DNA of 64,000 nt. It comes from Alphaproteobacteria bacterium (GTDB taxonomy: Bacteria > Pseudomonadota > Alphaproteobacteria > JAAXGF01). The stretch lies in the NCBI GenBank assembly GCA_963555825.3, contig CAUVXB020000001.1, positions 1,792,001 through 1,856,000 on the forward strand, given 5' to 3'. The notes beneath the pieces are model-generated. The model was not told the origin of the DNA. It made no database searches and saw nothing but the letters and a program-made list of their open reading frames with translations. The translations under genes were made by a program, and so were the position numbers. Below are positions 1 through 64,000 of the stretch, piece by piece; position 1 is the stretch's first letter, and each line of letters begins with the position of its first letter.

Positions 1-1360
1 GGTGATGGAGAATGAAGGCGGCGTATCCTGGCGTTGATGAAGACGCCAATTTTCCGAAGAAAGGGATACGCCATGAAAGACGATACAGTTGTTGCGTTGC
101 GCCAGCCAGAGTCATTTTCCGACGATCCGCTGACGGAGATATTGCGCGCCGGCGCCCGGCAGTTGCTTGGCCAGGCGATTGAAGCGGAAGTTGCCGCCCA
201 TATTGAAGCCCATGCCGATTTGACCGACGCTTCGGGCCGGCGCCGTATTGTCCGTCACGGGCACATGCCGGAACGCGAGGTTCAGACCGGGATCGGAGCT
301 GTGACGGTGAAGCGGCCAAGAGTGCGAGACCGAGATCCACAGGCCACGGGCGGGCGCATCCGTTTCACGTCATCGATCCTGCCGCCTTATCTCAGGCGCG
401 CCAAGTCGGTCGAGGCGCTTCTGCCCTGGCTTTATCTGAAGGGCATCTCCAGCGGCGACTTTTCGGAGGCCCTGGCGGCGCTGCTGGGACCGGACGCGCC
501 GGGCCTGACGGCCAGCACCATTGGCCGGCTGAAAGCGGTCTGGTGGGACGAATACGAAGCCTGGCAAAAGCGCGACCTTTCGGCTCGGCGCTACGTCTAT
601 TTTTGGGCCGACGGGGTCTACTTCTCGCCTCGCATGGACCATGACAAACAGTGTGTTCTGGTGATCATCGGCGCCGACGCCATGGGCAACAAGGACATCG
701 TCGGCATGGTCGACGGTTATCGAGAGAGCGCGCAAAGCTGGAAGGAACTGCTGCTTGATCTCAAGCGCCGGGGCTTGGAGACCGGCCCCGAGTTGGCCGT
801 CGGCGACGGCGCCTTGGGCTTCTGGAAGGCGCTACGCGAGGTTTACGGAGAGACCAGGGTGCAGCGTTGCTGGGTCCACAAGACCGCCAACGTGCTCAAC
901 CAGATGCCCAAATCCCTGCAGGCCAAAGCCAAGGGCCATCTGCACGACATCTGGATGGCCGAGACTAGGGCCGACGCCGAAGCCGCCTTCGACTTCTTCA
1001 TCGCAGCCTACGGCGCAAAATACCACAAGGCCGCAGAGCGCCTGGTCAAGGACCGTGAACGCCTGCTGAGCTTCTACGACTTCCCGGCCGAGCACTGGAA
1101 GCACATCCGCACCACCAACCCCATCGAAAGCACCTTCGCCACGGTGCGCCTGAGGACCGTGAAGACCAAGGGGTGCCTGAGCCGCAAGACGGCGCTCGCC
1201 ATGGCCTTCAAACTGATCTTGAGTGCCAGGCGGAAATGGCGGAAGCTGGACGGATCAAATCAACTCGCCGAACTCGTCGAAGGAGTGCCGTTCAAGGACG
1301 GAATCAAGATAACCAAACACGCCGCCTGATAGCTCCGTCACCAACTTTCGGACATAGCTC
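1..1360 (+). mobile_element. IS256-family element, copy A (left end cut by window edge)
   Basis: Identical to copies at 2696-5868 and 21211-22588; right end TCACCAACTTTCGGACATAGCTC ends at 1360. Confidence 0.95.
73..1329 (+). CDS. IS256-family (Mutator-type) DDE transposase
   Basis: Motifs YLKGISSGDF, YFWADGVY, DGALGFWKA, QRCWVHK, IRTTNPIES; ATG at 73 follows AAGGGA. Confidence 0.95.
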   Translation: MKDDTVVALRQPESFSDDPLTEILRAGARQLLGQAIEAEVAAHIEAHADLTDASGRRRIVRHGHMPEREVQTGIGAVTVKRPRVRDRDPQATGGRIRFTSSILPPYLRRAKSVEALLPWLYLKGISSGDFSEALAALLGPDAPGLTASTIGRLKAVWWDEYEAWQKRDLSARRYVYFWADGVYFSPRMDHDKQCVLVIIGADAMGNKDIVGMVDGYRESAQSWKELLLDLKRRGLETGPELAVGDGALGFWKALREVYGETRVQRCWVHKTANVLNQMPKSLQAKAKGHLHDIWMAETRADAEAAFDFFIAAYGAKYHKAAERLVKDRERLLSFYDFPAEHWKHIRTTNPIESTFATVRLRTVKTKGCLSRKTALAMAFKLILSARRKWRKLDGSNQLAELVEGVPFKDGIKITKHAA

Positions 1361-1726
1361 ACTACCGCAGGGCGGCCGAGGCTATTGTGGGTAGCCCTGC
1401 TTGGAATGGTCAACTTGGTATCTGGGGCGAAGAGATGATCAAGGACACGGCGATTAATCCGTCATTCGCAATTGACACGCCACAGAAAAATGTAGCCGCT
1501 CGGGTAAACATCCACCTCCACCGGCAGGCCCTTCACGGCGAAGATTTCAGTGGTATAGACTTGGACGAAGATTGGGTTGACTAGCCACTCGAGGTCCTTC
1601 CACCGTAAGAGCCGATCCAAGAAGTTGTTGGATCGGATGAATCGGTTGTAATTCATTGTTGGGCACTCGAAACATTTCGGAGGGTTGCGCGATGTGGACG
1701 CCCGAAAACCGGCAAGCTATCAGCCT

Positions 1727-1882
1727 GATAGCGCGCTCAGCAAGTGGTTCAACGAGCGCACTGTGGGGTCCCGCGGGCGGATCCGCCGGGTGATGATCGT
1801 GGCGCTCGCCCGCAAGCTGCTCATCGCGCTCTGGCGGTTCTCCGAGACCGGCCTCGTGCCGACTGGCGCCAAGCTCGCCTGA
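1727..1882 (+). pseudogene. IS110-family recombinase C-terminal fragment
   Basis: SALSKWFNERT...RRVMIVALARKLLIALWRF...GAKLA* carries the IS110 C-terminal VALARKL motif; the 5' part is missing. Confidence 0.8.
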
Positions 1883-2223
1883 TCGCAAGACCGCGCTGTT
1901 CCAGACCGGCCGGACGCGGCCGGGGCTGGGTCGGGTGGCGAGTGGCCGAGGCTCTTGCGGGCTGAAACACGCCGACCGAGAGATGGGCCCCGCCTCCGGA
2001 ACGCTGCGTCCGCAGCAAGCGGGATCGAGGGACGGTTCCGGCGCTCCGTCGCCGAAAAACCTCCCGCATAAGAGTTGGGTATGCGCACAAGCGCGACCGA
2101 TGCGAAAAGCGTTCCGACCTGGCTACAAAGGCAAACCAACCGTCAATCCGACCAACCCAGAAAACGAGTTCGCCATGCAGTAAACCCAACCAACTTCTCC
2201 GCTTGACTGCGTCTGCCCTCATA
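1883..2223 (+). ncRNA. Candidate IS110 bridge/seekRNA-encoding right non-coding end
   Basis: ~340 nt non-coding tract after the IS110 stop; internal CATAAGAG (2068-2075) repeats the terminal CATAAGAG (2220-2227); TTGACT -35-like box at 2203-2208. Confidence 0.45.
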
Positions 2224-2314
2224 AGAGCGAGAGCTTTAGCCGCAGGCGGGCGAGGGCGGATGCCGAAGAGGGTGTCTCCGCCCGGTTCCGCATTCACGCA
2301 ATCCCGGAGACTGA
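2224..2314 (+). repeat. 91-bp copy of the leader upstream of the ParB-like gene
   Basis: 89/91 identical to the reverse complement of 52566-52656. Confidence 0.9.
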
Positions 2315-2726
2315 GAACGGCAGAGCAATAATCCCCCACTGAAGCGGCCGGTCGATCCGGCTGCGGCGGACCAAAATGGGACCGCGTATAGCCTTCTGTC
2401 AGGGTTGCTCTGACTGGAAGGCGGGGGGGATGTATCGGGTGGAGTTGTACGCACGGGTTCGGCGGGCGTGTCATGTCGAGGGGATGAGCACCCGCGAGGC
2501 CTCGCGGGTGTTTGGTGTAGACCGCAAGACGGTCCGTAAGATGCTGTCGTTCTCGGTGCCGCCAGGGTATCGCCGAAGCGCGCCGCCGAGGCGGCCAAAG
2601 CTGGGTCCGTTCACGGGAATCATCGATCGGATCTTGGAAGACGATCGGACCAGCCACCGCAAGCAACGGCACACTGCGAAGCGCATCTTCGACCGGAGCT
2701 ATGTCCGAAAGTTGGTGACGGAGCTA

Positions 2727-3983
2727 TCAGGCGGCGTGTTTGGTTATCTTGATTCCGTCCTTGAACGGCACTCCTTCGACGAGTTCGGCGAGTTGATTTG
2801 ATCCGTCCAGCTTCCGCCATTTCCGCCTGGCACTCAAGATCAGTTTGAAGGCCATGGCGAGCGCCGTCTTGCGGCTCAGGCACCCCTTGGTCTTCACGGT
2901 CCTCAGGCGCACCGTGGCGAAGGTGCTTTCGATGGGGTTGGTGGTGCGGATGTGCTTCCAGTGCTCGGCCGGGAAGTCGTAGAAGCTCAGCAGGCGTTCA
3001 CGGTCCTTGACCAGGCGCTCTGCGGCCTTGTGGTATTTTGCGCCGTAGGCTGCGATGAAGAAGTCGAAGGCGGCTTCGGCGTCGGCCCTAGTCTCGGCCA
3101 TCCAGATGTCGTGCAGATGGCCCTTGGCTTTGGCCTGCAGGGATTTGGGCATCTGGTTGAGCACGTTGGCGGTCTTGTGGACCCAGCAACGCTGCACCCT
3201 GGTCTCTCCGTAAACCTCGCGTAGCGCCTTCCAGAAGCCCAAGGCGCCGTCGCCGACGGCCAACTCGGGGCCGGTCTCCAAGCCCCGGCGCTTGAGATCA
3301 AGCAGCAGTTCCTTCCAGCTTTGCGCGCTCTCTCGATAACCGTCGACCATGCCGACGATGTCCTTGTTGCCCATGGCGTCGGCGCCGATGATCACCAGAA
3401 CACACTGTTTGTCATGGTCCATGCGAGGCGAGAAGTAGACCCCGTCGGCCCAAAAATAGACGTAGCGCCGAGCCGAAAGGTCGCGCTTTTGCCAGGCTTC
3501 GTATTCGTCCCACCAGACCGCTTTCAGCCGGCCAATGGTGCTGGCCGTCAGGCCCGGCGCGTCCGGTCCCAGCAGCGCCGCCAGGGCCTCCGAAAAGTCG
3601 CCGCTGGAGATGCCCTTCAGATAAAGCCAGGGCAGAAGCGCCTCGACCGACTTGGCGCGCCTGAGATAAGGCGGCAGGATCGATGACGTGAAACGGATGC
3701 GCCCGCCCGTGGCCTGTGGATCTCGGTCTCGCACTCTTGGCCGCTTCACCGTCACAGCTCCGATCCCGGTCTGAACCTCGCGTTCCGGCATGTGCCCGTG
3801 ACGGACAATACGGCGCCGGCCCGAAGCGTCGGTCAAATCGGCATGGGCTTCAATATGGGCGGCAACTTCCGCTTCAATCGCCTGGCCAAGCAACTGCCGG
3901 GCGCCGGCGCGCAATATCTCCGTCAGCGGATCGTCGGAAAATGACTCTGGCTGGCGCAACGCAACAACTGTATCGTCTTTCAT
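2727..3983 (-). CDS. IS256-family transposase
   Basis: Protein identical to 73-1329. Confidence 0.95.
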   Translation of the reverse strand: MKDDTVVALRQPESFSDDPLTEILRAGARQLLGQAIEAEVAAHIEAHADLTDASGRRRIVRHGHMPEREVQTGIGAVTVKRPRVRDRDPQATGGRIRFTSSILPPYLRRAKSVEALLPWLYLKGISSGDFSEALAALLGPDAPGLTASTIGRLKAVWWDEYEAWQKRDLSARRYVYFWADGVYFSPRMDHDKQCVLVIIGADAMGNKDIVGMVDGYRESAQSWKELLLDLKRRGLETGPELAVGDGALGFWKALREVYGETRVQRCWVHKTANVLNQMPKSLQAKAKGHLHDIWMAETRADAEAAFDFFIAAYGAKYHKAAERLVKDRERLLSFYDFPAEHWKHIRTTNPIESTFATVRLRTVKTKGCLSRKTALAMAFKLILSARRKWRKLDGSNQLAELVEGVPFKDGIKITKHAA

Positions 3984-4062
3984 GGCGTATCCCTTTCTTC
4001 GGAAAATTGGCGTCTTCATCAACGCCAGGATACGCCGCCTTCATTCTCCATCACCAAGATTC

Positions 4063-5850
4063 GACGGGGCGGTAAAAAGTCGATTCCTCATGAGAGTCGG
4101 CTGGATTATAATTGTGCATGTTTACTTTACGCGACCGACGGACTGGGGAATTGTTTGATCGCTGGTCCGATTTCGGGGACAAACGTCGGCGCCTGATGGA
4201 GCAATCCTGGGCCGGGGTTTTTCGGAACCATCTGCTTGTCGAACTTCCGGTTGACGATCTTTGCCGTCACCTTGATGAACGCATGGGCCGACCATCGAAG
4301 GATCTACACGTTGTCATCGGGGTCTTGCTTTTGCAGCAGCTGCACGATCTGAGCGATGCAGAGACCGTCGAGGCCCTGGCCTTCAATATGGCGTGGCACT
4401 ATGCCTTGGACGTGCGCAGCGAAGCGGACAGCTATTTCTGTGAGAAAACCCTGCGCAACTATCGCCGTCTGTTTATCGAACAAGGTCTCGATGAATTGCT
4501 GTTCCGGTGTTTGACGGATCGGCTGGTGCAGGGGTTCTCTGTCGATACCAGCCACCAACGCATGGATTCGACGGCCCTTCGTTCGGCAATGCGGGCGCTG
4601 ACACGACTTGGTATCGTTGTTGAGAGCATCTCGAAGTTTGCCCGTGAGCTTGAGCGATATCATCCCGGTCTGCACGAGCAGATCAGCAAGGAGGTGATCC
4701 GCCGCTATGTCGATCGCGAGGGTAATGGCGCGTTCGCGAATACGGCGCCGAGTGTTTCAAAACGGCGCCTCGGCGAAGCGGGTCAGTATCTCCTAGCCCT
4801 GGTGCTGCAATTCCGTGACACGGCGGCGGCAAAGCTTTTCAGTTTTGCGATCCTGGAGAGGGTTCTGCGCGATCAGTTCGAGATCGTTGATGATGAGTAT
4901 GGCGATCGTGACGCAACGCGCGCCGCGATTCGAGATCCAAAGGATGTGCCGTGCGATACCGTCGGCAATCCGGCCGACCCGGACGCGAGCTACAACGCGC
5001 ACAAGGGTCAAGGATACATGGCGCAGATCGTCGAAACCTATTGTGAAGATGTCAGTAACGAGGCGGTTGCCGCGACACCGGACCTCATCACCCACGTGGA
5101 GGTCCACAAGATGACGGTGCATGACGGCCATCGCTTGGCCGATGCGCTGGATGATCTGAGCGAGCGCGCGCTGACGCCGGCGGTGATGCTGGGTGATTCA
5201 CATTACGGTTCCAGTGACAACATGGCTCTGACGCGCGAACAGAACATCAATCTCGTGGCGCCCGCACGACCGCCGAAAGGCGCCGTCTCGGGACGGTTGA
5301 CGTTGGAGGATTTCACTCTCAACGAAGAAGGCTTGGTCTTGCGCTGTCCCAATAACGTCGAACCGGTTTCAGCCTCGCTCGCCAAAGCCAAGCTGCAGGC
5401 CCGTTTCGACCTCTCCATCTGCCAAAAATGTCCCGATATACTGCGATGTCCCGTGCAGGCGGCCAAGCGTGACGGCCAATTTTCCCGCTTTCAATATACC
5501 CCGGCCAGGGCTGCCAACCAAAAGCGCCGGCTTTATGAACAAAGCGATGCCTTCCGCAACGTCTACAGATGGCGGGCCGGCATAGAAGCGACCATGTCGC
5601 GATTAAAGTACCAGATGAACCTGGCTCACCTACGCATTCGCGGCATGCCGGCCATGCGCTACGTGGTCAATCTGCGTGCCCTCGGCCTCAATATCCGACG
5701 CTGCGCGGCAATCGCACCATAAAAAACGAAGCCAAGGAGAAGCCATCGTAATATCAGGTTTTTCCACCAGCAACGCGGATCGGCAAATATTCTTCACCGA
5801 ACCGCAAAGACCGTACAAGCAATCGGCCAACAACTTTTTACCGCCCCGTC
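4063..5850 (+). mobile_element. IS1182/IS5-like element (1788 bp)
   Basis: Perfect 18-bp IR GACGGGGCGGTAAAAAGT at 4063-4080 and 5833-5850; 7-bp TSD AAGATTC at 4056-4062 and 5851-5857. Confidence 0.92.
4118..5722 (+). CDS. IS1182/IS5-like DDE transposase
   Basis: GRPS...LSD N-terminal motif, RMDST, DPDA, GDSHYG, Cys-rich insert, YRWRAGIEATMSRLK. Confidence 0.85.
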   Translation: MFTLRDRRTGELFDRWSDFGDKRRRLMEQSWAGVFRNHLLVELPVDDLCRHLDERMGRPSKDLHVVIGVLLLQQLHDLSDAETVEALAFNMAWHYALDVRSEADSYFCEKTLRNYRRLFIEQGLDELLFRCLTDRLVQGFSVDTSHQRMDSTALRSAMRALTRLGIVVESISKFARELERYHPGLHEQISKEVIRRYVDREGNGAFANTAPSVSKRRLGEAGQYLLALVLQFRDTAAAKLFSFAILERVLRDQFEIVDDEYGDRDATRAAIRDPKDVPCDTVGNPADPDASYNAHKGQGYMAQIVETYCEDVSNEAVAATPDLITHVEVHKMTVHDGHRLADALDDLSERALTPAVMLGDSHYGSSDNMALTREQNINLVAPARPPKGAVSGRLTLEDFTLNEEGLVLRCPNNVEPVSASLAKAKLQARFDLSICQKCPDILRCPVQAAKRDGQFSRFQYTPARAANQKRRLYEQSDAFRNVYRWRAGIEATMSRLKYQMNLAHLRIRGMPAMRYVVNLRALGLNIRRCAAIAP

Positions 5851-7106
5851 AAGATTCAGCTATAGCTCTTCGACCGCCTCCGGGACGAGTACGGTTTCAC
5901 GGGCGGCTACACCATCGTGAAGGACTACGTTCGTGAGCAGGGGCTTCGGTCGCGTGAGGTGTTCGTGCCACTCTCCCATTCCCCCGGTCACGCCCAGGCG
6001 GACTTCGGCGAAGCGATGGCGGTGATCGGCGGCGCGTTACGGAAGATCCACTTCCTTGCCTTCGACCTTCCCCACAGTGATGGTTGCTTTGTTGCGGCCT
6101 ATCCGGCGGAGACGACCGAAGCATTCTGCGATGGCCACAACGCGGCGTTTGCCTTCTTCGGCGGCGTCCCCCGATCCATCCTGTACGACAACACCAAGCT
6201 GGCGGTTGCCCGGATCCTGGGCGATGGGAAGCGGCAGCGAACGCGCGTCTTCACGGAGCTTCAGTCCCACTATCTGTTCGAGGACAGGTTCGGCCGGCCG
6301 GGCAAGGGCAACGACAAGGGCAAGGTCGAGGGACTGGTCGGCTTCATCCGGCGGAACTTCCTGGTCCCCGTCCCGCGTGCCGAGAGCTTCGCGGCCCTCA
6401 ACGATGCTCTCGCCGAACAGTGCCGCCGGCGCCAGGCGGCGCGGCTGCGGGGCCACAAGGAGACCATCGGCGAGCGTCTCGAGCGGGATCGTCAAGTTCT
6501 CTTGCCATTGCCGCCTGCTCCCTATGATGCCTGCGATAAGCGCCCTGGACGGGCGAGTTCGCTGTCGCTGGTGCGTTACCGCAGCAACGACTATTCCGTG
6601 CCCGTGGCCTACGGCCACCGTGAGGTGCTCATCCGGGGCTACGTCGATGAGGTGGTGATCAGCTGCGGGGCCGAGGTGATCGCCCGGCACCGCCGGTCCT
6701 ACGACAGCGAGGACCTGATCTTCGACCCGCTGCATTACCTGCCCTTGATCGAGCAGAAGATCGGCGCCCTCGACCAGGCCGCGCCATTGGCGGGCTGGGA
6801 CCTGCCCGAGGCCTTCATCACTCTGCGGCGGCTCCTCGAAGCTCGTATGGGCAAGGCAGGCAAGCGCGAGTACGTCCAGGTGCTCCGTCTACTGGAGACC
6901 TTCCGGCTCGAGGAGGTCGAGGGTGCGGTCGGCGACGCCCTGCGGCTCGGCGCAATCGGCTTTGATGCGGTGAAGCACCTGGTACTGTGCCGCATCGAGC
7001 GGCGGCCGCCCAGGCTCAACCTCGACGTCTATCCGTATCTGCCGCGCGCCCGGGTCGCGATGACGTCCGCCAAGTCGTACATGAGCCTGCTGTCGGGGCT
7101 CGGCGC

Positions 7107-7871
7107 ATGACCGACACACCGCAAGTGCTGCTCGCCCACCACCTCAAGACGCTGAAGCTGCCGACCTTCCTGCGCGAGTACGACAAGATCGCCCGGCAGT
7201 GCGCCTCGGAAGGCGTCGATCACGTCCGCTACCTGTTGAGACTCGCCGAGCTCGAGCTGATCGACCGCGAGCGCCGCATGGTCGAGCGGCGCATCAAGGC
7301 GGCGCGCTTCCCCGTGGTCAAGAGCCTCGACAGCTTCGACTTCAAGGTCATCCCCTCGCTCAACAAGGCGCTGGTCCTGGAGCTGGCCCGCTGCGAGTAC
7401 ATCGAGCGCCGCGAGAACCTCATCGCGCTCGGCAACAGTGGGACCGGCAAGACCCACATCGCCCTCGGTCTCGGCCTGGCGGCCTGCCAGAAGGGCCTCT
7501 CGGTCGGCTTCATCACCGCCGCCGCGCTGGTCCACGAACTCATCGAGGCCCGCGATGACAAGCAGCTGCTGAGGTTCCAGAAGAAGCTCGCCACCTACAA
7601 GCTTCTGATCGTCGACGAACTCGGCTTCGTGCCGCTGTCGAAGACCGGCGCCGAGCTGTTGTTCGAGGTGTTCAGCCAACGCTACGAGCGGGGCTCGACC
7701 CTGGTCACCACCAATCTGCCCTTCGACGAATGGACCGAGGTGTTCGGCTCCGAGCGCCTCACCGGCGCGCTCCTCGATCGCCTCACCCACCACGTCAACA
7801 TCCTCGAGATGAACGGTGACAGCTACAGGCTCAACCAGAGCCGCAGGCGTCAAACCCCGACTGCTAACTGA
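7107..7871 (+). CDS. istB: IS21 helper AAA+ ATPase IstB
   Basis: Walker A GNSGTGKT, Walker B LLIVDELG, ALLDRLTHH; ATGA overlap with istA. Confidence 0.95.
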   Translation: MTDTPQVLLAHHLKTLKLPTFLREYDKIARQCASEGVDHVRYLLRLAELELIDRERRMVERRIKAARFPVVKSLDSFDFKVIPSLNKALVLELARCEYIERRENLIALGNSGTGKTHIALGLGLAACQKGLSVGFITAAALVHELIEARDDKQLLRFQKKLATYKLLIVDELGFVPLSKTGAELLFEVFSQRYERGSTLVTTNLPFDEWTEVFGSERLTGALLDRLTHHVNILEMNGDSYRLNQSRRRQTPTAN

Positions 7872-8062
7872 ACCGACCACCCAGCCCACGCTTGACCCCG
7901 TGGGCCCACAGGTCCCTCCCGCGCGCGCCGCCGCGTCAGCCTGTTGAGGGCACGCCGCGTCGCGCGCGGGGCCCTCCCGTGGACTACGGGGACAAGCCCG
8001 CAGCCGCCAAGCGGTCCCTTCTTACACCGCCGAGGTGGTCCCTTTTTGCTCCGCCATTGACA

Positions 8063-9226
8063 GTGAGGCTGAAGTCGGCCTGGCGAGCGGTCACACGGTG
8101 CCCGAAGTGTGCCGGACCTTGGGCATCGCCGAGCAGACGTACTATCGGTGGCGCAAGGAGTACGGCGGCCTGAAGGTTGGGCAGGCCCGACGCTTCAAGG
8201 AGCTCGAGCGGGAGAACACACATCTCAGGCGAGCCGTCGCCGATCTGACGCTGGATAAACTGATCCTGAAGGAAGCCGCCGAGGGAAACTTCTAAGCCCC
8301 GAGCGTCGCCGGCGCTGTGTTGAGCATGTCTGCACACGATATGGATTACCCGAGCGCCGGGTGTGCCAGGTCATCGGACAGCCACGCTCGACGCAACGCT
8401 ATCGACGTGTCGGGGCTGACGATGAGGCGGCGCTCACCGAGGCGATCGTGCGGCTAGCCAGTGAGTATGGCCGCTACGGCTATCGCCGGGTCACGGCGCT
8501 GCTCCGCGGAGAGGGTTGGCACGTGAACCACAAGCGGGTCGAACGCATCTGGCGACGGGAGGGGCTGAAGGTGCCTGTAAAGCAACCCAAGAGAGGCCGA
8601 CTGTGGCTCAACGACGGGTCCTGCATCCGTCTGCGGCCGAGCTGGCCGAACCATGTCTGGGCCTATGACTTCGTCATGGCCCGCACACACGATGGCAGGA
8701 CGTTCCGCATGCTGACGATCATCGACGAGTGGACCAGGGAGTGCCTGGCGATCGACGTCGCCCGGCACCTGCGATCCGACGACGTGCTGTATCGCCTGGC
8801 GGCACTGTTCGTCGACCGGGGGCCACCGGACCACATCCGCTCGGACAACGGCAGCGAGTTCACCGCCAAGGCCGTCCGTGACTGGCTGGCGAGAGTCGGT
8901 GTGACGACGCTCTACATCGCGCCGGGGAGTCCCTGGGAGAACGGCTACAACGAATCATTCAACGGCAAGCTCGGAGACGAGCTGCTCGACGGTGAGATAT
9001 TCTACTCGCTCAAGGAGGCTCAGGTGTTGATCGAGCGATGGCGGCATCACTACAACACGGTCAGGCCGCACAGTGCGCTGGGCTATACACCCCCGGCACC
9101 ACAGACCATCGTGCCCAAATGGACTGATCCGGCCTTCGCTATTGATGGGCTACAGCCGGATCAGCCCTTCCCAGAAACCGTGCCAGGACTAACATAGGAA
9201 CTGGTACATAGAATGGGGGCAGGCCA
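8063..9226 (+). mobile_element. IS3-family (IS407-group) element, 5'-truncated by IS21
   Basis: Identical to the 3' part of 31617-32892; the left IR and orfA start are missing; right IR ...GGGGGCAGGCCA. Confidence 0.92.
8292..9197 (+). CDS. IS3-family OrfB (DDE integrase domain), normally fused to OrfA by -1 frameshift
   Basis: [40 protein letters not shown]; GGGAAAC slippery site at the end of orfA. Confidence 0.9.
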
Positions 9227-9306
9227 AGTCCATAACTACGAGATATTTCCTCTACTTAGCATGTTTATGCCTTATTTATAAAGCTCCGTAATACCCATGC
9301 AAGCAA

Positions 9307-9352
9307 ACTCTTAATCAGCGGGTCGCAGGTTCGAATCCTGCTGCGCCCACCA
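9307..9352 (+). repeat. 3' half of tRNA-Lys(CTT): att direct repeat at an island boundary
   Basis: ACTCTTAATCAGCGGGTCGCAGGTTCGAATCCTGCTGCGCCCACCA gives anticodon loop CTT, T-arm and CCA; no D-arm or 5' acceptor strand upstream. Confidence 0.85.
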
Positions 9353-9486
9353 CCTAAGCCATTGGGATTTAACGGCGATATGTGCCTGCCGTGCATGTGT
9401 CGCGGAAACGGCGTACAGGTCAGCGGCCTATGCGGCTCCCGACGGTTTGGCAGAAGCGTCGAAGCGCTTCGCTCCGATAAGACCCT

Positions 9487-10272
9487 CTAATTTGGTTTCG
9501 CCCCGCGTAGGCGGCCGGCACGCAGCTCGCCGGCCTCGAACAGACCGGCCAGCGCGCGCCACTGGGTCAGGAAGCCTTCGTGCCGCGCCGCGCCGATCGC
9601 CGCGATCATCGGCCCGCGCAGGCGCCCCGCCATGGCGTCGCAACACGCGCGCGGCTGGCCGCGGCGCACGTCCGAGGTGTCGGCAACCGTAATGTCCGTG
9701 AAGCCGGCCGCGCGCAGCATGGCATCGTAGGATCCAGCCGTCTCGAGGTGATAGGCCATGCCGCGCAGTTCGAAATAGGCTTCCATGTCGGCGCTGGGCG
9801 GGGCGCCGTCGCCCATCCATTCGCTCGCCGCGATGCTGCCGCCGGGCCTGAGAACGCGGTGCAGCTCGGCGAATAAGGCCGGCTTGTCGTCGATCAGCAG
9901 CCAGCTGTCCTTGCCGAAGACGACATCGAAGGCGGCGTCGTCGAAGGGCAGCGGGCCGGGCTCGACGAGGCGCAGATCGACCCGGTCGGCGAGGCCGGCG
10001 GCCTCGATGCGCTTGCGCCCGATGTCGACCAATCCGGGCTCGATGTCGACGCCGACGACGCGGCAGTCGAACTCGGTGGCGAGCTGGACGTCGATGCCGC
10101 CGATTGCGCAGCCGATGTCGAGCACAGTCTCGCCGGCGAGATCGAGGCCTTCGACGATCGCGCGCAGGCTCTCGGGCCCGCCGGGCGACATGTGACCGGC
10201 GCCGAAGATCATCTCGGAGACGATCACCACCGAGTCGTCGTAGCGGCCGTAGAGCCTGTCCTCGTCGGCCAC
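9487..10272 (-). CDS. SAM-dependent methyltransferase (phosphoethanolamine/sarcosine N-methyltransferase-like)
   Basis: GTG start after AAGGGAAG; FGAGHMSPGG, VLDIGCAIGG, LPFDDAAFD, VLRPGG. Confidence 0.85.
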   Translation of the reverse strand: MADEDRLYGRYDDSVVIVSEMIFGAGHMSPGGPESLRAIVEGLDLAGETVLDIGCAIGGIDVQLATEFDCRVVGVDIEPGLVDIGRKRIEAAGLADRVDLRLVEPGPLPFDDAAFDVVFGKDSWLLIDDKPALFAELHRVLRPGGSIAASEWMGDGAPPSADMEAYFELRGMAYHLETAGSYDAMLRAAGFTDITVADTSDVRRGQPRACCDAMAGRLRGPMIAAIGAARHEGFLTQWRALAGLFEAGELRAGRLRGAKPN

Positions 10273-10283
10273 GGGGCTTCCCT

Positions 10284-11276
10284 TTAGGAGGCCGCGCCAC
10301 GGCGCAGCCGCAGGAGCCAGCCCTTGAGCTTGGCGGGCAGCGTCTCGAGGCCGTCGGGCAGGAAAAGCATGGTGAAAATCAGGATGAAGCCATAGATCAG
10401 CGGGCGGTGTTCGCCGACCGCCGGCAGGCCGCGCAGCGACGTGTCGACGATGGTCAGCACGGCGACCCCGATGATCGGCCCGGCGAAGCTCGCGGCGCCG
10501 CCGACGATGACCCAGACCAGCACGTAGAGCATGATCGAGAGCGAGAACTGGTTGGGGTTGATGGTGCCCAGGTGATGGGCCAAGAGGGCGCCCGCGATGC
10601 CGGCGAAGAACGACGCGGTAACAAAGGCGAGCGTGCGGTAGTGCCGGGTGTCGACGCCGACCGATTCGGCGAGCGCGTCCTGCCAGTGGATGGCGTGCAG
10701 CGTCAGCCCGACGCGCGAGCGCTCGAGCCGGTACATGAGCAAGAGCGAGACCACGGTGACCGCCAGGGTGAGCTGGTAATAGGGGATGTCTTCGAGCAGG
10801 TCGATCTCGCCGAGGCCGGGCACCTCGAGGAGCGGCGGGAACAGGTTGTTCAGGCCGCCGGCGCCGCCGAACGGGTCGCGGAAACGCTGCCAGGTCAGTC
10901 GGATCGCCTCGCCCGCCGCGAACGAGCCGATCAGGAAGTAGAAGCCCTTCATGCGGAACAGCGGGAAGCTCAACAGATAAGCCATCAGCGCCGAGATCGC
11001 CCCACCCGCCGGCACGCTGGCCCAAAACGTCCAGCCGAACTGCTTCATCAGCAGCGCGCTGGCGTAGCCGCCGACGCCCATCATGACGACATGGCCGAGC
11101 GACCATTCGCCGGTCGTCGTGATCAGCCGGTAGCTGACGACGACGATGACGTTGACCAGGAGCCCGATCAGCACGCTGTGCAGGTAGGGCCTGACCAAGA
11201 AGGGCAGCGCGATCATCAGGGCGATCAGCGCGACGACGCCGGCGGTTCTGACGAGCCTGGCATCGAGGCTGCCCAT
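10284..11276 (-). CDS. Branched-chain amino acid-type ABC permease (LivM-like)
   Basis: GEWSLGH, ALAESVGVD, AGIAGALLAH, IVGGAASFAGPIIG. Confidence 0.9.
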   Translation of the reverse strand: MGSLDARLVRTAGVVALIALMIALPFLVRPYLHSVLIGLLVNVIVVVSYRLITTTGEWSLGHVVMMGVGGYASALLMKQFGWTFWASVPAGGAISALMAYLLSFPLFRMKGFYFLIGSFAAGEAIRLTWQRFRDPFGGAGGLNNLFPPLLEVPGLGEIDLLEDIPYYQLTLAVTVVSLLLMYRLERSRVGLTLHAIHWQDALAESVGVDTRHYRTLAFVTASFFAGIAGALLAHHLGTINPNQFSLSIMLYVLVWVIVGGAASFAGPIIGVAVLTIVDTSLRGLPAVGEHRPLIYGFILIFTMLFLPDGLETLPAKLKGWLLRLRRGAAS

Positions 11277-12154
11277 CAGACCTTCTCGCGCGTGCCCAAG
11301 AGGCCCTGGGGCCGGATCACGAGCACGAGCAGCATCAGTACCAGCCCGAGGATGCTGGCGATGGTGCCGTCGAAATAGGTCGTCACGAAGGTGTGGAAGA
11401 ACATGTAGACGAAGGCCGCGACGACGGCGCCCTCGAGACTGCCGATGCCGCCGACGATGATGACGATGAAGGCGGTGATGATGGCGCCGTGGCCCATGTA
11501 GGGATCGACCTGCACCAAGGGCGACATGATGCCACCCGCGGCGCCCGCCAGCCCGCCGCCGATCGCCATCGCCAACAGCGAGGTCTTGTCGATGCCGATG
11601 CCCTGCAGCGCGGCGGCCTCGGGGTCCTGGGCGCAGGCGCGCAACGCCCAGCCAGTCCGCGTGCGGTGCAGGAACAACCACAGCCCGCCAAGGATGAGCG
11701 GCGCGGCGGCGATCACCACGATGCGCTGCCAGGGCACCGCGACGCCCGCCATGCCGAACGGCTCGACGGTGCCCGGATAGGCCGGCGGGATGTGCTTCAT
11801 CAGGCCGACGCCGAACAAGTCGGCGGCCAGCACCTGGAGGATGAACAGCGCGCCGACCGACATGATCAGCCCGCCCAGCGGGTTACCGCGCATCGGCCGG
11901 AACAGGGCGCGTTCCATCATCATGCCGATCACCGAGACCAGGATGATCGCGGCGGCGACCGCGACGAGGAACGGCCAGCCCTGCGTCGCGTAGAGGTACC
12001 AGACCGAATAGGCGCCGACCATGTAGAGCTCGCCATGGGCGAAGTTGATGACCTTCATGACGCCGAAGATCAGCACCAGCCCGACCGCCATGACGGCGGC
12101 GAAGCTGCTCGCGACGAGCGCGTTGGCGATGGTCTGTAAGACGAGATCGGACAC
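11276..12154 (-). CDS. Branched-chain amino acid-type ABC permease (LivH-like)
   Basis: GLVLIFGVMKVINFAHGE, RACAQDPEAAALQGI, IVGGIGS, RPQGLLG; GTG start. Confidence 0.9.
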   Translation of the reverse strand: MSDLVLQTIANALVASSFAAVMAVGLVLIFGVMKVINFAHGELYMVGAYSVWYLYATQGWPFLVAVAAAIILVSVIGMMMERALFRPMRGNPLGGLIMSVGALFILQVLAADLFGVGLMKHIPPAYPGTVEPFGMAGVAVPWQRIVVIAAAPLILGGLWLFLHRTRTGWALRACAQDPEAAALQGIGIDKTSLLAMAIGGGLAGAAGGIMSPLVQVDPYMGHGAIITAFIVIIVGGIGSLEGAVVAAFVYMFFHTFVTTYFDGTIASILGLVLMLLVLVIRPQGLLGTREKV

Positions 12155-12175
12155 GTTTTTGTCACCGCCTTGTAT

Positions 12176-12208
12176 GAAAAGAACCGGAGCGCACGGCGCC
12201 CCGGTTCT
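12176..12208 (-). terminator. Hairpin with U-tract between the SBP and permease genes
   Basis: Minus strand AGAACCGGGGCGC-CGT-GCGCTCCGGTTCT followed by TTT. Confidence 0.55.
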
Positions 12209-12258
12209 CGTCACTTCGACGCTCGAGACGGACCAGGCTCGGACGCCGGCCCTCAGGG

Positions 12259-13533
12259 CTAGCTGCGCTGGTACCACATCTCGCCGAGCGCCTCGAAGTG
12301 CTTGATCATGATGTCCTTGTTCTTGTCCCACCACGCCGGGATGCTCTTGAACGCGACGATCTTGGCCTTGCCGTTCTGGATCTGCACGACCGGCCAGTCG
12401 CCGACCAACGCGTTGTCGACGCCGAACAGCTCCTTGCCCCACCAGTTGGACTTGCCGAACGCGTGGTCGCCGGTGCCGTCTTGCTTCATCGCCGCGAGGA
12501 CGTCCAGCGGCTCGACGCTGCCCGCCGTCTCGGCGGCGATCTTCCACAGATCGAGGATCGAGACGTATTCCCACGAGACCGCCGACCAGGTGCCCGGATA
12601 GCGCTCGCTGTAGGTCTTGAAGAATGCGCCGGGGTTCTTGAAGGTGATCTTGGGATCGTTGAGCGCGGCGTCGTCGAAATCGGGGAACTGGAAGACGAAG
12701 CCCTCGCAGAATTCCGCGCTCGTCTTCTCGATGACCTGCGGATAGAAATCGAAGGTGCAGGAGATGATCTGCCCTTTGAAGCCCTGCAGGAAGGCCTGTT
12801 CGGTGATCAGGTTGACGAAGTCGGCGTAAGCCGTATCGAGGCACAGGATGTCGGGCTTGGTCGCCAGCATCGCGGTGACGATCGGCGCGAAGTCGGCGGT
12901 GTCGATGCCGAAGAACTTGTCGTAGACGACGTCGATGCCGGCCGCTTCGAAGGCCGCGCGGTAGGTCGCCACCGAGGGCCGGCCGAGTTCGTCGTCCTGG
13001 GCGCAGATCGCCGCGGTCTTGAGGCCCGGGTTGTTCTCGGCGAGCCACTCGACGCCGGTCACGTTGTAGATCGGGTGCACCTCGCAGGGCGCCAGGTGAT
13101 ACTTGGTGTCGGGCGACAGGTCGGAAGGCAACAGCGTCGTCGACAGAATCTTCTTGCGCGTCAGCCAGGGCACCGCGCCGGCGGCGTCGGTGCCGCCCAG
13201 CATGAGGATCATCTTGACGTCGTCCTCGAGCACCTGCTTCTTGGCGCCCTGCAGCGCCTTGTCGCTGAGGTATTCGTTGTCGAACGACACCAGCTCGACC
13301 ATATGCGCTTCGCCGCCGATGTCGACACCGCCCGCCGCGTTGACCTGCTCGACCCAGATCTCGCAGCCGTTGAGGCCGGGCAGGCCCCAGGCCGCGACCT
13401 CGCCGGTCAGCGGCGCGTTGAAGCCGATCTTGACCGTTTTGGCGCCGAAGCCGGGCTTCGGCGCGACGCTCGCCGCCGCGACGCCTGCGGCGGTCGTGGC
13501 GATGAATTTCCTGCGGCTCAGTCGTGTCGTCAT
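12259..13533 (-). CDS. ABC substrate-binding protein (LivJ/PBP1 type) with Tat signal
   Basis: SRRKFI twin-arginine leader; VKIGFNAPLTG, VNAAGG, DFAPIVTAMLATKPD. Confidence 0.9.
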   Translation of the reverse strand: MTTRLSRRKFIATTAAGVAAASVAPKPGFGAKTVKIGFNAPLTGEVAAWGLPGLNGCEIWVEQVNAAGGVDIGGEAHMVELVSFDNEYLSDKALQGAKKQVLEDDVKMILMLGGTDAAGAVPWLTRKKILSTTLLPSDLSPDTKYHLAPCEVHPIYNVTGVEWLAENNPGLKTAAICAQDDELGRPSVATYRAAFEAAGIDVVYDKFFGIDTADFAPIVTAMLATKPDILCLDTAYADFVNLITEQAFLQGFKGQIISCTFDFYPQVIEKTSAEFCEGFVFQFPDFDDAALNDPKITFKNPGAFFKTYSERYPGTWSAVSWEYVSILDLWKIAAETAGSVEPLDVLAAMKQDGTGDHAFGKSNWWGKELFGVDNALVGDWPVVQIQNGKAKIVAFKSIPAWWDKNKDIMIKHFEALGEMWYQRS

Positions 13534-13773
13534 ATCGGTTCCCTCCCTGGTCCGATGATCCGCTCCCCACGGCTTGGCGCGGATAAGCGGGCGGCCGCGT
13601 TACGCGCGGTCGATTTTCATTGCTTCAACGGATATCGGCTGGCCCGGAGGCTGTCAAGCGGACTCTGGGAAGGTGGCGACGCGCTTGCTCCGGTCCTTTG
13701 GCATGCTCTAACATCCCGCCCTTGAGACAACGCCGCCGATCGGCGGCCAGAACAAGCAGATTCAGGGGAGACC

Positions 13774-15168
13774 ATGACTGATACCAAGATGTGGGGGTCC
13801 GAGGAGTTCTGGGGACTGGGGTTCGAATACGATCCGCAGTGGTTGCTCACCCCGGCGCAGCAGGAGCTGCAGGCCAAGCTGATCAAGCTCTGCCAGACCA
13901 CGCTCCGCGACAACGCGGTCGAGAGCGACAAGAACCTGATCTTTCCGCGCAAGAACTTCGAGGCGCTCGCCTCGCTCGGTCTCCTAGGGCTCCTGGTGCC
14001 CAAGGAATGGGGCGGCCTCGGCGAGAACCACGTCTGCGCCACCATGGCGGTCGAGACCATCGCGCGCTACGGCTGCGCCTCGACCGCGATGTGCTACACC
14101 ATGCACATCGGCGCGGTCGCCGCCGCCATGCTGCGCGCCCATGGCAACCCGACCATTCAGGACGTCATGAAGCGGCTCGACAAGGACGTCTTCATCGGCA
14201 CGCTGTCGTACTCCGACCCCGAGACCGGCGGCCACTTCTGGTATCCCTTCTCGTCGGGCGCCGAGCGTGTCGAGGACGGCTGGAAGGTGCTCAAGAAGTC
14301 GTCGTGGACGACCTCGGGCGGCTTCGCCGACTGGTACATCGTACAGACCACCAGCCCCGACTTCGACGGCGATTATTCGAACCTGTCGTGCTTCATGATC
14401 ATGGGCGGCGAGGTCAAGGCCGAGCCCACCAAGTGGGATGGCATGGGGCTGCGCGGCAACCAGTCGGGCACGCTGCTGGTCGACAACATCGTCATCCCCG
14501 CCGACCGCATGGTCGGCCCCGTCGGCGACGGCGCGTCGTCGAACGACGAGGCGGTCGACCCGTTCTTCCTGATGTGCTCGTCGGCCTGCTGGAACGGCAT
14601 CTCGCTCGGCATGATCGACATCACCAAGCGCCACACCACGGCCAAGAAGCACGTCGACGTCGGCATGCGGGTGTGCGACTACCCGACGATTCAGGACTAC
14701 GTCGGCGAGGCGATCATCGATACCAACGCCGCGCGCGCCATGAACTACCAGATGGCCAAGGCGATGGACGACCTGACCAACGGCTGCGACTGGTCGATCC
14801 ATGCGGACGACGTCGGCAACCTGCCGCGCGCGGGCGTGCTGCATTGGATGTGGATGCTCAAGTTCACCGCCGCCAAAACGGTGGCCAACGTCTCGGACAA
14901 GATGCTGCACGCCTGCGGCGGCACCGGTTACAAGCCCGGTCTCGGCATCGAGCGCTACCTGCGCGACGCCAAGGCGGGCTGGGTCATGGGCCCGTCGAAC
15001 GAGGTGCTGCGCCAGTTCGTCGGCAAGTCGGCGCTCTTGGGCTTCGATTCGCTCGATTATTGGAACACTTCCGTGAACCAGCGCGTGCTCGACAACGAGA
15101 TCAAGAAGCTCGACGCCGACGCCAAGAAGGCGCTCGCCGAGAAGCTCATGGCCGACGCCGGCGACTGA
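13774..15168 (+). CDS. Acyl-CoA dehydrogenase-fold flavoprotein
   Basis: GLLVPKEWGGLG, YSDPETG, KKSSWTTSG, GMGLRGNQSG, GGTGY...IERYLRDA; RBS GGGGAG. Confidence 0.88.
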   Translation: MTDTKMWGSEEFWGLGFEYDPQWLLTPAQQELQAKLIKLCQTTLRDNAVESDKNLIFPRKNFEALASLGLLGLLVPKEWGGLGENHVCATMAVETIARYGCASTAMCYTMHIGAVAAAMLRAHGNPTIQDVMKRLDKDVFIGTLSYSDPETGGHFWYPFSSGAERVEDGWKVLKKSSWTTSGGFADWYIVQTTSPDFDGDYSNLSCFMIMGGEVKAEPTKWDGMGLRGNQSGTLLVDNIVIPADRMVGPVGDGASSNDEAVDPFFLMCSSACWNGISLGMIDITKRHTTAKKHVDVGMRVCDYPTIQDYVGEAIIDTNAARAMNYQMAKAMDDLTNGCDWSIHADDVGNLPRAGVLHWMWMLKFTAAKTVANVSDKMLHACGGTGYKPGLGIERYLRDAKAGWVMGPSNEVLRQFVGKSALLGFDSLDYWNTSVNQRVLDNEIKKLDADAKKALAEKLMADAGD

Positions 15169-15192
15169 GTCGCGTTACACCGCGCAAACCAC

Positions 15193-16245
15193 TAGAGCGT
15201 GACTGTTTTAGATTGAAGCATATCCGGCGTTGCTGATGTAGTTGGCGCATTCTTGGGCGGTGAACTGGTCGAGCAGCCTGCCGACGCGTCGCCAGGTGTC
15301 CTCGACGGTTCGTTCGGCGGCCTTTCGCATCAGGGTCTTGAGCTTGGAGAAGACCTGCTCGATGGGGTTCAAGTCGGGCGAGTAAGGCGGTAGGAACAGC
15401 AGTTTGGCGCCGGCGGCGCGGATGGCGCGGCGTACGGCCTTTCCCTTGTGGGAACCGAGATTGTCCATGATGACGATGTCGCCCGGCGCCAAGGTCGGCA
15501 CCAGGAATTGCTCGACGTAAGCCGTGAAGGCGCGGCCGTTGATCGGCCCATCGAGCACCAGGGGCGCGTCGATCCGATCGACGCGCAAGGCGGCCAGGAA
15601 GGTCAGCGTGCGCCACCGCCCGTACGGCGCCTTGGCGACCAAACGCTGGCCCCGTTGCGCGCGGCCATGGCGCCGCGTCATGTTCGTCTTCACCCAGGTC
15701 TCATCGATGAAGACCAGCCGACCTGGCGCCAGCCGGCCCTGATACTTCTTCCAGCGCGCACGCCGGCGGGCCACGTCAGGCCGGTCTTGCTCGGCTGCGT
15801 GCAGGCTTTTTTTTGAACGTGATGCCTTGTGCCTTTAGGAAGTGCCAGACCGCGTAGTTGCTGACCACGATGCCGCGCGCCGCCAGCTCCGCCCGCAGCG
15901 CCCGCAACGTCAGGTCCGGCTTCTCGGCAAGCCGCGATAGAACCCAACCGCGATGCGCCGCCAGGGCAAACGGCCGACGGCCACCCATCGGCAACGTCGC
16001 CGCACTGCCCGTCGCCCGATAGCGCTGCGACCACTTCACGACGCTCGACACCGAAACACCAAAGCTCGATGCAACGTCGCGAACCGTACGACCGCTCTCA
16101 ACCGCCGCGACAACCCGCTCGCGCAAGTCCAGGGAATAAGGTCGTGCCATACATGCTGGCCTCCTTCTCCAGCCAGCATCTTGAATCACATCTTCACGAC
16201 CCTGGGAATCCCCTTTACGATTCCATCACGAAAAACCACGCTCTA
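15193..16245 (-). mobile_element. IS630-family element 1
   Basis: Ends TAGAGCGTG / CACGCTCTA with TA at both termini. Confidence 0.88.
15208..16150 (-). CDS. IS630 transposase (two frames joined at an A-run, ~15810)
   Basis: MARPYSLDLRERV HTH part; LVFIDETW, MDNLGSHK, LPPYSPDLNPIE. Confidence 0.88.
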
Positions 16246-16329
16246 ATACGCTATGGACACTCTTTACCATCCGCTAGAAGGCCGCGTAGTGGTGGGCAAC
16301 ATCAACCAACGACAGCAGACGAAAATCAA

Positions 16330-16450
16330 ATGAGCCAGAAATACGACAAGCTGAAAACCCTGCTGAAGGAATTCTTCCAGATGGACCAGTCCGACCTGGA
16401 TTTCGGCCTCTACCGCGTCATGCATACGAAGAGTGCCGAGTTGTCGCAGA
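16330..16450 (+). pseudogene. N-terminal fragment resembling a type III R-M Mod DNA methyltransferase
   Basis: MSQKYDKLKTLLKEFFQMDQSDLDFGLYRVM (DLDFG-YR motif); similarity stops abruptly. Confidence 0.6.
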
Positions 16451-19400
16451 TCGCCCGCCGGTGGTCCAGACCCGCCGAATCCAGGCAACGACAGCGCCGA
16501 AAGCGAAGGTTTCGGCGCCGCGGTCGCTGCAGCCGAGCCCGGGGCCTCAAGCTCGAACCGCCAGGTCTTCAACTGTGTTGGCGTGACGCCGGACTCTGCA
16601 GCCGCACTGCTATGCCTCGCACCCAGTTCCGACAGGCGGACAACCGACTGTTCCTTGTATCCCAGCGAAAATCGCGCCGCCCTGGCATCCCTTCCGCCAT
16701 CGGTGCGTCGGCCCAGAAGGGCGAGACCGGCCCGTCGTCGGCGAACGCCTCCTCCCAGGCAAGAAGCCCCCAGGGCGCGGCCTCCAGGCCGGCCTCGGTC
16801 TGCCTGCGAATCGGGATGGGCTCGCCTTCCGGGCCGGACGTGCGATCCGCCGCGGCAAGCGACACCGGACGAGCCCGAACCCTGCCGGGCGCGCGCCACC
16901 TGCCCGTGGCGATCCCCAAAGAGGGCGCCCGGTGCCGGCATTCTCAGACGTGCCGCCGGTCGGGCGCATCTCCCCTGCCCGGCCAATGCCACCCGGACCG
17001 GCGGACAAGGACAACCGCGCCGCGTCCCCGCCTGCCCTACCAGCGCGCCGTGACCCTGAGACCGATCTCGTTATCGGGCTCGCGATCGTCGTTCGCAGGC
17101 TCCCGCCGGGTCGCGTTGAGCGAGACGTCGAACTTCACCCGGTCGCTCCGCGCGAGTGCGAGCCGCCAGCCCACCCTGTAATCGCGGTCCGCATTGGACA
17201 GCCCGACGCCAACCTCCAGCGTGCCCGTGAACCGGTCGCCGAACAGCGGAAACCCGTAGCCGAGAGTCGCCTCGAGACGGCGCCGCTGCAGATCGCCGCC
17301 GCCGTCGTTGGCCGCAAGACCCTCCAGCGTGCGCCGCGACAGAAATGCATTCATCCCGCCCGTTGCCGACCCGCCCACCGTCTGGCGCAGCCTGAAGGCG
17401 AAGCCCCGCTCCGACGCCGGGTCGGGATCCCAGGCGAGCGAGCCCGCGATGCCGCGTTCGCGCAAGCCCCCCGCCTCATGGGTGAGCAGCCCGCGGGCCT
17501 GCACCTCCGCCTCGACCCCGGAGCTCGGGTCCGACCAGGCGAGACCCGCCCCGATATCCGCGCCGTAGCCGGTCTCCGCGTCGCCGCCGTCATGGCGCAC
17601 GCCGATCTCGAAGCTCGGCACCAGCCGCCCGCCGCCGAGCCCGAGCTCCAGCGATCCCTCAAGCCCCAACCGCAGCCGCGTGACCTCCGCCTTGGCCGCC
17701 GCCATCGCACCCGGAACCGCCTCCGAGCTCGTGCGCACGATGAAGCCGTCGGAGACGAGCGCAAGCTCCGCACCGCCGCCCTCCGCCGGGCTCAGGAGCT
17801 CGCCGCGCAGCCCCGCTCCCGCCATCGTCAGATCCATGTCAGCGTCGATCCGGGGTTCCGCCTCGGGCTTCAGCATGAGCTCCCCCGACCCGTAGCCGAG
17901 CGTGCCCCACAACGACAGGCGTTCGCTCACCCGATAGCGCCCGTAGGGATAGACCCCGGTCAGGGTCGATTCCACCTCGCCCCTGCTGCGCGGGCTGCGG
18001 TACCCCCCTTCGCCCCACGAATGCGACACCAGCAGCCCCACCGTTGCCCGCTCGCGCGTCCAGTCGGCCCCCACCATGGCGCTCGTCACCTCGCCGTCGA
18101 GCGAGAGATCGCCCTCGCGGCCGTCGAAGCGCGAGACCGCGGCCCGGCCCCACAGCGCACCGAAGCCGCCCTGCTGCGTCCCGGCCGTCAGCGCAAAGGA
18201 GCTCCCGACCAGAAGGTCGCGCTCCGTCACCGCCCGCGAGCGGAAGCCGGCGCCGTCTTCCTCATCGTCCTCGCCGCGCAACCAGCCGGAGAGCGCCTCC
18301 AGCCGCGTCTCCGCCTCCCGCGCCTCCGACCCGCCCGGCGGCGCCACGCCGCCAATCCGCTCGCCCGCCAGGCTCACCTCGACTCCCGGACGCCGTGCCG
18401 CCTCGAGACGGTTCTCCACCGCCCCCATCACCTGCTCCGCGACCGTGCGCCCAAAGCGCGCGATCCATGCCTTGGGTAGCGGATCGCTGTTCTTGATGGT
18501 CCCGGTCGCCGTGCCGTCCGCGATCCGCACGTACTCCGACGGCGACGGATTGGTAAGCGTCAGCGTCAGCGTCTCCGAGTCTTCGTCGTGCGAATCGTCC
18601 AGCACCGGCACCGAAACCGTCTTGCTGGTCTCCAGCGCCGCGAAGCTCAGCCTCCCCGACGTCTCCGTGTAGTCCGAACCCGCCCTGGCCGTGCCGTCCG
18701 AGGTCGCATACTCCACCGCCGTCTCGTCGAACCGTGCTCTGCTCAGCCTCACGGTGAACTCAAGCGTCGCATCCGCCCCTTCCTCGACCTCCGCGTCCGC
18801 CACCGAGAGCGTCGCCAGCCCCTGGATCGACACGCTCGCCGTCCCTTCGATCTTCCGCCCGGCCGCGGTGCACACCGCGCCCGGTCTCCCCGCAGGCCGG
18901 CAGCGCCGAGGCCAGCGACAGGCTCACCGCGCCGTCGCCAGCCGGTTTCACGACGATGTCGAACTCGAGGTCGGCCGGCGGGTCGACCCTTCGTGCTCCG
19001 GTGATGGTGCCGCCTTTCACCGTGAACATCGTGTCGCGCACCGTCTTGTAGCTCACGTCCGGTTCCATGTTGAACGTGAGCCGCACTTCGAACGTGCCGC
19101 TTCCCTTGTGCTCGGCCGGGCCGCTGAGGGACGCGGTGAGCGCTTTGCCCGCTATCGTTGCCGATGCCGGTCGCGAGAGCGGCCGCCCGCCGATGCACAC
19201 CGCGGCCGTCTCGCTGCACGCATGCGCGGGCAGCGTGAGCGTGATGTCGTAGCCCTGCGAGGGCTTGACCGTCACATTCCATTCGCGGTCGCTTGCGTCC
19301 GTCACCCGCAATGCCTTGGTCACCGTCCCGCCGGTCACCTCGAGCAGCGAGTCGCGCACCGTCTTGTCGCTCAAGCCCCGGGGCTCGGCGCTGAAGCTCA

Positions 19401-21210
19401 ACTTCACCGTGAACGGCTTTTCCCCGTCATGCGACGACGGCATCCCGCTGAAATACGCCGTGGGTCCGTCCGCCACACCGCGCGTCGCCCGCGCCGGCAC
19501 CGGCTCCGGCACCGCCGACTCGGCCACCCCGTCGTGCGCGAGATCCGCATCGATGGTGCTGTCCGCCGTCGACACGATGGTGCCGCCGTTCAGCGCCAGG
19601 CTGTCGCCCGTCACCTGCATCGTGTCGTGCGGGCCCTCGCCGTCGGCCAGCGTGTAGCCGAACACCAGCTTCGCCGTCCCCGAGCCGCTCGCGTAGGCCG
19701 CGCTCTGCGCCTGCGTGCCCAACAGCAGGCCGATCGACGGCGTACCGCCGGCGGTTTCCACGCTCACCGGCTCGCTGAAGGTGAGCTGCACCTCCACCGT
19801 CTCGCCCGCCGTCCACAAGCCGTCCGTGCCCGCCTCGCTCAGAACCGGCACTCCCACGACCACCGGCGCCGCCACGACCACCGGCGCCTCGAGCTGGTTG
19901 TTCACTATCGTGCCGTGCGCGAGGTCCGCATCGACGCCATTGTCCGTCTTCCACACGATGGCGCCGCCGCGCACCCGCAGCGTGTCGGGGAGCACCTTCA
20001 CCGACTCGAACGAGTCCCCGCCCGCCAGCCTGTGCTCGAACACCAGCGCCGCCGTCCCCGAGCCGCTCGCGTACACCGCGTCACGTTCCTCAATCACGCC
20101 CCCGGTGTCGTACCCCACCACCAGCTTCGGCGCGAGCCCGCCCGCCGGGGTCGTCACCACCACCGGCTGGTTCCACTCCACCGTCACCTGGAGCGTCCCG
20201 CCCGCCGTGTAGGGCCCCGACGCCGGGCTCACCGCGACCAACTCCACCTGCGGCATGATGCGGCACTGCACCCCCACGGCTTCGCGCGGGCGGCAATTGT
20301 GCACCCCCACGGCCAGGTTTCCTTGGCGCGGGCAAGCGAGCAGACTCGTCTCGTTGCCTTCGCAGTTGACATTGTCCAGCCACATCCGCATGCCGGCGGG
20401 CGTCGGGCCGAAGTACGGAGGCAAGGAGCGGCCCTGTTCGTCCCGGGTGCGTCCCCTGTTGTCCACCGCGCCCAGTTTCCACTCGAGGATACTGCACACC
20501 ACGCCCGCCTCCACGTCCGTCCAGTAGTCGTCGCAGACCGTCCCCCACTGGCCTTCGTGGCGTATCTCCAGGCGGCCCTCGTGGTCTCCCGTGCCGTCCA
20601 CCAGGCGAAGCTCCGCGCCGAGGGGCTCGTCGTCGTCCCGGATGGTCAAACGCTCGGCGTACGGGTGCCAAACGAGCCCGGACTCCTCCATTCCCACCAC
20701 GTCCACCGTCCCTGTCACGACCAGATTTTTGTCTGGACCGTCGACGTCATCGTCCACCGCGCTAATGGTCACGGTTCCCGTGCTGGCCTTCTCTCCCGCT
20801 GGGATCGTCAACACCGTGCCGATCTGGGTGAAGTCACCGGATGCCGTCGTCGTCCCGACCGGCGCCGCCGATATCGTCACCTCGACCGCTTGAGCCACCT
20901 TGTCCTTGGCTACCTTCGTGTTCAGCCTCGCCGTCACCGTGCTCTGACCACCGTTCTCAGAGATGCTGGCCGGGGTAACCTCCAGCGTCACCCGGGGTAC
21001 GGCCTCGTCCTCGAAGATGTTCCAGTCGCTGTGCTTGCCGACCCGATTCCGGTCTATGCCGGTTACCGACGCGATGTCGAGGACGACCCTTCTGTGGAAG
21101 AGCGGCCCGTAGTACTCGTCGTTCGAGGACGCAAGCGTGACATCACCCGTGCTGCGCATCTCGCCGGCGCTTATGGTCAATGTGCGGTTGGCGCTCAACG
21201 TGTAATCGTC

Positions 21211-22588
21211 GAGCTATAGCTGAATCTTGGTGATGGAGAATGAAGGCGGCGTATCCTGGCGTTGATGAAGACGCCAATTTTCCGAAGAAAGGGATACGCC
21301 ATGAAAGACGATACAGTTGTTGCGTTGCGCCAGCCAGAGTCATTTTCCGACGATCCGCTGACGGAGATATTGCGCGCCGGCGCCCGGCAGTTGCTTGGCC
21401 AGGCGATTGAAGCGGAAGTTGCCGCCCATATTGAAGCCCATGCCGATTTGACCGACGCTTCGGGCCGGCGCCGTATTGTCCGTCACGGGCACATGCCGGA
21501 ACGCGAGGTTCAGACCGGGATCGGAGCTGTGACGGTGAAGCGGCCAAGAGTGCGAGACCGAGATCCACAGGCCACGGGCGGGCGCATCCGTTTCACGTCA
21601 TCGATCCTGCCGCCTTATCTCAGGCGCGCCAAGTCGGTCGAGGCGCTTCTGCCCTGGCTTTATCTGAAGGGCATCTCCAGCGGCGACTTTTCGGAGGCCC
21701 TGGCGGCGCTGCTGGGACCGGACGCGCCGGGCCTGACGGCCAGCACCATTGGCCGGCTGAAAGCGGTCTGGTGGGACGAATACGAAGCCTGGCAAAAGCG
21801 CGACCTTTCGGCTCGGCGCTACGTCTATTTTTGGGCCGACGGGGTCTACTTCTCGCCTCGCATGGACCATGACAAACAGTGTGTTCTGGTGATCATCGGC
21901 GCCGACGCCATGGGCAACAAGGACATCGTCGGCATGGTCGACGGTTATCGAGAGAGCGCGCAAAGCTGGAAGGAACTGCTGCTTGATCTCAAGCGCCGGG
22001 GCTTGGAGACCGGCCCCGAGTTGGCCGTCGGCGACGGCGCCTTGGGCTTCTGGAAGGCGCTACGCGAGGTTTACGGAGAGACCAGGGTGCAGCGTTGCTG
22101 GGTCCACAAGACCGCCAACGTGCTCAACCAGATGCCCAAATCCCTGCAGGCCAAAGCCAAGGGCCATCTGCACGACATCTGGATGGCCGAGACTAGGGCC
22201 GACGCCGAAGCCGCCTTCGACTTCTTCATCGCAGCCTACGGCGCAAAATACCACAAGGCCGCAGAGCGCCTGGTCAAGGACCGTGAACGCCTGCTGAGCT
22301 TCTACGACTTCCCGGCCGAGCACTGGAAGCACATCCGCACCACCAACCCCATCGAAAGCACCTTCGCCACGGTGCGCCTGAGGACCGTGAAGACCAAGGG
22401 GTGCCTGAGCCGCAAGACGGCGCTCGCCATGGCCTTCAAACTGATCTTGAGTGCCAGGCGGAAATGGCGGAAGCTGGACGGATCAAATCAACTCGCCGAA
22501 CTCGTCGAAGGAGTGCCGTTCAAGGACGGAATCAAGATAACCAAACACGCCGCCTGATAGCTCCGTCACCAACTTTCGGACATAGCTC
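21211..22588 (+). mobile_element. IS256-family element, copy C (1378 bp, complete)
   Basis: 9-bp TSD GTAATCGTC at 21202-21210 and 22589-22597. Confidence 0.96.
21301..22557 (+). CDS. IS256-family transposase
   Basis: Identical to 73-1329. Confidence 0.95.
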   Translation: MKDDTVVALRQPESFSDDPLTEILRAGARQLLGQAIEAEVAAHIEAHADLTDASGRRRIVRHGHMPEREVQTGIGAVTVKRPRVRDRDPQATGGRIRFTSSILPPYLRRAKSVEALLPWLYLKGISSGDFSEALAALLGPDAPGLTASTIGRLKAVWWDEYEAWQKRDLSARRYVYFWADGVYFSPRMDHDKQCVLVIIGADAMGNKDIVGMVDGYRESAQSWKELLLDLKRRGLETGPELAVGDGALGFWKALREVYGETRVQRCWVHKTANVLNQMPKSLQAKAKGHLHDIWMAETRADAEAAFDFFIAAYGAKYHKAAERLVKDRERLLSFYDFPAEHWKHIRTTNPIESTFATVRLRTVKTKGCLSRKTALAMAFKLILSARRKWRKLDGSNQLAELVEGVPFKDGIKITKHAA

Positions 22589-22840
22589 GTAATCGTCGGC
22601 CCTCACCGTGTGGTCCACGTGCGCTTCGTCAACACCGATCGTTACCGTCACGTCGTCGGACAACGGCTGGCTCAGGTGCGCGATGACCTTGCTGGTCTCG
22701 CCCTCGACCACATGTGCCGGCACCGGCGAGACCGTCAGCCGCGCACTGGTGGTATCGTCATCGAGGGTGTAGACGAAGATGGGGTCGTTGAATCGCACGA
22801 AGGCGTTGTCAGTAGACGGGACGAGCCTCACCAGGACTAA

Positions 22841-24310
22841 CAGCCCGTTGACGAAGTCTTCCCTGGACGAAGTCGGCATGGTCTGATTCTCTGGTGTCCT
22901 GGCCTGAAGGGGGGTTCGCTGATGGCGATGGGACAGCAGAAGGATCGTCAGGGGGACTTGATGGTGAGCTGGTCGGAGATGCCGCGCTCGCCAGGTCATG
23001 TATTTTACGACCGCCTGCAGTTGGTACTGATCGAGGGCGGCTTCGACGGCTTCGCCGAGGCGGTCTGCCAGCCCTATTACGCGGCCAGGATGGGGGCGCC
23101 TTCGGTGCCACCCGGGCGCTACTTCCGTATGCACCTGGTGGGCTACTTCGAGGGTATCGACTCTGAGCGTGGGCTGGAGTGGCGGTGCTCGGATTCCCTG
23201 TCGCTACGGGAGTTCCTGCTGTTGGAGAGGCGGGGACGGGTGCCGGACCATTCCTGGCTGTCACGGACCCGCGCGCGCCTGCCCCATGAAGTCCACACGG
23301 CGGTGTTTGACTGGGTCCTGGCGCTGATCGCCGAGGCGGGTCTGGTGAAGGGCGAGCGCATCGGGGTGGATGCCTCGACCATGGAGGCCAACGCGGCGCT
23401 GCGCAACATCGTGCGGAGGGACACGGGCGAGGGTTACCGGGGGATGCTGGAGCGCTTGGCCCAGGAGAGCGGTATCGAGACACCCACGGCTGAGGACCTG
23501 GCGCGTCTGGACCGCAAGCGCAAGGGCAAGAAGCTCTCGAACCAGGACTGGGTTTCCAGGAGCGACCCCGAGGCCAAGATCGCCAAGATGAAGGACGGCA
23601 CCACGCACCTGGCCTACAAGCCCGAGCACGCGGTGGATCTGGACACCGGCGCGGTGGTGGCGGCGGAGCTGCACCCGGCCGACGAGGGCGATACGACAAC
23701 GCTTCCCAAGACCCTGGCGGCGGCCGAGGCAAACCTCGAGGCGGTGGATGTGGCGCCGACGGCCGAAGATCCGGCCGAATGTGTGACCGATAAGGGCTAC
23801 CACTCACGGTTGGTCTTGAAGGCGCTCGACGACGGCCCCTGGAAGAGCCGGATCTCCGAGCCCAAGCAGAAGGGTTTTGCGCGCTGGCACGGAGATGATG
23901 CGGCTCGCCGGGCGGTCACCAACAACCGGACCCGGCTGTTATCGGGGGTGGCCAGGGAAGCCTTCAAGCTGCGCGCCGAGATCGTCGAGCGCTCCTTTGC
24001 CCACAACCTCGATCGCGGCGGCATGCGCCGGACCTGGCTTCGGGGCCGCGAGAACGTGCACAAGCGATACCTGCTTCACGTCGCCGGCCACAACCTATCG
24101 TTGCTGATGCGCCAACTCATCGGCGCCGGCACCCCGAAGGAGGCCGTGGCGGGCGGAATTGGCGCCTTGTTCGTGCTTGTTACGCCCGCTGGAGCCGTCC
24201 TGGTCGTTCAGATCGTCCTCATCGTCTCGGAGGATGGCGAAACCGCCTTCGCCGCGATATGCTTCGCCGTGGCGTGAAACCCGGTCAATGACGCCTTTTT
24301 CAACGGGCTG
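22841..24310 (+). mobile_element. IS1182/IS5-like element (1470 bp)
   Basis: IR CAGCCCGTTGA at both ends; 4-bp TSD CTAA at 22837-22840 and 24311-24314. Confidence 0.92.
22922..24277 (+). CDS. IS1182/IS5-like DDE transposase
   Basis: VPDHSWLSR, GVDASTMEANA, DPEAK, DKGYHS, RAEIVERSFAH. Confidence 0.88.
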   Translation: MAMGQQKDRQGDLMVSWSEMPRSPGHVFYDRLQLVLIEGGFDGFAEAVCQPYYAARMGAPSVPPGRYFRMHLVGYFEGIDSERGLEWRCSDSLSLREFLLLERRGRVPDHSWLSRTRARLPHEVHTAVFDWVLALIAEAGLVKGERIGVDASTMEANAALRNIVRRDTGEGYRGMLERLAQESGIETPTAEDLARLDRKRKGKKLSNQDWVSRSDPEAKIAKMKDGTTHLAYKPEHAVDLDTGAVVAAELHPADEGDTTTLPKTLAAAEANLEAVDVAPTAEDPAECVTDKGYHSRLVLKALDDGPWKSRISEPKQKGFARWHGDDAARRAVTNNRTRLLSGVAREAFKLRAEIVERSFAHNLDRGGMRRTWLRGRENVHKRYLLHVAGHNLSLLMRQLIGAGTPKEAVAGGIGALFVLVTPAGAVLVVQIVLIVSEDGETAFAAICFAVA

Positions 24311-26015
24311 CTAACTCGTTCCTCATGTTGTCGTCATCGACCGCCGTGAGGGTCACGACGCCCGTGCTCTCGGTCTCTCCCGCGGCGATCATCAGGACCG
24401 GATCGGCGCTCAGTTCCGCCGCGTCCGAATCCTCGCTGAGGGTCACCGTCACGTTGGCCGGCATCGGCCCCTGCAGCGAGCGCATGGTGATCGTGCTGAC
24501 CTCGCCCTCCGCTATCGTCGCCGGTGTCGCTCTCAGAGAGACCCGGACTCGCTCGTCGTCTTCCAGTATGGTCAGCGTCTGATTCGCGGGGTCGGCTACG
24601 CCGCCGCCGGTCACCGTCCCCGAGACCGTGACCACCCGTCTTCGGGTTCCGACACTAAACTGGTCGTCGACCGTTGCGATGGTGACCGTCCCCGTGCTCC
24701 TTGTTCCGCCCGACGGAATCGTCAGCACCGTATTGGCGCTCAGCACGTAGTCGTCCGTGCGGGTGTCGGCGTGACCAGGCGACGCGGACACCGTGATCGT
24801 CGCCTCGGCGCTCAGAGGGCCGCTCGCTACGGCAGTGACCGTGCTGGCCAGTCCTTCCCTGACCCGCGGCGGCGTGAACACGAGGGCCACCTCCGGAGAC
24901 ATATCGTCGTCGTACACGATCGTCAGTTGCAATGGTCCGGGCGTCCGGATGCTGCGCCCCTCGGTCACCGTCGCCGAAATCGCGATCGTCTGGTCCGGCT
25001 CGTCGTCAGCGTTGTCCACGGCTGTGATGGTCAGGGTCTCGGTGGCGTCGGTCGCTCCCGGCTGGAAGGTCAACGTGGTGCCGCTCAGCGTGGCCCGGTC
25101 GCTCGGCTCCAGCGATACCGTCATCTTCACCACGCCCTCGTGCAATGCGTACTTGAACGCGAGCAGCGTAGCTTCGCCGCCGTTCTCGAAGATCGTCGAC
25201 GGGGTGACACTCCACCCAGTGAGGGTGTTGTCGTCGTCGACAACGGCGAATGACTCGATGTCCGCACCCACGCGGGGATGGTCCGAAGTCAGCGTCGCGG
25301 TGAAGTAGCGGATGCCCGTGTAGGTGAAGTCGTCCAGGGAGGTGAACTCCACGGTCCCGGTGCTCTCCATCGTCCCGGCGGCAATCGTCAACGTCGTGTT
25401 GGCGCTCAGTTCGTACTCGTCGTCCCTGCCGCCATTCGGGGCTACTGTGACGGTGATGCTGACATCGTCGTCCAGGGGCATGGGGAGCCTCGCCCGGATC
25501 GGTTTGCTCGTGCCCTCGGTGACGGTCTTCTCGACCACAGCCTCCACCCGCATGGTTGTGGTGTCGGTCACAGTGACCGCCAGATCGGCGGACACCGTGC
25601 CGTAGTCGCCGCCCGTTGCGGTGTGGGTCAGGGTGGCGCTGTCGTGTGTCGCGTCCGAGTCCCGCGCCGCCAACACGGTCACCATCTGCGCCGTGTCCCA
25701 ATTCGACGTCGTGAACGTCAGACTCATCCTGCTCAGCGACAGGTCTGTGCCCGACGTCCCGCCTATCGACACCGTCACCTCCGCGGTGGGCAGCGTGGCG
25801 AGCTTCACCGTGTAGCTGGCGGAACCCGCCTCGGGCACGTCCAGGGAAGTCGGAGAGAGCACCAATGGCGATGGCTCCTCGGCCAGCGTGCTGAATGTGA
25901 GAACGGCAGAGCAATAATCCCCCACTGAAGCGGCCGGTCGATCCGGCTGCGGCGGACCAAAATGGGACCGCGTATAGCCTTCTGTCAGGGTTGCTCTGAC
26001 TGGAAGGCGGGGGGG

Positions 26016-27515
26016 ATGTATCGGGTGGAGTTGTACGCACGGGTTCGGCGGGCGTGTCATGTCGAGGGGATGAGCACCCGCGAGGCCTCGCGGGTGTTTG
26101 GTGTAGACCGCAAGACGGTCCGTAAGATGCTGTCGTTCTCGGTGCCGCCAGGGTATCGCCGAAGCGCGCCGCCGAGGCGGCCAAAGCTGGGTCCGTTCAC
26201 GGGAATCATCGATCGGATCTTGGAAGACGATCGGACCAGCCACCGCAAGCAACGGCACACTGCGAAGCGCATCTTCGACCGCCTCCGGGACGAGTACGGT
26301 TTCACGGGCGGCTACACCATCGTGAAGGACTACGTTCGTGAGCAGGGGCTTCGGTCGCGTGAGGTGTTCGTGCCACTCTCCCATTCCCCCGGTCACGCCC
26401 AGGCGGACTTCGGCGAAGCGATGGCGGTGATCGGCGGCGCGTTACGGAAGATCCACTTCCTTGCCTTCGACCTTCCCCACAGTGATGGTTGCTTTGTTGC
26501 GGCCTATCCGGCGGAGACGACCGAAGCATTCTGCGATGGCCACAACGCGGCGTTTGCCTTCTTCGGCGGCGTCCCCCGATCCATCCTGTACGACAACACC
26601 AAGCTGGCGGTTGCCCGGATCCTGGGCGATGGGAAGCGGCAGCGAACGCGCGTCTTCACGGAGCTTCAGTCCCACTATCTGTTCGAGGACAGGTTCGGCC
26701 GGCCGGGCAAGGGCAACGACAAGGGCAAGGTCGAGGGACTGGTCGGCTTCATCCGGCGGAACTTCCTGGTCCCCGTCCCGCGTGCCGAGAGCTTCGCGGC
26801 CCTCAACGATGCTCTCGCCGAACAGTGCCGCCGGCGCCAGGCGGCGCGGCTGCGGGGCCACAAGGAGACCATCGGCGAGCGTCTCGAGCGGGATCGTCAA
26901 GTTCTCTTGCCATTGCCGCCTGCTCCCTATGATGCCTGCGATAAGCGCCCTGGACGGGCGAGTTCGCTGTCGCTGGTGCGTTACCGCAGCAACGACTATT
27001 CCGTGCCCGTGGCCTACGGCCACCGTGAGGTGCTCATCCGGGGCTACGTCGATGAGGTGGTGATCAGCTGCGGGGCCGAGGTGATCGCCCGGCACCGCCG
27101 GTCCTACGACAGCGAGGACCTGATCTTCGACCCGCTGCATTACCTGCCCTTGATCGAGCAGAAGATCGGCGCCCTCGACCAGGCCGCGCCATTGGCGGGC
27201 TGGGACCTGCCCGAGGCCTTCATCACTCTGCGGCGGCTCCTCGAAGCTCGTATGGGCAAGGCAGGCAAGCGCGAGTACGTCCAGGTGCTCCGTCTACTGG
27301 AGACCTTCCGGCTCGAGGAGGTCGAGGGTGCGGTCGGCGACGCCCTGCGGCTCGGCGCAATCGGCTTTGATGCGGTGAAGCACCTGGTACTGTGCCGCAT
27401 CGAGCGGCGGCCGCCCAGGCTCAACCTCGACGTCTATCCGTATCTGCCGCGCGCCCGGGTCGCGATGACGTCCGCCAAGTCGTACATGAGCCTGCTGTCG
27501 GGGCTCGGCGCATGA
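26016..27515 (+). CDS. istA: IS21 transposase IstA
   Basis: N-terminal HTH, PGHAQADFGE, ILYDN, KGKVEG, YSVP. Confidence 0.95.
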   Translation: MYRVELYARVRRACHVEGMSTREASRVFGVDRKTVRKMLSFSVPPGYRRSAPPRRPKLGPFTGIIDRILEDDRTSHRKQRHTAKRIFDRLRDEYGFTGGYTIVKDYVREQGLRSREVFVPLSHSPGHAQADFGEAMAVIGGALRKIHFLAFDLPHSDGCFVAAYPAETTEAFCDGHNAAFAFFGGVPRSILYDNTKLAVARILGDGKRQRTRVFTELQSHYLFEDRFGRPGKGNDKGKVEGLVGFIRRNFLVPVPRAESFAALNDALAEQCRRRQAARLRGHKETIGERLERDRQVLLPLPPAPYDACDKRPGRASSLSLVRYRSNDYSVPVAYGHREVLIRGYVDEVVISCGAEVIARHRRSYDSEDLIFDPLHYLPLIEQKIGALDQAAPLAGWDLPEAFITLRRLLEARMGKAGKREYVQVLRLLETFRLEEVEGAVGDALRLGAIGFDAVKHLVLCRIERRPPRLNLDVYPYLPRARVAMTSAKSYMSLLSGLGA

Positions 27516-28276
27516 CCGACACACCGCAAGTGCTGCTCGCCCACCACCTCAAGACGCTGAAGCTGCCGACCTTCCTGCGCGAGTACGACAAGATCGCCCG
27601 GCAGTGCGCCTCGGAAGGCGTCGATCACGTCCGCTACCTGTTGAGACTCGCCGAGCTCGAGCTGATCGACCGCGAGCGCCGCATGGTCGAGCGGCGCATC
27701 AAGGCGGCGCGCTTCCCCGTGGTCAAGAGCCTCGACAGCTTCGACTTCAAGGTCATCCCCTCGCTCAACAAGGCGCTGGTCCTGGAGCTGGCCCGCTGCG
27801 AGTACATCGAGCGCCGCGAGAACCTCATCGCGCTCGGCAACAGTGGGACCGGCAAGACCCACATCGCCCTCGGTCTCGGCCTGGCGGCCTGCCAGAAGGG
27901 CCTCTCGGTCGGCTTCATCACCGCCGCCGCGCTGGTCCACGAACTCATCGAGGCCCGCGATGACAAGCAGCTGCTGAGGTTCCAGAAGAAGCTCGCCACC
28001 TACAAGCTTCTGATCGTCGACGAACTCGGCTTCGTGCCGCTGTCGAAGACCGGCGCCGAGCTGTTGTTCGAGGTGTTCAGCCAACGCTACGAGCGGGGCT
28101 CGACCCTGGTCACCACCAATCTGCCCTTCGACGAATGGACCGAGGTGTTCGGCTCCGAGCGCCTCACCGGCGCGCTCCTCGATCGCCTCACCCACCACGT
28201 CAACATCCTCGAGATGAACGGTGACAGCTACAGGCTCAACCAGAGCCGCAGGCGTCAAACCCCGACTGCTAACTGA
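27512..28276 (+). CDS. istB: IS21 helper ATPase IstB
   Basis: Identical to 7107-7871. Confidence 0.95.
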   Translation: MTDTPQVLLAHHLKTLKLPTFLREYDKIARQCASEGVDHVRYLLRLAELELIDRERRMVERRIKAARFPVVKSLDSFDFKVIPSLNKALVLELARCEYIERRENLIALGNSGTGKTHIALGLGLAACQKGLSVGFITAAALVHELIEARDDKQLLRFQKKLATYKLLIVDELGFVPLSKTGAELLFEVFSQRYERGSTLVTTNLPFDEWTEVFGSERLTGALLDRLTHHVNILEMNGDSYRLNQSRRRQTPTAN

Positions 28277-28467
28277 ACCGACCACCCAGCCCACGCTTGA
28301 CCCCGTGGGCCCACAGGTCCCTCCCGCGCGCGCCGCCGCGTCAGCCTGTTGAGGGCACGCCGCGTCGCGCGCGGGGCCCTCCCGTGGACTACGGGGACAA
28401 GCCCGCAGCCGCCAAGCGGTCCCTTCTTACACCGCCGAGGTGGTCCCTTTTTGCTCCGCCATTGACA

Positions 28468-29139
28468 CGCGCTGTTGAGTTAGGACATCAAGTCGGCTGG
28501 GACGCATTTCATACTCATGGTGCGCGTCAGATTCAACTTCAAGAAACGCTGAAGCATCTGGTGATGCGCCTTAAACCCTTCTGGTCGCAGGTTTCGCATC
28601 TCGGACGCAAACGCGTCTTGCAGGTCTTATCTGGTGATCAGCGCCAATGTTTGGAATTTGCCGGGCTGCTGGCAACACCGCCATCGGATGGTGTTGTCAT
28701 CTGGTGGGATGAAATTAGCGCTTTTTCCCGCGCCGAAGAAGAACAACGGAACATAGAAATTGGTCGCGAGGGAGAGCGCCGGACAATGGCGCATGAGACA
28801 CAGCGTCTGGAAGACCAAGGTATACTAACATATCCGATTTGGATTGCGCTTGAAGACAACCGTGCCGGATATGATGTGCTCTCATTTCAGCAGACGAGAG
28901 GCGGAAACGTTGACGACCTGCGCATTGAAGTGAAAACCGCGTCCTATTCCCCCACCCATTTCATCCTGACGCGCCCTGAGTGGGATACGGCCTTACAACA
29001 ACCCGAGTTACACCTCTTCCATATCTGGAACCTTGAGACTAAAGAGCTTCTCAAGCTGTCCGTTTCCGACATGGCGGCCCATATGCCGTTGGATTCAGGT
29101 AAAGGACTTTGGCGTGAGGTGAGAGTGACGCTCGCCTAA
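28468..29139 (+). pseudogene. DUF3883-like (PD-(D/E)xK nuclease-type) protein, 5'-truncated
   Basis: IGREGE...AGYDVLSF...RIEVKT...FILTRPEW pattern; lower GC; begins at the IS21 right end. Confidence 0.7.
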
Positions 29140-29140
29140 T

Positions 29141-29324
29141 TCAAAGTTCCTGTTTCATTAAATTCTGAATACCATCCAGCAGTACCCGTGTTGGTTGGAG
29201 ATATTGCGCATTGTTGTTCGCCGCAGCTGAATTGTCGACCGTTAAAGGGCCGTTTTCAGTGCTGAGTTTTGTGATAGGTCGGCCAGTAGGTTTTGGACAA
29301 TTTTGCGCAAAAGACGCGTCAGCC
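29141..29324 (-). pseudogene. C-terminal remnant of an unknown low-GC gene truncated by IS21
   Basis: Open frame from the IS21 left end to the stop at 29141, convergent with the DUF3883-like gene. Confidence 0.4.
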
Positions 29325-29438
29325 TGAGAACGGCGGTGACAAATTAGTCCACGGAAGCGGCGGGATTTCCCAGCCGCGGGCGGAGTAAAACTCTGCCACC
29401 TGTAGCCTTCGATCTTTTTTGAGATGGAAGGCGGGAGG

Positions 29439-30938
29439 ATGTACACCGTGGACCTATATCTGCGCGTTCGGCTGGCCTGCCATGTTGATGGTCTGAGCCA
29501 GCGAGAGGCGGCAAGTCGGTTTGGCATTGCGCGCGAGACGGTGAGGAAGATGCTGCGGCATTCGGAACCGCCGGGATATCGGCGACGCCAGCCACCGAAA
29601 CGCCCGAAACTGGCCCCCTTCACGGATATCATCGACCGTATTCTGGAGGAGGACCGACCGGTTCACCGTAAGCAGCACCACACGGCGAAGCGTATATTCG
29701 AGCGCCTTCGCGACGAACATGGCTTCACGGGCAAAGAGACCATCGTGAAGGATTACGTTCGGGAACGGCGCCTTCGTCGGCGTGAGATGTTTGTGCCGTT
29801 GTCACATCCTCCGGGCCATGCTCAAGCGGACTTTGGCGAGGCGGATGCGATCATCGCCGGCGTCAAGTATCGGGCGCATTTTTTCGTCATGACACTTCCC
29901 CACAGCGATGCCTGCTTCGTTGCGGCCTACCCGGCGGCGACGACGGAGGCCTGGCTGGACGGGCACAACAGAGCCTTTGTTTTTTTCGGCGGCGTTCCCC
30001 AATCGATTCTTTACGACAACGACAAGTGTCTGGTGTCGCGCATCTTGTCAGATGGCACGCGGCAACGAACGCGGGCGTTCAGCGGGCTGCAGTCCCATTA
30101 CCTCTTCGAGGACCGCTACGGCCGTCCCGGCAAGGGTAACGACAAAGGCAATGTGGAGGGGGTGGTCGGCTATGCCCGGCGGAACTTCATGACGCCGCTT
30201 CCCCGGTTCGCGAGCTGGGACGCCTTCAATGGCCACCTGGAAGAGCAATGCCGCAACCGGCAAGGCAACGTCCTGCGCGGCCACCGCGAGAGCATCGGCG
30301 AACGGTTTGTGCGTGACCGCGAAGCGTTGAAGAGGCCACTGCCGGCACCGTTCGACGCGTGCGACAAGCAGGGCACGCGGGTCAACTCGCTGTCCCTGGT
30401 GCGCTACCGGACGAATGACTATTCCGTGCCCGTCGCCTACGGCCATCAGGAAGTCTGGATCCGTGGCTATGTCCACGAGGTGGTTATCGGTTGCGGCGCC
30501 GGGATCATTGCCCGACACCCCCGTTCCTACGACCGGGAAGATATGGTCTTCGATCCGATCCACTACCTGCCTTTGCTGGAGCACAAGATCGGTGCCCTGG
30601 ATCAGGCCGCGCCGCTAGCCGGATGGGAACTGCCTGATGCCTTCCCAACCCTGCGCCGTCTCCTGGAGGCGCGCATGGGCAAGGCCGGCAAGCGGGAATA
30701 CGTCCAGGTCCTTCGGCTTCTGGAGACCTTCGATCTCGAGGTGCTTCACGGCGCGGTGAAGGACGCCCTGCGCCTGGGTGCGATCGGCTACGACGCCGTC
30801 AAACACCTTGTGCTGTGCCGTATCGAGCGACGCCCGCCCAAACTCGACCTGGATATCTATCCCTACCTGCCTCGGGCCAACGTGGCGACCACGGCCGCCG
30901 CCAGTTATATGAGCTTGTTGGGTGGAGGCGCGTCATGA
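29439..30938 (+). CDS. istA: IS21 transposase IstA (divergent paralogue)
   Basis: Colinear with 26016-27515 but with many substitutions. Confidence 0.93.
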   Translation: MYTVDLYLRVRLACHVDGLSQREAASRFGIARETVRKMLRHSEPPGYRRRQPPKRPKLAPFTDIIDRILEEDRPVHRKQHHTAKRIFERLRDEHGFTGKETIVKDYVRERRLRRREMFVPLSHPPGHAQADFGEADAIIAGVKYRAHFFVMTLPHSDACFVAAYPAATTEAWLDGHNRAFVFFGGVPQSILYDNDKCLVSRILSDGTRQRTRAFSGLQSHYLFEDRYGRPGKGNDKGNVEGVVGYARRNFMTPLPRFASWDAFNGHLEEQCRNRQGNVLRGHRESIGERFVRDREALKRPLPAPFDACDKQGTRVNSLSLVRYRTNDYSVPVAYGHQEVWIRGYVHEVVIGCGAGIIARHPRSYDREDMVFDPIHYLPLLEHKIGALDQAAPLAGWELPDAFPTLRRLLEARMGKAGKREYVQVLRLLETFDLEVLHGAVKDALRLGAIGYDAVKHLVLCRIERRPPKLDLDIYPYLPRANVATTAAASYMSLLGGGAS

Positions 30939-31616
30939 CCGATACGCCGCAAGTGTTGCTGGCCCATCACCTCAAGACCCTGAAACTGCCGACGTTCCTG
31001 CGCGAATACGACAAGCTGGCCCGCCAATGCGCCACCGAGGGCGCCGACCATGTGCGGTATCTTGTCCGTCTGACCGAGTTGGAACTGATCGACCGTGAGC
31101 GCCGCATGGTCGAGCGGCGGATCAGACAGGCCAGGTTCCCCGCCGTCAAAAGCCTCGACAGCTTCGACTTCAAGGCCATCGCATCGCTCAACAAGATGCT
31201 GGTTCTGGAGTTGGCGCGATGCGAATACGTCGAGCGTCGTGAGAATATCATCGCGCTCGGCAACAGCGGAACCGGCAAGACCCATATCGCCCTCGGTCTC
31301 GGTCTGGCGGCCTGCCAAAAGGGGCTCTCCGTCGGCTTCCTCACGGCCGCTGCCCTGGTTCATGAACTGATGGAGGCCAGGGATGAAAAACGCCTGTTGC
31401 GCCTGCAGAAGCAACTGGCAAAGTATCACCTTCTGATCATCGACGAACTCGGCTTCGTGCCGCTCTCGAAGACCGGCGCCGAGCTGCTGTTCGAAGTCTT
31501 CAGCCAGCGCTACGAGCGGGGCTCGATCCTGGTGACCTCCAACTTGCCGTTCGATGAGTGGACGGAGATATTCGGCTCGGAACGCCTGACCGGGGCTTTG
31601 CTGGACCGCCTCACCC
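30935..31616 (+). pseudogene. istB: IstB, C-terminally truncated
   Basis: Walker A/B present; lacks the HHV...SYR tail. Confidence 0.9.
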
Positions 31617-32892
31617 TGACCTGCCCCCCAAAACCTGGCCCAGGCGGAATGTTAGTCTTGGGCCGTTGGAGAGGAGGTCAAGATGCCACGGAAGCGACAT
31701 ACCGCGGAACAGATCATCAGCAAGCTGCGTGAGGCTGAAGTCGGCCTGGCGAGCGGTCACACGGTGCCCGAAGTGTGCCGGACCTTGGGCATCGCCGAGC
31801 AGACGTACTATCGGTGGCGCAAGGAGTACGGCGGCCTGAAGGTTGGGCAGGCCCGACGCTTCAAGGAGCTCGAGCGGGAGAACACACATCTCAGGCGAGC
31901 CGTCGCCGATCTGACGCTGGATAAACTGATCCTGAAGGAAGCCGCCGAGGGAAACTTCTAAGCCCCGAGCGTCGCCGGCGCTGTGTTGAGCATGTCTGCA
32001 CACGATATGGATTACCCGAGCGCCGGGTGTGCCAGGTCATCGGACAGCCACGCTCGACGCAACGCTATCGACGTGTCGGGGCTGACGATGAGGCGGCGCT
32101 CACCGAGGCGATCGTGCGGCTAGCCAGTGAGTATGGCCGCTACGGCTATCGCCGGGTCACGGCGCTGCTCCGCGGAGAGGGTTGGCACGTGAACCACAAG
32201 CGGGTCGAACGCATCTGGCGACGGGAGGGGCTGAAGGTGCCTGTAAAGCAACCCAAGAGAGGCCGACTGTGGCTCAACGACGGGTCCTGCATCCGTCTGC
32301 GGCCGAGCTGGCCGAACCATGTCTGGGCCTATGACTTCGTCATGGCCCGCACACACGATGGCAGGACGTTCCGCATGCTGACGATCATCGACGAGTGGAC
32401 CAGGGAGTGCCTGGCGATCGACGTCGCCCGGCACCTGCGATCCGACGACGTGCTGTATCGCCTGGCGGCACTGTTCGTCGACCGGGGGCCACCGGACCAC
32501 ATCCGCTCGGACAACGGCAGCGAGTTCACCGCCAAGGCCGTCCGTGACTGGCTGGCGAGAGTCGGTGTGACGACGCTCTACATCGCGCCGGGGAGTCCCT
32601 GGGAGAACGGCTACAACGAATCATTCAACGGCAAGCTCGGAGACGAGCTGCTCGACGGTGAGATATTCTACTCGCTCAAGGAGGCTCAGGTGTTGATCGA
32701 GCGATGGCGGCATCACTACAACACGGTCAGGCCGCACAGTGCGCTGGGCTATACACCCCCGGCACCACAGACCATCGTGCCCAAATGGACTGATCCGGCC
32801 TTCGCTATTGATGGGCTACAGCCGGATCAGCCCTTCCCAGAAACCGTGCCAGGACTAACATAGGAACTGGTACATAGAATGGGGGCAGGCCA
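31617..32892 (+). mobile_element. IS3-family (IS407-group) element, complete (1276 bp)
   Basis: IRs TGACCTGCCCCC / GGGGGCAGGCCA; no TSD. Confidence 0.93.
31683..32863 (+). CDS. IS3 transposase OrfAB (orfA 31683-31961, -1 frameshift at GGGAAAC)
   Basis: [15 protein letters not shown]; DDE motifs in orfB. Confidence 0.9.
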
Positions 32893-33139
32893 ATGCGGTC
32901 TGGTTGTTCGATTTCCAGTCGCCGTAGGGCATGCCGTAGACGATCTCGCGCGCCGCGTCGTAGCCGAGCGTCACGCCGCGTTCGGCGGCCGCCGCGTCGT
33001 ACCATTTCGCCAGGCAGTTGCGGCAGAATCCGGCCAGCGTCATGAGGTCGATGTTCTGCACGTCGGAGCGCTCGCGGAAATGGTGCACCAAGCGGCGAAA
33101 CGCCGCGGCCTCGACCTCCGTGCGCGTCTTTTCGTCCAT
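32893..33139 (-). pseudogene. DUF1244-family protein, C-terminus clipped by IS3
   Basis: EAAAFRRL...DVQNIDLMTLAGFCRNCLAKWY...YGMPY; the ORF runs into the IS right end. Confidence 0.85.
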
Positions 33140-33177
33140 CGGAACTCCTCGCTTGTCGTGCCTACGGATAGTCTACC

Positions 33178-34323
33178 TCAGCCGGCGTCGAGGCCGTTAA
33201 CGGTATCGGCGACCAGATGGTCGACCACCGCGCGCAACGCCTCTTGCGCGTCGGCGCCGGCATCGCGGGCGGCGCGAAAGACCTCGAGCTGGCGGTCGGC
33301 GCTGGTGCCGCGCGCGGTGATCTCGCGGGCGTGCTCGAGCTCGGCGACGCAGTCGAGCCGCTCGGCGTCCTCGCGCACCAGGTCGATCAACTCGTCGACC
33401 AGGTCGGCGAAATCGACCAGTTCGCCCTTGCCGAAATCGACCAGCGAGCCCTCGACGCCGTAGCGCTGGGCGCGCCAGCGGTTCTCGTTGACCAGAATGC
33501 GCGGGTAGATGCGCCAGCACTGGTTGTTGCAGCGCAGGCGGTAGAGCATGCTGAGTATGCATTGAGTCATCGCCGCAACGGTGACCGCGTCGTCGAGCCG
33601 CGTGCAGACGTCGGCGATGCGCATCTCGAGCGTCGGATAGCGCGCGCTCGGGCGCATGTCCCACCACAGCTTGGTGGCGTCCTCGATCAGCCCGGCGCCG
33701 ACCATCTGGCCGGCCATCCGCTCGAACTCGGCGAAGCTCTCGTAACGGTCGGGCAGGCCGGTCCGCGGCAGGGCGTCGAACACGGTCAAGCGGTACGACT
33801 TCAGCCCGGTGTCCTCGCCGCCCCAGAACGGCGACGAGGTCGAGAGCGTCAGAAGATGCGGCAGGAAATAGGCCATCTGATTTAAGAGGTCGATGCGCAG
33901 GTCGTCGTCGGCGATGCCGACGTGGACGTGCATGCCGCAGATGAGCAGGCGCCGCGCGACGCCCTGCAGGTCGCGCGCGATGACCTCGTAGCGCTCCTTG
34001 GCGACGTGCTGCTGGTCCTGCCAGCGGGCGAACGGGTGCGTCGAGGCGGCGATCGGCGCCAGACCGTGATGCGCCGCGGCCTGGGCGACCATGGCGCGCA
34101 GATGGGCCAGGTCGGCGCGCGCCTCGCGCACGGTCTTGAACGGCCGCGTGCCCACCTCGACCTGGGCGCGCATCAACTCGGGGCTGACCTGACCCTCAAG
34201 CAGCGTCTCGCATTCGGCCATCAGCGAGGCCGGAGGATCGGACGCCAGGTCGCCGGTCTCGCGGTCGACGAGCAGATACTCCTCCTCGATGCCAACGGTG
34301 AAGGCCGGCGCGGCGATCGCCAT
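33178..34323 (-). CDS. ybdK: Carboxylate-amine ligase (YbdK, glutamate-cysteine ligase family 2)
   Basis: FTVGIEEEY, ASTHPF, CGMHVHVG, SSPFW, WWDMRP, TLEMRIAD. Confidence 0.9.
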   Translation of the reverse strand: MAIAAPAFTVGIEEEYLLVDRETGDLASDPPASLMAECETLLEGQVSPELMRAQVEVGTRPFKTVREARADLAHLRAMVAQAAAHHGLAPIAASTHPFARWQDQQHVAKERYEVIARDLQGVARRLLICGMHVHVGIADDDLRIDLLNQMAYFLPHLLTLSTSSPFWGGEDTGLKSYRLTVFDALPRTGLPDRYESFAEFERMAGQMVGAGLIEDATKLWWDMRPSARYPTLEMRIADVCTRLDDAVTVAAMTQCILSMLYRLRCNNQCWRIYPRILVNENRWRAQRYGVEGSLVDFGKGELVDFADLVDELIDLVREDAERLDCVAELEHAREITARGTSADRQLEVFRAARDAGADAQEALRAVVDHLVADTVNGLDAG

Positions 34324-35145
34324 TCAGGCCTCGGCGGCGCGGTAGATGGCGGGGTCGGCGAGCGGGACGGCGAACGCCGCCGCCATGATGTTGGCCCAGG
34401 CCTCGGCGCCGTGATGCGTGTCAATCAGGTCCTGACGGATTTCGATGGTGACATGCGGCCGATAGGGCGGCAGCGCGTGCGCGGGGATCGAATAGGGCAT
34501 CGGCGCACGGCCCGAATAGGGCTCGTTGTCGCCGACCGAGATCGACGGGTCGGCGGCCAGCGCCGCGATGACCGGCAGCGGCATGCGGCCGTCATCGATC
34601 CACAGAACACCGACATGCCAGGGCCGCTCGTAGCCGTCCATCACCGGGGTGAAACTGTGCATCGAGATCACCGCGGCGGGGCCACCGTGCCGCGCGTCGA
34701 CGCGCGCGATCGTCTCGTCGACCGCCTCGTGGTAGGGCGTGAAGCAGGCCGCCCGGCGCGCCGCCAAGTCGGCCTCGCCGAGCACTCGGTTGCCCGGCAC
34801 CTCGACGCCGTCGCTGACGCGCGGGATCGAGCTGGTTTCGCCGGCCGGCCGGTTGCAATCGATCACCAGCCGCGAATAGCCGGCCAGCACGGCGGGCGCG
34901 TCGAGCAGCGCGGCGAGCCGCCGGGTGACGTCGGCGGCGCCAATGTCCCAGCCGATGTGCCGCTTGATGACGGCGCCGTCGAGGCCGAGGCCGTCGAGCG
35001 CCGCCGGCACCCGACAGCTCGCGTGATCGCAGAACAGCACGACGCGCGCCCGGCCGTCCGCGTTGACGACCTCGAAGGGCGGCGGATCGTCGGCGCCGAG
35101 TAGCGCCGGGCGCGGCGTTTCGAGCTGGACGACGTCGGCGGTCAT
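34324..35145 (-). CDS. N-formylglutamate amidohydrolase
   Basis: CDHAS, HIGWDIGA, YSRLVIDCNR, SMHSFTP, GDNEPY, IEIRQDLI. Confidence 0.9.
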   Translation of the reverse strand: MTADVVQLETPRPALLGADDPPPFEVVNADGRARVVLFCDHASCRVPAALDGLGLDGAVIKRHIGWDIGAADVTRRLAALLDAPAVLAGYSRLVIDCNRPAGETSSIPRVSDGVEVPGNRVLGEADLAARRAACFTPYHEAVDETIARVDARHGGPAAVISMHSFTPVMDGYERPWHVGVLWIDDGRMPLPVIAALAADPSISVGDNEPYSGRAPMPYSIPAHALPPYRPHVTIEIRQDLIDTHHGAEAWANIMAAAFAVPLADPAIYRAAEA

Positions 35146-35528
35146 GGTCGCCACTATAGCGCAAACGGCGGCCAGCGCGAGGCGTTCGAAGCGCCGATCG
35201 GGTGCCCAGCCCGGCCTTCTCACCATGGACAGATGCGGCACGGCGGATATCGGACGACAGGCTAGGAAAAGCGCGCGGTGCGATGCTTTCGCATCGGGCA
35301 AGCGCTTTGACGCCGCCTGTCGTCCGAGATCCGCCGCCCTTAAGGGTCGCGCCGGGCGGGCCGCCCGCGGCGTCGAAGGCCTTGACCGTGGCCCAGGCCA
35401 CGCTCGGCGGCCTTCTCCTGGCGGATCGGCGATCCGCCCGACGCGATGACGCGCCTGTCCATGGCGAGAAATCCGGGCTAGCCGGCCCGGCTTGTACGTC
35501 GCCCGCGCCACCCCTACAATCCGCCCGC

Positions 35529-36793
35529 ATGTCCAGCCCGACGACCGCCCCGCGCACGTTTCTGCGCGCCTTGTTCGACACCGCCGTCGCGGCCGTCGAC
35601 CCGGCGCATTGCGTGCCACCGGCGCTGCCCGAGCCGCCCGCCGGGCGCACCGTCGTGGTCGGCGCCGGTAAGGCGGCGGCGATGGCGCGCGCGGTCGAGG
35701 ACCACTGGTCCGGACCGCTTTCCGGCCTCGTCGTCACGCGTTACGGCCACGCCGTCGCGACCCGCGCGATCGAGGTGGTCGAGGCCGCGCACCCGGTGCC
35801 CGCGACGCCGCCGGCCGCGCCGCCGCCGGGCGCATCCTCGACGCGGTGCGGCAGCTCGGCGCCGACGACCTCGCGCTGTGTCTGATCTCGGGCGGCGGCT
35901 CGGCGCTGCTGGCGCTGCCGGCCGAGGGCGTCGCGCTCGCCGACAAGCAGGCGCTCAACCGCTCGCTTTTGCGCGCCGGCGCGACGATCGGCGAGATCAA
36001 CTGCGTGCGCAAGCATCTTTCAGGCATCAAGGGCGGCCGGCTAGCCGCCGCCGCGGCGCCGGCGCGCGTCGTCGCATTGCTGATCTCCGACGTGCCGGGC
36101 GATGACCCGTCGATCATCGCATCGGGCCCGACGGTGGCCGATCCGTCATGCTTCGCCGACGCCCTCGCGGTGCTCGACCGATACGCCATCGAGACGCCGC
36201 TGCGCGGCTTTCTCGAGGCGGCCGATGACGAGACGCCCAAGCCGGGCGACCCACGGTTGGCGCGCGCCGAGACCCGGCTGATCGCGCGCCCCTCCGATGC
36301 GCTCGACGCCGCCGTTGCCGCCGCGCGGGCCGCCGGCTACACGCCGCACGTCCTGGGCGACAGCCTCGAGGGCGAAGCGCGCGAGGCCGCCACCAAGCAC
36401 GCCGAACTCGCCCGTCAGGCAGTCGCCAGCGGCCGAACGGCCGCGATCATCTCGGGTGGCGAATTTACCGTCACCATCAAGGGCGCCGGGCGCGGCGGGC
36501 CGAACGCCGAATACGCGCTGGCGCTGGCGCTCGCGCTCGACGGCTTGGCGGGCGTCCACGCCATCGCCTGCGACACCGACGGCATCGACGGCACCGAGGA
36601 CAATGCCGGCGCGGTGATCGGCCCCGAGACTCTAACGCGCGCCGCCGCGCTCGGCATCGATGTCGCGGCGCGGCTCGCCGACAACGACGCCTACGGCTTC
36701 TTCGAAGCGCTCGGCGACCTGGTCGTCTCGGGCCCGACGCTGACCAACGTCAACGACTTCCGCTGCATCCTGATATCCCCTGGCACGGCCTAG
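35529..36793 (+). pseudogene. Glycerate 2-kinase (TtuD/MOFRL family), frameshifted
   Basis: GAGKAA, EAAHPVP, ISGGGSAL, GGRLA, SDVPGDD, TDGIDG, GPTLTNVND; 2 extra bases near 35801 (CCC-GC-GAC). Confidence 0.88.
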
Positions 36794-36803
36794 GCCCGCG
36801 CGC

Positions 36804-37975
36804 TAATACCATCGAGCATTGAAGGAGACTCATTTAGGGGATTCCCAAACGGCAAGAAGTCTGAATCAATGAGGCGAACTGATACGGAGGTTCGCTATGG
36901 GCAGAGCGGTTGCGTTACGGGAAGATTTTGATGGTCCGGCGCTTCGGCGGTTAGCCAAGGCGTCGAAGGATGCTGGACAGAGCCGGCGGCTTCTTGCGCT
37001 GGCTGAGATTTACGATGGTGGCCGTCGCACGGAGGCGGCGCGGATCGGTACTGTCGGGCTCCAGGTGGTCCGTGACTGGGTTCTCCGTTTCAACGCCAAG
37101 GGGCCGGATGGTCTGATTGACGGCAAGGCGACAGGCAAGCCGGCCAAGCTCAATGACAGGCAGCGACAAGCGCTCGCTCGGCTTGTTGAGAGCGGACCGA
37201 TTCCGGCGATCCACGGTGTCGTGCGTTGGCGCCGAAAGGACCTGGCGCATTGGATATTCGAAGAGTTCCGCATTTCGGTTGATGAGACGACGGTGGGCCG
37301 TGAATTGAGGGCGCTGGGGTTTCGCAAGATATCGGCGCGACCACGCCACAAGGGGCAGAACGAGTTTGCCGTCGAGGATTTAAAAAAAACTTCCCCGCCG
37401 GGTTGGGGGAGATCCGAGCCAGGCTCCCGGCCAACACCGCGATAGAAATTTGGTGGCAAGATGAGGCCCGGGTCGGCCAGAAAACCATGCTCACCCGGCG
37501 CTGGGCGCGACGCGGCAGCCGACCCACGGCGCTCCGGGACCAACGCACGAAGTCGGCCTATATCTTTGGTGCCATCTGTCCCGCGCGCGGTGTCGGTGCG
37601 GGCCTTGTCCTGCCCCGCTGCAACACTCAGGCCATGCAATGGCATCTTGATGAAATCTCGGCCCTGGTGACACCAGGCGCTCACGCTGTACTCATCATCG
37701 ACCGGGCCGGATGGCACACCACCGGCAGGCTCGAGATCCCATCCAACATCACATTGATGTTCTTGCCACCAAGAGCGCCCGAGCTGAACCCCGTCGAAAA
37801 CATATGGCAGTTCATGCGCGATAACTGGCTTTCCAACAGGATATTCAAGACCTACGACGATATCGTCGCGCTGTGTTGCGAAGCCTGGAACAGGCTCATC
37901 GATCAACCCTGGAAGATCATGTCGATCGGACGCCGAAAATGGGCCCATGGGTTCTGATTAATGCCCGTTGGTATA
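36804..37975 (+). mobile_element. IS630-family element 2
   Basis: TA flanks; ends ATACCATCG / CGTTGGTA; lies between the glycerate kinase gene and pyk. Confidence 0.88.
36897..37957 (+). CDS. IS630 transposase (frameshift at A-run ~37385)
   Basis: WWQDEARVGQK, DRAGWH, PPRAPELNPVE. Confidence 0.88.
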
Positions 37976-37998
37976 AGCTGGCGCGGGGATAGGGAAAC

Positions 37999-39429
<1,431 letters not shown>

Positions 39430-39661
39430 CAGACGGCGAGTAGATCGTCCGCGCCGATGCACCGTCTGGCGCGCCGTGTCGCCATTGCGCACGGCATTCA
39501 CGGCATTCACGAGCCAAAGTGCACCTAAGCCGCATATCAGGTATACAAGGTGTTTATAAGGTGTCAGACACCATTATAATTACATATAGTTAATATGATA
39601 AAAAGGAGTCTGACCCCTTAATAAATATAACTCTGGTACCCATCATCGACCGCAAAAAGAG

Positions 39662-40216
39662 CTAGATCGCCTCGCCCTTGAGCTTTTCGCGCAGCAGCTC
39701 GATGCGTTTCTCGATCATCGGCATATTGGGATTGACCTCGAACGCGCGTTCGAACCATTCGAGCGCGCGTGCGTCGTCCTCGAGCGCGGTGTAGATCAGC
39801 CCCATGCCCGACAGCGCGCCGAAGTGGCGCGGCTCGAGGCGCAGCGTCGCCTCGACGTCGCGCACCGACGCCGGATACTCCTCGATCAGGTAATAGACCG
39901 TGGCGCGCTTGTTCCAGCCCTCGGCGAAGTCGGGCGCCGCCTCGATGATGGCGTCGAAGCTTTCGAGCGCGGTGTCGAACTGGCCGTTGCCCATGGCGGC
40001 GACGCCGAGCGTCATCAGCTCGTCGATCGTCGCGCTGCCCGATTCGGTCCAGATTCGCCAGATCGTGCCCTCGATACGGCGCGCCGTCTCGCGGTCGTCG
40101 CTCGCCAGCAGCTGCTCGAACAAGGCGTCGAGGCGCGGGTCGTCCTGGCGCGCCTCGGCCGGCGCACCGGCGGCAAACGCCCAAAGCACAGCAATGACGA
40201 GAATCCGGCGCATCAT
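39662..40216 (-). CDS. Exported tetratricopeptide-repeat protein
   Basis: Signal peptide; PDFAEGWNKRATVYY, LEPRHFGALSGMG. Confidence 0.85.
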   Translation of the reverse strand: MMRRILVIAVLWAFAAGAPAEARQDDPRLDALFEQLLASDDRETARRIEGTIWRIWTESGSATIDELMTLGVAAMGNGQFDTALESFDAIIEAAPDFAEGWNKRATVYYLIEEYPASVRDVEATLRLEPRHFGALSGMGLIYTALEDDARALEWFERAFEVNPNMPMIEKRIELLREKLKGEAI

Positions 40217-40313
40217 GGCAAAGGAATATAGCGCCCGACCCCGCCCCGGGCTAGACCCTAGGTGTTTAGTCCCGGCATCTGATGAATGAGATAGGTCGGA
40301 CTAAACCAGCCCG

Positions 40314-40438
40314 TGCCAATCTTATCCCAACAAGAGGGGGGCCGCCGACCGTTCGGCCAGATTTGATCTCATAAGAACGGCTTGATCCCATAAGATTGGC
40401 ATGCGCGGCGATTGAGCGCAGGTCACCGAAGGTGACCG
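40314..40438. repeat. Palindromic intergenic repeat (REP/MITE-like); inverted partner at 45001-45082
   Basis: 40392-40438 is the reverse complement of 45001-45047 (46/47); 40339-40360 is the reverse complement of 45061-45082. Confidence 0.85.
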
Positions 40439-40447
40439 CACAAATCC

Positions 40448-41755
40448 TTAGGATATCAATTCTTCGGGACCCAGCGCTCGGGGCCGCGGACCGCCGGTCG
40501 CCCAGTCGACCAACTCGACGGTGTGGACGACCGGCATCCGCGCCGCGCCGGCGAGCTGGGTGATGCAGCCGATGTTGCCGGCGGCGACGACCGATGCGCC
40601 GGTCGCCCGAAGGTTGGCGACCTTGCGCTCGCGCAGGCCCTGGGCGAGCGCCGGCTGCATCAGGTTGTAGGTGCCCGCCGAGCCGCAGCAGAGATGGCCC
40701 TCGGCGACCTCGCGCAGATCGAAGCCGGCGGCCCGGAGCACCTGCCTGGGCTCGGCGGTGACGCGCTGGCCGTGCTGCAGCGAGCAGGCGTCATGGTAGG
40801 CGACGACCGGCCGGGGCGCATCACTGGCCTGGGGCGCGATGTCGAGCCCGGCGAGCACCTCGCTGACGTCCTTGGCGAGTGCCGAGACCGTGGCCGCGCG
40901 CTCGGCCCACGCCGCGTCGCCGCGCAGCATGTGGCCATAGTCCTTGACCGTGGTGCCGCAGCCCGAGGCGTTGATGACGATGGCGTCGAGCCCGGCGCCG
41001 TCGATCTCGGCGCACCAGGCGGCGATGTTGGCCTTGGCGGCGTCGTGCGCTGCTTCGGTGCGGCCCATGTGGTGGACCAGCGCGCCGCAGCAGCCGATGC
41101 CTCGCGCCACCACCACCTCGCAGCCCAGGCGGGTCAGTACGCGCACCGTCGCCTCGTTGATCTCCGGCGCCAGCACCTGCTGGGCGCAGCCCGAGAGCAG
41201 CGCGACGCGCTTGCGCCGCGCGCCGGCTGCCGGGAAGACCTGCGGCGTATCGACGCGCGAGGCGCCCGGAATGCGCCCCGGCGCGAGCCCCGCCATGGCG
41301 CCGAGCCGGCCCGGCAGCAGCCGCGCGAAGGGCTTGAGTACCAGCGCGCCGAGCAGCGCGAGGCGGAACAGGCGAGGGCTCGGCAGCACCCGGGCGAGCA
41401 TGTCGCGCAGGCGCCGGTCGAGCCACGGCCGCCGGTAGGTCTTCTCGATATAGCCACGCGCGTGGTCGACCAGATGCATGTAGTCGACGCCCGACGGGCA
41501 GGTCGTCACACAAGCCAGGCAGGACAGGCAGCGGTCGATGTGGGTCACCACCTTCTTCGACGCCGGCCGGCCGTCCTCGAGCATGTCCTTGATGAGATAG
41601 ATGCGCCCGCGCGGGCTGTCGAGCTCGTCGCCGAGCAGCACATAGGTCGGACAGGTCGCCGTGCAGAACCCGCAATGCACGCATTTGCGCAGGATCCCGT
41701 CGGCCTCCGCGATGTCCGGATCGGCGAGCTGCGCCAGCGTGAAGTTGGTCTGCAT
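40448..41755 (-). CDS. glcF: Glycolate oxidase iron-sulfur subunit
   Basis: MQTNF, CVHCGFCTATCPTY, DSPRGRIYLIK, CLSCLACVTTCPSGV, CCG domains. Confidence 0.95.
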   Translation of the reverse strand: MQTNFTLAQLADPDIAEADGILRKCVHCGFCTATCPTYVLLGDELDSPRGRIYLIKDMLEDGRPASKKVVTHIDRCLSCLACVTTCPSGVDYMHLVDHARGYIEKTYRRPWLDRRLRDMLARVLPSPRLFRLALLGALVLKPFARLLPGRLGAMAGLAPGRIPGASRVDTPQVFPAAGARRKRVALLSGCAQQVLAPEINEATVRVLTRLGCEVVVARGIGCCGALVHHMGRTEAAHDAAKANIAAWCAEIDGAGLDAIVINASGCGTTVKDYGHMLRGDAAWAERAATVSALAKDVSEVLAGLDIAPQASDAPRPVVAYHDACSLQHGQRVTAEPRQVLRAAGFDLREVAEGHLCCGSAGTYNLMQPALAQGLRERKVANLRATGASVVAAGNIGCITQLAGAARMPVVHTVELVDWATGGPRPRALGPEELIS

Positions 41756-41785
41756 TGCGCGCCTAGCCCGGAATTCTCGCCATGG

Positions 41786-43012
41786 CTAAACTCCCGCGTA
41801 CATGCGGCCGGGGTTGAGGATGCGGCGCGGGTCGAAGCCGTCTTTTACGCGCCGGGTGAGATCGGCGAGCGCCGATTCCTGGGGCTGGAACACGGCGAAT
41901 CCGCCGCGCAGGCCGGCGTCGGCGCGCACCAGCGTCGCGTGGCCGCCGGTCTCGGCAACGGCATCGCGCACCGTCGCCGCGCCACCGTCGTCGGACGCCG
42001 CCAGCGAGAGCCACACCAGACCGCCGCCCCAGTCGAAGAAGGCTTCCGCGTCGACCGCGGCGGCGATGCGCGCGACCACCGCGGCGCCCTCGGTCGGCGG
42101 CAGCGAGAGCCGCCAGACGACGCGATCGTCATCGCCCGTAAGCGGCGCGGCGTCGCGCAGCTCGCGCCACAGCGTCGCCGAATTCATGCCGTGCAGTTCC
42201 TCGACCGTGCCGCCGCCGGTCGCCAACAGCGCGCGCAGCGCCTGGCAGCGGTGCTCGGTCGACGCCGCCGGGCCCTCGACGCGCACCGCGGTGACCGCGG
42301 CGCCGGGGTCGGCGACGTAACTGACTGCCGAGCGGGCGGCGAGCGCGGCGGGCAGATGCGCCGCCGAGGCGACCTCGTGCGGGCTGGCGAGCGCGGCGCG
42401 CATCGCATCGCCCGCCGCGGCGTCGTCGAGGCCGTAGACCAGCACGGTGCGCGTCTTCTCGGGCGCCGGCAGCACCTTGAAGGTCAGCTCGGTCATCACC
42501 ACGAGCGTGCCCCAGGATCCGGCGAACAGCTTGCACAGGTCGTAGCCGGTGACGTTCTTGACCACCCGGCCGCCGGCCTTGATCGCCTCGCCGCGCCCGG
42601 TGATCGCCTGGACGCCGAGGAAATGGTCGCGCGCCGCGCCGGCCTTGACGCGACGCGGGCCCGAGAGGTTGCAGGCGAAGACGGCGCCGATCGTGCCGGC
42701 CGCCGCGTCGCCGCCCATCAGCGGTCCGAGGTCGGGCGGCTCGAAGGCGAGCTGCTGGTCGTGCTCGGCGAGCAGCGCCTCGATCTCGGCCAACGGCGTG
42801 CCGGTCCGGGCGCTCATGACCAGCTCGGCGGGTTCGTAGAGCGTGACCCCGGCGAGACCCGAGACGTCGAGCAGATGGGCCGCCTGGACCGGCCGGCCGA
42901 GCCCGCGCTTGGTGCCTGCGCCGACGATCTCGAGCGGCGCTGCCTCGGCCACTGCCCATTCGACCGCCTCGCGCGCCGCCTCGGCGTCGCCCGGCGTCAG
43001 CACCTCGGTCAT
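41786..43012 (-). CDS. glcE: Glycolate oxidase FAD-binding subunit
   Basis: YEPAELV, LAFEPP, SGPRR, GGRVVKNVTGYDL, FDPRRILNPGRM. Confidence 0.93.
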   Translation of the reverse strand: MTEVLTPGDAEAAREAVEWAVAEAAPLEIVGAGTKRGLGRPVQAAHLLDVSGLAGVTLYEPAELVMSARTGTPLAEIEALLAEHDQQLAFEPPDLGPLMGGDAAAGTIGAVFACNLSGPRRVKAGAARDHFLGVQAITGRGEAIKAGGRVVKNVTGYDLCKLFAGSWGTLVVMTELTFKVLPAPEKTRTVLVYGLDDAAAGDAMRAALASPHEVASAAHLPAALAARSAVSYVADPGAAVTAVRVEGPAASTEHRCQALRALLATGGGTVEELHGMNSATLWRELRDAAPLTGDDDRVVWRLSLPPTEGAAVVARIAAAVDAEAFFDWGGGLVWLSLAASDDGGAATVRDAVAETGGHATLVRADAGLRGGFAVFQPQESALADLTRRVKDGFDPRRILNPGRMYAGV

Positions 43013-44499
43013 CAGAACCGGGGTAGGTCGGCGAACGGCAGTTTGCCCTTGTGCACATGCATGCGGCCCAACTCGGCGCAGCGGTGCAGCGTCGGGAACA
43101 CCTTGCCGGGATTGAGGTAGCCGTCCGGGTCGAAGGCGCATTTGAGGCGCTGCTGCTGGTCGAGGTCGGCCTCGTTGAACATCGTCCCCATCAGGTCGCG
43201 CTTCTCGACGCCGACGCCGTGCTCACCGGTCAACACGCCGCCGACCTCGACGCAGAGCTTGAGGATATCGGCGCCGAACGCCTCGGTCTTCTCGAGCTCG
43301 CCCGGGTTGTTGGCGTCATAGAGGATCAACGGGTGCAGGTTGCCGTCGCCGGCGTGAAACACGTTGGCCACCGCGAGGCCGTACTTCTCGCTGAGCTCAC
43401 CAATGCGTTTGAGCACCTCGGGCAGGCGGCCGCGCGGGATCGTGCCGTCCATACAGTAGTAGTCGGGCGAGATGCGCCCGATCGCCGGGAACGCCGCCTT
43501 GCGCCCGGCCCAGAAGCTTTCGCGCTCGGCCTCGGATTGGCTGACGCGCAGCGTCGTCGCGCCGCACTCCTCGGCGATGCCCCGGACCCGGCCGATCAGC
43601 TCGTCGACCTCGACCTCGGGTCCGTCGAGCTCGACGATCAACAGCGCCTCGACGTCGAGCGGGTAGCCGGCGTGGCAGAACGCCTCGGCCGCCTCGACCG
43701 CCGCGCGGTCCATGATCTCCATGCCGCCCGGGATGATGCCGCCGGCGATCACCCGGCCGACGCAGTCGCCCGCCGCCTCGATCGACGGGAAGCCGACGAG
43801 CAGCGCGCGCGCCGTCGCGGGCTTCTTGAGGATGCGCACGGTAATCTCGGTGATCACGCCCAGCAGCCCCTCCGAGCCCGTGGTGACACCCAGCAGGTCG
43901 TAGCCTTCCGCATCGAGGTGCTTGCCGCCGAAGCGCACGACCTCGCCGTTCATCAGCACCATCTCGACGCCCAGCACGTTGTTCGTCGTGACGCCGTACT
44001 TCAGGCAATGCACGCCGCCCGAATTCTCGGCGACGTTGCCGCCGATGGTGCAGGCGATCTGGCTCGACGGGTCGGGCGCGTAGTAGAAGCCGGCCTCCGC
44101 CACGGCGTCGCTGATCGCCAGGTTGGTGACGCCCGCCTGGGCGACGACGCAGCGATTGCCGTAGTCGATGTCGAGGATGCGCTTGAACTTGCCGAGGCCC
44201 AGCGTGACCGCGTCGGCGAGCGGCAGCGCGCCGCCCGAGAGCCCGGTGCCGGCGCCGCGCGGCACCACCTTGACGCCGCGCTGGTGGCACATCCCGAGGA
44301 TGCGCGACACCTGCTCGGTGGTTTCCGGCAAGACGACGATCATCGGCAGCTGGCGGTAGGCGGTCAACCCATCGCATTCGTAGACGCGCAGCGCGTCGGC
44401 ATCGGCGATCACCGACTCGGCGGGCAGCAAGCCGCGCAACGCCTCGACGAGTTCGCCGCGCCGCGCCAGCACCTCGCGGTCCGGTTTGGGCATCTGCAT
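43012..44499 (-). CDS. glcD: Glycolate oxidase subunit
   Basis: YECDGLTAY, PRGAGTGLSGGA, YAPDPSSQIAC, HAGDGNLHP, GEHGVGVEK. Confidence 0.95.
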   Translation of the reverse strand: MQMPKPDREVLARRGELVEALRGLLPAESVIADADALRVYECDGLTAYRQLPMIVVLPETTEQVSRILGMCHQRGVKVVPRGAGTGLSGGALPLADAVTLGLGKFKRILDIDYGNRCVVAQAGVTNLAISDAVAEAGFYYAPDPSSQIACTIGGNVAENSGGVHCLKYGVTTNNVLGVEMVLMNGEVVRFGGKHLDAEGYDLLGVTTGSEGLLGVITEITVRILKKPATARALLVGFPSIEAAGDCVGRVIAGGIIPGGMEIMDRAAVEAAEAFCHAGYPLDVEALLIVELDGPEVEVDELIGRVRGIAEECGATTLRVSQSEAERESFWAGRKAAFPAIGRISPDYYCMDGTIPRGRLPEVLKRIGELSEKYGLAVANVFHAGDGNLHPLILYDANNPGELEKTEAFGADILKLCVEVGGVLTGEHGVGVEKRDLMGTMFNEADLDQQQRLKCAFDPDGYLNPGKVFPTLHRCAELGRMHVHKGKLPFADLPRF

Positions 44500-44547
44500 C
44501 AGGGCGACCCTTTCAGCGCCGCATAGTGCGGCACGCCCCCGAGCGCG

Positions 44548-44979
44548 TCAACGCGGCGGCGTCGGCACCACATCGGGACGATCGGAGCGCACGCGCGGCA
44601 GGGTGTCGCGCAGGTCGCACCAGGGCATCTTGCTCTCGGCGCAGAGGTGCCATCGGGGCGCCAGATCGTCGGGCCGATCGAGGCTGCCGAAGTAGACCCA
44701 GAGCGTCGCCTCGCCGTCGTAGCGGCCGAACAGCGAACAACCGCAGCCGTCGCAGAAGCCGCGCTCCATGACGTTCGACGAGCCGTACCATTTGGGTTCA
44801 CCGCGCTTCAACACCAGGGCCTTGCGCGGCCACTCCCCCGAGACGCTGAAGATCGACCCTTGCGACCTCTGGCACATGCGGCAGTGGCAATAGCCGACGT
44901 CGCGCGGCGGTTCGGTCAGCTGGTAGACGATGGCGCCGCATTGGCAGGCACCGGTGATCGGTCGCGTCGGATCGCCCAT
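44548..44979 (-). CDS. GFA/CENP-V family protein
   Basis: GACQCGAI, CHCRMCQR, FCDGCG. Confidence 0.88.
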   Translation of the reverse strand: MGDPTRPITGACQCGAIVYQLTEPPRDVGYCHCRMCQRSQGSIFSVSGEWPRKALVLKRGEPKWYGSSNVMERGFCDGCGCSLFGRYDGEATLWVYFGSLDRPDDLAPRWHLCAESKMPWCDLRDTLPRVRSDRPDVVPTPPR

Positions 44980-45000
44980 CGCATCCCCCTCGTCAATTTC

Positions 45001-45082
45001 CGGTCACCCTCGGTGACCTGCGCTCAATCGCCGCGCATGCCAATCTTTATCCCACAAGGACTGGCCGAACGGTCGGCGGCCC
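45001..45082. repeat. Second copy of the palindromic intergenic repeat
   Basis: Inverted match to 40339-40360 and 40392-40438; GGTCACC-N3-GGTGACC hairpin. Confidence 0.85.
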
Positions 45083-45239
45083 GCAGTCGCGGGCTGGCAA
45101 AACCCTGTCGAATTGCCGAGAGGCGCGCATGCTCGCGCAATTGCGGCGACGACGCAAATCGCGCGGTGGGCGTGAGATTTCGGGTGTCGGGGGGCGCCGC
45201 CGCGCGGATGCGGCGACGCGCGGTGTCAGCCCTGGCGCG

Positions 45240-45371
45240 GGCATTGTCAAGTTAACTGATTGTAGGCTGTTTTCGGCATTTTTCCACGAGGCTAAGCCAT
45301 TGAAATTGCGTAAAGCAGCCATCGACAATTTACCGAGATTTTGGAGTGAATCCAGTTAACTTGACAAAGCC
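45240..45371. mobile_element. 132-bp MITE with IS6-like terminal inverted repeats
   Basis: GGCATTGTCAAGTTAACTG ... CAGTTAACTTGACAAAGCC (18/19); AT-rich, no ORF. Confidence 0.7.
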
Positions 45372-45922
45372 CCCGGCCGTCATCATCTCGGCCGGCTTCA
45401 TGTATTGCGTCGAGTTCTTCGCCGACAAGATGCCCGGCGTCGACAGCGGCTGGGACACGATCCACACCTTCATCCGCATCCCGGCCGCCGCGGTCCTGGC
45501 TGCCGCTGCCGTCGGCGACGTCGACCCGGCCATCATGCTGGTGGCTGGCATCCTGGGCGGCACCCTGGCGGCGACCAGCCATACCATGAAGGCCGGCAGC
45601 CGCGTTCTCATCAACGCCTCGCCCGAGCCCTTCAGCAACATCGGTGCCTCGTTTTTCGAGGACGCCTTGGCGATGGCCGGCCTGCTCGGCGCGATTTACT
45701 ACCCCGATGCTTTCCTGGTCGGCGCTTCCTGATGCTTTCCTGTTCATCCTGCTGGCGATCTGGCTGCTGCCGAAGATCTGGCGCGGCGTGCGGATGCTCT
45801 TCGCCCGCTTGCGGGGCCTCTTCTCCGGCGGCGCGGCGCGCCAGCCTTCGGGCGTCACCCTGAGGCCGGTCGAGAGCGGGCGGGCGCCACGGGTCGAGGG
45901 CCAACCCACGTCTTTAGAGTAA
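45372..45922 (+). pseudogene. DUF4126-family membrane protein, 5'-truncated and frameshifted
   Basis: VEFFADKMPGVDSGWDTIHTFIRIP, INASPEPFSN..SFFED; frame change near 45725. Confidence 0.8.
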
Positions 45923-47245
45923 GCGTCGCGCGACCTCCTCGGCCCTTTCAATGCCCGTCAGGTAGGCGCCGGCGCAGGTCGCCCAGAGGCTCGGGTGACA
46001 GGCCTCGCCGGCGAAGAAGACGCGGTCGCCGAGCGGCCGGCGCAAGGCGGCCCTCAGATGGCTATGGCCGGGCTCGGCGGAGGCGTAGGAACCGCGCGTC
46101 CAGGGGTCTTCGCCCCAGCGCGTCATGGTGCCCTTGATGAAGGCGCGGTCGATCCGGCTGCCGAAGATCGCCTTGAGCTCGGCCCGGGCGAAGTCGACCG
46201 CCGCCGCGGCCCCGGCCAGCTCCAGCTCGCGCCCGAAACTGCCGCCGACGACGCCGAAGGTCAGGCGCGTGCCCGAAATGTTGGTGAGCAGGCCCATGGA
46301 TCGCTTCGAAGCGCTTTTGTAAGCGATGGTGGCATCGTCGCCCCGGCCAAAGACATCCTCGGAGAACAAGAGGGCGATGTGGTTGTAGGTGCCCATGGAG
46401 ATACGGGCGAAGGCCTCTTGCTGCTCTGCCGACGGCGGTGGGTCGAAGGTGATCCCGCCGGCAGCCAGGACGCCAGTCGAGACGGTGACGACGGCGGCTT
46501 TGGCCTTGAGCGTGCCATCGTTGGTCTCCACGGCCACGCCACGGCTATCCCAGAGAATCTTGCGGACCGGCGTTGCCAGGCGGACCGGCAGGCCGCGACC
46601 GTAGTGGGCGACCAGGCTGCCGAAGCCTTCGGCGCAATACCAGTCGGCGCCGTCCTCGAAGCTCCACCAATCGAGGCAGGAAAAGTCCGTCAGGTCCTTG
46701 CCCATGTCCCAGGGGCCGAGCCAGGCGCCGGCCAGACGCACCCAAGGGTCGGCGAGGTCGAGTTGCGAGGCGGCGCTGACGTCTTCTCCGGCCCGCCCGG
46801 CGCGGCTGATGGCGCCGACAGTGGTCTGCCAGGCCTGGTCGTAGGCCCGCGCCTCAGCCTCTGTTGCCTGTCTCGGGCCGACGTAGAGAGTTTCTGCCGA
46901 TGGCGCCGGATAGACCGTGAACCCATGACGCCGGGCGTAGTCGACCCAGGGGTTGAGATGGGCGACGTGGAGCCAGTGGCAGCCGTGGTCATAGGGCACG
47001 CCGAAGGTCTCGGTTTCGGTATGGGCGCGCCCGCCGATGCGCCCGCGCGCTTCGAGGACGATGACCTCCAAGCCGAGTTCGCGCAAGCGACGGGCGGCGG
47101 CGAGGCCGGCCGCCCCGGCGCCGACGACGACCACGTCCGGGTTGCCGGGCAGGGCCGTGTCCAGGGGCAGGGGGGCGACGGCGGTTGCCGCCGCGCCCGC
47201 CAGGAAGGCGCGACGGGTCCATGGGGGAATGCGAGTTCGATGCAT
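45914..47245 (-). CDS. Flavin monoamine oxidase-family FAD oxidoreductase, Tat-exported
   Basis: TRRAFL leader; [31 protein letters not shown]. Confidence 0.9.
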
Positions 47246-47355
47246 CGCGGACTCCCGGGGCCAAGATTTGACGGCTATCATACTGCGACGGCAGGCAAAG
47301 GCGATGTCCCTATCTCTGTTGAAATTCGTGGGGCAGGCGTCGCTGGTTGATGATG

Positions 47356-48001
47356 CTATGCTGCCTTCATGATGGTTTCAATGGCACTGTCGGCCTGAGC
47401 CTTTCTCAAGTGTTCCTGGAGAGCATTTCGGAGGATGGGCAGCTGGCGATAGGCCTTGAGGCGACGGAAGGTTTTCTGGGCCTCCAGCAGGCCGGCGGCG
47501 GTCCATCTGAGCGCCATCTCGGCGTGTCTCCAGCGTTTGACGTTGCGGGTGACCTGGCGCACCGTGCCGAGCGCGTTCTCGACGATGTTGGTGCAGGCGA
47601 GCGAGCGCCGGAGTTCGTGCGGCAGGCCGAGGCGGATGACGGTGAGGATCTCCTCCAGCCCCTCCAGGATGCTGCCCGAGACGCCCGGTTCCTCATGCTC
47701 CAGACGCCGGACCAGGTTGCGCAAGAGCCGCTCGGCCTTGTTTGCGTCGTCCTGGTCCCAGGCCTGACGGAGCGCCTTCTTGACGCTCGCGTGCAAATGT
47801 TGGGGCAGGCGCTCGATGATGTTACGGCCCTTGTGGACCTGGCAGCGCTGGATGGCGGCGGCCACACCGAAGGTGTTTCGGATCGCTTTGCTGAGTGCCT
47901 TCGCGCCATCGACGATGAACAGCCGCGGCAGTGTCGGATCGAGCCCCCTGGCGAGGAGATTGTCGATCAAGGCCTGGACGACGACCGTGTTCTCCGTCGC
48001 C
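47356..48001 (-). pseudogene. 3' fragment of a different IS256-family transposase
   Basis: IVDGAKAL, QRCQVHK, LACTNIVEN; 5' part replaced by the neighbouring element. Confidence 0.85.
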
Positions 48002-48103
48002 TGTGGCTCCCATAAATCCTATCTGCCGCAGAAATCCTAGTATTCCCGGCTTGTGCCGGATAGCGTCTCCGACATGTGCACGACCATTCGAATTGTCCTT
48101 GCC

Positions 48104-49116
48104 ATGGTCCATGAGGCTTTCCTCAGCCGCGCGGCGTTGCATCTTGAGAACCTTGCCCTGCGACAGCAGCTTGCCGCCAGGCGAGCCAGGCCTTAGATCG
48201 GAAAGGAGCCAGGCCATCGCTTCGGATGGCCGATCGCCTTTTCTGGGTCGTCCTGTCTCGGCTGTGGTCGGGTTGGAGGGAGATCCTGGTGATCGTCAAG
48301 CCGGAGACGGTTATCGGCTGGCATCGAAAGGGCTTCCGACGTTTCTGGACCCGGAAGTCGCGACGGGGGAAGCCGGGACGACCGCCCGTGTCGAGCGAAT
48401 TCCGAGGGCTTATCCGCCGGATGTCTCGGGAGAATCCGTTGTGGGGCGCTCCCCGAATCCACGGTGAGCTCAGGATGCTCGGCTTCGAGGTCTCCGAGGC
48501 GGCCGTGTCCAAGTACATGCCGCGCCATCCAAAGCCACCTTCGCAGACATGGCGGACGTTCCTCGAGAACCACGTCGGGTGCCTAGCGTCGACCGACTTC
48601 TTCGTCGTACCCACCGCGACGTTCAGTCTTCTATTCGTGCTCGTTGTGCTGCGGCACGAGCGTCGGCGGATTGTTCACATCGGCACCACGGCACACCCGA
48701 CTGCGGCGTGGGTCGCGCAACAGATCCGGGAGGCCTTTCCGTGGGAGACAGCACCACGGTATATGATCCGAGATCGGGATCGTGTGTACGGTATTGCCTT
48801 TCGTTCGCGGATAAAGGCGATGGGCATCGAAGAGGTCGTGACGGCGCCGCGATCGCCGTGGCAGTCGCCGTACGTTGAGCGCGTGATCGGGTCCATCAGG
48901 CGAGAGTGTCTGGATCACGTGATCGTTCTAAACGAACGGCATCTGCGGGCGATACTCTTGTCGTACATCGACTACTACCAGCGATCCCGCACGCACCTGG
49001 CGCTAGGCAAGGATACCCCTGAACGGCGATCGGTTCAGCCGGCTGGCGCCGGGAAGATCGTGGCGTTTCCACAGGTCGGCGGGCTGCATCATCGGTACCA
49101 GCGGTTGGCGGCCTGA
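48104..49116 (+). pseudogene. Integrase-core (rve) transposase, IS481-like, N-terminal frameshift
   Basis: ENLALRQQL in one frame; KPETVIGWHR, WGAPRIHGEL, DFF, RDRD, PWQSPYVER, GGLHHRY in another. Confidence 0.8.
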
Positions 49117-49620
49117 CTGGCACCGGCTATCGTATAATCGGCTTGCGGCGATGATTCTGACGCCGTCGGGGTCGCCGTAACCTCAGCAATCCGTCTTACT
49201 ATGGCAAGGCCCCCCAAGCCGGTTGCCGATCGATGTGGGCGTCGTTTCCGAAGATGACTATGCCCGCCTCACAGCGAAGATGGTGCCATCACCAGTGCCG
49301 GCGGACCGGTCGGCGTTCTTGATGCACCCCGGATGAGATAAATGGGAGGCACAGGCGCCTCGGACGCCTCGAAGGTGACCGCGGTTCCATGGGGCCAGGA
49401 GGGCGCTGATCGTCCAAGGATGCCGACATGCGCCGGCATCGCGGCCGAGCAAAGTGAGCGGGTTCGAGCACCAGGCGGTAGCCGGGGCTTGGGTCCCTGC
49501 CGGGGAGCGCGCCAGCGCAAGGTGCAGCCCCGTCGCGAGAGACGCGAGAAGCCCGGAGCGGTCACCCGGCGGGATCTTCCGCCTCAGTGATGCCGGCCTT
49601 CCAGTTGCTTTGGCCGAAAG

Positions 49621-49884
49621 TCAGCAGGATTGCGGGATCGGCGATCCCGTCGCCGTCGTCAGTGATGGTAACGCGGGTGGTGTCGCCATCCTGCTCGATG
49701 GTTGCGGCGACGCGCGGTTGGCCCCGCCACGGCGTGAGTTTTGCAGCGTCTCGGTGAAAATATCGGCGAGGCCAGCCGAGAACAGCCGGGTCACCTTGTC
49801 GATGGCGCTGTCGCCGACGCGGGCGCGGATCGTGGCCGAACCGTTGCCGGGCTCGGCGATAACGGGATTCTGTGCAGTAGACAT
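49621..49884 (-). pseudogene. GHKL/HATPase-like ATP-binding protein N-terminal remnant
   Basis: IDKVTRLF...DIFTETLQNSRRGGA (ExxxNS motif), then frame decay; lies downstream of the ParB-like gene. Confidence 0.55.
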
Positions 49885-49975
49885 GGGGAATCTCCTGGTT
49901 GTCGATACGGGAACGAAAGACGCCCCGCCGGTATGGAGCCAGCGGGGCGTTGTCGTGAGGGAAGAACGCGGTGGT

Positions 49976-52564
49976 TCAGCCGCGGCGCAGGAACGCCGGT
50001 ATCTCCAGCAATTCTGAACCGTTGTCGTGGCCGTTGCCGCGCAGCGGGGCCAGGACCTGTTCCCGCTCTACGGACACCTCATGGCCGCCGCCAGCGATGG
50101 TAATGCGCACGGCGTCATGATCGGCAAGGTCGGTGTCGCCGGTGGGAGAGTCGGCCGCTTCCGGCACAGACGCCGCGACAGGAGGCACGGCATCGCTGTT
50201 CTTGGCCGAGGCGAGTGCGCCGGCGCGGCGTTCGGCCACGGCGGGAGCATCGATGCTCTCGACGACGGAATGAAGGCGTGCGTTCATGGGTTTCTGTGCC
50301 TCCACCGGAGCGGGATCAGCGTCATTGTCCGACAGTGCATCGGCCTGAGGAGCCTCGGATTGCGAGGTGTCGTCGTCGACGCGCGATGGATCGGCGCCAC
50401 CGTTGACGTCATCGCCATCATCTTCCGGCGCACCACCCAGCGGCGTATCTGCCACAGTCGGTTGCGGTTCGGGGGCGGTTGTCCCCTCGTCATCAGCCGA
50501 GGCGCTGTCGTCGACGGTGCCCGTATCGAAGGCGCGGAACCCGGGCGGTGTCCAGGCGATGGCCGCGGCGCGGCCCTCGGCCGTGACCCCGGCGGGGACG
50601 CCGCCGCCGTGGGCGAATGCGTCCTGCATCGCCTTGGCGATCTCCGCCTTCTTCTGCTTAGCCTCCGCTTGCGCCCAGGTCTCACCCAGCGTCTCGCGGG
50701 CGATGGCGAGGATGCGGTCCTTGCGCAGCCGCGACCACAGCAGATCGGCGGTCCAGACCTGATCGCGGTTGCCCCGGACAGCGGCGGCGAAATCGATGTC
50801 GAGCCGGGCCACGGTCGCTTCGACCTCGGGCCGGGCTTTGGGTTCGAACGCCAGTTGACCCTTCAGCGTGCGCGCGACGCTGGACGCGAACAGGATCTGC
50901 TTGTCCCGTTCGGGAAGCGCCCGCAGTTCGGCGAAGGCCTCGGCATCGGGCAGGCCGGCCCAGTCGAGTTCTTGCGCGGCACGGTCGATCTCGAGGTGCT
51001 TTTCACCAACGTTGATGGTGCCGAAGGCGTCGTCGTTGACCCGCATGGCCGGACGGTCCGGGGTCTCGGCCGCCCTGATGTCGAGCGCGTCATCATGGTA
51101 GCCGTTGGTGAACACGCCGCGGGCAAGCTGGAACAGCAGCAGATCGAAGGCCGCCTCGAAGTCGCAAGCGAGCTGGCTTTTGACGATGGCCGTGCGGATG
51201 GCCCGCAAGTCGTCGGCGATGCCGATGCCGACGCCCGCTTCCTTGCGCGCCTCGGCTTCCGCATCGCCGGGCGAAGCGAGGGGAGCCGCAAGCGTTGGCG
51301 CCTCAATGCCGGATATGGTGTACTCCCCGTCGCCGGTATCGTCGTGTCCGGCGGCGTCCGCATCGCCTGCTTCGCGCGCGGGCATGTCCTCGGGGCTGAC
51401 CAGGCCCTGGATCAGTTTGAGTTCGCCATCGTTGCCGATGGTGGCGATGCACCCGGCGATGGCGATATCCTCGCGACGGTAGACCGCGCGGGCCTCGATC
51501 GTGGCTTCGATCCCGTCGAGCGGGGTCTCGTTGGCATCGGCTTCTTCGACCAGCTCTTCGGTCCAGCCGTCGTCGTCCATGTTGGCGAGTTCGTCGTTGC
51601 GGGTCCTCAGGCGTTCGATCTCGGCCTTCTCCCCGTCCGTCGGCTCGGCCGGTTGCGGGCGCACCCGCCCGAAGCTCGCGGTGGCGTTCCAGTCCACATC
51701 GAACCGCGCTCGGCCCATTTCCAGCGCGTCTCCAGTTCCCTCGCCGCGACCTGGAGGCTGTCCATGGCGAGCTTGTTCAAGAGATCGGGATCGTCGAACC
51801 ATATCCCCCGCTCGTCCTCCTCGGCGAACAGGTCGCGGTCGATCCTGCCGCCCGCCGCCTCGTAAGCCTCGATGCCGACGAAACGTGCGATGGCGGACGT
51901 GGCCAGAACCCGGCCCTCGGTCAGCAGGCGCTTGATCTGCCAGGCGCCGGGGGCCGGTAGCCCTGCTGGCTCACCGTCTCCCAGACCGCGTTCTGGCGCG
52001 CCTGATCCGTGGTGACGGCGAAGGCCATCAATGTGTCCAGATCGATTTCGCCCGCACGGTAGGCCTCAAGCAGCACCGGTGCTGCATTGCCGAGACGCAG
52101 CCGCTTCTCCACGGTGCGTTCCGAGACCCCGAATCGTGCCGCGATGGCGGCCGCCGGGCTGCCCGCATCGGCCAGGCGGCGGAACGCCTCGACCTGATCG
52201 GCCGGGTGACGGCTTACATGGCGGCGCGGACACTGTTCTCGGCCAGCGAAACTTCTTCGGCCGCCACGATATCTCCGATCATCCGGCAGGGTACGGGGTG
52301 GTTTTCGTCCAGCGCGCCTTCGGCGGCCAGCGCCTGCATCGCGGCCAGCCGCCGTCCGCCGGCGATCACCGCGTAACGCCCGGGGCCATCCGCGCCGGGT
52401 TCCATGGAACGGGTAATCAGGTTCTCGAGCAGACCCTGGGCTGCGATCGAGGCCTTGAGCTCGGTGAAGGCCGAAGCGTCGGCCGGCGTCTTGCGCACAT
52501 TGCCGGGCGAGAGTTCGAGTTGGGACAGCGGGATGTCGCGGATATCGCGTTCGGGGTCGTGCAT
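49976..52564 (-). pseudogene. Long ParB/Spo0J-family protein of ICE/plasmid type, multiple frameshifts
   Basis: IPLSQL..SPGNVRK, SIAAQGLLENL, AGGRRLAA, SLAEN; HPADQVEAF in the next frame; breaks near 52213, 51950 and 51750. Confidence 0.85.
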
Positions 52565-52565
52565 G

Positions 52566-52706
52566 TCAGTCTCCGGGATTGCGTGAATGCGGAACCGGGC
52601 GGGGACACCCTCTTCGGCATCCGCCCTCGCCCGCCTTCGGCTAAAGCTCTCGCTCTCAGGGGCGTGACGGAACCGGATGGGTCCGAAACGGCTGGACGGT
52701 GCAAGG
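52566..52706 (-). promoter_or_regulatory. Structured leader upstream of the ParB-like gene
   Basis: Hairpin GGGCGGATGCC-GAAGA-GGGTGTCCCCGCCC, RBS GGAG; proximal 91 bp duplicated at 2224-2314. Confidence 0.5.
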
Positions 52707-52766
52707 ACAGTTGAATCAATTGCCGCCGTTACTGCGCCGGGAAGGCCGCCATGGGCAGACGCGGTG

Positions 52767-53178
52767 CTAGTTCGATACCCGCCACGCGCCGCCGGGCTGG
52801 CGGCAGGCGCTGCCGTGGGCTTGCCCGGTGCACCCGCCGGCGGTCACAGTGAGTTGGTATTCCCTGCAGTAAATTCCGCCGGCCGATCTGTAGGTGCGGG
52901 TTGGCGTAATCGTCCCTGCGTTGCCGGTATTGGAATTGTGCCAGCGCAAAGGCAGCCTGCCTGGACGGGTCTCCAGCGCCGCTTGCCGTGTGCGGCCCGC
53001 TTATAACTTGTCGAGCGAGGCGCCGAGCCCGCTGCCGGGAAACAACCCCGCCATGGTTCCAGCCACCGTGGCTGCGATCCCGAGCTTGCCGCTTCTGGCC
53101 GTGGGTCCGTGCTCGCCCCCGGCGATGCCACCGAGCCGCCGCGCCGGCCATCCGCTTCACCCCGTGATCGCCGGACAT
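52767..53178 (-). pseudogene. Rickettsia 17-kDa-antigen-like (glycine-zipper) surface lipoprotein remnant
   Basis: WHNSNTGNAGTITP...YCREYQLTV...GSACRQPGGAW; upstream frame disrupted. Confidence 0.7.
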
Positions 53179-53885
53179 GCAACCGGCCGGAAACAGGGCA
53201 GCGATTACCCTGATCGCCGACCTGTTATTCGGCGCGCAGGATCGACGCCGATCGGCGCGCTAACCCTTTGAGATCACTTGATTCTAGGGGGTAACAGCAC
53301 AGGCTCAGAGCCCGCTTCGACTCCCAATTGGCACCGTAGCTGTCTGACAGACACCTCCCTGCAAGCTGCTCCTCCCACGCCAGAAGCCCAAAGCGATTCA
53401 CATCTACTGCCCCATGTGGCACAAGGTGTCAGTCGATCGCCAAGTCAGGATCTTCCATGGAAGCCAATGCATGTGAGCAGGTCATTCCGAGAAGTGCCGC
53501 TTTGATCTTGAACAACTGAAAGCCAACCACGAATTAATCAAACAGGGAGAACCATATCATGGCGGGATTCGAGGGCGGATGCCTTTGCGGTGCGGTGCGC
53601 TACCAGTCGAAAGCCGATCCACAGGTCGTCGGGCATTGCTACTGCGTTGATTGCCGGAAAACCAGTGGCACGGGCCATTGCACCCATATCGGGGTGCCCG
53701 CCAACGGATTTTCCGTCACCGGCGAGGTGCGGTTCTTCGACAAGCCGGCCGATAGCGGCAACATGGTCAGTCGCGGTTTCTGCCCAACCTGCGGTTCGGC
53801 AGTCTACTCGACCAATTCGTGAGTCGGACCCGATTTCCTTGGACACAGAATTGGCTTAATCGAAGTGTCCAAGGAGGACCGGAAC

Positions 53886-54296
53886 ATGACCGACAATTTT
53901 GAGAACAAAGTTGCTGTTGATGGGCCTGTGGTAAACGAGGGCGAGCTTGGCTCGTCCACGTTTTCCCCGGGCCAGGTTTCGCCGGCAGGCCCGCTGGGAC
54001 TTGGCCAGCGGTGGACGGTGACGCGCAAGCGTGAGGTTGCCCTGCGGCTTTTGCGTGGCGAGCCGGTGGAACTTTTGTCGCGGCAGTTGGGCGTGGAGAT
54101 TTTCCGGCTCGAGCAGTGGCGTGAGAAGGCGATCGCCGGGATCGATGCCTCGCTCAAGGAACGCAAGGGCGATCCGGTGAAGGCGGAACTGGACATCGCC
54201 ATGAAGCGGATCGGGGAGTTGATCATGCAGGTGGAACTGCTGGAGGCCAAGACGGAGACGTCCGGCCCTTTGGGGCGGCGGAGGTCGCGGCGATGA
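53886..54296 (+). CDS. IS OrfA (HTH + coiled coil)
   Basis: RKREVALRLLRGE..LSRQLGV..LEQWRE; start codon uncertain. Confidence 0.75.
   Translation: MTDNFENKVAVDGPVVNEGELGSSTFSPGQVSPAGPLGLGQRWTVTRKREVALRLLRGEPVELLSRQLGVEIFRLEQWREKAIAGIDASLKERKGDPVKAELDIAMKRIGELIMQVELLEAKTETSGPLGRRRSRR

Positions 54297-64000: not shown

Follow-up and report, generated by a model that had tools for sequence, protein, structure and literature searches.

An animal-type SRCR domain on a predicted autotransporter of a sponge-associated alphaproteobacterium, in a gene copy disrupted by insertion sequences

A stretch of 64,000 nucleotides from an alphaproteobacterial genome (contig CAUVXB020000001.1, positions 1,792,001 to 1,856,000; hereafter the window) encodes, on its minus strand at positions 20263-20610, a genuine animal-type scavenger-receptor cysteine-rich (SRCR) domain. 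The gene carrying this domain has been inactivated in this genome by IS21, IS256 and IS5-type elements and by one extra base. Comparison with uninterrupted homologs suggests that the SRCR domain is a passenger module of a classical (type Va) autotransporter of ~2040 residues, where the barrel assignment comes from a modest Pfam score together with homology. Taken together, we consider it probable that the domain belongs to an autotransporter-borne SRCR adhesin whose copy is inactivated here, with intact alleles still circulating, and whose family has spread laterally. The positions of the gene pieces and of the elements that separate them are collected in Table 1.

Table 1. Gene pieces, insertion elements and frame change in the window (positions are those of the window).
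Feature	Position	Strand	Basis
Last Calx-beta, linker and C-terminal autotransporter beta-barrel (predicted)	17037..18877	-	Pfam; ends ...RVTARW
Gene fragment with SRCR	18760..21210	-	ORF 18760..21213; Pfam; 100% over 777 residues to P0275
Frame change, one base more than in-frame alleles	18878..18886	-	Overlap of two frames; short G/C run near 18883
SRCR domain	20263..20610	-	116 residues, six cysteines; translation, Pfam PF00530, alignments, model, Foldseek
IS256-family insertion	21211..22588	+	Transposase 21262-22557; Transposase_mut 199.9 bits; inverted ends
Gene fragment of 80 codons, isolated between the IS256-family and IS5-type elements	22598..22836	-	Open frame; 100% to P0275 residues 519-598
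IS5/IS1182-type insertion	22841..24310	+	Transposase 22922-24277; Pfam DUF772, DDE_Tnp_1
Upstream piece of the gene; Calx-beta-like, DUF5006-like and LapA-like repeats	24315..25897	-	Translation and Pfam
IS21-family element	25898..28466	+	istA-like 25962-27515, istB-like 27392-28276; IstB_IS21 238.6 bits, rve, Mu-transposase C

The preliminary description of this DNA, made from the letters alone, had proposed a eukaryote-type SRCR domain with six cysteines inside a bacterial surface protein, and this proposal was borne out, with the surface protein being a predicted autotransporter. The minus-strand translation of the interval is exactly the peptide quoted there. It matched the Pfam SRCR profile (PF00530) with 80 bits, well above the cut-off of 26.1 (E = 1.7e-22), over profile positions 2-99 of 100, and its cysteines occupy positions 26, 39, 83, 93, 106 and 116, with no others in the domain. 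SRCR domains of group A contain six cysteines and those of group B contain eight. We take the arrangement in the window domain to be the group A pattern; it lacks the extra cysteine pair of group B, whereas two additional cysteines are present in the animal domain of the alignment (P0233). The alignment also revealed a loop ~13 residues longer than in animal SRCRs and a 3-residue insert. In a sequence search of the PDB, 22 different SRCR chains had E values of 1e-10 or lower, among them those of neurotrypsin (1.9e-19), CD163, CD5L, SCARA5, MARCO, DMBT1 and M2BP. An AlphaFold2 model built on 33 bacterial SRCRs reached a pLDDT of 85.7 and a pTM of 0.80, with residues 41-70, covering the region of the extra-long loop, as the only weak stretch. 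All matches listed in a Foldseek comparison of the model with the PDB were SRCR domains at a probability of 1.00, and the TM scores of single-domain SRCR entries among the top matches were 0.74-0.88. The plus-strand reading of the same positions was also considered and gave no domain and nothing meaningful. A profile scan of the 6.04 Mb, two-contig genome returned one SRCR match, that of the window itself (80 bits), and no SRCR was found in the 40 related genomes searched, 10 of which are less than 90% complete.

The remaining pieces of the gene were placed by comparison with uninterrupted homologs, which were found by searching with the part of the gene downstream of the SRCR. One of these, P0275 (1988 aa), is 99.5-100% identical to all four pieces in the window and is uninterrupted across both IS sites and the frame change. 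The upstream fragment is 99.6% identical to residues 1-515 of P0275 and 93% identical to residues 57-571 of P0526, with homology to the intact orthologs running from its 11th codon on (LVLSPTSL...). The SRCR-bearing fragment contains, in order, the end of a Calx-beta-like repeat, another Calx-beta-like domain, the SRCR, two Ig-like repeats and two repeats with CX6C pairs, after which the tail of its open reading frame is out of frame and rich in arginine and glycine before it reaches a stop. Pfam analysis of minus-strand positions 17037-18875 identified a Calx-beta domain (63.9 bits) and an autotransporter domain (PF03797, 37 bits against a cut-off of 26). The barrel frame spans 17037-18923 and ends in W, and the product of this last piece is 98% identical to the C terminus of P0248.

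Five orthologs (P0277, P0526, P0527, P0532 and P0533) are 2037-2041 aa long, start with MSRLSASG...AAAENAAAQS and end with ...RVTARW. For P0277 and P0526, the two that were measured, identity to the larger window fragments is 88-96%, and P0277 is 75% identical to the 80-codon piece. The five share a 56-residue leader (MSRLSASG...ALLALAALSLAAAENAAAQS) that is basic and hydrophobic and, judged by eye, looks like a Sec signal peptide. Pfam analysis of P0277 located the SRCR at 852-964 and a Calx-beta domain at 1448-1554; the upstream matches, to DUF5006 and of LapA type, were weaker. From the N to the C terminus, the intact orthologs are thus composed of the leader, Calx-beta-like repeats, SRCR, two Ig-like repeats, two CX6C repeats, Calx-beta, a linker and the barrel. 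The ten cysteines of the intact protein comprise the six in the SRCR, which are widely spaced in the sequence, and the two CX6C pairs. Passenger and barrel lie on one uninterrupted polypeptide in P0275, P0276 and P0277 but not in the window copy. At least two paralogous barrels without an SRCR are present elsewhere in the genome, one of them in a 3411-aa frame.

In the window copy, the IS256-family element is flanked by a 9-bp target duplication (21202-21210 and 22589-22597) and the IS5/IS1182-type element by a 4-bp duplication (CTAA), with the boundaries of the latter good to ~1 base. The ends of these two elements were read from the sequence. Around the IS21-family element, no target duplication was seen; this element occupies the expected place of the gene start and signal peptide. 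A self-BLAST of the region against the genome marked four repeated blocks, and near-full copies in the genome number 14 for the IS256 type (99.96% identity), 21 for the IS5 type and 59 for the IS21 type (99.6% identity), the matches of the last totaling ~217 kb. A further IS21-type block is located at ~29334-32912, and an unrelated, lower-GC gene with an NOV_C domain lies beyond the IS21 element. When the first 56 residues of the ortholog P0277 were used as a tblastn query, the window's genome gave no match at E ≤ 10. The start and signal peptide have therefore been lost in this genome, and the gene has been split twice and frame-shifted; the N-terminal Sec signal peptide is absent from the window copy because the IS21-family element has replaced its 5' end. 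The preliminary description had noticed neither the three IS elements nor the frameshift. P0248, P0275, P0276 and P0277 read through the frame-change site, whereas the out-of-frame tail of the window copy is also found in P0520, a protein from a different contig.

Uninterrupted alleles also occur in public data. Metagenome proteins 93-100% identical to the window gene are uninterrupted, some of them with a signal peptide-like leader. The cluster of P0275 at 90% identity has 16 members, and the 15 listed include five of 1987-2041 aa, two of 1815-1867 aa and eight fragments of 162-949 aa, one of which is the window's own 806-aa product. As P0275 starts with MVLSPTSL, P0275-type alleles may share the loss of the 5' end. 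Additionally, alleles were read from the contigs of four runs (three of DNA, one of RNA), with joints having sides shorter than 30 letters left out (for example 18811 to 20622/20624, which would delete the block from SRCR to CX6C). Contigs of runs X1 and X4 join 21201 to 22589, corresponding to an empty IS256-family site, and a junction of 22836 with 24311, corresponding to an empty IS5-type site, is present in contigs of X1, X4 and X8; a single 612-nt contig of X1, a run that may be the source of the window's assembly, spans both. In all four runs compared, contigs lack one letter at 18883 and thus the extra base. Since these data are contigs, allele frequencies cannot be derived from them. 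The RNA run (X19) yielded a few short contigs of 93-97% identity that overlap the gene, one of them without the extra base, and its library may hold DNA. Because uninterrupted alleles are present in public data, the decay is recent and at the strain level within the population, having occurred during an IS burst while intact alleles continue to circulate. The window copy thereby illustrates gene decay in such a burst, with intact and broken alleles side by side in public data.

To place the SRCR among its relatives, we compared it with bacterial and animal domains. Searches with the SRCR alone, ranked by summed score, mostly returned multi-domain animal proteins (DMBT1-like, CD163 and SSC5D, 36-50% identity per domain); the useful hits were P0245 and P0248, single-SRCR metagenome proteins that are 86-87% identical to the window SRCR. 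By BLAST, the next relatives are from Tectimicrobiota (L003, 79%) and Binatia (L002, 75%), followed by L004-L009 at 46-54%, which include Acidobacteria, Alphaproteobacteria, Chloroflexota and Gammaproteobacteria. The best animal SRCR, from sea urchin, is 47% identical and two sponge proteins are 40-43% identical. When 185,579 prokaryotic species, represented by one genome apiece, were scanned with two motifs, 123 stretches matched and 111 of these were confirmed; 78 loci were kept, with 55 isolates and at least 12 phyla represented; as only two motifs were used, these counts are a lower bound. The statement in the preliminary description that SRCR domains are uncommon in bacteria agrees with this count.

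An unrooted IQ-TREE phylogeny was calculated from 198 SRCR domains over 100 columns, with SH-aLRT as the only measure of support. Its rows were 141 domains from loci of metagenome-assembled genomes (MAGs), 54 domains of animals, two ENA proteins and the window. The animal rows came from 18 named proteins, each represented by no more than its three top-scoring domains; three of the 152 bacterial matches, covering fewer than 86 profile positions, and seven identical duplicates had been dropped. The window SRCR was placed with P0245, P0248, L002 and L003 in a clade of five rows (SH-aLRT 99) within an all-bacterial clade of 19 rows (SH-aLRT 92) from Binatia, Tectimicrobiota, Acidobacteriota, Chloroflexota, Alphaproteobacteria and Gammaproteobacteria. 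The deeper branches are without resolution, and the tree gives no direction of transfer. The nearest kin of the window SRCR are bacterial and not animal (75-87% against 47% identity). The GC content and GC3 of the SRCR segment (0.681 and 0.853) match those of the rest of the gene (0.686 and 0.873; genome GC 0.653). On the basis of this match and the all-bacterial clade, the long residence in bacteria that had been suggested from codon usage is supported.

The same combination of domains recurs in these relatives. The uninterrupted frame of L002, from Binatia, measures 3391 aa in the genome scan (at least 3032 aa within the locus) and is composed of cadherin-like repeats, SRCR, two Ig-like repeats as in the window, Calx-beta and a barrel. 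All five further clade proteins scanned with Pfam (L004, L005, L006, L010 and L044) also contain an SRCR followed by Calx-beta. The C termini of eight clade proteins are 34-46% identical to the window barrel, with the alignment covering essentially all of it for the barrels of L002, L004, L005, L006 and L010 and the greater part of it for L033, L027 and L044. However, the module directly upstream of the SRCR is different in each of P0248, P0245, L002 and the window. PF00530 was present in 13 of the 120 homologs listed, many others sharing the downstream repeats without the SRCR. The RpoB of the window's genome has its nearest named matches among MAGs of Alphaproteobacteria or the Rhodospirillales type (76-85% identity), but the nearest kin of its SRCR are in other phyla. 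This disagreement, together with the occurrence of the family in several phyla, points to lateral spread of an SRCR-Calx-beta-barrel family among bacteria with shuffling of modules rather than to recent capture from an animal. Judged by domain content, the family appears to be a variant of the classical autotransporter for which we found no description, distributed across phyla and at least partly sponge-associated.

The distribution of the gene in public runs supports an association of the window bacterium with sponges. At least 64% of the sampled words of the gene are present in each of 16 public runs. Three of them, from one study, are labeled sponge metagenome and hold 64-74%, which agrees with the marine-invertebrate association offered in the preliminary description, and the remaining holders carry coded organism names. 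Two seawater-labeled runs, added by study only and thus no proof of absence, contain next to no words of the gene. SRCR domains are expanded in some sponges (excerpts of PMC4772301 and PMC10855680), and abstracts, such as those of the same two papers, treat SRCR as a host receptor. In our literature search, no paper listed SRCR among the classes of proteins encoded by symbionts, although supplementary domain tables might list it. SRCR may represent an additional class of eukaryotic-like proteins in sponge symbionts; single genes for such proteins reportedly allow cyanobacteria to evade sponge phagocytosis (excerpt of PMC13747020).

The residues conserved among the bacterial domains suggest how the SRCR might function. 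D28, D79 and E110 do not vary among the 33 bacterial SRCRs, and conservation at D27 and N105 is at least 90%; the window SRCR has N at position 80. By motif only (CDD, LD[DN] and HNC....E), D28, D79, E110, D27 and N105 correspond to D1020, D1058, E1086, D1019 and N1081 of DMBT1, respectively. In SRCR8 of DMBT1, two surface cations are held by D1019, D1020 and E1086 (site 2) and by D1058, D1059 and N1081 (site 3), and changing D1019 or D1020 abolishes the binding of several ligands; the cation site there serves broad anionic ligands (excerpt of PMC7043408). In the mechanism that we propose, the intact autotransporter would be exported by Sec, its barrel would insert in the outer membrane, and the passenger would be displayed as a long beta-sandwich stalk bearing the SRCR. 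The SRCR would then bind a ligand in a cation-dependent manner through the acidic residues that correspond by motif to the cation site used by animal SRCRs, and the protein would on that account act as an adhesin, with sponge matrix or cells, or other microbes, as possible ligands. Passage of the SRCR, with six of the ten cysteines in wide spacing, across the outer membrane needs explaining, because model autotransporters stall on folded or disulfide-bonded inserts (excerpt of PMC8419823). The family thus raises the question of how a disulfide-rich domain crosses a type V system.

Of the alternatives that we considered, one concerns the state of the gene and one its origin. The gene might be functional here, with the IS insertions and frameshift representing a minor haplotype or choices of the assembler and most cells carrying an uninterrupted copy. 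The bridging contig of X1, which is the best holder of the gene, would be expected in such a case; its word depth is 212.9 compared with 249-255 for neighboring unique contigs, and X1 contigs also lack the extra base. However, contig depths cannot rank alleles, the clean target duplications argue for true insertions, and the out-of-frame tail recurs in P0520 from another contig. Even the uninterrupted P0275-type alleles begin after the lost 5' end, and the signal-peptide sequence is absent from the genome by tblastn, making a functional copy unlikely. An origin of the SRCR in sponge host DNA, either by chimeric assembly or by very recent transfer from animal to bacterium, is in our opinion exceedingly improbable. 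The organism does live in sponges, and animal DMBT1-like SRCRs reach identities of up to 47%. Nevertheless, the SRCR shares its reading frame with bacterial Calx-beta domains and, in other alleles, also with the barrel, its GC3 of 0.853 resembles that of its flanks, the architecture recurs across independent assemblies and across phyla, and the nearest kin are bacterial at 75-87% whereas the two sponge proteins reach just 40-43%. Contamination with host DNA is contradicted by the same four observations.

Two further alternatives concern the ligand. The preliminary description had favored host mimicry or adhesion, and a host-directed role is not the sole reading, because SRCRs also occur in MAGs of predatory lineages (Myxococcota, Bradymonadia and Bdellovibrionales), a distribution that agrees just as well with the binding of microbial surfaces. 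Among the 55 isolates, Myxococcota account for 14 (including three Bradymonadia, a group within Myxococcota) and Bdellovibrionota for two. The SRCR might accordingly have other bacteria, prey or polyanionic particles as its ligands, in the way that DMBT1 agglutinates bacteria, with a role in aggregation or competition in sponge tissue rather than in host adhesion or mimicry. This is a possibility that we take seriously but favor less, and it is consistent with the conserved acidic residues, which correspond by motif to the cation site that DMBT1 uses for broad anionic ligands according to the excerpt of PMC7043408. On the other hand, the window's 19-row clade is made up of lineages other than Myxococcota and Bdellovibrionota, and the gene is present in sponge-labeled runs. 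A more speculative reading, which we hold to be rather unlikely, is that unrelated symbionts of sponges (Alphaproteobacteria, Binatia, Tectimicrobiota, Acidobacteriota and Gammaproteobacteria) share, by lateral transfer, an SRCR autotransporter that mimics sponge SRCR receptors, with IS elements and frameshifts providing an on/off flux. If so, the protein could dock onto matrix or aggregation molecules of the host, or blunt host recognition and phagocytosis, and it would show that a domain with three long-range disulfides is exported by an autotransporter in nature. Under the reading that we prefer, an SRCR adhesin on a laterally spread autotransporter, a fold that is a hallmark of animal innate recognition would, together with its conserved putative cation site, be carried by autotransporters in several phyla of sponge-associated bacteria. 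The SRCR autotransporters are therefore a testable candidate for recognition between symbiont and host or between symbiont and microbe.

Compared with the six-cysteine SRCRs of animals (SCARA5, SCARA1/CD204, MARCO and neurotrypsin; also DMBT1 and CD163), the window domain has the same fold and cysteine positions and, by motif, acidic residues that correspond to the cation site. However, it is only 35-47% identical to them, contains the longer loop and the 3-residue insert, and occurs as a single copy inside a bacterial protein predicted to be anchored in the outer membrane. The intact orthologs resemble type Va autotransporter adhesins in that one polypeptide comprises the leader, the passenger and, at its C terminus, the PF03797 barrel. 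The usual passenger of classical autotransporters is a beta-helix. In contrast, the passenger here would be a chain of Calx-beta, Ig-like and SRCR modules, and the window copy differs additionally in being split and without a leader. Unlike the model autotransporters, which secrete such domains poorly (excerpt of PMC8419823), the SRCR family carries a domain with three presumed long-range disulfides. Another close system is the uninterrupted Binatia protein (L002 / P0384, 3391 aa), whose SRCR and two Ig-like repeats are 74% identical to the window over 376 aa and are followed by Calx-beta and a barrel, a block that is only 49% identical. It differs from the window protein in its phylum, in having ~13 cadherin-like repeats before the SRCR in place of Calx-beta-like ones, and in lacking the two CX6C repeats. 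Finally, the eukaryotic-like proteins known from symbionts of sponges, which belong to the ankyrin, TPR, LRR, fibronectin III and cadherin classes, likewise carry a eukaryote-type domain that plausibly acts on the host, whereas the SRCR described here would be exported on an autotransporter.

The copies of the insertion sequences in the genome carrying the window point to a recent burst of transposition. Genome-wide, the IS21-family element at window 25898-28466 was found in 59 near-full copies of 99.6% identity, with matches totaling about 217 kb (3.6% of the genome), together with 14 copies of the IS256-type element (99.96% identity) and 21 of the IS5-type element. Two IS21-type blocks enclose a NOV_C domain gene, which bears no relation to the adhesin gene. 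The GC content of the window dips to 0.506 at 60001-62000, the rest lying at 0.57-0.73.

Features outside the adhesin gene
Feature	Location	Strand	Remarks
NOV_C (Protein NO VEIN C-terminal) domain gene	window 28297-29139	+	GC ~0.58, lower
Calx-beta + barrel autotransporter paralogue	G000:C2:121973-124540		3411-aa open frame; without SRCR
Calx-beta + barrel autotransporter paralogue	G000:C2:584870-586750		1036-aa open frame; without SRCR

Contigs from three public sequencing runs (X1, X4 and X8) link window position 18811 to 20622/20624 with 3-5 letters added. This joint omits the entire SRCR-to-CX6C block, and its sides span only 20-21 letters; either a repeat artefact linking Calx-beta boundaries or a relative without the cassette could account for it. 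Both paralogues in the window's own genome (G000) are 57-60% identical to the window's Calx-beta plus barrel autotransporter; G018, a genome of the same class, has 16 matches.

Among the SRCR relatives, the homologue at the Binatia locus L002 carries eight GVLGK units in tandem within the barrel region, an unusual location for a simple repeat, close to where the 1..9099 frame ends. A third SRCR variant is the metagenome protein P0245 (ENA; 3.9-kb contig; 86% identity), in which a separate leader and fn3, SWM-repeat and Calx-beta modules precede the SRCR domain. Because its frame runs into an out-of-frame tail right behind this domain, P0245 is a further broken or misassembled allele.
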